From Auanema rhodensis (taxonomy: Eukaryota > Animalia > Nematoda): 64,000 nucleotides of DNA. Positions within the stretch are counted from its first letter, which is position 1, and each line of letters begins with the position of its first letter. The stretch spans positions 10,540,001-10,604,000 of the forward strand of contig OZ059895.1 in NCBI GenBank assembly GCA_964057225.1, written 5' to 3'. A program made the position numbers and the translations under genes. This document shows, piece by piece, positions 1 through 64,000 of the stretch. Below the pieces are notes generated by a model. The model was not told the origin of the DNA. It saw nothing but the letters and a program-made list of their open reading frames with translations, and ran no database searches.

Positions 1-796
1 CCATAGTAATCATGTTTTGCGGGGGGTTCAACTTGCTATTTCGTTTGATTTTTATGAAAAATTAAATATTCTTAAAATTTTATTTCTTGTCCTAGAAATA
101 CGTGCTACATCTCTTTAAACTAAGAATTAGTTGATTGAGAAGGCAAAACAAATTTTGTTAGCACAGAACCATATTAATCATATTTTCCGGCGGGCATAAG
201 TTGCTATTTTGTTCGATTTTCATGAAAAAATAAAAGTTTTAAAATGTTTATTTTTAGCCCTAGAAATACGTGCAACATCTTATTATCTAAGAAAACTTGA
301 AAATTAAATGATTGAAAAAGTAAAACAGATTTTGTTAGCACAGAAACATATTAATCATATTTTAAGGCGGGCTCAAGTTGCTATTTTGTTCGATTTTCAT
401 GAAAAAATAAAAATTTTAAAATGTTTATTTTTAGCCCTAGAAATACGTGCAACATCTTACTCAACTCAAAATCAACTGTTTGATAATATAAATTAGGTTT
501 TGTGAGCATATATCCATAGTAATCATGTTTTGCGGCGGGTTCAACTTGCTATTTCGTTTGATTTTTATGAAAAATTAAATATTCTAAATTTTTTATTTCT
601 TGTCCTAGAAGTACGTGCTACATCTCATTAAACTAAGAATTAGTTGATTGAAAAGGCAAAACAAATTTTGTTAGCACAGAACCATATTAATCATATTTTC
701 CGGCGCGCTAAAGTTGCTATTTTGTTCGATTTTCATGAAAAAATAAAAATTTTAAAATGTTTATTTTTAGCCTCAGAAATACGTGCAACATCTTAT

Positions 797-3700
797 TATC
801 TAAGAAAATTTGAAAATTAAATAATTGAAAAAGTAAAACCGATTTTGTTAGCCCAGAAACATATTAATCATATTTTAAGGCGGGCTCAAGTTGCTATTTT
901 GTTCGATTTTCATGAAAAAATAAAAATTTTAAAATGTTTATTTTTAGCCCTAGAAATACGTGCAACATCTTAATATCTAAGAAAATTTGAAAATTAAATA
1001 ATTGAAAAAGTAAAACAGATTTTGTTAGCACAGAAACATATTAATCATATTTTAAGGCGGGCTCAAGTTGCTATTTTGTTCGATTTTCATGAAAAAATAA
1101 AAATTTTAAAATGTTTATTTTTAGCCCTAGAAATACGTGCAACATCTTACTCAACTCAAAATCAACTGTTTGATAATATAAATTAGGTTTTGTGAGCATA
1201 TATCCATAGTAATCATGTTTTGCGGCGGGTTCAACTTGCTATTTCGTTTGATTTTTATGAAAAATTAAATATTCTAAATTTTTTATTTCTTGTCCTAGAA
1301 AAACGTGCTACATCTCATTAAACTAAGAATTAGTTGATTGAAAAGGCAAAACAAATTTTGTTAGCACAGAACCATATTAATCATATTTTCCGGCGGGCTC
1401 AAGTTGCTATTTTGTTCGATTTTCATGAAAAAATAAAAGTTTTAAAATGTTTATTTTTAGCCCTAGAAATACGTGCAACATCTTATTATCTAAGAAAATT
1501 TGAAAATTAAATAATTGAAAAAGTAAAACAGATTTTGTTAGCCCAGAAACATATTAATCATATTTTAAGGCGGGCTCAAGTTGCTATTTTGTTCGATTTT
1601 CATGAAAAAATAAAAATTTTAAAATGTTTATTTTTAGCCCTAGAAAAACGTGCAACATCTTACTCAACCCAAAATCAACTGTTTGATAATATAAATTAGG
1701 TTTTGTGAGCATATATCCATAGCAATCATGTTTTGCGGCGGGTTCAACTTGCTATTTCGTTTGATGTTTATGAAAAATTAAATATTCTAAAAATTTTATT
1801 TCTTGTCCTAGAAATACGTGCTACATCTCATTAAACTAAGAATTAGTTGATTGAGAAGGCAAAACAAATTTTGTTAGCACAGAACCATATTAATCATGTT
1901 TTCCGGCGGGCTCAAGTTGCTATTTTGCTCGATTTTCATGAAAAAATAAAAATTTTAAAATGTTTATTTTTAGCCCTAGAAATACGTGCAACATCTTACT
2001 CAACTCAAAATCAACTGTTTGATAATATAAATTAGATTTTGTGAGCATATATCCATAGTGATCATGTTTTGCGGCGGGTTCAACTTGCTATTTCGTTTGA
2101 TTTTTATGAAAAATTAAATATTCTAAAAATTTTATTTCTTGTCCTAGAAATACGTGCTACATCTCTTTAAACTAAGAATTAGTTGATTGAGAAGGCAAAA
2201 CAAATTTTGTTAGCACAGAACCATGTTAATCATATTTTCCGGCGGGCTTAAGTTGCTATTTTGTTCAATTTTCATGAAAAAATAAAAATTTTTAAATGTT
2301 TATTTTTCGCCCTAGAAATACGTGCAACATCTTATTATCTAAGAAAACTTGAAAATTAAATGATTGATAAAGTAAAACAGATTTTGTTAGCACAGAAACA
2401 TATTAATCATATTTTAAGGCGGGCTCAAGTTGCTATTTTGTTCGATTTTCATGAAAAAATAAAAGTTTTAAAATGTTTATTTTTAGCCCTAGAAATACGT
2501 GCAACATCTTATTATCTAAGAAAATTTGAAAATTAAATAATTGAAAAAGTAAAACAGATTTTGTTAGCACAGAACCATATTAATCATATTTTCCGGCGGG
2601 CTTAAGTTGCTATTTTGTTCAATTTTCATGAAAAAATAAAAATTTTAAAATGTTTATTTTTAGCCCTAGAAATACGTGCAACATCTTACTCAACTCAAAA
2701 TCAACTGTTTGATAATATAAATTAGGTTTTGTGAGCATATATCCATAGTAATCATGTTTTGCGGCGGGTTCAACTTGCTATTTCGTTTGATTTTTATGAA
2801 AAATTAAATATTCTAAAAATTTTATTTCTTGTCCTAGAAATACGTGCTACATCTCTTTAAACTAAGAATTAGTTGATTGAGAAGGCAAAACAAATTTTGT
2901 TAGCACAGAACCATATTAATCATATTTTCCGGCGGGCTTAAGTTGCTATTTTGTTCAATTTTCATGAAAAAATAAAAATTTTAAAATGTTTATTTTTAGC
3001 CCTAGAAATACGTGCAACATCTTAATATCTAAGAAAATTTGAAAATTAAATAATTGAAAAAGTAAAACCGATTTTGTTAGCCCAGAAACATATTAATCAT
3101 ATTTTAAGGCGGGCTCAAGTTGCTATTTTGTTCGATTTTCATGAAAAAATAAAAATTTTAAAATGTTTATTTTTAGCCCTAGAAATACGTGCAACATCTT
3201 AATATCTAAGAAAATTTGAAAATTAAATAATTGAAAAAGTAAAACAGATTTTGTTAGCACAGAAACATATTAATCATATTTTAAGGCGGGCTCAAGTTGC
3301 TATTTTGTTCGATTTTCATGAAAAAATAAAAATTTTAAAATGTTTATTTTTAGCCCTAGAAATACGTGCAACATCTTACTCAACTCAAAATCAACTGTTT
3401 GATAATATAAATTAGGTTTTGTGAGCATATATCCATAGTAATCATGTTTTGCGGCGGGTTCAACTTGCTATTTCGTTTGATTTTTATGAAAAATTAAATA
3501 TTCTAAATTTTTTATTTCTTGTCCTAGAAAAACGTGCTACATCTCATTAAACTAAGAATTAGTTGATTGAAAAGGCAAAACAAATTTTGTTAGCACAGAA
3601 CCATATTAATCATATTTTCCGGCGGGCTCAAGTTGCTATTTTGTTCGATTTTCATGAAAAAATAAAAGTTTTAAAATGTTTATTTTTAGCCCTAGAAATA

Positions 3701-5211
3701 CGTGCAACATCTTATTATCTAAGAAAATTTGAAAATTAAATAATTGAAAAAGTAAAACAGATTTTGTTAGCCCAGAAACATATTAATCATATTTTAAGGC
3801 GGGCTCAAGTTGCTATTTTGTTCGATTTTCATGAAAAAATAAAAATTTTAAAATGTTTATTTTTAGCCCTAGAAAAACGTGCAACATCTTACTCAACCCA
3901 AAATCAACTGTTTGATAATATAAATTAGGTTTTGTGAGCATATATCCATAGCAATCATGTTTTGCGGCGGGTTCAACTTGCTATTTCGTTTGATGTTTAT
4001 GAAAAATTAAATATTCTAAAAATTTTATTTCTTGTCCTAGAAATACGTGCTACATCTCATTAAACTAAGAATTAGTTGATTGAGAAGGCAAAACAAATTT
4101 TGTTAGCACAGAACCATATTAATCATGTTTTCCGGCGGGCTCAAGTTGCTATTTTGCTCGATTTTCATGAAAAAATAAAAATTTTAAAATGTTTATTTTT
4201 AGCCCTAGAAATACGTGCAACATCTTACTCAACTCAAAATCAACTGTTTGATAATATAAATTAGATTTTGTGAGCATATATCCATAGTGATCATGTTTTG
4301 CGGCGGGTTCAACTTGCTATTTCGTTTGATTTTTATGAAAAATTAAATATTCTAAAAATTTTATTTCTTGTCCTAGAAATACGTGCTACATCTCTTTAAA
4401 CTAAGAATTAGTTGATTGAGAAGGCAAAACAAATTTTGTTAGCACAGAACCATGTTAATCATATTTTCCGGCGGGCTTAAGTTGCTATTTTGTTCAATTT
4501 TCATGAAAAAATAAAAATTTTTAAATGTTTATTTTTCGCCCTAGAAATACGTGCAACATCTTATTATCTAAGAAAACTTGAAAATTAAATGATTGATAAA
4601 GTAAAACAGATTTTGTTAGCACAGAAACATATTAATCATATTTTAAGGCGGGCTCAAGTTGCTATTTTGTTCGATTTTCATGAAAAAATAAAAGTTTTAA
4701 AATGTTTATTTTTAGCCCTAGAAATACGTGCAACATCTTATTATCTAAGAAAATTTGAAAATTAAATAATTGAAAAAGTAAAACAGATTTTGTTAGCACA
4801 GAACCATATTAATCATATTTTCCGGCGGGCTTAAGTTGCTATTTTGTTCAATTTTCATGAAAAAATAAAAATTTTAAAATGTTTATTTTTAGCCCTAGAA
4901 ATACGTGCAACATCTTACTCAACTCAAAATCAACTGTTTGATAATATAAATTAGGTTTTGTGAGCATATATCCATAGTAATCATGTTTTGCGGCGGGTTC
5001 AACTTGCTATTTCGTTTGATTTTTATGAAAAATTAAATATTCTAAAAATTTTATTTCTTGTCCTAGAAATACGTGCTACATCTCTTTAAACTAAGAATTA
5101 GTTGATTGAGAAGGCAAAACAAATTTTGTTAGCACAGAACCATATTAATCATATTTTCCGGCGGGCTTAAGTTGCTATTTTGTTCAATTTTCATGAAAAA
5201 ATAAAAATTTT
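797..5211 (+). repeat. Tandem duplication, period 2229 bp (13 monomers: 8x168 + 5x177)
   Basis: Rare variants recur at +2229: AAAACCG (G at 841/3070), TACTCAACCC (1661/3890), CCATGTTAAT (2221/4450), identical ORFs at 1847/4076. Boundaries are approximate. Confidence 0.9.
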
Positions 5212-8200
5212 TAAATGTTTATTTTTCGCCCTAGAAATACGTGCAACATCTTATTATCTAAGAAAACTTGAAAATTAAATGATTGAAAAAGTAAAACAGA
5301 TTTTGTTAGCACAGAAACATATTAATCATATTTTAAGGCGGGCTAAAGTTGCTATTTTGTTCGATTTTCATGAAAAAATAAAAATTTTAAAATGTTTATT
5401 TTTAGCCTCAGAAATACGTGCAACATCTTATTATCTAAGAAAATTTGAAAATTAAATAATTGAAAAAGTAAAACCGATTTTGTTAGCCCAGAAACATATT
5501 AATCATATTTCAAGGCGGGCTCAAGTTGCTATTTTGTTCGATTTTCATGAAAAAATAAAAATTTTAAAATGTTTATTTTTAGCCCTAGAAATACGTGCAA
5601 CATCTTACTCAACTCAAAATCAACTGTTTGATAATATAAATTAGGTTTTGTGAGCATATATCCATAGTAATCATGTTTTGCGGCGGGTTCAACTTGCTAT
5701 TTCGTTTGATTTTTATGAAAAATTAAATATTCTAAATTTTTTATTTCTTGTCCTAGAAAAACGTGCTACATCTCATTAAACTAAGAATTAGTTGATTGAA
5801 AAGGCAAAACAAATTTTGTTAGCACAGAACCATATTAATCATATTTTCCGGCGGGCTCAAGTTGCTATTTTGTTCGATTTTCATGAAAAAATAAAAGTTT
5901 TAAAATGTTTATTTTTAGCCCTAGAAATACGTGCAACATCTTACTCAACTCAAAATCAACTGTTTGATAATATAAATTAGATTTTGTGAGCATATATCCA
6001 AAGTGATCATATTTTCCGGCGGGCTTAAGTTGCTATTTTGTTCAATTTTCATGAAAAAATAAAAATTTTTAAATGTTTATTTTTCGCCCTAGAAATACGT
6101 GCAACATCTTATTATCTAAGAAAACTTGAAAATTAAATGATTGATAAAGTAAAACAGATTTTGTTAGCACAGAAACATATTAATCATATTTTAAGGCGGG
6201 CTCAAGTTGCTATTTTGTTCGATTTTCATGAAAAAATAAAAATTTTAAAATGTTTATTTTTAGCCCTAGAAATACGTGCAACATCTTACTCAACTCAAAA
6301 TCAACTGTTTGATAATATAAATTAGGTTTTGTGAGCATATATCCATAGTAATCATGTTTTGCGGCGGTTTCAACTTGCTATTTCGTTTGATTTTTATGAA
6401 AAATTAAATATTCTAAAACTTTTATTTCTTGTCCTAGAAATACGTGCTACATCTCATTAAACTAAGAATTAGTTGATTGAAAAGGCAAAACAAATTTTGT
6501 GAGCATATACCCATAGTAATCATGTTTTGCGGCGTGCTCAAGTTGCTATTTTGTTCGATTTTTATGAAAAATTAAATATTTTCAAATGTTTATTTTTCGC
6601 CCTAGAAATACGTGCAACATCTTATTATCTAAGAAAATTTGAAAATTAAATGATTGAAAAAGTAAAACAGATTTTGTTAGCACAGAAACATATTAATCAT
6701 ATTTTCCGGCGGGCTCAAGTTGCTATTTTGTTCGATTTTCATGAAAAATTAAAAATTTTAAAATGTTTATTTTTAGCCCTAGAAATACGTGCAACATCTT
6801 ATTCAACTCAAAATCAACTGTTTGATAATATAAATTAGGTTTTGTGAGCATATATAGATAGTAATCATGTTTTGCGGCGGGTTCAACTTGCTATTTCGTT
6901 TGATTTTTATGAAAAATTAAATATTTTAAAAATTTTATTTCTTGTCCTAGAAATACGTGCTACATCTCATTAAACTAAGAATTAGTTGATTGAGAAGGCA
7001 AAACAAATTTTGTTAGCACAGAACCATATTAATCATATTTTCCGGCGGGCTCAAGTTTCTATTTTGTTCGATTTTCATGAAAAAATAAAAGTTTTAAAAT
7101 GTTTATTTTTAGCCCTAGAAATACGTGCAACATCTTATTATCTGAGAAAATTTGAAAATTAAATGATTGAAAAAGTAAAACCGATTTTGTTAGCACAGAA
7201 ACATATTAATCATATTTTAATTTAAGGCGGGCTCAAGTTGCTATTTTGTTCGATTTTCATGAAAAAATAAAAATTTTAAAATGTTTATTTTTAGCCCTAG
7301 AAATACGTGCAACATCTTACTCAACTCAAAATCAACTGTTTGATAATATAAATTAGGTTTTGTGAGCATATATCCATAGTAATCATGTTTTGCGGCGGTT
7401 TCAACTTGCTATTTCGTTTGATTTTTATGAAAAATTAAATATTCTAAAACTTTTATTTCTTGTCCTAGAAATACGTGCTACATCTCATTAAACTAAGAAT
7501 TAGTTGATTGAAAAGGCAAAACAAATTTTGTGAGCATATACCCATAGTAATCATGTTTTGCGGCGTGCTCAAGTTGCTATTTTGTTCGATTTTTATGAAA
7601 AATTAAATATTTTCAAATGTTTATTTTTCGCCCTAGAAATACGTGCAACATCTTATTATCTAAGAAAATTTGAAAATTAAATGATTGAAAAAGTAAAACA
7701 GATTTTGTTAGCACAGAAACATATTAATCATATTTTACGGCGGGCTCAAGTTGCTATTTTGTTCGATTTTTATGAAAAATTGAAAATTTTAAAATGTTTA
7801 TTTTTAGCCCTAGAAATACGTGCAACATCTTATTCAACTCAAAATCAACTGTTTGATAATATAAATTAGGTTTTGTGAGCATATATCCATAGTAATCATG
7901 TTTTGCGGCGGGTTCAACTTGCTATTTCGTTTGATTTTTATGAAAAATTAAATATTTAAAAAATTTTATTTCTTGTCCTAGAAATACGTGCTACATCTCA
8001 TTAAACTAAGAATTAGTTGATTGAGAAGGCAGAACAAATTTTGTTAGCACAGAACCATATTAATCATATTTTCCGGCGGGCTCAAGTTTCTATTTTGTTC
8101 GATTTTCATGAAAAAATAAAAGTTTTAAAATGTTTATTTTTAGCCCTAGAAATACGTGCAACATCTTATTATCTGAGAAAATTTAAAAATTAAATAATTG

Positions 8201-9884
8201 AAAAAGTAAAACAGATTTTGTTAGCACAGAAACATATTGATCATATTTTAAGGCGGGCTCAAGTTGCTATTTTGTTCGATTTTCATGAGAAAATAAACAT
8301 TTTAAAATGTTTATTTTTAGCCCTAGAAATACGTGCAACATCTTACTCAACTCAAAATCAACTGTTTGATAATATAAATTAGGTTTTGTGAGCATATATC
8401 CATAGCAATCATGTTTTGCGGCGGGTTCAACTTGCTATTTCGTTTGATTTTTATGAAAAATTAAATATTCTAAAACTTTTATTTCTTGTCCTAGAAATAC
8501 GTGCTACATCTTATTAAACTAAGAATTAGTTGATTGAGAAGGCAAAACAAATTTTGTTAGCACAGAACCATATTAATCATATTTTCCGGCGGGCTCAAGT
8601 TGCTATTTTGTTCGATTTTTATGAAAAAATAAAAATTTTAAATTGTTTATTTTTAGCCCTAGAAATACGTGCAACATCTTATTATCTAAGAAAATTTGAA
8701 AATTAAATTATTGAAAAAGTAAAACAGATTTTGTTAGCACAGAAACATATTGATCATATTTCAAGGCGGGCTCAAGTTGCTATTTTGTTCGATTTCAATG
8801 AAAAAATAAAAATTTTAAAATGTTTATTTTTAGCCCTAGAAATACGTGCAACATCTTACTCAACTCAAAATCAACTGTTTGATAATATAAATTAGGTTTT
8901 GTGAGCATATATCCATAGTAATCATGTTTTGCGGCGGTTTCAACTTGCTATTTCGTTTGATTTTTATGAAAAATTAAATATTTTCAAATGTTTATTTTTC
9001 GCCCTAGAAATACGTGCAACATCTTATTATCTAAGAAAATTTGAAAATTAAATGATTGATAAAGTAAAACAGATTTTGTTAGCACAGAAACATATTGATC
9101 ATATTTTAAGGCGGGCTCAAGTTGCTATTTTGTTCGATTTTAATGAAAAAATAAAAATTTTAAAATGTTTATTTTTAGCCCTAGAAATACGTGCAACATC
9201 TTACTCAACTCAAAATCAACTGTTTGATAATATAAATTAGGTTTTGTGAGCATATATCCATAGTAATCATGTTTTGCGGCGGTTTCAACTTGCTATTTCG
9301 TTTGATTTTTATGAAAAATTAAATATTTAAAAAATTTTATTTCTTGTCCTAGAAATACGTGCTACATCTCATTAAACTAAGAATTAGTTGATTGAGAAGG
9401 CAAAACAAATTTTGTTAGCACAGAACCATATTAATCATATTTTCCGGCGGGCTCAAGTTTCTATTTTGTTCGATTTTCATGAAAAAATAAAAGTTTTAAA
9501 ATGTTTATTTTTCGCCCTAGAAATACGTGAAACATCTTATTATCTGAGAAAATTTGAAAATTAAATAATTGAAAAAGTAAAACAGATTTTGTTAGCACAG
9601 AAACATATTAATCATATTTTACGGCGGGCTCAAGTTGCTATTTTGTTCGATTTTTATGAAAAATTGAAAATTTTAAAATGTTTATTTTTAGCCCTAGAAA
9701 TACGTGCAACATCTTATTCAACTCAAAATCAACTGTTTGATAATATAAATTAGGTTTTGTGAGCATATATCCATAGTAATCATGTTTTGCGGCGGGTTCA
9801 ACTTGCTATTTCGTTTGATTTTTATGAAAAATTAAATATTCTAAAAATTTTATTTCTTGTCCTAGAAATACGTGCTACATCTCT

Positions 9885-12800
9885 TTAAACTAAGAATTAG
9901 TTGATTGAGAAGGCAAAACAAATTTTGTTAGCACAGAACCATATTAATCATATTTTCCGGCGGGCTTAAGTTGCTATTTTGTTCAATTTTCATGAAAAAA
10001 TAAAAATTTTTAAATGTTTATTTTTCGCCCTAGAAATACGTGCAACATCTTATTATCTAAGAAAACTTGAAAATTAAATGATTGATAAAGTAAAACAGAT
10101 TTTGTTAGCACAGAAACATATTAATCATATTTTAAGGCGGGCTCAAGTTGCTATTTTGTTCGATTTTCATGAAAAAATAAAAATTTTAAAATGTTTATTT
10201 TTAGCCCTAGAAATACGTGCAACATCTTACTCAACTCAAAATCAACTGTTTGATAATATAAATTAGGTTTTGTGAGCATATATCCATAGTAATCATGTTT
10301 TGCGGCGGTTTCAACTTGCTATTTCGTTTGATTTTTATGAAAAATTAAATATTCTAAAACTTTTATTTCTTGTCCTAGAAATACGTGCTACATCTCATTA
10401 AACTAAGAATTAGTTGATTGAAAAGGCAAAACAAATTTTGTGAGCATATACCCATATTAATCATATTTTCCGGCGGGCTTAAGTTGCTATTTTGTTCAAT
10501 TTTCATGAAAAAATAAAAATTTTTAAATGTTTATTTTTCGCCCTAGAAATACGTGCAACATCTTATTATCTAAGAAAATTTGAAAATTAAATGATTGAAA
10601 AAGTAAAACAGATTTTGTTAGCACAGAAACATATTAATCATATTTTACGGCGGGCTCAAGTTGCTATTTTGTTCGATTTTTATGAAAAATTGAAAATTTT
10701 AAAATGTTTATTTTTAGCCCTAGAAATACGTGCAACATCTTATTCAACTCAAAATCAACTGTTTGATATAATAAATTAGGTTTTGTGAGCATATATCCAT
10801 AGTAATCATGTTTTGCGGCGGGTTCAACTTGCTATTTCGTTTGATTTTTATGAAAAATTAAATATTTAAAAAATTTTATTTCTTGTCCTAGAAATACGTG
10901 CTACATCTCATTAAACTAAGAATTAGTTGATTGAGAAGGCAAAACAAATTTTGTTAGCACAGAACCATATTAATCATATTTTCCGGCGGGCTCAAGTTTC
11001 TATTTTGTTCGATTTTCATGAAAAAATAAAAGTTTTAAAATGTTTATTTTTAGCCCTAGAAATACGTGCAACATCTTACTCAACTCAAAATCAACTGTTT
11101 GATAATATAAATTAGGTTTTGTGAGCATATATCCATAGCAATCATGTTTTGCGGCGGGTTCAACTTGCTATTTCGTTTGATTTTTATGAAAAATTAAATA
11201 TTCTAAAACTTTTATTTCTTGTCCTAGAAATACGTGCTACATCTCATTAAACTAAGAATTAGTTGATTGAGAAGGCAAAACAAATTTTGTTAGCACAGAA
11301 CCATATTAATCATATTTTCCGGCGGGCTTAAGTTGCTATTTTGTTCAATTTTCATGAAAAAATAAAAATTTTTAAATGTTTATTTTTCGCCCTAGAAATA
11401 CGTGCAACATCTTATTATCTAAGAAAACTTGAAAATTAAATGATTGATAAAGTAAAACAGATTTTGTTAGCACAGAAACATATTAATCATATTTTAAGGC
11501 GGGCTCAAGTTGCTATTTTGTTCGATTTTCATGAAAAAATAAAAATTTTAAAATGTTTATTTTTAGCCCTAGAAATACGTGCAACATCTTACTCAACTCA
11601 AAATCAACTGTTTGATAATATAAATTAGGTTTTGTGAGCATATATCCATAGTAATCATGTTTTGCGGCGGTTTCAACTTGCTATTTCGTTTGATTTTTAT
11701 GAAAAATTAAATATTCTAAAACTTTTATTTCTTGTCCTAGAAATACGTGCTACATCTCATTAAACTAAGAATTAGTTGATTGAAAAGGCAAAACAAATTT
11801 TGTGAGCATATACCCATATTAATCATATTTTCCGGCGGGCTTAAGTTGCTATTTTGTTCAATTTTCATGAAAAAATAAAAATTTTTAAATGTTTATTTTT
11901 CGCCCTAGAAATACGTGCAACATCTTATTATCTAAGAAAATTTGAAAATTAAATGATTGAAAAAGTAAAACAGATTTTGTTAGCACAGAAACATATTAAT
12001 CATATTTTACGGCGGGCTCAAGTTGCTATTTTGTTCGATTTTTATGAAAAATTGAAAATTTTAAAATGTTTATTTTTAGCCCTAGAAATACGTGCAACAT
12101 CTTATTCAACTCAAAATCAACTGTTTGATAATATAAATTAGGTTTTGTGAGCATATATCCATAGTAATCATGTTTTGCGGCGGGTTCAACTTGCTATTTC
12201 GTTTGATTTTTATGAAAAATTAAATATTTTAAAAATTTTATTTCTTGTCCTAGAAATACGTGCTACATCTCATTAAACTAAGAATTAGTTGATTGAGAAG
12301 GCAAAACAAATTTTGTTAGCACAGAACCATATTAATCATATTTTCCGGCGGGCTCAAGTTTCTATTTTGTTCGATTTTCATGAAAAAATAAAAGTTTTAA
12401 AATGTTTATTTTTAGCCCTAGAAATACGTGCAACATCTTACTCAACTCAAAATCAACTGTTTGATAATATAAATTAGGTTTTGTGAGCATATATCCATAG
12501 CAATCATGTTTTGCGGCGGGTTCAACTTGCTATTTCGTTTGATTTTTATGAAAAATTAAATATTCTAAAACTTTTATTTCTTGTCCTAGAAATACGTGCT
12601 ACATCTCATTAAACTAAGAATTAGTTGATTGAGAAGGCAAAACAAATTTTGTTAGCACAGAACCATATTAATCATATTTTCCGGCGGGCTTAAGTTGCTA
12701 TTTTGTTCAATTTTCATGAAAAAATAAAAATTTTTAAATGTTTATTTTTCGCCCTAGAAATACGTGCAACATCTTATTATCTAAGAAAACTTGAAAATTA

Positions 12801-13802
12801 AATGATTGATAAAGTAAAACAGATTTTGTTAGCACAGAAACATATTAATCATATTTTAAGGCGGGCTCAAGTTGCTATTTTGTTCGATTTTCATGAAAAA
12901 ATAAAAATTTTAAAATGTTTATTTTTAGCCCTAGAAATACGTGCAACATCTTACTCAACTCAAAATCAACTGTTTGATAATATAAATTAGGTTTTGTGAG
13001 CATATATCCATAGTAATCATGTTTTGCGGCGGTTTCAACTTGCTATTTCGTTTGATTTTTATGAAAAATTAAATATTCTAAAACTTTTATTTCTTGTCCT
13101 AGAAATACGTGCTACATCTCATTAAACTAAGAATTAGTTGATTGAAAAGGCAAAACAAATTTTGTGAGCATATACCCATATTAATCATATTTTCCGGCGG
13201 GCTTAAGTTGCTATTTTGTTCAATTTTCATGAAAAAATAAAAATTTTTAAATGTTTATTTTTCGCCCTAGAAATACGTGCAACATCTTATTATCTAAGAA
13301 AATTTGAAAATTAAATGATTGAAAAAGTAAAACAGATTTTGTTAGCACAGAAACATATTAATCATATTTTACGGCGGGCTCAAGTTGCTATTTTGTTCGA
13401 TTTTTATGAAAAATTGAAAATTTTAAAATGTTTATTTTTAGCCCTAGAAATACGTGCAACATCTTATTCAACTCAAAATCAACTGTTTGATAATATAAAT
13501 TAGGTTTTGTGAGCATATATCCATAGTAATCATGTTTTGCGGCGGGTTCAACTTGCTATTTCGTTTGATTTTTATGAAAAATTAAATATTTAAAAAATTT
13601 TATTTCTTGTCCTAGAAATACGTGCTACATCTCATTAAACTAAGAATTAGTTGATTGAGAAGGCAAAACAAATTTTGTTAGCACAGAACCATATTAATCA
13701 TATTATCCGGCGGGCTCAAGTTTCTATTTTGTTCGATTTTCATGAAAAAATAAAAGTTTTAAAATGTTTATTTTTAGCCCTAGAAATACGTGCAACATCT
13801 TA
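9885..13802 (+). repeat. Local 8-mer HOR, period 1362 bp (6x168 + 2x177), about 2.9 copies
   Basis: ORF starts 10078/11440/12802, 10591/11953/13315 and 10927/12289 all differ by 1362 and carry matching variants. Confidence 0.9.
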
Positions 13803-15136
13803 TTATCTGAGAAAATTTGAAAATTAAATAATTGAAAAAGTAAAACAGATTTTGTTAGCACAGAAACATATTGATCATATTTTAAGGCGGGCTCAAGTTG
13901 CTATTTTGTTCGATTTTCATGAGAAAATAAAAATTTTAAAATGTTTATTTTTAGCCCTAGAAATACGTGCAACATCTTACTCAACTCAAAATCAACTGTT
14001 TGATAATATAAATTAGGTTTTGTGAGCATATATCCATAGCAATCATGTTTTGCGGCGGGTTCAACTTGCTATTTCGTTTGATTTTTATGAAAAATTAAAT
14101 ATTCTAAAACTTTTATTTCTTGTCCTAGAAATACGTGCTACATCTCATTAAACTAAGAATTAGTTGATTGAGAAGGCAAAACAAATTTTGTTAGCACAGA
14201 ACCATATTAATCATATTTTCCGGCGGGCTCAAGTTGCTATTTTGTTCGATTTTTATGAAAAAATAAAAATTTTAAATTGTTTATTTTTAGCCCTAGAAAT
14301 ACGTGCAACATCTTATTATCTAAGAAAATTTGAAAATTAAATAAATGAAAAAGTAAAACAGATTTTGTTAGCACAGAAACATATTGATCATATTTTAAGG
14401 CGGGCTCAAGTTGCTATTTTGTTCGATTTCAATGAAAAAATAAAAATTTTAAAATGTTTATTTTTAGCCCTAGAAATACGTGCAACATCTTACTCAACTC
14501 AAAATCAACTGTTTGATAATATAAATTAGGTTTTGTGAGCATATATCCATAGTAATCATGTTTTGCGGCGGTTTCAACTTGCTATTTCGTTTGATTTTTA
14601 TGAAAAATTAAATATTTTAAAAATTTTATTTCTTGTCCTAGAAATACGTGCTACATCTCATTAAACTAAGAATTAGTTGATTGAGAAGGCAAAACAAATT
14701 TTGTTAGCACAGAACCATATTAATCATATTTTCCGGCGGGCTCAAGTTTCTATTTCGTTTGATTTTTATGAAAAATTAAATATTTTCAAATGTTTATTTT
14801 TCGCCCTAGAAATACGTGCAACATCTTATTATCTAAGAAAATTTGAAAATTAAATGATTGATAAAGTAAAACAGATTTTGTTAGCACAGAAACATATTGA
14901 TCATATTTTAAGGCGGGCTCAAGTTGCTATTTTGTTCGATTTTAATGAAAAAATAAAAATTTTAAAATGTTTATTTTTAGCCCTAGAAATACGTGCAACA
15001 TCTTACTCAACTCAAAATCAACTGTTTGATAATATAAATTAGGTTTTGTGAGCATATATCCATAGTAATCATGTTTTGCGGCGGTGTCAACTTGCTATTT
15101 CGTTTGATTTTTATGAAAAATTAAATATTCTAAAAC

Positions 15137-18100
15137 TTTTATTTCTTGTCCTAGAAATACGTGCTACATCTCATTAAACTAAGAATTAGTTGATTGAAAA
15201 GGCAAAACAAATTTTGTGAGCATATATCCATAGTAATCATGTTTTGCGGCGTGCTCAAGTTGCTATTTTGTTCGATTTTTATGAAAAATTAAATATTTTC
15301 AAATGTTTATTTTTCGCCCTAGAAATACGTGCAACATCTTATTATCTAAGAAAACTTGAAAATTAAATGATTGATAAAGTAAAACAGATTTTGTTAGCAC
15401 AGAAACATATTAATCATATTTTACGGCGGGCTCAAGTTGCTATTTTGTTCGATTTTTATGAAAAATTGAAAATTTTAAAATGTTTATTTTTAGCCCTAGA
15501 AATACGTGCAACATCTTATTCAACTCAAAATCAACTGTTTGATAAAATAAATTAGGTTTTGTGAGCATATATCCATAGTAATCATGTTTTGCGGCGGGTT
15601 CAACTTGCTATTTCGTTTGATTTTTATGAAAAATTAAATATTTTAAAAATTTTATTTCTTGTCCTAGAAATACGTGCTACATCTCATTAAACTAAGAATT
15701 AGTTGATTGAGAAGGCAAAACAAATTTTGTTAGCACAGAACCATATTAATCATATTTTCCGGCGGGCTCAAGTTTCTATTTTGTTCGATTTTCATGAAAA
15801 AATAAAAGTTTTAAAATGTTTATTTTTAGCCCTAGAAATAGGTGCAACATCTTATTATCTGAGAAAATTTGAAAATTAAATGATTGAAAAAGTAAAACAG
15901 ATTTTGTTAGCACAGAAAGATATTAATCATATTTTAATTTAAGGCGGGCTCAAGTTGCTATTTTGTTCGATTTTCATGAGAAAATAAAAATTTTAAAATG
16001 TTTATTTTTAGCCCTAGAAATACGTGCAACATCTTATTCAACTCAAAATCAACTGTTTGATAATATAAATTAGGTTTTGTGAGCATATATCCATAGCAAT
16101 CATGTTTTGCGGCGGGTTCAACTTGCTATTTCGTTTGATTTTTATGAAAAATTAAATATTCTAAAACTTTTATTTCTTGTCCTAGAAATACGTGCTACAT
16201 CTCATTAAACTAAGAATTAGTTGATTGAGAAGGCAAAACAAACTTTTTTAGCACAGAACCATATTAATCATATTTTCCGGCGGGCTCAAGTTGCTATTTT
16301 GTTCGATTTTTATGAAAAAATAAAAATTTTAAATTGTTTATTTTTAGCCCTAGAAATACGTGCAACATCTTATTATCTAAGAAAATTTGAAAATTAAATA
16401 ATTGAAAAAGTAAAACAGATTTTGTTAGCACAGAAACATATTGATCATATTTTAAGGCGGGCTCAAGTTGCTATTTTGTTCGATTTTAATGAAAAAATAA
16501 AATTTTAAAATGTTTATTTTTAGCCCTAGAAATACGTGCAACATCTTACTCAACTCAAAATCAACTGTTTGATAATATAAATTAGGTTTTGTGAGCATAT
16601 ATCCATATTAATCATGTTTTGCGGCGGGTTCAACTTGCTATTTCGTTTGATTTTTATGAAAAATTAAATATTCTTAAAATTTTATTTCTTGTCCTAGAAA
16701 TACGTGCTACATCTCTTTAAACTAAGAATTAGTTGATTGAGAAGGCAAAACAGATTTTGTTAGCACAGAAACATATTAATCATATTTTAAGGCGGGCTCA
16801 AGTTGCTATTTTGTTCGATTTTCATGAAAAAATAAAAATTTTAAAATGTTTATTTTTAGCCCTAGAAATACGTGCAACATCTTACTCAATTCAAAATCAA
16901 CTGTTTGATAACAATAATTAGGTTTTGTGAGCATATATCCATAGTAATCATGTTTTGCGGCGGGTTCAACTTGCTATTTCGTTTGATTTTTATGAAAAAT
17001 TAAATATTCTAAAAATTTTATTTCTTGTCCTAGAAATACGTGCTACATCTCATTAAACTAAGAATTAGTTGATTGAAAAGGCAAAACAAATTTTGTGAGC
17101 ATATATCCATAGTAATCATGTTTTGCGGCGTGCTCAAGTTGCTATTTTGTTCGATTTTTATGAAAAATTAAATATTTTCAAATGTTTATTTTTCGCCCTA
17201 GAAATACGTGCAACATCTTATTATCTAAGAAAATTTGAAAATTAAATGATTGAAAAAGTAAAACAGATTTTGTTAGCACAGAAACATATTAATCATATTT
17301 TACGGCGGGCTCAAGTTGCTATTTTGTTCGATTTTTATGAAAAATTGAAAATTTTAAAATGTTTATTTTTAGCCCTAGAAATACGTGCAACATCTTATTC
17401 AACTCAAAATCAACTGTTTGATAAAATAAATTAGGTTTTGTGAGCATATATCCATAGTAATCATGTTTTGCGGCGGGTTCAACTTGCTATTTCGTTTGAT
17501 TTTTATGAAAAATTAAATATTTTAAAAATTTTATTTCTTGTCCTAGAAATACGTGCTACATCTCATTAAACTAAGAATTAGTTGATTGAGAAGGCAAAAC
17601 AAATTTTGTTAGCACAGAACCATATTAATCATATTTTCCGGCGGGCTCAAGTTTCTATTTTGTTCGATTTTCATGAAAAAATAAAAGTTTTAAAATGTTT
17701 ATTTTTAGCCCTAGAAATAGGTGCAACATCTTATTATCTGAGAAAATTTGAAAATTAAATGATTGAAAAAGTAAAACAGATTTTGTTAGCACAGAAAGAT
17801 ATTAATCATATTTTAATTTAAGGCGGGCTCAAGTTGCTATTTTGTTCGATTTTCATGAAAAAATAAAAATTTTAAAATGTTTATTGTTAGCCCTAGAAAT
17901 ACGTGCAACATCTTATTCAACTCAAAATCAACTGTTTGATAATATAAATTAGGTTTTGTGAGCATATATCCATAGCAATCATGTTTTGCGGCGGGTTCAA
18001 CTTGCTATTTCGTTTGATTTTTATGAAAAATTAAATATTCTAAAACTTTTATTTCTTGTCCTAGAAATACGTGCTACATCTCATTAAACTAAGAATTAGT

Positions 18101-20245
18101 TGATTGAGAAGGCAAAACAAACTTTTTTAGCACAGAACCATATTAATCATATTTTCCGGCGGGCTCAAGTTGCTATTTTGTTCGATTTTTATGAAAAAAT
18201 AAAAATTTTAAATTGTTTATTTTTAGCCCTAGAAATACGTGCAACATCTTATTATCTAAGAAAATTTGAAAATTAAATAATTGAAAAAGTAAAACAGATT
18301 TTGTTAGCACAGAAACATATTGATCATATTTTAAGGCGGGCTCAAGTTGCTATTTTGTTCGATTTTAATGAAAAAATAAAATTTTAAAATGTTTATTTTT
18401 AGCCCTAGAAATACGTGCAACATCTTACTCAACTCAAAATCAACTGTTTGATAATATAAATTAGGTTTTGTGAGCATATATCCATATTAATCATGTTTTG
18501 CGGCGGGTTCAACTTGCTATTTCGTTTGATTTTTATGAAAAATTAAATATTCTTAAAATTTTATTTCTTGTCCTAGAAATACGTGCTACATCTCTTTAAA
18601 CTAAGAATTAGTTGATTGAGAAGGCAAAACAGATTTTGTTAGCACAGAAACATATTAATCATATTTTAAGGCGGGCTCAAGTTGCTATTTTGTTCGATTT
18701 TCATGAAAAAATAAAAATTTTAAAATGTTTATTTTTAGCCCTAGAAATACGTGCAACATCTTACTCAATTCAAAATCAACTGTTTGATAACAATAATTAG
18801 GTTTTGTGAGCATATATCCATAGTAATCATGTTTTGCGGCGGGTTCAACTTGCTATTTCGTTTGATTTTTATGAAAAATTAAATATTCTAAAAATTTTAT
18901 TTCTTGTCCTAGAAATACGTGCTACATCTCATTAAACTAAGAATTAGTTGATTGAAAAGGCAAAACAAATTTTGTGAGCATATATCCATAGTAATCATGT
19001 TTTGCGGCGTGCTCAAGTTGCTATTTTGTTCGATTTTTATGAAAAATTAAATATTTTCAAATGTTTATTTTTCGCCCTAGAAATACGTGCAACATCTTAT
19101 TATCTAAGAAAATTTGAAAATTAAATGATTGAAAAAGTAAAACAGATTTTGTTAGCACAGAAACATATTAATCATATTTTACGGCGGGCTCAAGTTGCTA
19201 TTTTGTTCGATTTTTATGAAAAATTGAAAATTTTAAAATGTTTATTTTTAGCCCTAGAAATACGTGCAACATCTTATTCAACTCAAAATCAACTGTTTGA
19301 TAAAATAAATTAGGTTTTGTGAGCATATATCCATAGTAATCATGTTTTGCGGCGGGTTCAACTTGCTATTTCGTTTGATTTTTATGAAAAATTAAATATT
19401 TTAAAAATTTTATTTCTTGTCCTAGAAATACGTGCTACATCTCATTAAACTAAGAATTAGTTGATTGAGAAGGCAAAACAAATTTTGTTAGCACAGAACC
19501 ATATTAATCATATTTTCCGGCGGGCTCAAGTTTCTATTTTGTTCGATTTTCATGAAAAAATAAAAGTTTTAAAATGTTTATTTTTAGCCCTAGAAATAGG
19601 TGCAACATCTTATTATCTGAGAAAATTTGAAAATTAAATGATTGAAAAAGTAAAACAGATTTTGTTAGCACAGAAAGATATTAATCATATTTTAATTTAA
19701 GGCGGGCTCAAGTTGCTATTTTGTTCGATTTTCATGAAAAAATAAAAATTTTAAAATGTTTATTGTTAGCCCTAGAAATACGTGCAACATCTTATTCAAC
19801 TCAAAATCAACTGTTTGATAATATAAATTAGGTTTTGTGAGCATATATCCATAGCAATCATGTTTTGCGGCGGGTTCAACTTGCTATTTCGTTTGATTTT
19901 TATGAAAAATTAAATATTCTAAAACTTTTATTTCTTGTCCTAGAAATACGTGCTACATCTCATTAAACTAAGAATTAGTTGATTGAGAAGGCAAAACAAA
20001 TTTTGTTAGCACAGAACCATATTAATCATATTTTCCGGCGGGCTCAAGTTGCTATTTTGTTCGATTTTTATGAAAAAATAAAAATTTTAAATTGTTTATT
20101 TTTAGCCCTAGAAATACGTGCAACATCTTATTATCTAAGAAAATTTGAAAATTAAATAATTGAAAAAGTAAAACAGATTTTGTTAGCACAGAAACATATT
20201 GATCATATTTTAAGGCGGGCTCAAGTTGCTATTTTGTTCGATTTT
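15137..20245 (+). repeat. Local 11-mer HOR, period 1879 bp, about 2.7 copies
   Basis: ORF starts 15367/17246/19125 and 16733/18612. Private variants GAAATAGGTGC, CAGAAAGATATT and GATAAAATAAA recur. 1879 = 8x168 + 3x177 + a 5-bp insertion - a 1-bp deletion. Confidence 0.9.
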
Positions 20246-20339
20246 TATGAAAAATTGAAAATTTTAAAATGTTTATTTTTAGCCCTAGAAATACGTGCAA
20301 CATCTTATTCAATTCAAAATCAACTGTTTGATAACAATA

Positions 20340-23300
20340 ATTAGGTTTTGTGAGCATATATCCATAGTAATCATGTTTTGCGGCGGGTTCAACTTGCTAT
20401 TTCGTTTGATTTTTATGAAAAATTAAATATTCTAAAAATTTTATTTCTTGTCCTAGAAATACGTGCTACATCTCATTAAACTAAGAATTAGTTGATTGAA
20501 AAGGCAAAACAAATTTTGTTAGCACAGAACCATATTAATCATATTTTCCGGCGGGCTCAAGTTGCTATTTTGTTCGATTTTCATGAAAAAATAAAAATTT
20601 TAAAATGTTTATTTTTAGCCCTAGAAATACGTGCAACATCTTACTCAACTCAAAATTAACTGTTTGATAATATTAATTAGGTTTTGTGAGCATATATCCA
20701 TAGTAATCATGTTTTGCGGCGGGTTCAACTTGCTATTTCGTTTGATTTTTATGAAAAATTAAATATTCTAAGACTTTTATTTCTTGTACTAGAAATACGT
20801 GCTACATCTCATTAAACTAAGAATTAGTTGATTGAGAAGGCAAAACAAATTTTGTTAGCACAGAACCATATTAATCATATTTTCCGGCGGGCTCAAGTTG
20901 CTATTTTGTTCGATTTTCATGAAAAAATAAAAATTTTAAAATGTTTATTTTTAGCCCTAGAAATACGTGCAACATCTTAATATCTAAGAAAATTTGAAAA
21001 TTAAATAATTGAAAAAGTAAAACAGATTTTGTTAGCACAGAAACATAATAATCATATTTTAAGGCGGGCTCAAGTTGCTATTTTGTTCGATTTTCATGAA
21101 AAAATAAAAATTTTAAAATGTTTATTTTTAGCCCTAGAAATACGTGCAACATCTTACTCAACTCAAAATCAACTGTTTGATAATATATATTAGGTTTTGT
21201 GAGCATATATCCATAGTAATCATGTTTTGCGGCGGGTTCAACTTGCTATTTCGTTTAATTTGATGAAAAATTAAATATTCTAAATTTTTTATTTCTTGTC
21301 CTAGAAGTACGTGCTACATCTCATTAAACTAAGAATTAGTTGATTGAAAAGGCAAAACAAATTTGTTAGCACAGAACCATATTAATCATATTTTCCGGCG
21401 GGCTAAAGTTACTATTTTGTTCGATTTTCATGAAAAAATAAAAATTTTAAAATGTTTATTTTTAGCCTCAGAAATACGTGCAACATCTTATTATCTAAGA
21501 AAATTTGAAAATTAAATAATTGAAAAAGTAAAACCGATTTTGTTAGCCCAGAAACATATTAATCATATTTTAAGGCGGGCTCAAGTTGCTATTTTGTTCG
21601 ATTTTCATGAAAAAATAAAAATTTTAAAATGTTTATTTTTAGCCCTAGAAATACGTGCAACATCTTACTCAACTCAAAATCAACTGTTTGATAATATAAA
21701 TTAGGTTTTGTGAGCATATATCCATAGTAATCATGTTTTGCGGCGGGTTCAACTTGCTATTTCGTTTGATTTTTATGAAAAATTAAATATTCTAAAAATT
21801 TTATTTCTTGTCCTAGAAATACGTGCTACATCTCATTAAACTAAGAATTAGTTGATTGAAAAGGCAAAACAAATTTTGTTAGCACAGAACCATATTAATC
21901 ATATTTTCCGGCGGGCTCAAGTTGCTATTTTGTTCGATTTTCATGAAAAAATAAAAATTTTAAAATGTTTATTTTTAGCCCTAGAAATACGTGCAACATC
22001 TTACTCAACTCAAAATTAACTGTTTGATAATATTAATTAGGTTTTGTGAGCATATATCCATAGTAATCATGTTTTGCGGCGGGTTCAACTTGCTATTTCG
22101 TTTGATTTTTATGAAAAATTAAATATTCTAAGACTTTTATTTCTTGTACTAGAAATACGTGCTACATCTCATTAAACTAAGAATTAGTTGATTGAGAAGG
22201 CAAAACAAATTTTGTTAGCACAGAACCATATTAATCATATTTTCCGGCGGGCTCAAGTTGCTATTTTGTTCGATTTTCATGAAAAAATAAAAATTTTAAA
22301 ATGTTTATTTTTAGCCCTAGAAATACGTGCAACATCTTAATATCTAAGAAAATTTGAAAATTAAATAATTGAAAAAGTAAAACAGATTTTGTTAGCACAG
22401 AAACATAATAATCATATTTTAAGGCGGGCTCAAGTTGCTATTTTGTTCGATTTTCATGAAAAAATAAAAATTTTAAAATGTTTATTTTTAGCCCTAGAAA
22501 TACGTGCAACATCTTACTCAACTCAAAATCAACTGTTTGATAATATAAATTAGGTTTTGTGAGCATATATCCATAGTAATCATGTTTTGCGGCGGGTTCA
22601 ACTTGCTATTTCGTTTAATTTGATGAAAAATTAAATATTCTAAATTTTTTATTTCTTGTCCTAGAAGTACGTGCTACATCTCATTAAACTAAGAATTAGT
22701 TGATTGAAAAGGCAAAACAAATTTGTTAGCACAGAACCATATTAATCATATTTTCCGGCGGGCTAAAGTTACTATTTTGTTCGATTTTCATGAAAAAATA
22801 AAAATTTTAAAATGTTTATTTTTAGCCTCAGAAATACGTGCAACATCTTATTATCTAAGAAAATTTGAAAATTAAATAATTGAAAAAGTAAAACCGATTT
22901 TGTTAGCCCAGAAACATATTAATCATATTTTAAGGCGGGCTCAAGTTGCTATTTTGTTCGATTTTCATGAAAAAATAAAAATTTTAAAATGTTTATTTTT
23001 AGCCCTAGAAATACGTGCAACATCTTACTCAACTCAAAATCAACTGTTTGATAATATAAATTAGGTTTTGTGAGCATATATCCATAGTAATCATGTTTTG
23101 CGGCGGGTTCAACTTGCTATTTCGTTTGATTTTTATGAAAAATTAAATATTCTAAATTTTTTATTTCTTGTCCTAGAAGTACGTGCTACATCTCATTAAA
23201 CTAAGAATTAGTTGATTGAAAAGGCAAAACAAATTTGTTAGCACAGAACCATATTAATCATATTTTCCGGCGGGCTAAAGTTGCTATTTTGTTCGATTTT

Positions 23301-24128
23301 CATGAAAAAATAAAAATTTTAAAATGTTTATTTTTAGCCCTAGAAATACGTGCAACATCTTACTCAACTCAAAATTAACTGTTTGATAATATTAATTAGG
23401 TTTTGTGAGCATATATCCATAGTAATCATGTTTTGCGGCGGGTTCAACTTGCTATTTCGTTTGATTTTTATGAAAAATTAAATATTCTAAGACTTTTATT
23501 TCTTGTACTAGAAATACGTGCTACATCTCATTAAACTAAGAATTAGTTGATTGAGAAGGCAAAACAAATTTTGTTAGCACAGAACCATATTAATCATATT
23601 TTCCGGCGGGCTCAAGTTGCTATTTTGTTCGATTTTCATGAAAAAATAAAAATTTTAAAATGTTTATTTTTAGCCCTAGAAATACGTGCAACATCTTAAT
23701 ATCTAAGAAAATTTGAAAATTAAATAATTGAAAAAGTAAAACAGATTTTGTTAGCACAGAAACATAATAATCATATTTTAAGGCGGGCTCAAGTTGCTAT
23801 TTTGTTCGATTTTCATGAAAAAATAAAAATTTTAAAATGTTTATTTTTAGCCCTAGAAATACGTGCAACATCTTACTCAACTCAAAATCAACTGTTTGAT
23901 AATATAAATTAGGTTTTGTGAGCATATATCCATAGTAATCATGTTTTGCGGCGGGTTCAACTTGCTATTTCGTTTAATTTGATGAAAAATTAAATATTCT
24001 AAATTTTTTATTTCTTGTCCTAGAAGTACGTGCTACATCTCATTAAACTAAGAATTAGTTGATTGAAAAGGCAAAACAAATTTGTTAGCACAGAACCATA
24101 TTAATCATATTTTCCGGCGGGCTAAAGT
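20340..24128 (+). repeat. Local 8-mer HOR, period about 1360 bp, about 2.8 copies
   Basis: CAAAATTAACTGTTTGATAATATTAATT at 20651, 22011 and 23370. Private variants CTAAGACTTT, CTTGTACTAG, ACATAATAATC and TTTAATTTGATG recur with it. Confidence 0.88.
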
Positions 24129-24129
24129 T

Positions 24130-27100
24130 TCTATTTTGTTCGATTTTCATGAAAAAATAAAAGTTTTAAAATGTTTATTTTTAGCCCTAGAAATACGTGC
24201 AATATCTTATTATCTGAGAAAATTTGAAAATTAAATGATTGAAAAAGTAAAACAGATTTTGTTAGCACAGAAACATATTAATCATATTTTAATTTAAGGC
24301 GGGCTCAAGTTGCTATTTTGTTCGATTTTCATGAAAAAAAAAAATTTTTAAATGTTTATTTTTAGCCCTAGAAATACGTGCAACATCTTACTCAACTCAA
24401 AATCAACTGTTTGATAATATAAATTAGGTTTTGTGAGCATATATCCATAGTAATCATGTTTTGCGGCGGGTTCAACTTGCTATTTCGTTTGATTTTTATG
24501 AAAAATTAAATATTCTAAAACTTTTATTTCTTGTCCTAGAAGTACGTGCTACATCTCATTAAACTAAGAATTAGTTGATTGAAAAGGCAAAACAAATTTG
24601 TTAGCACAGAACCATATTAATCATATTTTCCGGCGGGCTAAAGTTGCTATTTTGTTCGATTTTCATGAAAAAATAAAAATTTTAAAATGTTTATTTTTAG
24701 CCTCAGAAATACGTGCAACATCTTATTATCTAAGAAAATTTGAAAATTAAATAATTGAAAAAGTAAAACCGATTTTGTTAGCCCAGAAACATATTAATCA
24801 TATTTTAAGGCGGGCTCAAGTTGCTATTTTGTTCGATTTTTATGAAAAAATAAAAATTTTAAAATGTTTATTTTTAGCCCTAGAAATACGTGCAACATCT
24901 TACTCAACTCAAAATCAACTGTTTGATAATATAAATTAGGTTTTGTGAGCATATATCCATAGTAATCATGTTTTGCGGCGGGTTCAACTTGCTATTTCGT
25001 TTGATTTTTATGAAAAATTAAATATTCTAAATTTTTTATTTCTTGTCCTAGAAAAACGTGCTACATCTCATTAAACTAAGAATTAGTTGATTGAAAAGGC
25101 AAAACAAATTTTGTTAGCACAGAACCATATTAATCATATTTTCCGGCGGGCTCAAGTTGCTATTTTGTTCGATTTTCATGAAAAAATAAAAGTTTTAAAA
25201 TGTTTATTTTTAGCCCTAGAAATACGTGCAACATCTTATTATCTAAGAAAATTTGAAAATTAAATAATTGAAAAAGTAAAACAGATTTTGTTAGCCCAGA
25301 AACATATTAATCTTATTTTAAGGCGGGCTCAAGTTGCTATTTTGTTCGATTTTCATGAAAAAATAAAAATTTTAAAATGTTTATTTTTAGCCCTAGAAAT
25401 ACGTGCAACATCTTACTCAACTCAAAATCAACTGTTTGATAATATAAATTAGGTTTTGTGAGCATATATCCATAGCAATCATGTTTTGCGGCGGGTTCAA
25501 CTTGCTATTTCGTTTGATTTTTATGAAAAATTAAATATTCTAAAACTTTTATTTCTTGTCCTAGAAATACGTGCTACATCTCATTAAACTAAGAATTAGT
25601 TGATTGAGAAGGCAAAACAAATTTTGTTAGCACAGAACCATATTAATCATATTTTCCGGCGGGCTCAAGTTGCTATTTTGTTCGATTTTTATGAAAAAAT
25701 AAAAATTTTAAATTGTTTATTTTTAGCCCTAGAAATACGTGCAACATCTTATTATCTAAGAAAATTTGAAAATTAAATAATTGAAAAAGTAAAACAGATT
25801 TTGTTAGCACAGAAACATATTGATCATATTTTAAGGCGGGCTCAAGTTGCTATTTTGTTCGATTTTTATGAAAAATTGAAAATTTTAAAATGTTTATTTT
25901 TAGCCCTAGAAATACGTGCAACATCTTATTCAACTCAAATTCAACTGTTTGATAATATAAATTAGGTTTTGTGAGCATATATCCATAGTAATCATGTTTT
26001 GCGGCGGGTTCAACTTGCTATTTCGTTTGATTTTTATGAAAAATTAAATATTTTAAAAATTTTATTTCTTGTCCTAGAAATACGTGCTACATCTCATTAA
26101 ACTAAGAATTAGTTGATTGAGAAGGCAAAACAAATTTTGTTAGCACAGAACCATATTAATCATATTTTCCGGCGGGCTCAAGTTTCTATTTTGTTCGATT
26201 TTCATGAAAAAATAAAAGTTTTAAAATGTTTATTTTTAGCCCTAGAAATACGTGCAATATCTTATTATCTGAGAAAATTTGAAAATTAAATGATTGAAAA
26301 AGTAAAACAGATTTTGTTAGCACAGAAACATATTAATCATATTTTAATTTAAGGCGGGCTCAAGTTGCTATTTTGTTCGATTTTCATGAAAAAAAAAAAT
26401 TTTTAAATGTTTATTTTTAGCCCTAGAAATACGTGCAACATCTTACTCAACTCAAAATCAACTGTTTGATAATATAAATTAGGTTTTGTGAGCATATATC
26501 CATAGTAATCATGTTTTGCGGCGGGTTCAACTTGCTATTTCGTTTGATTTTTATGAAAAATTAAATATTCTAAAACTTTTATTTCTTGTCCTAGAAGTAC
26601 GTGCTACATCTCATTAAACTAAGAATTAGTTGATTGAAAAGGCAAAACAAATTTGTTAGCACAGAACCATATTAATCATATTTTCCGGCGGGCTAAAGTT
26701 GCTATTTTGTTCGATTTTCATGAAAAAATAAAAATTTTAAAATGTTTATTTTTAGCCTCAGAAATACGTGCAACATCTTATTATCTAAGAAAATTTGAAA
26801 ATTAAATAATTGAAAAAGTAAAACCGATTTTGTTAGCCCAGAAACATATTAATCATATTTTAAGGCGGGCTCAAGTTGCCATTTTGTTCGATTTTCATGA
26901 AAAAATAAAAATTTTAAAATGTTTATTTTTAGCCCTAGAAATACGTGCAACATCTTACTCAACTCAAAATCAACTGTTTGATAATATAAATTAGGTTTTG
27001 TGAGCATATATCCATAGTAATCATGTTTTGCGGCGGGTTCAACTTGCTATTTCGTTTGATTTTTATGAAAAATTAAATATTCTAAATTTTTTATTTCTTG

Positions 27101-27420
27101 TCCTAGAAAAACGTGCTACATCTCATTAAACTAAGAATTAGTTGATTGAAAAGGCAAAACAAATTTTGTTAGCACAGAACCATATTAATCATATTTTCCG
27201 GCGGGCTCAAGTTGCTATTTTGTTCGATTTTCATGAAAAAATAAAAGTTTTAAAATGTTTATTTTTAGCCCTAGAAATACGTGCAACATCTTATTATCTA
27301 AGAAAATTTGAAAATTAAATAATTGAAAAAGTAAAACAGATTTTGTTAGCCCAGAAACATATTAATCTTATTTTAAGGCGGGCTCAAGTTGCTATTTTGT
27401 TCGATTTTCATGAAAAAATA
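24130..27420 (+). repeat. Partial tandem duplication, period 2055 bp (12 monomers)
   Basis: GCAATATCTT (AATAT at 24201/26256), the A11 tract variant, and TAATCTTATTT (25311/27366) all recur at +2055. Confidence 0.85.
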
Positions 27421-28028
27421 AAAGTTTTAAAATGTTTATTTTTAGCCCTAGAAAAACGTGCAACATCTTACTCAACCCAAAATCAACTGTTTGATAATAT
27501 AAATTAGGTTTTGTGAGCATATATCCATAGCAATCATGTTTTGCGGCGGGTTCAACTTGCTATTTCGTTTGATTTTTATGAAAAATTAAATCTTCTAAAA
27601 ATTTTATTTCTTGTCCTAGAAATACGTGCTACATCTCATTAAACTAAGAATTAGTTGATTGAAAAGGCAAAACAAATTTTGTTAGCACAGAACCATATTA
27701 ATCATATTTTCCGGCGGGCTCAAGTTGCTATTTTGCTCGATTTTCATGAAAAAATAAAAATTTTAAAATGTTTATTTTTAGCCCTAGAAATACGTGCAAC
27801 ATCTTACTCAACTCAAAATCAACTGTTTGATAATATAAATTAGATTTTGTGAGCATATATCCATAGTGATCATGTTTTGCGGCGGGTTCAACTTGCTATT
27901 TCGTTTGATTTTTATGAAAAATTAAATATTCTAAAAATTTTATTTCTTGTCCTAGAAATACGTGCTACATCTCTTTAAACTAAGAATTAGTTGATTGAGA
28001 AGGCAAAACAAATTTTGTTAGCACAGAA

Positions 28029-30683
28029 CCATATTAATCATATTTTCCGGCGGGCTTAAGTTGCTATTTTGTTCAATTTTCATGAAAAAATAAAAATTTT
28101 TAAATGTTTATTTTTCGCCCTAGAAATACGTGCAACATCTTATTATCTAAGAAAACTTGAAAATTAAATGATTGATAAAGTAAAACAGATTTTGTTAGCA
28201 CAGAAACATATTAATCATATTTTAAGGCGGGCTCAAGTTGCTATTTTGTTCGATTTTCATGAAAAAATAAAAGTTTTAAAATGTTTATTTTTAGCCCTAG
28301 AAATACGTGCAACATCTTATTATCTAAGAAAATTTGAAAATTAAATAATTGAAAAAGTAAAACAGATTTTGTTAGCACAGAAACATATTAATCATATTTT
28401 AAGGCGGGCTAAAGTTGCTATTTTGTTCGATTTTCATGAAAAAATAAAAGTTTTAAAATGTTTATTTTTAGCCCTAGAAATACGTGCAACATCTTATTAT
28501 CTAAGAAAATTTGAAAATTAAATAATTGAAAAAGTAAAACAGATTTTGTTAGCACAGAAACATATTAATCATATTTTAAGGCGGGCTAAAGTTGCTATTT
28601 TGTTCGATTTTCATGAAAAAATAAAAATTTTAAAATGTTTATTTTTAGACTCAGAAATACGTGCAACATCTTATTATCTAAGAAAATTTGAAAATTAAAT
28701 AATTGAAAAAGTAAAACCGATTTTGTTAGCCCAGAAACATATTAATCATATTTTAAGGCGGGCTCAAGTTGCTATTTTGTTCGATTTTCATGAAAAAATA
28801 AAAATTTTAAAATGTTTATTTTTAGCCCTAGAAATACGTGCAACATCTTATTATCTAAGAAAATTTGAAAATTAAATAATTGAAAAAGTAAAACAGATTT
28901 TGTTAGCACAGAAACATATTAATCATATTTTAAGGCGGGCTAAAGTTGCTATTTTGTTCGATTTTCATGAAAAAATAAAAATTTTAAAATGTTTATTTTT
29001 AGCCCTAGAAATACGTGCAACATCTTATTATCTAAGAAAATTTGAAAATTAAATAATTGAAAAAGTAAAACAGATTTTGTTAGCACAGAAACATATTAAT
29101 CATATTTTAAGGCGGGCTAAAGTTGCTATTTTGTTCGATTTTCATGAAAAAATAAAAATTTTAAAATGTTTATTTTTAGCCTCAGAAATACGTGCAACAT
29201 CTTATTATCTAAGAAAACTTGAAAATTAAATGATTGATAAAGTAAAACAGATTTTGTTAGCACAGAAACATATTAATCATATTTTAAGGCGGGCTCAAGT
29301 TGCTATTTTGTTCGATTTTCATGAAAAAATAAAAGTTTTAAAATGTTTATTTTTAGCCCTAGAAATACGTGCAACATCTTATTATCTAAGAAAATTTGAA
29401 AATTAAATAATTGAAAAAGTAAAACAGATTTTGTTAGCACAGAAACATATTAATCATATTTTAAGGCGGGCTAAAGTTGCTATTTTGTTCGATTTTCATG
29501 AAAAAATAAAAGTTTTAAAATGTTTATTTTTAGCCTCAGAAATACGTGCAACATCTTATTATCTAAGAAAACTTGAAAATTAAATGATTGATAAAGTAAA
29601 ACAGATTTTGTTAGCACAGAAACATATTAATCATATTTTAAGGCGGGCTCAAGTTGCTATTTTGTTCGATTTTCATGAAAAAATAAAAATTTTAAAATGT
29701 TTATTTTTAGCCTCAGAAATACGTGCAACATCTTATTATCTAAGAAAACTTGAAAATTAAATGATTGAAAAAGTAAAACAGATTTTGTTAGCACAGAAAC
29801 ATATTAATCATATTTTAAGGCGGGCTAAAGTTGCTATTTTGTTCGATTTTCATGAAAAAATAAAAATTTTAAAATGTTTATTTTTAGCCTCAGAAATACG
29901 TGCAACATCTTATTATCTAAGAAAATTTGAAAATTAAATAATTGAAAAAGTAAAACAGATTTTGTTAGCACAGAAACATATTAATCATATTTTAAGGCGG
30001 GCTAAAGTTGCTATTTTGTTCGATTTTCATGAAAAAATAAAAATTTTAAAATGTTTATTTTTAGCCTCAGAAATACGTGCAACATCTTATTATCTAAGAA
30101 AACTTGAAAATTAAATGATTGAAAAAGTAAAACAGATTTTGTTAGCACAGAAACATATTAATCATATTTTAAGGCGGGCTCAAGTTGCTATTTTGTTCGA
30201 TTTTCATGAAAAAATAAAAGTTTTAAAATGTTTATTTTTAGCCCTAGAAATACGTGCAACATCTTATTATCTAAGAAAATTTGAAAATTAAATAATTGAA
30301 AAAGTAAAACCGATTTTGTTAGCACAGAAACATATTAATCATATTTTAAGGCGGGCTAAAGTTGCTATTTTGTTCGATTTTCATGAAAAAATAAAAATTT
30401 TAAAATGTTTATTTTTAGCCTCAGAAATACGTGCAACATCTTATTATCTAAGAAAACTTGAAAATTAAATGATTGATAAAGTAAAACAGATTTTGTTAGC
30501 ACAGAAACATATTAATCATATTTTAAGGCGGGCTCAAGTTGCTATTTTGTTCGATTTTCATGAAAAAATAAAAATTTTAAAATGTTTATTTTTAGCCTCA
30601 GAAATACGTGCAACATCTTATTATCTAAGAAAATTTGAAAATTAAATAATTGAAAAAGTAAAACCGATTCTGTTAGCCCAGGA
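28029..30683 (+). repeat. Homogeneous run of 15 consecutive 177-bp monomers
   Basis: TATTATCTAAG recurs every 177 bp from 28141 to 30619, with no A-type or C-type tails in between. 15x177 = 2655 bp. Confidence 0.93.
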
Positions 30684-31639
30684 ACATATTAATCATATTT
30701 TAATTTAAGGCGGGCTCAAGTTGCTATTTTGTTCGATTTTCATGAAAAAATAAAAATTTTAAAATGTTTATTTTTAGCCCTAGAAATACGTGCAACATCT
30801 TACTCAACTCAAAATCAACTGTTTGATAATATAAATTAGGTTTTGTGAGCATATATCCATAGTAATCATGTTTTGCGGCGGGTTCAACTTGCTATTTCGT
30901 TTGATTTTTATGAAAAATTAAATATTCTAAATTTTTTATTTCTTGTCCTAGAAAAACGTGCTACATCTCATTAAACTAAGAATTAGTTGATTGAATAGGC
31001 AAAACAAATTTTGTTAGCACAGAAAAATATTAATCATATTTTCCGGCGGGCTCAAGTTGCTATTTTGTTCGATTTTCATGAAAAAATAAAAGTTTTAAAA
31101 TGTTTATTTTTAGCCCTAGAAATACGTGCAACATCTTACTCAACTCAAAATCAACTGTTTGATAATATAAATAAAATTTTGTGAGCATATATCCATAGTA
31201 ATCATGTTTTGCGGCGGGTTCAACTTGCTATTTCGTTTGATTTTTATGAAAAATTAAATATTCTAAAACTTTTATTTCTTGTCCTAGAAATACGTGCTAC
31301 ATCTCATTAAACTAAGAATTAGTTGATTGAAAAGGCAAAACAAATTTTGTGAGCATATACCCATAGTAATCATGTTTTGCGGCGTGCTCAAGTTGCTATT
31401 TTGTTCGATTTTTATGAAAAATTAAATATTTTCAAATGTTTATTTTTCGCCCTAGAAATACGTGCAACATCTTATTATCTAAGAAAATTTGAAAATTAAA
31501 TGATTGAAAAAGTAAAACAGATTTTGTTAGCACAGAAACATATTAATCATATTTTACGGCGGGCTCAAGTTGCTATTTTGTTCGATTTTTATGAAAAATT
31601 GAAAATTTTAAAATGTTTATTTTTAGCCCTAGAAATACG

Positions 31640-33712
31640 TGCAACATCTTATTCAACTCAAAATCAACTGTTTGATAATATAAATTAGGTTTTGTGAGCA
31701 TATATCCATAGTAATCATGTTTTGCGGCGGGTTCAACTTGCTATTTCGTTTGATTTTTATGAAAAATTAAATATTTTAAAAATTTTATTTCTTGTCCTAG
31801 AAATACGTGCTACATCTCATTAAACTAAGAATTAGTTGACTGAGAAGGCAAAACAAATTTTGTTAGCACAGAACCATATTAATCATATTTTCCGGCGGGC
31901 TCAAGTTGCTATTTTGTTCGATTTTTATGAAAAAATAAAAATTTTAAATTGTTTATTTTTAGCCCTAGAAATACGTGCAACATCTTATTATCTAAGAAAA
32001 TTTGAAAATTAAATAATTGAAAAAGTAAAACAGATTTTGTTAGCACAGAAACATATTGATCATATTTTAAGGCGGGCTCAAGTTGCTATTTTGTTCGATT
32101 TTTATGAAAAATTGAAAATTTTAAAATGTTTATTTTTAGCCCTAGAAATACGTGCAACATCTTATTCAACTCAAATTCAACTGTTTGATAATATAAATTA
32201 GGTTTTGTGAGCATATATCCATAGTAATCATGTTTTGCGGCGGGTTCAACTTGCTATTTCGTTTGATTTTTATGAAAAATTAAATATTTTAAAAATTTTA
32301 TTTCTTGTCCTAGAAATACGTGCTACATCTCATTAAACTAAGAATTAGTTGATTGAGAAGGCAAAACAAATTTTGTTAGCACAGAACCATATTAATCATA
32401 TTTTCCGGCGGGCTCAAGTTTCTATTTTGTTCGATTTTCATGAAAAAATAAAAGTTTTAAAATGTTTATTTTTAGCCCTAGAAATACGTGCAATATCTTA
32501 TTATCTGAGAAAATTTGAAAATTAAATGATTGAAAAAGTAAAACAGATTTTGTTAGCACAGAAACATATTAATCATATTTTAATTTAAGGCGGGCTCAAG
32601 TTGCTATTTTGTTCGATTTTCATGAAAAAAAAAAAATTTTAAAATGTTTATTTTTAGCCCTAGAAATACGTGCAACATCTTATTCAACTCAAAATCAACT
32701 GTTTGATAATATAAATTAGGTTTTGTGAGCATATATCCATAGTAATCATGTTTTGCGGCGGGTTCAACTTGCTATTTCGTTTGATTTTTATGAAAAATTA
32801 AATATTTTAAAAATTTTATTTCTTGTCCTAGAAATACGTGCTACATCTCATTAAACTAAGAATTAGTTGACTGAGAAGGCAAAACAAATTTTGTTAGCAC
32901 AGAACCATATTAATCATATTTTCCGGCGGGCTCAAGTTGCTATTTTGTTCGATTTTTATGAAAAAATAAAAATTTTAAATTGTTTATTTTTAGCCCTAGA
33001 AATACGTGCAACATCTTATTATCTAAGAAAATTTGAAAATTAAATAATTGAAAAAGTAAAACAGATTTTGTTAGCACAGAAACATATTGATCATATTTTA
33101 AGGCGGGCTCAAGTTGCTATTTTGTTCGATTTTTATGAAAAATTGAAAATTTTAAAATGTTTATTTTTAGCCCTAGAAATACGTGCAACATCTTATTCAA
33201 CTCAAATTCAACTGTTTGATAATATAAATTAGGTTTTGTGAGCATATATCCATAGTAATCATGTTTTGCGGCGGGTTCAACTTGCTATTTCGTTTGATTT
33301 TTATGAAAAATTAAATATTTTAAAAATTTTATTTCTTGTCCTAGAAATACGTGCTACATCTCATTAAACTAAGAATTAGTTGATTGAGAAGGCAAAACAA
33401 ATTTTGTTAGCACAGAACCATATTAATCATATTTTCCGGCGGGCTCAAGTTTCTATTTTGTTCGATTTTCATGAAAAAATAAAAGTTTTAAAATGTTTAT
33501 TTTTAGCCCTAGAAATACGTGCAATATCTTATTATCTGAGAAAATTTGAAAATTAAATGATTGAAAAAGTAAAACAGATTTTGTTAGCACAGAAACATAT
33601 TAATCATATTTTAATTTAAGGCGGGCTCAAGTTGCTATTTTGTTCGATTTTCATGAAAAAAAAAAAATTTTAAAATGTTTATTTTTAGCCCTAGAAATAC
33701 GTGCAACATCTT
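31640..33712 (+). repeat. Tandem duplication, period 1031 bp (2x513 + 5)
   Basis: Private variant AGTTGACTGAG (C at 31840/32871). CAAATTCAAC, GCAATATC and an A12 tract recur at the same offset. Confidence 0.85.
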
Positions 33713-36700
33713 ACTCAACTCAAAATCAACTGTTTGATAATATAAATTAGGTTTTGTGAGCATATATCCATAGCAATCATGTTTTGCGGCGGGTTCAACT
33801 TGCTATTTCGTTTGATTTTTATGAAAAATTAAATATTCTAAAAATTTTATTTCTTGTCCTAGAAATACGTGCTACATCTCATTAAACTTAGAATTAGTTG
33901 ATTGAAAAGGCAAAACAAATTTTGTGAGCATATACCCAGAGTAATCATGTTTTGCGGCGTGCTCAAGTTGCTATTTTGTTCGATTTTTATGAAAAATTAA
34001 ATATTTTCAAATGTTTATTTTTAGCCCTAGAAATACGTGCAACATCTTATTCAACTCAAAATCAACTGTTTGATAATATAAATTAGGTTTTGTGAGCATA
34101 TATCCATAGTAATCATGTTTTGCGGCGGGTTCAACTTGCTATTTCGTTTGATTTTTATGAAAAATTAAATATTTTAAAAATTTTATTTCTTGTCCTAGAA
34201 ATACGTGCTACATCTCATTAAACTAAGAATTAGTTGATTGAGAAGGCAAAACAAATTTTGTTAGCACAGAACCATATTAATCATATTTTCCGGCGGGCTC
34301 AAGTTTCTATTTTGTTCGATTTTCATGAAAAAATAAAAATTTTAAAATGTTTATTTTTAGCCTCAGAAATACGTGCAACATCTTATTATCTGAGAAAATT
34401 TGAAAATTAAATGATTGAAAAAGTAAAACAGATTTTGTTAGCACAGAAACATATTAATCATATTTTAATTTAAGGCGGGCTCAAGTTGCTATTTTGTTCG
34501 ATTTTCATGAAAAAATAAAAATTTTAAAATGTTTATTTTTAGCCCTAGAAATACGTGCAACATCTTACTCAACTCAAAATCAACTGTTTGATAATATAAA
34601 TTAGGTTTTGTGAGCATATATCCATAGCAATCATGTTTTGTGGCGGGTTCAACTTGCTATTTCGTTTGATTTTTATGAAAAATTAAATATTCTAAAACTT
34701 TTATTTCTTGTCCTAGAAGTACGTGCTACATCTCATTGAACTAAGAATTAGTTGATTGAGAAAACAAAACAAATTTTGTTAGCACAGAACCATATTAATC
34801 ATATTTTCCGGCGGGCTCAAGTTGCTATTTTCTTCGATTTTCATGAAAAAATAAAAATTTTAAAATTTTTATTTTTAGCCCTAGAAATACGTGCAACATC
34901 TTATTATCTAAGAAAATTTGAAAATTAAATAATTGAAAAAGTAAAACAGATTTTGTTAGCACAGAAACATATTAATCATATTTTAAGGTGGGCTCAAGTT
35001 GCTATTTTGTTCGATTTTCATGAAAAAATAAAAATTTTAAAATGTTTATTTTTAGCCCTAGTAATACGTGCAACATCTTACTCAACTCAAAATTAACTGT
35101 TTGATAATATAAATTAGGTTTTGTGAGCATATATCCATAGCAATCATGTTTTGCGGCGGGTTCAACTTGCTATTTCGTTTGATTTTTATGAAAAATTAAA
35201 TATTCTAAAAATTTTATTTCTTGTCCTAGAAATACGTGCTACATCTCATTAAACTAAGAATTAGTTGATTGAGGAGGCAAAACAGATTTTGTTAGCAGAG
35301 AAACATATTAATCATATTTTGAGGCGGGCTCAATTTGCTATTTTGTTCGATTTTCATGAAAAAATAAAAATTTTAAAATGTTTATTTTTAGCCCTAGAAA
35401 TACGTGCAACATCTTACTCAACTCAAAATCAACTGTTTAATAATATAATTTAGGTTTTGTGAGCATATATCCATAGCAATCATGTTTTGCGGCGGGTTCA
35501 ACTTGCTATTTCGTTTGATTTTTATGAAAAATTAAATATTCTAAAAATTTTATTTCTTGTCCTAGAAATACGTGCTACATCTCATTAAACTAAGAATTAG
35601 TTGATTGAGGAGGCAAAACAAATTTTGTTAGCACAGAACCGTATTAATCATATTTTCCGGCGGGCTCAAGTTGCTATTTTGCTCGATTTTCATGAAAAAA
35701 TAAAAATTTTAAAATGTTTATTTTTAGCCTTAGAAATACGTGCAACATCTTACTCAACTCAAAATCAACTGTTTGATAATATAAATTAGGTTTTGTGAGC
35801 ATATATCCATAGTTATCATGTTTTGCGGCGGGTTCAACTTGCTATTTCGTTTGATTTTTATGAAAAATTAAATATTCTAAAAATTTTATTTCTTGTCCTT
35901 GAAATACGTGCTACATCTCTTTGAACTAAGAATTAGTTGATTGAGAAGGCAAAACAAATTTTGTTAGCACAGAACCATATTAATCATATTTTCCGGCGGG
36001 CTTAAGTTGCTATTTTGTTCGATTTTCATGAAAAAATAAAAATTTTTAAATGTTTATTTTTAGCCCTAGAAATACGTGCAACATCTTATTATCTAAAAAA
36101 ATTTGAAAATGAAATAATTGAAAAAGTAAAACAGATTTTGTTAGCACAGAAACATATTAATCATATTTTAAGGCGGGCTCAAGTTGCTATTTTGTTCGAT
36201 TTTCATGAAAAAATAAAAATTTTAAAATGTTTATTTTTAGCCCTAGTAATACGTGCAACATCTTACTCAACTCAAAATTAACTGTTTGATAATATAAATT
36301 AGGTTTTGTGAGCATATATCCATAGCAATCATGTTTTGCGGCGGGTTCAACTTGCTATTTCGTTTGATTTTTATGAAAAATTAAATATTCTAAAAATTTT
36401 ATTTCTTGTCCTAGAAATACGTGCTACATCTCATTAAACTAAGAATTAGTTGATTGAGAAGGCAAAACAAATTTTGTTAGCACAGAACCATATTAATCAT
36501 ATTTTCCGGCGGGCTCAAGTTGCTATTTTGTTCGATTTTCATGAAAAAATAAAAATTTTAAAATGTTTATTTCTAACCCTAGAAATACGTGCAACATCTT
36601 ATTATCTAAGAAAATTTGAAAATGAAAAAATTGAAAAAGTAAAACAGATTTTGTTAGCACAGAAACATATTAATCATATTTTAAGGTGGGCTCAAGTTGC

Positions 36701-39038
36701 TATTTTGTTCGATTTTCATGAAAAAATAAAAATTTTAAAATGTTTATTTTTAGCCCTAGTAATACGTGCAACATCTTACTCAACTCAAAATTAACTGTTT
36801 GATAATATAAATTAGGTTTTGTGAGCATATATCCATAGCAATCATGTTTTGCGGCGGGTTCAACTTGCTATTTCGTTTGATTTTTATGAAAAATTAAATA
36901 TTCTAAAAATTTTATTTCTTGTCCTAGAAATACGTGCTACATCTCATTAAACTAAGAATTAGTTGATTGAGGAGGCAAAACAAATTTTGTTAGCACAGAA
37001 CCGTATTAATCATATTTTCCGGCGGGCTCAAGTTGCTATTTTGCTCGATTTTCATGAAAAAATAAAAATTTTAAAATGTTTATTTTTAGCCCTAGAAATA
37101 CGTGCAACATCTTACTCAACTCAAAATCAACTGTTTGATAATATAAATTAGGTTTTGTGAGCATATATCCATAGTAATCATGTTTTGCGGCGGGTTCAAC
37201 TTGCTATTTCGTTTGATTTTTATGAAAAATTAAATATTCTAAAAATTTTATTTCTTGTCCTAGAAATACGTACTACATCTCTTTGAACTAAGAATTAGTT
37301 GATTGAGAAGGCAAAACAAATTTTGTTAGCACAGAACCATATTAATCATATTTTCCGGCGGGCTTAAGTTGCTATTTTGTTCGATTTTCATGAAAAAATA
37401 AAAATTTTTAAATGTTTATTTTTTGCCCTAGAAATACGTGCAACATCTTATTATCTAAGAAAAATTGAAAATTAAATGATTGAAAAAGTAAAACAGATTT
37501 TGTTAGCATAGAAACATATTAATCATATTTTAAGGCGGGCTCAAGTTGCTATTTTGTTCGATTTTCATGAAAAAATAAAAATTTTTAAATGTTTATTTTT
37601 AGCCCTAGAAATACGTGCAACATCTTACTCAACTCAAAATTAACTGTTTGATAATATAAATTAGGTTTTGTGAGCATATATCCATAGTAATCATGTTTTG
37701 CGGCGGGTTCAACTTGCTATTTCGTTTGATTTTTATGAAAAATTAAATATTCTAAAACTTTTATTTCTTGTCCTAGAAATACGTGCAACATCTTACTCAA
37801 CTCAAAATCAACTGTTTGATAAAATAAATTAGGTTTTGTGAGCATATATCCATAGTTATCATGTTTTGCGGCGGGTTCAACTTGCTATTTCGTTTGATTT
37901 TTATGAAAAATTAAATATTCTAAAAATTTTATTTCTTGTCCTAGAAATACGTGCTACATCTCATTAAACTAAGAATTAGTTGATTGAGGAGGCAAAACAG
38001 ATTTTGTTAGCACAGAAACATATTAATCATATTTTAAGGCGGGCTCAAGTTGCTATTTTGTTCGATTTTCATGAAAAAATAAAAACTTTAAAATGTTTAT
38101 TTTCAGCCCTAGAAATACGTGCAACATCTTACTCAACTCAAAACTAACTGTTTGATGATATAAATTAGGTTTTGTGAGCATATATCCATAGTAATCATGT
38201 TTTGCGGCGGGTTCAACTTGCTATTTCGTTTGATTTTTATGAAAAATTAAATATTCTAAAACTTTTATTTCTTGTCCTAGAAATACGTGCTACATCTCAT
38301 TAAACTAAGAATTAGTTGATTGAGAAGGCAAAACAAATTTTGTTAGCACAGAACCATATTAATCATATTTTCCGGCGGGCTCAAGTTGCTATTTTGTTCG
38401 ATTTTCATGAAAAAATAAAAATTTTAAAATGTTTATTTTTAACCCTAGAAATACGTGCAACATCTTATTATCTAAGAAAATTTGAAAATTAAATAATTGA
38501 AAAAGTAAAACAGATTTTGTTAGCACAGAAACATATTGATCATATTTTAAGGCGGGCTCAAGTTGCTATTTTGTTCGATTTTCATGAAAAAATAAAAATT
38601 TTAAAATGTTTATTTTTAGCCCTAGAAATACGTGCAACATCTTACTCAACTCAAAATCAACTGTTTGATAATATAAATTAGGTTTTGTGAGCATATATCC
38701 ATAGTAATCATGTTTTGCGGCGGGTTCAACTTGCTATTTCGTTTGATTTTTATGAAAAATTAAATATTCTAAAAATTTTATTTCTTGTCCTAGAAATACG
38801 TGCTACATCTTATTAAACTAAGAATTAGTTGATTGAAAAGGCAAAACAAATTTTGTTAGCACAGAACCATATTAATCATATTTTCCGGCGGGCTCAAGTT
38901 GCTATTTTGTTCGATTTTCATGAAAAAATAAAAATTTTAAAATGTTTATTTTTAGCCCTAGAAATACGTGCAACATCTTATTATCTAAGAAAATTTGAAA
39001 ATTAAATAATTGAAAAAGGGAGCGAGGGACTCCAACAG

Positions 39039-42000
39039 TTGGTGAGTAAGCTGCGGGTTGAGAAAACGCAGTCCGTGCGCGTGTTGCATGAGGCAACGGC
39101 TCAGATGGAGCTACTTGAGAGCCGAGTAGCCACGCTTTCAGATGAAAACGCGCAACTCCAAGAGGAGACGCGTCGGTTAGCGCTAGAGCTGAAGGAGAAA
39201 GACGTAATAAGAGGTAGACGGGGTAGCCCAGAGTCGGCTACAACGAGCAGCACAGAGAGTGAAAGGACAGATCAGTTGTTCACAAGCCTCATGGCTCAGC
39301 TGAAAGAGTCTATGGAGAGGGCGTCAGTGACGCTGGAAGTGCAAGCAGTAAGGGCTAACGCCTTACCGGATCTAACAAAATTTAGGGGAGAGAGTCCAGC
39401 GGACTCACAGGTACTGGCTAAGCATATAGCAATTTTCAGAATGAAGTACCCACTCAGTGCGTTTAGTGAAGAGGAACGCTGCATTCTTTTCGAAGCCTCG
39501 CTCGAAGGCAAACCGTTGTCGGTGTTCCGGTCGGCTCCTGAAAGTACCTTGGAAGGTAAGCTAGTTTACCTAAAAGAGGCAATAAAAGGGCACGAAGGCG
39601 TGGCATTATGGAAGGCAGGGGAACAATTTGAGGCATTAAGAATGAAAGAGGGGCCGGGCAGAGTCAAACACTTCTGCTCGGAGATTGAAAGGCTGCACAA
39701 ACTGCTGTATCCGAAAATGACGGATGAGGACTCATCCTATTCGCTGACAACGCGCTTGTTTAAGGAAGTGAGAGACTGGCCCAACGCTGAAACAATGATA
39801 GCGAGGATAGCGGTCCTACCGAGGGCGCAATCCTATTCGGAACTAAAAGGTTGGGCACTCTTGCATACAAATCCGCGTTCTGGAGTCAGGCAGAGAGAGA
39901 GGAGACCTTGGCTACCACCAACGTCAGACGGGCCACCAGCTCAACCCCCGATGAAACAAGTAAAATGTTTCCAATGCAATGAGGTTGGACATGTAAAAAG
40001 AGCCTGCCCGAAGTTAAAAGTAGCAGCGGTGAGAGCCACAGTCTCAGAGAATAGCCAAGAGATCCCATTGAAGATAGGAGGGTCCTGGTTAGAAGAGGTC
40101 GCCCTGATGGAACAACGGATGAAGGCAGTGGTTGATAGCGGAGCACAGCTGACTATTCTCCCATCCTGGTTGCTCAAGACAGCTAACGCTAAGGAGTGGA
40201 TGAAGAACTATTCCGACACACCAACCATACAGTTGAGGTCGGTAGACCTTTCCACTTTGAAAGTAGAAAAGGTGGAAATCTGTCTGCGCCGCAGCAACAG
40301 GAAGGCGAGGGTATCGGTAGCTTTCATGGAGACCCCGCAAGCGATTCTGGGCTCTAATGCATTTGCCGCGCTGGGAATTCAGATGTGTCTGGAGGGAGAT
40401 CTCGCAAGGATCCAAGAGAGGTGCGTTATTCCTCCAGGCTGCTCTAAAATGGTCACAATTAGGGGCGCAGCTAAGCGCGCCCCATTTTTCAGTGAAGAGC
40501 CAGCAATACCAAGTACGGTAGGCGCACCGGCTGGTGAAACGCTGGAGATCCCTGTACACAATACAGGAATCGAACCGCTGTTATTTAAAAAATCCCAAGT
40601 AGTGGGATCATTCCTAGAGGAAGAGCCATCGGAGGATCTGGTGTGTCAGAGAGTTCAACTGTCCGATGAGGTTGAGTCGTCGGATACGACAGAACAGTTG
40701 AAAAAAATGGTTGAAACGGTCGATAGTTCGATCATAGACCAGGATAAGGTAAGAAGGTTGTTGAAGGATCATGAGTCCCTGTTCACGATGGGTGACAAGG
40801 ATTTACAGACGATGCTAGTACCTCCCGCTCCAATCGATACGGGAGACGCTGCTCCTATAGCACAGAGAGTGCGACCAGTCTCATTGGCAGTACAACGGGA
40901 GCTTGGAGCCATTTTAGACGATATGGAATCGTCAGGTATTACGGAGAGGTCGTCATCCAGTTGGGCGTCGCCACTAGTATTAGTGAGGAAACAAGACGGC
41001 TCACTGAGGGTTTGTGTAGATTATAGGGCATTAATTAAGGTACTAAGAAAGGACAAGTATCCTTTACCCAACGCCGAGTTAACATTACAGAGATTGGCGG
41101 GATTCTCTGTATTTAGCAGCATTGACTGTTTCCAGGGATTCTTCCAGATTCCGCTCGAACGATCAGCCAGGGAGAAGTCAGCGTTCGTAACGCACAAAGG
41201 ACTGTACCAATTTAAGAGGCTGCCCTTTGGACTTAGCAACAGTCCCTCGGTTTTTCAACGCTCCATGGACTTTATATTAAGTCATAGTAAGCTATGGGGT
41301 AAAGAGGTACACACATATGTCGACGATGTCATCATTAGCACGACAACAGTGGAGAGACATGTGGAAGTTCTGGGTGAAGTTTTTCAACTCTTCAAACGCT
41401 TTAGGGTATCACTAAAGCCAACCAAATGTAAATTGTTCAAAACAGAACTTAGATTTTTAGGGCATATAGTATCGGTTAAGGGTTTACGCACTGATCCTGA
41501 AAAAGTAAGAGCCATAACGGAGTACCCGGTACCCGCAAATCTTGCGGACCTCCGCACATTTTTAGGCATGATATCTTACCACCGGCGTTTTATACTGCAC
41601 TTTGCAGTAATCTCAAAGCCATTATATGCACTTACATCAACAAAAAAGGAGTGGGATTTTAATGGGGAATGCTTACAGGCATTCAATGAGTTGAAACGGA
41701 AGATGAGCTCAACACCCGTGTTACATCAACCTGACATTGAAGGAGCAAGAGATGGCTCCCGACCGATGATTCTATATACGGACGCAAGTTTGAAAGGTAC
41801 GGGCGCGGTGCTTACGCAAAAGCAGCAAGATGAGCTGTATCACCCGATTGCGTTTACATCGAGAGGATTGACGGAACACGAGGTAAGATATGCTATAACC
41901 GACCTTGAGGCATTAGCAATAGTTCATGCCTGTGAAAGGTTTCATGGATTTATATATGGCGTGCGTGTAATAGTAAGGACGGACCATTTACCTTTACTTA

Positions 42001-43517
42001 GCTTGTTTGCAAATAGTCAGACCTCGAATCGGGTTCTACGATGGGCCATTAAACTACGAACTTACGATTTGCAGATCGAGTATATAAAAGGACCGGCTAA
42101 TAGAGTAGCCGACGGCCTTAGCAGAGGGCCAGTTAACTGTAGGGAACAAATTCCCGAAAAAGAATTTAGATTTACAGAAGAAGTTGTAATTGGAAGAGTT
42201 CGTTTGGAACAAGAAGAGCAGGATGAATGGGTCTCAGCTTTGAGAGCAGACTCAGATTTTTCAACACTTCTTGAAAGGATGGACGAACCAAAAGAAACAG
42301 TTATCAGGTTAGGGGGAAAACGATTCCAACTAAAAGAATTTGTGGTAAGGCATGAGAAATTATACCACGTAACACCGAATGGTAAGGAACTTTTAGTTGT
42401 ACCAGTATCACAACGCGAAAAGTTAATAGCGGATACCCATGGAGGCATATGGGCGGGTCATCTAGGACCAGATAAGTTGTTGAAACAGTTGAGGGAAAAA
42501 TATTTTTGGTTAGGGATGGGCCCAGATATTATTGGATGGCATAAAAAATGCTTATCATGCTATTTAAACAATTACAAATCTCCAAATGTTCCACCTTTGA
42601 ACCCTATTTTGGTAACAAAACCATTTGACACGGTAGGAATGGATATAGTAGAGTTAAGAGTGTCTAGGAGGGGCAATCGATATGGTCTGGTGGTGGTCGA
42701 CTACTTCTCAAAATGGGCAGAGATTTATCCACTACCAAACAAATCAGCAGAACTCTGCGTTAAAACATTTTTAACAGGATGGATTGGATATGGGGCGCGA
42801 TTACCCACACGCATAATTTCTGATAACGGGTTAGAGTTTGACAATAAGTACTTCAAAGCTCTTTGTGATTTGCTACAAATAACATGGTGTCCGTCAAAGG
42901 CGTATAATCCCAGGGAAAATGGGTTGGCGGAAAGAACCCACCAGACAATTGTAGGGATGTTAAGAAAAAGCGATTGTGCTCGCTCAGACTGGGACACTAG
43001 ACTCCCACTTATTTTATATGGATATAATACAGCTGTGCATGAGAGAACAGGATTCTCACCTTATGAGTTGCTATATGGAACAACTCCTCGTTTATTTTCA
43101 GATTTTTTTTCCGAATCACATTTTCAGCTAATAGATTTGGACGCTTATCTATCAGAATTAAAAGAGGTTCTAAGTCGCTCTCACAAAGTTGCTATAGGTC
43201 ATGCACAAAAACAAGCAGAAATCATGAAATCTAGTTATGACGCGAAAAATAAAGTGTTGTCTTCGCATCACTTTAGGAAAGGCGAGGAAGTGTTCGTGAA
43301 AATATTGAACGAACTAGGTGCCCAAAGAAAACTAGGGCTTCCATATAAAGGGCCATTTACAGTAAAGGATGTGGCTAAAACATCAGTTCTTTTAGACTTA
43401 AATAAAAACCCTACTTGGGTACAGTCAGACTTGGTGGTTCCATCGAACGGTCAAAATGTGAACATCCCACAGAAATTAGCCCAGGGACGAAGGATTAGAG
43501 GGCGACCGAAGAAGTAG
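39039..43517 (+). CDS. Gag-Pol polyprotein (single frame, N-terminally truncated; first in-frame ATG at 39105)
   Basis: 1492 codons without stop or frameshift. Contains CX2CX4HX4C (39966-40007), protease VDSGA (DSG 40134-40142), RT WASPLVLV...DYR...LPFGL...YVDD (41316-41327), RNase H YTDAS/LEALA/TDH/ADGLSR, and integrase H-H-C-C with D,D(35)E-type core (GMDIV, ISDNG, GLAER) plus GPF. The listed start is a TTG, and the frame is open upstream to the satellite junction. Confidence 0.95.
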   Translation: MVSKLRVEKTQSVRVLHEATAQMELLESRVATLSDENAQLQEETRRLALELKEKDVIRGRRGSPESATTSSTESERTDQLFTSLMAQLKESMERASVTLEVQAVRANALPDLTKFRGESPADSQVLAKHIAIFRMKYPLSAFSEEERCILFEASLEGKPLSVFRSAPESTLEGKLVYLKEAIKGHEGVALWKAGEQFEALRMKEGPGRVKHFCSEIERLHKLLYPKMTDEDSSYSLTTRLFKEVRDWPNAETMIARIAVLPRAQSYSELKGWALLHTNPRSGVRQRERRPWLPPTSDGPPAQPPMKQVKCFQCNEVGHVKRACPKLKVAAVRATVSENSQEIPLKIGGSWLEEVALMEQRMKAVVDSGAQLTILPSWLLKTANAKEWMKNYSDTPTIQLRSVDLSTLKVEKVEICLRRSNRKARVSVAFMETPQAILGSNAFAALGIQMCLEGDLARIQERCVIPPGCSKMVTIRGAAKRAPFFSEEPAIPSTVGAPAGETLEIPVHNTGIEPLLFKKSQVVGSFLEEEPSEDLVCQRVQLSDEVESSDTTEQLKKMVETVDSSIIDQDKVRRLLKDHESLFTMGDKDLQTMLVPPAPIDTGDAAPIAQRVRPVSLAVQRELGAILDDMESSGITERSSSSWASPLVLVRKQDGSLRVCVDYRALIKVLRKDKYPLPNAELTLQRLAGFSVFSSIDCFQGFFQIPLERSAREKSAFVTHKGLYQFKRLPFGLSNSPSVFQRSMDFILSHSKLWGKEVHTYVDDVIISTTTVERHVEVLGEVFQLFKRFRVSLKPTKCKLFKTELRFLGHIVSVKGLRTDPEKVRAITEYPVPANLADLRTFLGMISYHRRFILHFAVISKPLYALTSTKKEWDFNGECLQAFNELKRKMSSTPVLHQPDIEGARDGSRPMILYTDASLKGTGAVLTQKQQDELYHPIAFTSRGLTEHEVRYAITDLEALAIVHACERFHGFIYGVRVIVRTDHLPLLSLFANSQTSNRVLRWAIKLRTYDLQIEYIKGPANRVADGLSRGPVNCREQIPEKEFRFTEEVVIGRVRLEQEEQDEWVSALRADSDFSTLLERMDEPKETVIRLGGKRFQLKEFVVRHEKLYHVTPNGKELLVVPVSQREKLIADTHGGIWAGHLGPDKLLKQLREKYFWLGMGPDIIGWHKKCLSCYLNNYKSPNVPPLNPILVTKPFDTVGMDIVELRVSRRGNRYGLVVVDYFSKWAEIYPLPNKSAELCVKTFLTGWIGYGARLPTRIISDNGLEFDNKYFKALCDLLQITWCPSKAYNPRENGLAERTHQTIVGMLRKSDCARSDWDTRLPLILYGYNTAVHERTGFSPYELLYGTTPRLFSDFFSESHFQLIDLDAYLSELKEVLSRSHKVAIGHAQKQAEIMKSSYDAKNKVLSSHHFRKGEEVFVKILNELGAQRKLGLPYKGPFTVKDVAKTSVLLDLNKNPTWVQSDLVVPSNGQNVNIPQKLAQGRRIRGRPKK
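39966..40007 (+). other. Gag nucleocapsid zinc knuckle (CCHC)
   Basis: CFQCNEVGHVKRAC = C-X2-C-X4-H-X4-C. Confidence 0.93.
40080..40400 (+). other. Retropepsin aspartic protease domain (approximate limits)
   Basis: AVVDSGAQLTIL active-site motif and downstream ILGSN motif. Confidence 0.85.
40833..42128 (+). other. Reverse transcriptase plus RNase H domains (approximate limits)
   Basis: IDTGDAAPI, SSWASPLVLVRKQDGSLRVCVDYR, SIDCFQGFFQI, LPFGLSNSPSVFQ, YVDD, KC, FLGH, then TDAS, E, TDH and ADGLSR. Confidence 0.95.
42330..43514 (+). other. Integrase (HHCC zinc domain, DDE core, GPY/F module, basic C-terminal tail)
   Basis: THGGIWAGH...CLSC, PFDTVGMD, VDYFSKW, ISDNGLEF, NGLAER, YNT..H..TGFSPYELLYG, YKGPF (43344-43358). 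No chromodomain: the protein stops about 50 aa after GPF. Confidence 0.92.
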
Positions 43518-43804
43518 AGTATATCCTAAGATTTTTTTTTCATTTCGTGTCGTTGTAATATAATCTTTGTGTTTGGATGGTATGAGTAACTTTGTTTTGT
43601 TGAAGAGCGAGAGGCTTTTGTCAAGTATGGCCAGCTATCACATAGAGGTGTAGCTTCACACTTGAGTATTACCCCATAAGTCAACAGGTTAGTCTAGGAT
43701 CTCCTGGACACTGTACGTCTTATTAGAGGTAATAGCTACTAGCATTTTCTTTTAATGTAGTCAAGCCAGCTCAAAGGGGCTTGAGCATTTTGTTCCCCCC
43801 GAGA

Positions 43805-44159
43805 TGTCACATAGTTATCATTCATACTGTAATACACATTGAGTTATAGTCTAGGAAATCTATAGTTATAGTTAAGACCTACTTTTTGATCTATAATAGT
43901 TAAGTGGTGCGTGAGACTTAACGAAGAATATAGTTCTTTTTGGTGTTGAATAAGACTTGTTGTCCTGGCTCGGACGTTCTATATTTTTATAGTGTTGAGT
44001 TTCTATCGACATTAGCTTTGGTAGCTATATCGATATAGTTAGTATATTTATTTCTGTTCGTCTTGTTGATTATTTGTTGTTTTAGTAAAGACTCTTTTTG
44101 TATTTTGGACTTAGTGATTAAAAGAAAGTGAACCTTTTGATATTCGTTACGCTTTCGCA
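43805..44159 (+). repeat. Probable 3' LTR (about 355 bp, TG...CA)
   Basis: Non-coding AT-rich segment after pol. It ends in CA exactly where satellite resumes. Candidate start TGTCAC at 43805, TATAA at 43892, ATTAAA at 44117-44122. The 3' end is fairly well supported; the 5' end is inferred because no second LTR is available for comparison. Confidence 0.6.
44117..44122 (+). promoter_or_regulatory. Candidate polyadenylation signal (ATTAAA) in the LTR
   Basis: Common variant hexamer 37 bp upstream of the element's 3' end. Position is plausible, but such motifs are frequent in AT-rich DNA. Confidence 0.35.
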
Positions 44160-44239
44160 TTTGATTTTTATGAAAAATTAAATATTCTAAAATTTTTATT
44201 TCTTGTCCTAGAAATACGTGCTACATCTCATTAAACTAA

Positions 44240-47200
44240 GAATTAGTTGATTGAAAAGGCAAAACAAATTTTGTTAGCACAGAACCATATTAATCATATT
44301 TTCCGGCGGGCTCAAGTTGCTATTTTGTTCGATTTTCATGAAAAAATAAAAATTTTAAAATGTTTATTTTTAGCCCTAGAAATACGTGCAACATCTTATT
44401 ATCTAAGAAAATTTGAAAATTAAATAATTGAAAAAGTAAAACAGATTTTGTTAGCACAGAAACATATTAATCATATTTTAAGGCGGGCTCAAGTTGCTAT
44501 TTTGTTCGATTTTCATGAAAAAATAAAAATTTTAAAATGTTTATTTTTAGCCCTAGAAATACGTGCAACATCTTACTCAACTCAAAATCAACTGTTTAAT
44601 AATATAATTTAGGTTTTGTGAGCATATATCCATAGCAATCATGTTTTGCGGCGGGTTCAACTTGCTATTTCGTTTGATTTTTATGAAAAACTAAATATTC
44701 TAAAAATTTTATTTCTTGTTCTAGAAATACGTGCTACATCTCATTAAACTAAGAATTAGTTGATTGAGGAGGCAAAACAAATTTTGTTAGCACAGAACCA
44801 TATTAATCATATTTTAAGGCGCGCTCAAGTTGCTATTTTGTTCGATTTTCATGAAAAAATAAAAATTTTAAAATGTTTATTTTTAGCCCTAGAAATACGT
44901 GCAACATCTTATTATCTAAGAGAATTTGAAAATTAAAAAATTGAAAAAGTAAAACAGATTTTGTTAGCACAGAAACATATTAATCATATTTTAAGGCGGG
45001 CTCAAGTTGCTATTTTGTTCGATTTTCATAAAAAAATAAAAATTTTAAAATGTTTATTTTTAGCCCTAGAAATACGTGCAACATCTTACTCAACTCAAAA
45101 TCAACTGTTTAATAATATAATTTAGGTTTTGTGAGCATATATCCATAGCAATCATGTTTTGCGGCGGGTTCAACTTGCTATTTCGTTTGATTTTTATGAA
45201 AAATTAAATATTCTAAAAATTTTATTTCTTGTCCTAGAAATACGTGCTACATCTCATTAAACTAAGAATTAGTTGATTGAGGAGGCAAAACAAATTTTGT
45301 TAGCACAGAACCATATTAATCATATTTTAAGGCGCGCTCAAGTTGCTATTTTGTTCGATTTTCATGAAAAAATAAAAATTTTAAAATGTTTATTTTTAGC
45401 CCTAGAAATACGTGCAACATCTTATTATCTAAGAGAATTTGAAAATTAAAAAATTGAAAAAGTAAAACAGATTTTGTTAGCACAGAAACATATTAATCAT
45501 ATTTTAAGGCGGGCTCAAGTTGCTATTTTGTTCGATTTTCATAAAAAAATAAAAATTTTAAAATGTTTATTTTTAGCCCTAGAAATACGTGCAACATCTT
45601 ACTCAACTCAAAATCAACTGTTTGATAATATAAACTAGGTTTTGTGAGCATATATCCATAGTAATCATGTTTTGCGGCGGGTTCAACTTGCTATTTCGTT
45701 TGATTTTTATGAAAAAAAATAATATTCTAAAAATTTTATTTCTTGTCCTAGAAATACGTGCTACATCTCATTAAACTAAGAATTAGTTGATTGAGGAGGC
45801 AAAACAAATTTTGTTAGCACAGAACCATATTAATCATATTTTCCGGCGGGCTCAAGTTGCTATTTTGTTCGATTTTCATGAAAAAATAAAAATTTTAAAA
45901 TGTTTATTTTTAGCCCTAGAAATACGTGCAACATCTTATTATCTAAGAAAATTTGAAAATTAAATAATTGAAAAAGTAAAACAGATTTTGTTAGCACAGA
46001 AACATATTAATCATATTTTAAGGCGGGCTCAAGTTGCTATTTTGTTCGATTTTCATGAAAAAATAAAAATTTTAAAATGTTTATTTTTAGCCCTAGAAAT
46101 ACGTGCAACATCTTATTATCTAAGAAAATTTGAAAATTAAATAATTGAAAAAGTAAAACAGATTTTGTAAGCATATATCCATAGTAATCATGTTTTGCGG
46201 CGGGCTCTACTTGCTATTTCGTTTGATTTTCATGAAAAATTAAATATTCTAAAAATTTTATTTCTTGTCCTAGAACTACGTGCTACATCTCATTAAACTG
46301 AGAATTAGTTGATTGAAGAAGCAAAACAAATTTTGTTAGCACAGAACCATATTAATCATATTTTACGGCGGGCTCAAGTTGCTATTTTGTTCGATTTTTA
46401 TGAAAAATTAAAAATTTTAAAATGTTTATTTTTAGCCCTAGAAATACGTGCAACACCTTATTAAACTCAAAATCGACTGTTTGATAATTTAAATTTGGTT
46501 TTGTAAGCATATATCCATAGTAATCATGTTTTGCGGCGGGCTCAACTTGCTATTTCGTTTGATTTTCATGAAAAATTAAATATTCTAAAAATTTTATTTT
46601 TTGTCCTAGAACTACGTGCTACATCTCATTAAACTAAGAATTAGTTGATTGAAGAAGCAAAACAAATTTTGTTAGCACAGAACCATATTAATCATATTTT
46701 ACGGCGGGCTCAAGTTGCTATTTTGTTCGATTTTTATGAAAAATTAAAAATTTTTAAATGTTTATTTTTAGCCCTAGAAATACGTGCAACATCTTATTAA
46801 ACTCAAAATCGACTGTTTGATATTTTAAATTTAGTTTCGTAAGCATATATCCATAGTAATCATGTTTTGCGGCGGGCTCTACTTGCTATTTCGTTTGATT
46901 TTCATGAAAAATTAAATATTCTAAAAATTTTATTTCTTGTCCTAGAACTACGTGCTACATCTCATTAAACTAAGAATTAGTTAATTAAAGAGCTAAAACA
47001 AATTTTGTTAGCACAGAACCATATTAATCATATTTTCCGGCGCGCTCAAATTGCTATTTTGTTCGATTTTTATGAAAAATTAAAAATTTTAAAATGTTTA
47101 TTTTTTAGCAATAGAAATACGTACATCATCTTATTCAACTCAAAATCGATTGTTTGATAATATAAATTAGGTTTTGTAAGCATATATCCATAGTAATCAT

Positions 47201-50200
47201 GTTTTGCGGCTGGTTCAACTTGCTATTTCGTTTGATTTTATGAAAAACCAAATTTTTAAAATGTTTATTTTTAGCCCTAGAAATACGTGCAACATCTTAT
47301 TCATTTCAAAGTTGACTTTTTGATAATATAAATTTGGTTTTGTAAGCATATATCCATAGTAATCATGTTTTGCGGCGGGCTCAACTTGCTATTTCGTTTG
47401 ATTTTATGAAAAACCAAATTTTTAAAATGTTTATTTTTAGCCCTAGAAATACGTGCAACATCTTATTCATTTCAAAGTTGACTTTTTGATAATATAAATT
47501 TGGTTTTGTAAGCATATATCAATAGTAATCATGTTTTGCGGCGGGCTCAACTTGCTATTTCGTTTGATTTTTATGAAAAATTAAATATTCTAAAAATTTT
47601 ATTTCTTGTCGGAGAAGTACGTGCTACATCTCATTTAAGTAAGACTTAGTTGATTGAGAAGGCAAAACAAATTTTGTTAGCACAGAACCATATTAATCAT
47701 ATTTTCCGGCGGGCTCAAGTTGCTATTTTGTTCGATTTTCATGAAAAAATAAAAATTTTAAAATGTTTATTTTTAGCCCTAGAAATACGTGCAACATCTT
47801 ATTATCTAAGAAAATTTGAAAATTAAATAATTGAAAAAGTAAAACAGATTTTGTTAGCACAGAAACATATTAATCATATTTTAAGGCGGGCTCAAGTTGC
47901 TATTTTGTTCGATTTTCATGAAAAAATAAAAATTTTAAAATGTTTATTTTTAGCCCTAGAAATACGTGCAACATCTTACTCAACTCAAAATCAACTGTTT
48001 AATAATATAATTTAGGTTTTGTGAGCATATATCCATAGCAATCATGTTTTGCGGCGGGTTCAACTTGCTATTTCGTTTGATTTTTATGAAAAACTAAATA
48101 TTCTAAAAATTTTATTTCTTGTTCTAGAAATACGTGCTACATCTCATTAAACTAAGAATTAGTTGATTGAGGAGGCAAAACAAATTTTGTTAGCACAGAA
48201 CCATATTAATCATATTTTAAGGCGCGCTCAAGTTGCTATTTTGTTCGATTTTCATAAAAAAATAAAAATTTTAAAATGTTTATTTTTAGCCCTAGAAATA
48301 CGTGCAACATCTTACTCAACTCAAAATCAACTGTTTAATAATATAATTTAGGTTTTGTGAGCATATATCCATAGCAATCATGTTTTGCGGCGGGTTCAAC
48401 TTGCTATTTCGTTTGATTTTTATGAAAAATTAAATATTCTAAAAATTTTATTTCTTGTCCTAGAAATACGTGCTACATCTCATTAAACTAAGAATTAGTT
48501 GATTGAGGAGGCAAAACAAATTTTGTTAGCACAGAACCATATTAATCATATTTTAAGGCGCGCTCAAGTTGCTATTTTGTTCGATTTTCATGAAAAAATA
48601 AAAATTTTAAAATGTTTATTTTTAGCCCTAGAAATACGTGCAACATCTTATTATCTAAGAGAATTTGAAAATTAAAAAATTGAAAAAGTAAAACAGATTT
48701 TGTTAGCACAGAAACATATTAATCATATTTTAAGGCGGGCTCAAGTTGCTATTTTGTTCGATTTTCATAAAAAAATAAAAATTTTAAAATGTTTATTTTT
48801 AGCCCTAGAAATACGTGCAACATCTTACTCAACTCAAAATCAACTGTTTGATAATATAAACTAGGTTTTGTGAGCATATATCCATAGTAATCATGTTTTG
48901 CGGCGGGTTCAACTTGCTATTTCGTTTGATTTTTATGAAAAATTAAATATTCTAAAAATTTTATTTCTTGTCCTAGAAATACGTGCTACATCTCATTAAA
49001 CTAAGAATTAGTTGATTGAAAAGGCAAAACAAATTTTGTTAGCACAGAACCATATTAATCATATTTTCCGGCGGGCTCAAGTTGCTATTTTGTTCGATTT
49101 TCATGAAAAAATAAAAATTTTAAAATGTTTATTTTTAGCCCTAGAAATACGTGCAACATCTTATTATCTAAGAAAATTTGAAAATTAAATAATTGAAAAA
49201 GTAAAACAGATTTTGTTAGCACAGAAACATATTAATCATATTTTAAGGCGGGCTCAAGTTGCTATTTTGTTCGATTTTCATGAAAAAATAAAAATTTTAA
49301 AATGTTTATTTTTAGCCCTAGAAATACGTGCAACATCTTATTATCTAAGAAAATTTGAAAATTAAATAATTGAAAAAGTAAAACAGATTTTGTAAGCATA
49401 TATCCATAGTAATCATGTTTTGCGGCGGGCTCTACTTGCTATTTCGTTTGATTTTCATGAAAAATTAAATATTCTAAAAATTTTATTTCTTGTCCTAGAA
49501 CTACGTGCTACATCTCATTAAACTGAGAATTAGTTGATTGAAGAAGCAAAACAAATTTTGTTAGCACAGAACCATATTAATCATATTTTACGGCGGGCTC
49601 AAGTTGCTATTTTGTTCGATTTTTATGAAAAATTAAAAATTTTAAAATGTTTATTTTTAGCCCTAGAAATACGTGCAACACCTTATTAAACTCAAAATCG
49701 ACTGTTTGATAATTTAAATTTGGTTTTGTAAGCATATATCCATAGTAATCATGTTTTGCGGCGGGCTCAACTTGCTATTTCGTTTGATTTTCATGAAAAA
49801 TTAAATATTCTAAAAATTTTATTTTTTGTCCTAGAACTACGTGCTACATCTCATTAAACTAAGAATTAGTTGATTGAAGAAGCAAAACAAATTTTGTTAG
49901 CACAGAACCATATTAATCTTATTTTACGGCGGGCTCAAGTTGCTATTTTGTTCGATTTTTATGAAAAATTAAAAATTTTTAAATGTTTATTTTTAGCCCT
50001 AGAAATACGTGCAACATCTTATTAAACTCAAAATCGACTGTTTGATATTTTAAATTTAGTTTCGTAAGCATATATCCATAGTAATCATGTTTTGCGGCGG
50101 GCTCTACTTGCTATTTCGTTTGATTTTCATGAAAAATTAAATATTCTAAAAATTTTATTTCTTGTCCTAGAACTACGTGCTACATCTCATTAAACTAAGA

Positions 50201-50834
50201 ATTAGTTAATTAAAGAGCTAAAACAAATTTTGTTAGCACAGAACCATATTAATCATATTTTCCGGCGCGCTCAAATTGCTATTTTGTTCGATTTTTATGA
50301 AAAATTAAAAATTTTAAAATGTTTATTTTTAGCCCTAGAAATACGTACATCATCTTATTCAACTCAAAATCGATTGTTTGATAATTTAAATTTGGTTTTG
50401 TAAGCATATATCCATAGTAATCATGTTTTGCGGCTGGTTCAACTTGCTATTTCGTTTGATTTTATGAAAAACCAAATTTTTAAAATGTTTATTTTTAGCC
50501 CTAGAAATACGTGCAACATCTTATTCATTTCAAAGTTGACTTTTTGATAATATAAATTTGGTTTTGTAAGCATATATCCATAGTAATCATGTTTTGCGGC
50601 GGGCTCAACTTGCTATTTCGTTTGATTTTATGAAAAACCAAATTTTTAAAATGTTTATTTTTAGCCCTAGAAATACGTGCAACATCTTATTCATTTCAAA
50701 GTTGACTTTTTGATAATATAAATTTGGTTTTGTAAGCATATATCAATAGTAATCATGTTTTGCGGCGGGCTCAACTTGCTATTTCGTTTGATTTTTATGA
50801 AAAATTAAATATTCTAAAAATTTTATTTCTTGTC
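44240..50834 (+). repeat. About 3.4-kb tandem duplication spanning the subfamily boundary; second copy lacks one 177-bp monomer
   Basis: GAAAAACTAAAT/GTTCTAG at 44691/48094 (+3403). Hybrid junction GATTTTGTAAGC at 46161/49386 (+3225 = 3403 - 177 - 1). Confidence 0.85.
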
Positions 50835-53800
50835 CTAGAACTACGTGCTACATCTCATTAAACTAAGAATTAGTTAATTAAAGAGCTAAAACAAATTTTG
50901 TTAGCACAGAACCATATTAATCATATTTTCCGGCGGGCTCAAGTTGCTATTTTGTTCGATTTTTATGAAAAATTAAAAATTTTAAAATGTTTATTTTTAG
51001 CCCTAGAAATACGTGCAACACCTTATTAAACTCAAAATCGACTGTTTGATAATTTAAATTTGGTTTTGTAAGCATATATCCATAGTAATCATGTTTTGCG
51101 GCGGGCTCAACTTGCTATTTCGTTTGATTTTTATGAAAAATTAAATATTCTAAAAATTTTATTTCTTGTCCTAGAAATACGTGCTACATCTCATTAAACT
51201 AAGAATTAGTTGATTGAAAAGGCAAAACAAATTTGTTAACACAGAACCATATTAATCATATTTTCCGGCGGGCTAAAGTTGCTATTTTGTTCGATTTTCA
51301 TGAAAAAATAAAAATTTTAAAATGTTTATTTTTAGCCTCAGAAATACGTGCAACATCTTATTATCTAAGAAAATTTGAAAATTAAATAATTGAAAAAGTA
51401 AAACCGATTTTGTTAGCCCAGAAACATATTAATCATATTTTATATTTTACGGCGGGCTCAAGTTGCTATTTTGTTCGATTTTCATGAAAAAATAAAAATT
51501 TTAAAATGTTTATTTTTAGCCCTAGAAATACGTGCAACATCTTATTCATTTCAAAGTTGACTTTTTGATAATATAAATTTGGTTTTATAAGCATATATCA
51601 ATAGTAATCATGTTTTGCGGCGGGTTCCACTTGCTATTTCGTTTGATTTTTATGAAAAATTAAATATTCTAAAAATTTTATTTCTTGTCCGAGAAGTACG
51701 TGCTACATCTCATTTAAGTAAGACTTAGTTGATTGAGAAGGCAAAACAAATTTTGTTAGCACAGAACCATATTAATCATATTTTCCGGCGGGCTAAAGTT
51801 GCTATTTTGTTCGATTTTCATGAAAAAATAAAAATTTTAAAATGTTTATTTTTAGCCTCAGAAATACGTGCAACATCTTATTATCTAAGAAAATTTGAAA
51901 ATTAAATAATTGAAAAAGTAAAACCGATTTTGTTAGCCCAGAAACATATTAATCATATTTTATATTTTACGGCGGGCTCAAGTTGCTATTTTGTTCGATT
52001 TTCATGAAAAAATAAAAATTTTAAAATGTTTATTTTTAGCCCTAGAAATACGTGCAACACCTTATTAAACTCAAAATCGACTGTTTGATAATTTAAATTT
52101 GGTTTTGTAAGCATATATCCATAGTAATCATGTTTTGCGGCGGGCTCAACTTGCTATTTCGTTTGATTTTCATGAAAAATTAAATATTCTAAAAATTTTA
52201 TTTCTTGTCCTAGAACTACGTGCTACATCTCATTAAACTAAGAATTAGTTGATTGAAGAAGCAAAACAAATTTTGTTAGCACAGAACCATATTAATCATA
52301 TTTTCCGGCGCGCTCAAGTTGCTATTTTGTTCGATTTTTATGAAAAATAAAAATGTTTAAAATGTTTATTTTTAGCCCTAGAAATACGTGCATCATCATA
52401 TTCAACTTAAAATCGACTGTTTGATAATTTAAATTTGGTTTTGTAAGCATATATCCATAGTAATCATGTTTTGCGGCGGGCTCTACTTGCTATTTCGTTT
52501 GATTTTCATGAAAAATTAAATATTCTAAAAATATTATTTCTTGTCCTAGAACTACGTGCTACATCTCATTAAACTAAGAATTAGTTAATTAAAGAGCTAA
52601 AACAAATTTTGTTAGCACAGAACCATATTAATCATATTTTACGGCGGGCTCAAGTTGCTATTTTGTTCGATTTTTATGAAAAATTAAAAATTTTAAAATG
52701 TTTATTTTTAGCCCTAAAAATACGTGCAACACCTTATTAAACTCAAAATCGACTGTTTGATAATTTAAATTTGGTTTTGTAAGCATATATCCATAGTAAT
52801 CATGTTTTGCGGCGGGCTCAACTTGCTATTTCGTTTGATTTTCATGAAAAATTAAATATTCTAAAAATTTTATTTCTTGTCCTAGAACTACGTGCTACAT
52901 CTCATTAAACTGAGAATTAGTTGATTGAAGAAGCAAAACAAATTTTGTTAGCACAGAACCATATTAATCATATTTTACGGCGGGCTCAAGTTGCTATTTT
53001 GTTCGATTTTTATGAAAAATTAAAAATTTTAAAATGTTTATTTTTAGCCCTAGAAATACGTGCAACACCTTATTAAACTCAAAATCGACTGTTTGATAAT
53101 TTAAATTTGGTTTTGTAAGCATATATCCATAGTAATCATGTTTTGCGGCGGGCTCAACTTGCTATTTCGTTTGATTTTCATGAAAAATTAAATATTCTAA
53201 AAATTTTATTTCTTGTCCTAGAACTACGTGCTACATCTCATTAAACTAAGAATTAGTTGATTGAAGAAGCAAAACAAATTTTGTTAGCACAGAACCATAT
53301 TAATCATATTTTACGGCGGGCTCAAGTTGCTATTTTGTTCGATTTTTATGAAAAATTAAAAATTTTTAAATGTTTATTTTTAGCCCTAGAAATACGTGCA
53401 ACATCTTATTAAACTCAAAATCGACTGTTTGATATTTTAAATTTGGTTTCGTAAGCATATATCCATAGTAATCATGTTTTGCGGCGGGCTCTACTTGCTA
53501 TTTCGTTTGATTTTCATGAAAAATTAAATATTCTAAAAATTTTATTTCTTGTCCTAGAACTACGTGCTACATCTCATTAAACTAAGAATTAGTTAATTAA
53601 AGAGCTAAAACAAATTTTGTTAGCACAGAACCATATTAATCATATTTTCCGGCGCGCTCAAATTGCTATTTTGTTCGATTTTTATGAAAAATTAAAAATT
53701 TTAAAATGTTTATTTTTTAGCAATAGAAATACGTACATCATCTTATTCAACTCAAAATCGATTGTTTGATAATATAAATTAGGTTTTGTAAGCATATATC

Positions 53801-56800
53801 CATAGTAATCATGTTTTGCGGCGGGCTCAACTTGCTATTTCGTTTGATTTTCATGAAAAATTAAATATTCTAAAAATTTTATTTCTTGTCCTAGAACTAC
53901 GTGCTACATCTCATTAAACTAAGAATTAGTTGATTGAAGAAGCAAAACAAATTTTGTTAGCACAGAACCATATTAATCATATTTTACGGCGCGCTCAACT
54001 TGCTATTTCGTTTGATTTTATGAAAAACCAAATTTTTAAAATGTTTATTTTTAGCCCTAGAAATACGTGCAACATCTTATTCATTTCAAAGTTGACTTTT
54101 TGATAATATAAATTTGGTTTTGTAAGCATATATCAATAGTAATCATGTTTTGCGGCGGGTTCCACTTGCTATTTCGTTTGATTTTTATGAAAAATTAAAT
54201 ATTCTAAAAATTTTATTTCTTGTCCGAGAAGTACGTGCTACATCTCATTTAAGGAAGACTTAGTTGATTGAGAAGGCAAAACAAATTTTGTTAGCACAGA
54301 ACCATATTAATCATATTTTCCGGCGGGCTCAAGTTGCTATTTTGTTCGATTTTTATGAAAAATTAAAAATTTTTAAATGTTTATTTTTAGCCCTAGAAAT
54401 ACGTGCAACACCTTATTAAACTCAAAATCGACTGTTTGATAATTTAAATTTGGTTTTGTAAGCATATATCCATAGTAATCATGTTTTGCGGCGGGCTCTA
54501 CTTGCTATTTCGTTTGATTTTCATGAAAAATTAAATATTCTAAAAATTTTATTTCTTGTCCTAGAACTACGTGCTACATCTCATTAAACTAAGAATTAGT
54601 TGATTGAAGAAGCAAAACAAATTTTGTTAGCACAGAACCATATTAATCATATTTTACGGCGCGCTCAAGTTGCTATTTTGTTCGATTTTTATGAAAAATA
54701 AAAAAGTTTAAAATGTTTATTTTTAGCCCTAGAAATACGTGCATCATCATATTCAACTTAAAATCGACTGTTTGATAATTTAAATTTGGTTTTGTAAGCA
54801 TATATCCATAGTAATCATGTTTTGCGGCGGGCTCTACTTGCTATTTCGTTTGATTTTTATGAAAAATTAAATATTCTAAAAATATTATTTTTTGTCCTAG
54901 AACTACGTGCTACATCTCATTAAACTAAGAATTAGTTAATTAAAGAGCTAAAACAAATTTTGTTAGCACAGAACCATATTAATCATATTTTACGGCGGGC
55001 TCAAGTTGCTATTTTGTTCGATTTTTATGAAAAATTAAAAATTTTTAAATGTTTATTTTTAGCCCTAGAAATACGTGCAACATCTTATTAAACTCAAAAT
55101 CGACTGTTTGATATTTTAAATTTGGTTTCGTAAGCATATATCCATAGTAATCATGTTTTGCGGCGGGCTCTACTTGCTATTTCGTTTGATTTTCATGAAA
55201 AATTAAATATTCTAAAAATTTTATTTCTTGTCCTAGAACTACGTGCTACATCTCATTAAACTAAGAATTAGTTAATTAAAGAGCTAAAACAAATTTTGTT
55301 AGCACAGAACCATATTAATCATATTTTCCGGCGCGCTCAAATTGCTATTTTGTTCGATTTTTATGAAAAATTAAAAATTTTAAAATGTTTATTTTTTAGC
55401 AATAGAAATACGTACATCATCTTATTCAACTCAAAATCGATTGTTTGATAATATAAATTAGGTTTTGTAAGCATATATCCATAGTAATCATGTTTTGCGG
55501 CTGGTTCAACTTGCTATTTCGTTTGATTTTATGAAAAACCAAATTTTTAAAATGTTTATTTTTAGCCCTAGAAATACGTGCAACATCTTATTCATTTCAA
55601 AGTTGACTTTTTGATAATATAAATTTGGTTTTGTAAACATATATCCATAGTAATCATGTTTTGCGGCGGGCTCAACTTGCTATTTCGTTTGATTTTATGA
55701 AAAACCAAATTTTTAAAATGTTTATTTTTAGCCCTAGAAATACGTGCAACATCTTATTCATTTCAAAGTTGACTTTTTGATAATATAATTTTGGTTTTGT
55801 GAGCATATATCAATAGTAATCATGTTTTGCGGCGGGCTCAACTTGCTATTTCGTTTAATTTTTATGAAAAATTAAATATTCTAAAAATTTTATTTCTTGT
55901 CGGAGAAGTACGTGCTACATCTCATTTAAGTAAGACTTAGTTGATTGAGAAGGCAAAACAAATTTTGTTAGCACAGAACCATATTAATCATATTTTCCGG
56001 CGGGCTCAAGTTGCTATTTTGTTCGATTTTTATGAAAAATTAAAAATTTTTAAATGTTTATTTTTAGCCCTAGAAATACGTGCAACATCTTATTAAACTC
56101 AAAATCGACTGTTTGATAATTTAAATTTGGTTTTGTAAGCATATATCCATAGTAATCATGTTTTGCGGCGGGCTCAACTTGCTATTTCGTTTGATTTTCA
56201 TGAAAAATTAAATATTCTAAAAATTTTATTTCTTGTCCTAGAACTACGTGCTACATCTCATTAAACTAAGAATTAGTTAATTAAAGAGCTAAAACAAATT
56301 TTGTTAGCACAGAACCATATTAATCATATTTTACGGCGGGCTCAAGTTGCTATTTTGTTCGATTTTTATGAAAAATTAAAAATTTTAAAATGTTTATTTT
56401 TAGCCCTAGAAATACGTGCAACACCTTATTAAACTCAAAATCGACTGTTTGATAATTTAAATTTGGTTTTGTAAGCATATATCCATAGTAATCATGTTTT
56501 GCGGCGGGCTCAACTTGCTATTTCGTTTGATTTTCATGAAAAATTAAATATTCTAAAAATTTTATTTCTTGTCCTAGAACTACGTGCTACATCTCATTAA
56601 ACTAAGAATTAGTTGATTGAAGAAGCAAAACAAATTTTGTTAGCACAGAACCATATTAATCATATTTTACGGCGCGCTCAAGTTGCTATTTTGTTCGATT
56701 TTTATGAAAAATAAAAAAGTTTAAAATGTTTATTTTTAGCCCTAGAAATACGTGCATCATCATATTCAACTTAAAATCGACTGTTTGATAATATAAATTA

Positions 56801-59089
56801 GGTTTTGTAAGTATATATCAATAGTAATCATGTTTTGCGGCGGGTTCCACTTGCTATTTCGTTTGATTTTTATGAAAAATTAAATATTCTAAAAATTTTA
56901 TTTCTTGTCCGAGAAGTACGTGCTACATCTCATTTAAGAAAGACTTAGTTGATTGAGAAGGCAAAACAAATTTTGTTAGCACAGAACCATATTAATCATA
57001 TTTTCCGGCGCGCTCAAATTGCTATTTTGTTCGATTTTTATGAAAAATTAAAAATTTTAAAATGTTTATTTTTTAGCAATAGAAATACGTGCATCATCTT
57101 ATTCAACTCAAAATCGATTGTTTGATAATATAAATTAGGTTTTGTAAGCATATATCCATAGTAATCATGTTTTGCGGCTGGTTCAACTTGCTATTTCGTT
57201 TGATTTTATGAAAAACCAAATTTTCAAAATGTTTATTTTTAGCCCTAGAAATACGTGCAACATCTTATTCATTTCAAAGTTGACTTTTTGATAATATAAA
57301 TTTGGTTTTGTAAGCATATATCCATAGTAATCATGTTTTGCGGCGGGCTCAACTTGCTATTTCGTTTGATTTTATGAAAAACCAAATTTTCAAAATGTTT
57401 ATTTTTAGCCCTAGAAATACGTGCAACATCTTTTTCATTTCAAAGTTGACTTTTTGATAATATAAATTTGGTTTTGTAAGCATATATCCATAGTAATCAT
57501 GTTTTGCGGCGGGCTCAACTTGCTATTTCGTTTGATTTTCATGAAAAATTAAATATTCTAAAAATTTTATTTCTTGTCCTAGAACTACGTGCTACATCTC
57601 ATTAAACTAAGAATTAGTTGATTGAAGAAGCAAAACAAATTTTGTTAGCACAGAACCATATTAATCATATTTTACGGCGCGCTCAAGTTGCTATTTTGTT
57701 CGATTTTTATGAAAAATAAAAAAGTTTAAAATGTTTATTTTTAGCCCTAGAAATACGTGCATCATCATATTCAACTTAAAATCGACTGTTTGATAATATA
57801 AATTAGGTTTTGTAAGTATATATCAATAGTTATCATGTTTTGCGGCGGGTTCCACTTGCTATTTCGTTTGATTTTTATGAAAAATTAAATATTCTAAAAA
57901 TTTTATTTCTTGTCCGAGAAGTACGTGCTCTATCTCATTTAAGTAAGACTTAGTTGATTGAGAAGGCAAAACAAATTTTGTTAGCACAGAACCATATTAA
58001 TCATATTTTCCGGCGCGCTCAAATTGCTATTTTGTTCGATTTTTATGAAAAATTAAAAATTTTAAAATGTTTATTTTTTAGCAATAGAAATACGTGCATC
58101 ATCTTATTCAACTCAAAATCGACTGTTTGATAATATAAATTAGGTTTTGTAAGCATATATCCATAGTAATCATGTTTTGCGGCTGGTTCAACTTGCTATT
58201 TCGTTTGATTTTATGAAAAACCAAATTTTTAAAATGTTTATTTTTAGCCCTAGAAATACGTGCTACATCTCATTAAACTAAGAATTAGTTAATTAAAGAG
58301 CTAAAACAAATTTTTTTAGCACAGAACCATATTAATCATATTTTCCGGCGGGCTCAAGTTGCTATTTTGTTCGATTTTTATGAAAAATTAAAAATTTTTA
58401 AATGTTTATTTTTAGCCCTAGAAATACGTGCAACATCTTATTAAACTCAAAATCGACTGTTTGATAATTTAAATTTGGTTTTGTAAGCATATATCCATAG
58501 CAATCATGTTTTGCGGCGGGTTCAACTTGCTATTTCGTTTGATTTTCATGAAAAATTAAATATTCTAAAAATATTATTTCTTGTCCTAGAACTACGTGCT
58601 ACATCTCATTAAACTAAGAATTAGTTAATTAAAGAGCTAAAACAAATTTTTTCAGCACAGAACCATATTAATCATATTTTACGGCGGGCTCAAGTTGCTA
58701 TTTTGTTCGATTTTTATGAAAAATTAAAAATTTTTAAATGTTTATTTTTAGCCCTAGAAATACGTGCAACATCTTATTAAACTCAAAATCGACTGTTTGA
58801 TAATTTAAATTTGGTTTTGTAAGCATATATCCATAGCAATCATGTTTTGCGGCGGGTTCAACTTGCTATTTCGTTTGATTTTCATGAAAAATTAAATATT
58901 CTAAAAATATTATTTCTTGTCCTAGAACTACGTGCTACATCTCATTAAACTAAGAATTAGTTAATTAAAGAGCTAAAACAAATTTTGTTAGCACAGAACC
59001 ATATTAATCATATTTTACGGCGGGCTCAAGTTGCTATTTTGTTCGATTTTTATGAAAAATTAAAAATTTTAAAATGTTTATTTTTAGCC

Positions 59090-61770
59090 CTAGAAATACG
59101 TGCAACACCTTATTAAACTCAAAATCGACTGTTTGATAATTTAAATTTGGTTTTGTAAGCATATATCCATAGTAATCATGTTTTGCGGCGGGCTCAACTT
59201 GCTATTTCGTTTGATTTTCATGAAAAATTAAATATTCTAAAAATTTTATTTCTTGTCCTAGAACTACGTGCTACATCTCATTAAACTAAGAATTAGTTGA
59301 TTGAAAAAGCAAAACAAATTTTGTTAGCACAGAACCATATTAATCATATTTTACGGCGCGCTCAAGTTGCTATTTTGTTCGATTTTTATGAAAAATAAAA
59401 AAGTTTAAAATGTTTATTTTTAGCCCTAGAAATACGTGCATCATCATATTCAACTTAAAATCGACTGTTTGATAATATAAATTAGGTTTTGTAAGTATAT
59501 ATCAATAGTAATCATGTTTTGCGGCGGGTTCCACTTGCTATTTCGTTTGATTTTTATGAAAAATTAAATATTCTAAAAATTTTATTTCTTGTCCGAGAAG
59601 TACGTGCTACATTTCATTAAACTAAGAATTAGTTAATTAAAGAGCTAAAACAAATTTTGTTAGCACAGAACCATATTAATCATATTTTCCGGCGCGCTCA
59701 AATTGCTATTTTGTTCGATTTTTATGAAAAATTAAAAATTTTAAAATGTTTATTTTTTAGCAATAGAAATACGTACATCATCTTATTCAACTCAAAATCG
59801 ATTGTTTGATAATATAAATTAGGTTTTGTAAGCATATATCCATAGTAATCATGTTTTGCGGCTGGTTCAACTTGCTATTTCGTTTGATTTTATGAAAAAC
59901 CAAATTTTTAAAATGTTTATTTTTAGCCCTAGAAATACGTGCAACATCTTATTCATTTCAAAGTTGACTTTTTGATAATATAAATTTGGTTTTGTAAGCA
60001 TATATCCATAGTAATCATGTTTTGCGGCGGGCTCAACTTGCTATTTCGTTTGATTTTATGAAAAACCAAATTTTTAAAATGTTTATTTTTAGCCCTAGAA
60101 ATACGTGCAACATCTTATTCATTTCAAAGTTGACTTTTTGATAATATAAATTTGGTTTTGTAAGCATATATCCATAGTAATCATGTTTTGCGGCGGGCTC
60201 AACTTGCTATTTCGTTTGATTTTCATGAAAAATTAAATATTCTAAAAATTTTATTTCTTGTCCTAGAACTACGTGCTACATCTCATTAAACTAAGAATTA
60301 GTTGATTGAAGAAGCAAAACAAATTTTGTTAGCACAGAACCATATTAATCATATTTTACGGCGCGCTCAAGTTGCTATTTTGTTCGATTTTTATGAAAAA
60401 TAAAAAAGTTTAAAATGTTTATTTTTAGCCCTAGAAATACGTGCAACACCTTATTAAACTCAAAATCGACTGTTTGATAATTTAAATTTGGTTTTGTAAG
60501 CATATATCCATAGTAATCATGTTTTGCGGCGGGCTCAACTTGCTATTTCGTTTGATTTTCATGAAAAATTAAATATTCTAAAATTTTTATTTCTTGTCCT
60601 AGAACTACGTGCTACATCTCATTAAACTAAGAATTAGTTGATTGAAAAAGCAAAACAAATTTTGTTAGCACAGAACCATATTAATCATATTTTACGGCGC
60701 GCTCAAGTTGCTATTTTGTTCGATTTTTATGAAAAATAAAAAAGTTTAAAATGTTTATTTTTAGCCCTAGAAATACGTGCATCATCATATTCAACTTAAA
60801 ATCGACTGTTTGATAATATAAATTAGGTTTTGTAAGTATATATCAATAGTAATCATGTTTTGCGGCGGGTTCCACTTGCTATTTCGTTTGATTTTTATGA
60901 AAAATTAAATATTCTAAAAATTTTATTTCTTGTCCGAGAAGTACGTGCTACATTTCATTAAACTAAGAATTAGTTAATTAAAGAGCTAAAACAAATTTTG
61001 TTAGCACAGAACCATATTAATCATATTTTCCGGCGCGCTCAAATTGCTATTTTGTTCGATTTTTATGAAAAATTAAAAATTTTAAAATGTTTATTTTTTA
61101 GCAATAGAAATACGTACATCATCTTATTCAACTCAAAATCGATTGTTTGATAATATAAATTAGGTTTTGTAAGCATATATCCATAGTAATCATGTTTTGC
61201 GGCTGGTTCAACTTGCTATTTCGTTTGATTTTATGAAAAACCAAATTTTTAAAATGTTTATTTTTAGCCCTAGAAATACGTGCAACATCTTATTCATTTC
61301 AAAGTTGACTTTTTGATAATATAAATTTGGTTTTGTAAGCATATATCCATAGTAATCATGTTTTGCGGCGGGCTCAACTTGCTATTTCGTTTGATTTTAT
61401 GAAAAACCAAATTTTTAAAATGTTTATTTTTAGCCCTAGAAATACGTGCAACATCTTATTCATTTCAAAGTTGACTTTTTGATAATATAAATTTGGTTTT
61501 GTAAGCATATATCCATAGTAATCATGTTTTGCGGCGGGCTCAACTTGCTATTTCGTTTGATTTTCATGAAAAATTAAATATTCTAAAAATTTTATTTCTT
61601 GTCCTAGAACTACGTGCTACATCTCATTAAACTAAGAATTAGTTGATTGAAGAAGCAAAACAAATTTTGTTAGCACAGAACCATATTAATCATATTTTAC
61701 GGCGCGCTCAAGTTGCTATTTTGTTCGATTTTTATGAAAAATAAAAAAGTTTAAAATGTTTATTTTTAGC
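59090..61770 (+). repeat. Tandem duplication, period 1341 bp (8 monomers: 5x168 + 169 + 2x166)
   Basis: Private variant CTACATTTCATT (ATTTC at 59611/60952) with the same monomer order in both copies. Confidence 0.82.
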
Positions 61771-64000
61771 CCTAGAAATACGTGCATCATCATATTCAAC
61801 TTAAAATCGACTGTTTGATAATATAAATTAGGTTTTGTAAGTATATATCAATAGTAATCATGTTTTGCGGCGGGTTCCACTTGCTATTTCGTTTGATTTT
61901 TATGAAAAATTAAATATTCTAAAAATTTTATTTCTTGTCCGAGAACTACGTGCTACATCTCATTAAACTAAGACTTAGTTGATTGAGAAGGCAAAACAAA
62001 TTTTGTTAGCACAGAACCATATTAATCATATTTTCCGGCGCGCTCAAATTGCTATTTTGTTCGATTTTTATGAAAAATTAAAAATTTTAAAATGTTTATT
62101 TTTTAGCAATAGAAATACGTGCATCATCTTATTCAACTCAAAATCGACTGTTTGATAATATAATTTAGGTTTTGTAAGCATATATCCATAGTAATCATGT
62201 TTTGCGGCTGGTTCAACTTGCTATTTCGTTTGATTTTATGAAAAACCAAATTTTTAAAATGTTTATTTTTAGCCCTAGAAATACGTGCTACATCTCATTA
62301 AACTAAGAATTAGTTAATTAAAGAGCTAAAACAAATTTTGTTAGCACAGAACCATATTAATCATATTTTACGGCGGGCTCAAGTTGCTATTTTGTTCGAT
62401 TTTTATGAAAAATTAAAAATTTTTAAATGTTTATTTTTAGCCCTAGAAATACGTGCAACACCTTATTAAACTCAAAATCGACTGTTTGATAATTTAAATT
62501 TGGTTTTGTAAGCATATATCCATAGTAATCATGTTTTGCGGCGGGCTCTACTTGCTATTTCGTTTGATTTTCATGAAAAATTAAATATTCTAAAAATTTT
62601 ATTTCTTGTCCGAGAAGTACGTGCTACATCTCATTTAAGGAAGACTTAGTTGATTGAGAAGGCAAAACAAATTTTGTTAGCACAGAACCATATTAATCAT
62701 ATTTTCCGGCGGGCTCAAGTTGCTATTTTGTTCGATTTTTATGAAAAATTAAAAATTTTTAAATGTTTATTTTTAGCCCTAGAAATACGTGCAACACCTT
62801 ATTAAACTCAAAATCGACTGTTTGATAATTTAAATTTGGTTTTGTAAGCATATATCCATAGTAATCATGTTTTGCGGCGGGCTCTACTTGCTATTTCGTT
62901 TGATTTTCAAGAAAAATTAAATATTCTAAAAATTTTATTTCTTGTCCTAGAACTACGTGCTACATCTCATTAAACTAAGAATTAGTTGATTGAAAAAGCA
63001 AAACAAATTTTGTTAGCACAGAACCATATTAATCATATTTTACGGCGCGCTCAAGTTGCTATTTTGTTCGATTTTTATGAAAAATAAAAAAGTTTAAAAT
63101 GTTTATTTTTAGCCCTAGAAATACGTGCATCATCATATTCAACTTAAAATCGACTGTTTGATAATTTAAATTTGGTTTTGTAAGCATATATCCATAGTAA
63201 TCATGTTTTGCGGCGGGCTCTACTTGCTATTTCGTTTGATTTTTATGAAAAATTAAATATTCTAAAAATATTATTTTTTGTCCTAGAACTACGTGCTACA
63301 TCTCATTAAACTAAGAATTAGTTAATTAAAGAGCTAAAACAAATTTTGTTAGCACAGAACCATATTAATCATATTTTACGGCGGGCTCAAGTTGCTATTT
63401 TGTTCGATTTTTATGAAAAATTAAAAATTTTTAAATGTTTATTTTTAGCCCTAGAAATACGTGCAACATCTTATTAAACTCAAAATCGACTGTTTGATAT
63501 TTTAAATTTGGTTTCGTAAGCATATATCCATAGTAATCATGTTTTGCGGCGGGCTCTACTTGCTATTTCGTTTGATTTTCATGAAAAATTAAATATTCTA
63601 AAAATTTTATTTCTTGTCCTAGAACTACGTGCTACATCTCATTAAACTAAGAATTAGTTAATTAAAGAGCTAAAACAAATTTTGTTAGCACAGAACCATA
63701 TTAATCATATTTTCCGGCGCGCTCAAATTGCTATTTTGTTCGATTTTTATGAAAAATTAAAAATTTTAAAATGTTTATTTTTTAGCAATAGAAATACGTA
63801 CATCATCTTATTCAACTCAAAATCGATTGTTTGATAATATAAATTAGGTTTTGTAAGCATATATCCATAGTAATCATGTTTTGCGGCTGGTTCAACTTGC
63901 TATTTCGTTTGATTTTATGAAAAACCAAATTTTTAAAATGTTTATTTTTAGCCCTAGAAATACTTTCAACATCTTATTCATTTCAAAGTTGACTTTTTGA

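What the first reader, a model, noticed from the sequence alone, without database searches (positions are those of the whole stretch)
43488..43517. Integrase ends in an AT-hook-like motif: candidate satellite-targeting retrotransposon
Seen: the last residues of Pol are GRRIRGRPKK-stop (RGRP at 43497-43508). They follow the GPF module and a short linker, and no chromodomain is present. Established: R-G-R-P flanked by K/R is the AT-hook core (HMGA type) that binds the minor groove of AT tracts, and the post-GPY/F tail of Ty3/Gypsy integrases is where targeting modules such as the chromodomain or CR motif sit. Seen: this copy lies inside a satellite dominated by A/T tracts and resumes at TTTGATTTTTATGAAAAA. 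Inference: the family may use an AT-hook to tether integration to AT-rich satellite or heterochromatin, a chromodomain-independent niche-targeting system. One insertion cannot prove targeting, and the motif could simply be a nuclear or nucleolar localisation signal.
Basis: partly seen in the sequence, partly recalled or inferred. Interest (0 to 1): 0.8.

Follow-up and report, generated by a model that had tools for sequence, protein, structure and literature searches.

The report
AT-hook-like tail on nematode retrotransposon integrase
A jumping gene in a roundworm satellite repeat ends its integrase in a short, evolutionarily conserved motif identical to the core of a known AT-rich-DNA-binding "hook"; the motif is real and under selection, but it does not by itself explain why these elements live in satellites.

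Summary
Pol ends ...LAQGRRIRGRPKK-stop, with RGRP at 43497-43508, on an unstructured 23-residue tail behind the SH3-like GPF module. There is no chromodomain.

The motif is not chance:
- RGRP sits in the same alignment column in four other lineages of this genome, down to 40% integrase identity. Every codon shows synonymous changes.
- It also occurs in strongylid relatives. Eight of the nine RGRP occurrences in 113 public relatives lie at this tail position.

The copy comes from a true integration into the 168-bp, 27% GC satellite. Its 3' junction and a 5' LTR junction elsewhere on the contig share a 4-bp duplication, TTTG. At least four independent hook-clade insertions lie in this satellite family, and others lie in three further AT-rich repeats.

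Targeting by the hook is not shown:
- The hookless sister clade sits just as exclusively in a 351-bp satellite.
- The genome matches the Auanema rhodense germline assembly, of which 61% is eliminated DNA, mostly tandem repeats.
- The hook-bearing strongylid relatives I examined lie in ordinary DNA.
- All relatives carry some basic patch at this position, so a nuclear localisation signal remains a live rival.

First-stage note s1-404689 flagged an integrase AT-hook on another piece of this genome.

The parts
1..39017 (.). Upstream satellite array: 168/177-bp units, about 27% GC, higher-order unit about 513 bp. An intact copy of the target TTTG lies at 38742-38745.
39018..44159 (+). 5'-truncated Ty3/gypsy-type LTR retrotransposon (5142 bp). 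It lacks the 5' LTR and the 407-nt leader. Its 5' junction with the satellite was not made by integrase.
39039..43517 (+). Open Gag-Pol reading frame (1492 codons plus stop). The Gag N-terminus is missing.
39963..40013 (+). Gag CCHC zinc knuckle
40095..40382 (+). Aspartic protease
   Evidence: below Pfam's cut-off; three related models agree
40983..41471 (+). Reverse transcriptase (RVT_1)
41664..42065 (+). RNase H
42399..42575 (+). Integrase H2C2 zinc-binding domain
42615..42911 (+). Integrase catalytic core (rve)
43287..43445 (+). SH3-like beta-barrel holding the GPF module (GPF at 43350-43358)
   Evidence: (AlphaFold2 strands at piece residues 117-169)
43446..43514 (+). Unstructured 23-residue integrase tail
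   Evidence: no secondary structure; mean pLDDT of the last two 10-residue blocks 50 and 62
43485..43514 (+). AT-hook-like motif G-R-R-I-R-G-R-P-K-K (RGRP at 43497-43508); stop codon at 43515-43517
43518..43804 (+). 3' untranslated region between the Pol stop and the LTR
   Evidence: LTR matches start at query base 288
43805..44159 (+). 3' LTR, 355 bp, TG...CA. It is 99.7-100% identical to 5' LTRs at C3:10237280 and C3:10290467.
44160..44163 (.). Target-site duplication TTTG. Its partner precedes the 5' LTR at C3:10237280 and C3:10290467.
   Evidence: a contig of run X8 shows the TTTG|LTR junction
44160..64000 (.). Downstream satellite array. Its first 276 bp repeat 38742-39017.

Best explanation
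The window holds the 3' 5.1 kb of a young Ty3/gypsy-type LTR retrotransposon from a nematode-wide clade. Its own integrase inserted it, with a 4-bp duplication TTTG, into a 168-bp AT-rich satellite of what is most likely the germline-restricted central repeat block of an Auanema rhodense autosome. Array rearrangement later split and duplicated it. Pol ends in a flexible tail whose last ten residues carry a perfect AT-hook core. The motif is a selected, clade-stable feature of the integrase C-terminus (shown). Most likely (inferred) its R-G-R segment lies in the narrow minor groove of A/T tracts. That would raise the affinity of the integration complex for AT-rich target DNA, and the motif may also serve in nuclear import. 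It would then bias where integration lands within AT-rich DNA, but it is not what confines these elements to satellites. That confinement is shared with hookless relatives and other element classes in this genome. It probably reflects the low cost of landing in DNA that is discarded from body cells, or some other targeting cue.
For: Motif and position. Disordered tail behind an SH3-like barrel. The AT-hook is defined as the core (P)RGRP flanked by basic residues, with AATT a favoured site: PMC3353895. RGRP falls in the same alignment column in L012 (87% identity), L013 (51%), L014 (48%) and L016/L017 (40%). All four codons differ synonymously between lineages. The motif is clade-stable on trees that leave out the tail, and it also occurs in two strongylid clades covering Ancylostoma, Ostertagia, Nippostrongylus and Necator. 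Eight of 9 RGRP occurrences in 113 relatives lie at this position. It is kept in lineages whose ORF stops right after it (window, L012, L014, P0013). Canonical integration into the satellite. A 4-bp TSD is also seen in strongylid relatives. All eight hook-clade insertion events examined have very AT-rich flanks (19-30% GC) and seven lie in tandem repeats; four are in the 168-bp satellite family, and two of those lie 1 nt apart in opposite orientation beside an AAAAATTAAATATT tract. Precedents for targeting by integrase C-terminal tails (Ty5, MLV) and for AT-hooks tethering an integration complex through LEDGF: PMC4176367.
Against: No binding data exist. Pfam's AT_hook model gives no hit on the window tail and 11.9 bits (cut-off 17.4) on P0013. 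The hookless sister clade is flanked by a 351-bp satellite in 8 of 8 copies. The background is roughly 55-60% tandem repeat. Hook-bearing P0001, P0029 and P0023 lie in ordinary DNA of 33-49% GC. The homologous position is a basic patch in every relative, either RGRK(K/P) or KTKRK-type, which fits a nuclear localisation signal equally well. The difference in AT content between hook hosts (19-30% GC) and hookless hosts (31-33% GC) rests on a single phylogenetic contrast. The hot spot has p of about 0.04-0.1.
Confidence: 0.45

Rival explanations
1. The tail is a nuclear localisation signal or a generic basic patch with no role in target choice. Elements lie in satellites because insertions elsewhere are removed by selection, or because a different cue such as chromatin state directs them to DNA that is eliminated from body cells.
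For: Every relative has a basic patch at this position, and most lack RGRP. The hookless sister clade is equally confined to a satellite. About 61% of the genome is eliminated DNA, mostly repeats, and transposable-element genes concentrate there. Hook-bearing strongylid elements lie in ordinary DNA. From general knowledge, not tested here: the integrases of Ty1 and Ty3 carry C-terminal nuclear localisation signals.
Against: G and P are invariant across lineages at 40% identity while the neighbouring basic residues vary. L014 keeps GR..RGRP but has T-T in place of K-K. The window tail has no K-(K/R)-x-(K/R) match. The RGRP state is stable within clades across genera.
Confidence: 0.35
2. The motif is a docking site for something other than AT-rich DNA: an arginine anchor for the nucleosome acidic patch, a host chromatin protein, or RNA (an RG-type motif).
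For: A conserved short linear motif on a disordered integrase tail is also the format of the Ty5-Sir4 and MLV-BET tethers (PMC4176367). The wider pattern R-G-(K/R)-R-G-R is kept even where P is replaced by K.
Against: There is an exact match to the AT-hook core, and no partner is known. Nothing here points to a specific host protein.
Confidence: 0.1
3. The motif is a proteolytic processing site (R-x-x-R or R-x-K/R-R, proprotein-convertase type) at the boundary between integrase and the C-terminal extension present in many relatives.
For: In L013, L016/L017, P0001 and most strongylid relatives the ORF continues 250-600 residues after the motif. Nearly all variants fit R/K-x-x-R, and several fit R-x-K/R-R.
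Against: The motif is kept, with synonymous change, in lineages whose ORF ends 2-4 residues after it (window, L012, L014, P0013). Pol is cytoplasmic and convertases act in the secretory pathway (general knowledge). Conservation of G-R-P downstream of the supposed cut is left unexplained.
Confidence: 0.05
4. The motif is a chance run of basic residues, or a by-product of a purine-rich cis element such as the polypurine tract.
For: The codons are purine-rich.
Against: The LTR starts 287 nt downstream, so this is not the polypurine tract. The codons differ synonymously between lineages. Eight of 9 RGRP occurrences in relatives are at this position, against about 0.1 expected.
Confidence: 0.02

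Closest known systems
Chromodomain of chromoviruses (Ty3/gypsy integrase C-terminal module that directs integration to heterochromatin)
   Same: It is a module placed after the GPY/F part of a Ty3/gypsy integrase, and the elements reside in repeat-rich silent DNA.
   Different: The chromodomain is a folded domain of about 50 residues that reads histone marks. Here there is a 10-residue linear motif on a disordered tail, expected to contact DNA directly. Pfam finds no chromodomain.
Ty5 integrase targeting domain (6-residue motif binding Sir4) and the MLV integrase C-terminal tail binding BET proteins (PMC4176367)
   Same: Each is a short linear motif at the extreme integrase C-terminus that decides, or would decide, where integration occurs.
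   Different: Those motifs bind host proteins. This one matches a DNA minor-groove motif, and no host partner is implied or shown.
LEDGF/p75 tether of lentiviral integrase (PWWP domain, NLS and two AT-hooks; PMC4176367)
   Same: AT-hooks together with a basic NLS hold an integration complex on chromatin.
   Different: In lentiviruses the hooks belong to a host cofactor acting in trans. Here the hook is part of the integrase itself.
AT-hook-like GRRR/GRPR motif of Sleeping Beauty and Tc1 transposases (PMC7827188)
   Same: It is an AT-hook-type motif encoded by a transposable element.
   Different: It lies inside the N-terminal paired-like domain of a DNA transposase and helps recognise the transposon's own ends, not the target.
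HMGA AT-hooks (PMC3353895); from general knowledge also the satellite-binding multi-AT-hook protein D1 of Drosophila
   Same: The R-G-R-P core is identical, the flanks are basic and the context is disordered. AT-rich satellites are the natural high-density substrate.
   Different: There is a single hook rather than 3-10. The preceding residue is I/N/K/A/T rather than P or G. Binding is untested, and the Pfam model is not passed.

Membership tests
AT-hook motif (HMGA type; Pfam PF02178) | Core R-G-R-P | tested here: met
   RGRP at 43497-43508. The same column holds RGRP in L012, L013, L014, L016/17, P0001, P0013 and P0017.
AT-hook motif (HMGA type; Pfam PF02178) | Basic residues on both sides of the core (PMC3353895) | tested here: met
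   G-R-R-I before and K-K after in the window. L014 has only T-T after the core.
AT-hook motif (HMGA type; Pfam PF02178) | Score above Pfam's curated cut-off (17.4 bits) | tested here: not met
   No hit on the window tail, and 11.9 bits for P0013. The model has 13 positions, so a single hook rarely passes.
AT-hook motif (HMGA type; Pfam PF02178) | Lies in an intrinsically disordered segment | tested here: met
   AlphaFold2 gives no secondary structure after piece residue 177 of 192; mean pLDDT of the last two 10-residue blocks is 50 and 62.
AT-hook motif (HMGA type; Pfam PF02178) | Selective binding to the minor groove of A/T tracts | not testable with these tools
   Needs EMSA or anisotropy measurements with a minor-groove competitor.
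Ty3/gypsy (Metaviridae) LTR retrotransposon | Pol domain order PR-RT-RNase H-IN, with an H2C2 and rve integrase | tested here: met
Ty3/gypsy (Metaviridae) LTR retrotransposon | LTRs ending TG...CA and a short target-site duplication | tested here: met
   The 3' LTR is in the window, and matching 5' LTRs with the TTTG duplication lie at C3:10237280 and C3:10290467. The window copy itself has only the 3' LTR.
Ty3/gypsy (Metaviridae) LTR retrotransposon | GPY/F module after the integrase core | tested here: met
   KGPF at 43347-43358 inside a predicted SH3-like barrel.
Chromovirus | Chromodomain at the integrase C-terminus | tested here: not met
   No chromodomain hit at E up to 1. Only 23 residues follow the barrel.
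Classical monopartite NLS | K-(K/R)-x-(K/R) | tested here: inconclusive
   The window and L014 tails do not match. L013 (K-R-G-R) and most strongylid relatives do. Import cannot be tested here.
Proprotein-convertase cleavage site | R-x-(K/R)-R | tested here: inconclusive
   The window has only R-R-I-R (the minimal R-x-x-R). L013 has R-G-K-R. The motif persists where nothing follows it.

The most novel reading that the evidence does not exclude
A clade of nematode Ty3/gypsy elements carries its own AT-hook on the integrase tail. In Auanema this self-contained tether, which needs no host factor, steers integration into the most AT-rich germline-restricted satellites. Related families with other tail motifs use other satellites. 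Retrotransposon families would thus partition the DNA that the worm discards from its body cells according to what their integrase tails read.
Probability: 0.2. Interest if true: 0.8.

Novelty: new variant of a known kind. Interest (0 to 1): 0.5.

Why it matters
Integrase C-terminal modules are the best understood way in which retroelements choose where to land (chromodomain, Ty5-Sir4, MLV-BET, LEDGF). Three full-text searches found no paper describing a DNA-reading AT-hook built into the integrase itself. If it binds A/T tracts, it would be the simplest known tether and would need no host factor. It would also give a tractable handle on how retrotransposons colonise satellites in a genome that discards those satellites from body cells. 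The negative part matters too. In this genome, residence in a satellite is not evidence of targeting, because hookless relatives and other element classes show the same pattern.

Tried and rejected
- Polypurine-tract by-product: rejected. The LTR begins 287 nt after the stop codon, and the codons vary synonymously.
- Pfam AT_hook scan of the tails: no hit on the window tail and a sub-threshold hit on P0013.
- Word search restricted to Pol residues 1330-1492: nothing scored.
A whole-genome census of insertions was therefore not possible.
- Mapping the satellite by DNA search scored only 2 of 44 candidates. A 21-mer pattern count gave about 1365 exact hits. From this I estimate the 168-bp satellite at roughly 0.3% of the genome.
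- P0024 could not be located.
- The preprint's supplementary tables are not held, so I infer that the window lies in eliminated DNA from its central position on a 24.04-Mb contig and its repeat content. I did not read this from coordinates.
- Runs labelled RNA hold none of the stretch's words. This is no proof that the element is silent.
- The window-specific junction between satellite and truncated element at 39017/39018 is not among the contig pieces shown, so reads do not confirm it.
- The region of lower GC at 28-31 kb is a 177-bp variant of the satellite, not another insertion.
- Complex prediction was not used, because it cannot model DNA.
- The large representative protein search was not used, as the operators advised. 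The two word searches gave 113 relatives.
Full report
**What is in the window.** The window is almost entirely a tandem satellite of 168/177-bp units at about 27% GC, with a higher-order unit of about 513 bp. The only interruption is 39018-44159.

This stretch holds one open frame, 39039-43517. Pfam hits run in the order CCHC knuckle, aspartic protease, RVT_1, RNase H, integrase H2C2 and rve, with no chromodomain. The frame ends ...PQKLAQGRRIRGRPKK-stop. RGRP lies exactly at 43497-43508, and the G that opens the motif is at 43485, 3 nt before the stated start. GPF lies at 43350-43358.

An AlphaFold2 model of the last 192 residues was built on an 11-row alignment. It shows a five-strand SH3-like barrel at Pol residues about 1417-1469. 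After it there is essentially no secondary structure, and the last two 10-residue blocks have mean pLDDT of 50 and 62.

**The element and how it got there.** LTR matches elsewhere in the genome start at window base 43805. The 3' LTR is therefore 43805-44159 (355 bp, TG...CA), and 43518-43804 is untranslated. This rules out my first rival, that the purine-rich tail codons are the polypurine tract.

The window copy has no 5' LTR. Its 5' end abuts the satellite at an arbitrary point, and the 276 bp upstream (38742-39017) are repeated downstream (44160-44435).

At C3:10237280 and C3:10290467 lie 5' LTRs that are 99.7-100% identical. Each is followed by a 407-nt leader and the first 584 bp of the window element at 99.5-99.7% identity. 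Their upstream flank ends ...CGTTTG|TGTCACA, and the window's 3' junction reads ...TTTCGCA|TTTGATT.

These are the two ends of one canonical integration into the satellite, with a 4-bp duplication TTTG. Array rearrangement later split and duplicated it. Strongylid relatives also show 4-bp duplications.

Contigs from three independent studies carry the element. One run matches 3484 nt with no difference. One contig shows LTR, 404-nt leader and gag in order. One, from a sample with another organism label, shows the TTTG|LTR junction. Runs labelled RNA hold none of it.

**Which genome.** G000 has 180,911,798 bases. The 2026 preprint on that species reports a 180.9-Mb germline assembly. Its main points are:
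- About 61% of the genome is eliminated from body cells, and most of that DNA is tandem-repeat blocks with units of 167-504 nt.
- Each autosome has a central eliminated block with its own set of repeats.
- Genes with transposable-element domains are concentrated in the eliminated DNA.

The size match makes the identification likely, though it is not proof. Contig C3 is 24.04 Mb, so the window at 10.54-10.60 Mb is central. Every stretch I sampled between 10.18 and 10.60 Mb is mostly this satellite. Germline restriction of the window is thus inferred, not read from coordinates, because the preprint's supplement is not held.

A 21-mer of the satellite occurs about 1365 times in the genome. From this I estimate the satellite at roughly 0.3% of the genome. 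I found it on C3:10.18-10.66 Mb and near the right end of C8.

**Is the motif conserved?** A search of the window's own genome with the integrase found few close relatives. Reading each frame to its stop and aligning puts R-G-R-P in one column:

| Locus | Place | Integrase identity | Tail |
|---|---|---|---|
| window | C3:10.58 Mb | 100% | GRRIRGRPKK-stop |
| L012 | C8:4.02 Mb | 87% | GRRNRGRPKS-stop |
| L013 | C8:26.50 Mb | 51% | GRGKRGRPKKN, ORF goes on |
| L014 | C8:26.61 Mb | 48% | GRNARGRPTTGH-stop |
| L016/L017 | C1:13.1 and C4:11.7 Mb | 40% | GRRTRGRPRKD, ORF goes on |

The four core codons differ synonymously between lineages (AGA/CGA, GGG/GGT/GGA, CGA/CGT/AGG, CCG/CCA/CCT). Selection therefore acts on the protein. 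A sister clade at 36-38% identity has KKKRK or RRRRE at this position instead.

Among public proteins, the BLASTP alignment runs through RGRP in P0001 (Ancylostoma ceylanicum), P0013 and P0017. A second search from P0001 added P0023 (Ostertagia), P0024 (A. ceylanicum), P0029 (Nippostrongylus) and P0040 (Necator).

Of the nine RGRP occurrences in 174,485 residues of 113 relatives, eight lie at this tail position. About 0.1 would be expected there by composition.

On trees built without the tail columns the motif state is stable within clades:
- RGRP occurs in the Auanema hook clade and in two strongylid clades.
- RGRK(K/P) occurs in a seven-member Haemonchus/Ancylostoma clade.
- KTKRK-type patches occur elsewhere.

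So the position always holds a basic patch, and about a quarter of the nematode-clade relatives (10 of 40) carry the exact AT-hook core. This matches the published definition: core (P)RGRP flanked by basic residues, with AATT a favoured site (PMC3353895). Pfam's short AT_hook model is not passed, with no hit on the window tail and 11.9 bits against a 17.4-bit cut-off on P0013.

**Does the hook go with satellites?** All eight hook-clade insertion events whose ends I could read have very AT-rich flanks, and seven lie in tandem repeats:
- the window family, in the 168-bp satellite;
- a second lineage whose LTR is 79-83% identical, with six copies that all share one junction and so count as one event, also in the 168-bp satellite;
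- L013 and L014, in the C8 version of the same satellite;
- L012, against a 29-bp repeat at 26% GC;
- L016, in a 173-bp satellite at 20% GC;
- L017, in a 167-bp satellite at about 22% GC;
- L020, in AT-rich DNA with no long repeat detected.

L016 and L017 are near-identical elements in different satellites on different contigs. The preference, if there is one, is therefore not for one sequence.

Within the 168-bp satellite, three of four events fall in the 32-bp stretch richest in A/T tracts. Two of them, the second lineage and L013, lie 1 nt apart in opposite orientation. The chance of such a close pair is about 0.04-0.1, which is suggestive only.

**The controls weaken the targeting claim.**
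- The hookless sister clade (L018, L022, L023, L026, L027, L029-L031) is flanked by a 351-bp satellite in eight of eight cases. Residence in satellites therefore does not need RGRP.
- More than half of this genome is tandem repeat, and earlier notes of the scan report DIRS, CR1 and other gypsy elements confined to satellites as well.
- Hook hosts are AT-richer than the hookless host: 19-30% against 31-33% GC, and 36-51% against 25-29% of bases in A/T runs of six or more. This rests on one phylogenetic contrast.
- In other species, hook-bearing P0001 lies between ordinary genes at 40-45% GC. P0029 and P0023 have flanks of 33-49% GC with no satellite, much like the hookless P0048, P0036 and P0033. 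The older of those assemblies may have collapsed their satellites, so this is weak counter-evidence.

**Reading.**
- Shown: a selected, clade-stable AT-hook-type motif on the disordered integrase tail, and true integrase-mediated insertion into AT-rich satellites, repeatedly.
- Inferred: the R-G-R segment contacts A/T-tract minor grooves and biases target capture.
- Not supported: that the motif is what confines the family to satellites.

The main rival is a nuclear localisation signal or generic basic patch, with the satellite location set by selection or another cue. The invariance of G and P, and L014's loss of the flanking lysines while it keeps GR..RGRP, argue for something more specific than charge.

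A processing-site reading (R-x-x-R at the boundary with the 250-600-residue extension present in many relatives, which has no Pfam domain) is unlikely. The motif persists where the ORF ends right after it.

**Novelty.** Three full-text searches found no paper describing an AT-hook in an LTR-retrotransposon integrase. The closest known cases are the chromodomain of chromoviruses, the Ty5 and MLV tail motifs, the AT-hooks of LEDGF acting in trans (PMC4176367) and the GRRR hook of Sleeping Beauty transposase (PMC7827188).

First-stage note s1-404689 flagged the same idea on another piece of this genome, without follow-up.

One bench step, rebuilding a full-length element for a transposition assay, is left to a person.

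Noticed in passing
G000:C3:10237280-10243583 (L043/L044) and its duplicate at C3:10290467 (L045/L046): A chimeric copy: the window family's 5' LTR, 407-nt leader and 584 bp of gag are joined to a different element whose Pol is only about 48% identical. That element is cut off by the satellite at Pol residue about 1436. The whole structure is duplicated 53 kb away.
   Followed up: partly
window 38742-39017 and 44160-44435: The 276 bp of satellite just upstream of the truncated element are repeated just downstream at about 98% identity, starting at the TTTG target. The 5' junction therefore came from a rearrangement inside the array, not from integration. The exact path is unexplained.
   Followed up: partly
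L018, L022, L023, L026, L027, L029-L031 with flanks L056-L059 (C1, C3, C5, C6, C8 and others): The sister clade of gypsy elements, which lacks RGRP, is flanked by a 351-bp satellite (31-33% GC) in all eight copies examined, at various phases. Different families seem to occupy different satellites.
   Followed up: partly
L016 (C1:13.1 Mb) and L017 (C4:11.7 Mb) with flanks L053 and L054: Near-identical hook-bearing elements, one with an 1872-codon open frame, sit in two different satellites (173 bp and 167 bp, about 20% GC) on two contigs. This points to recent activity.
   Followed up: partly
L041:6140-6563, repeated in L042 and L049: A 424-bp non-satellite fragment with no match to the elements studied lies 415 bp from each copy of the second-lineage fragment and was amplified together with it.
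   Followed up: no
L013:2700-3855, L016 (minus strand), and P0001 residues 1445-1853 with many strongylid relatives: In many relatives the ORF runs 250-600 residues beyond the hook. This extension has no Pfam domain but shows recurring His/Cys-containing patches. Its function is unknown, and an envelope-like role is only a guess.
   Followed up: partly
window 28000-31000: A stretch of slightly lower GC (24-25%) and reversed AT skew is a run of the 177-bp variant of the same satellite, not an insertion.
   Followed up: yes
G000:C8:4015101-4029640 (L050, L010, L012, L051): The 87%-identical copy is also 5'-truncated. It lies among three copies of a 1.6-kb repeat, each of which begins with a 29-bp AT-rich minisatellite.
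   Followed up: partly
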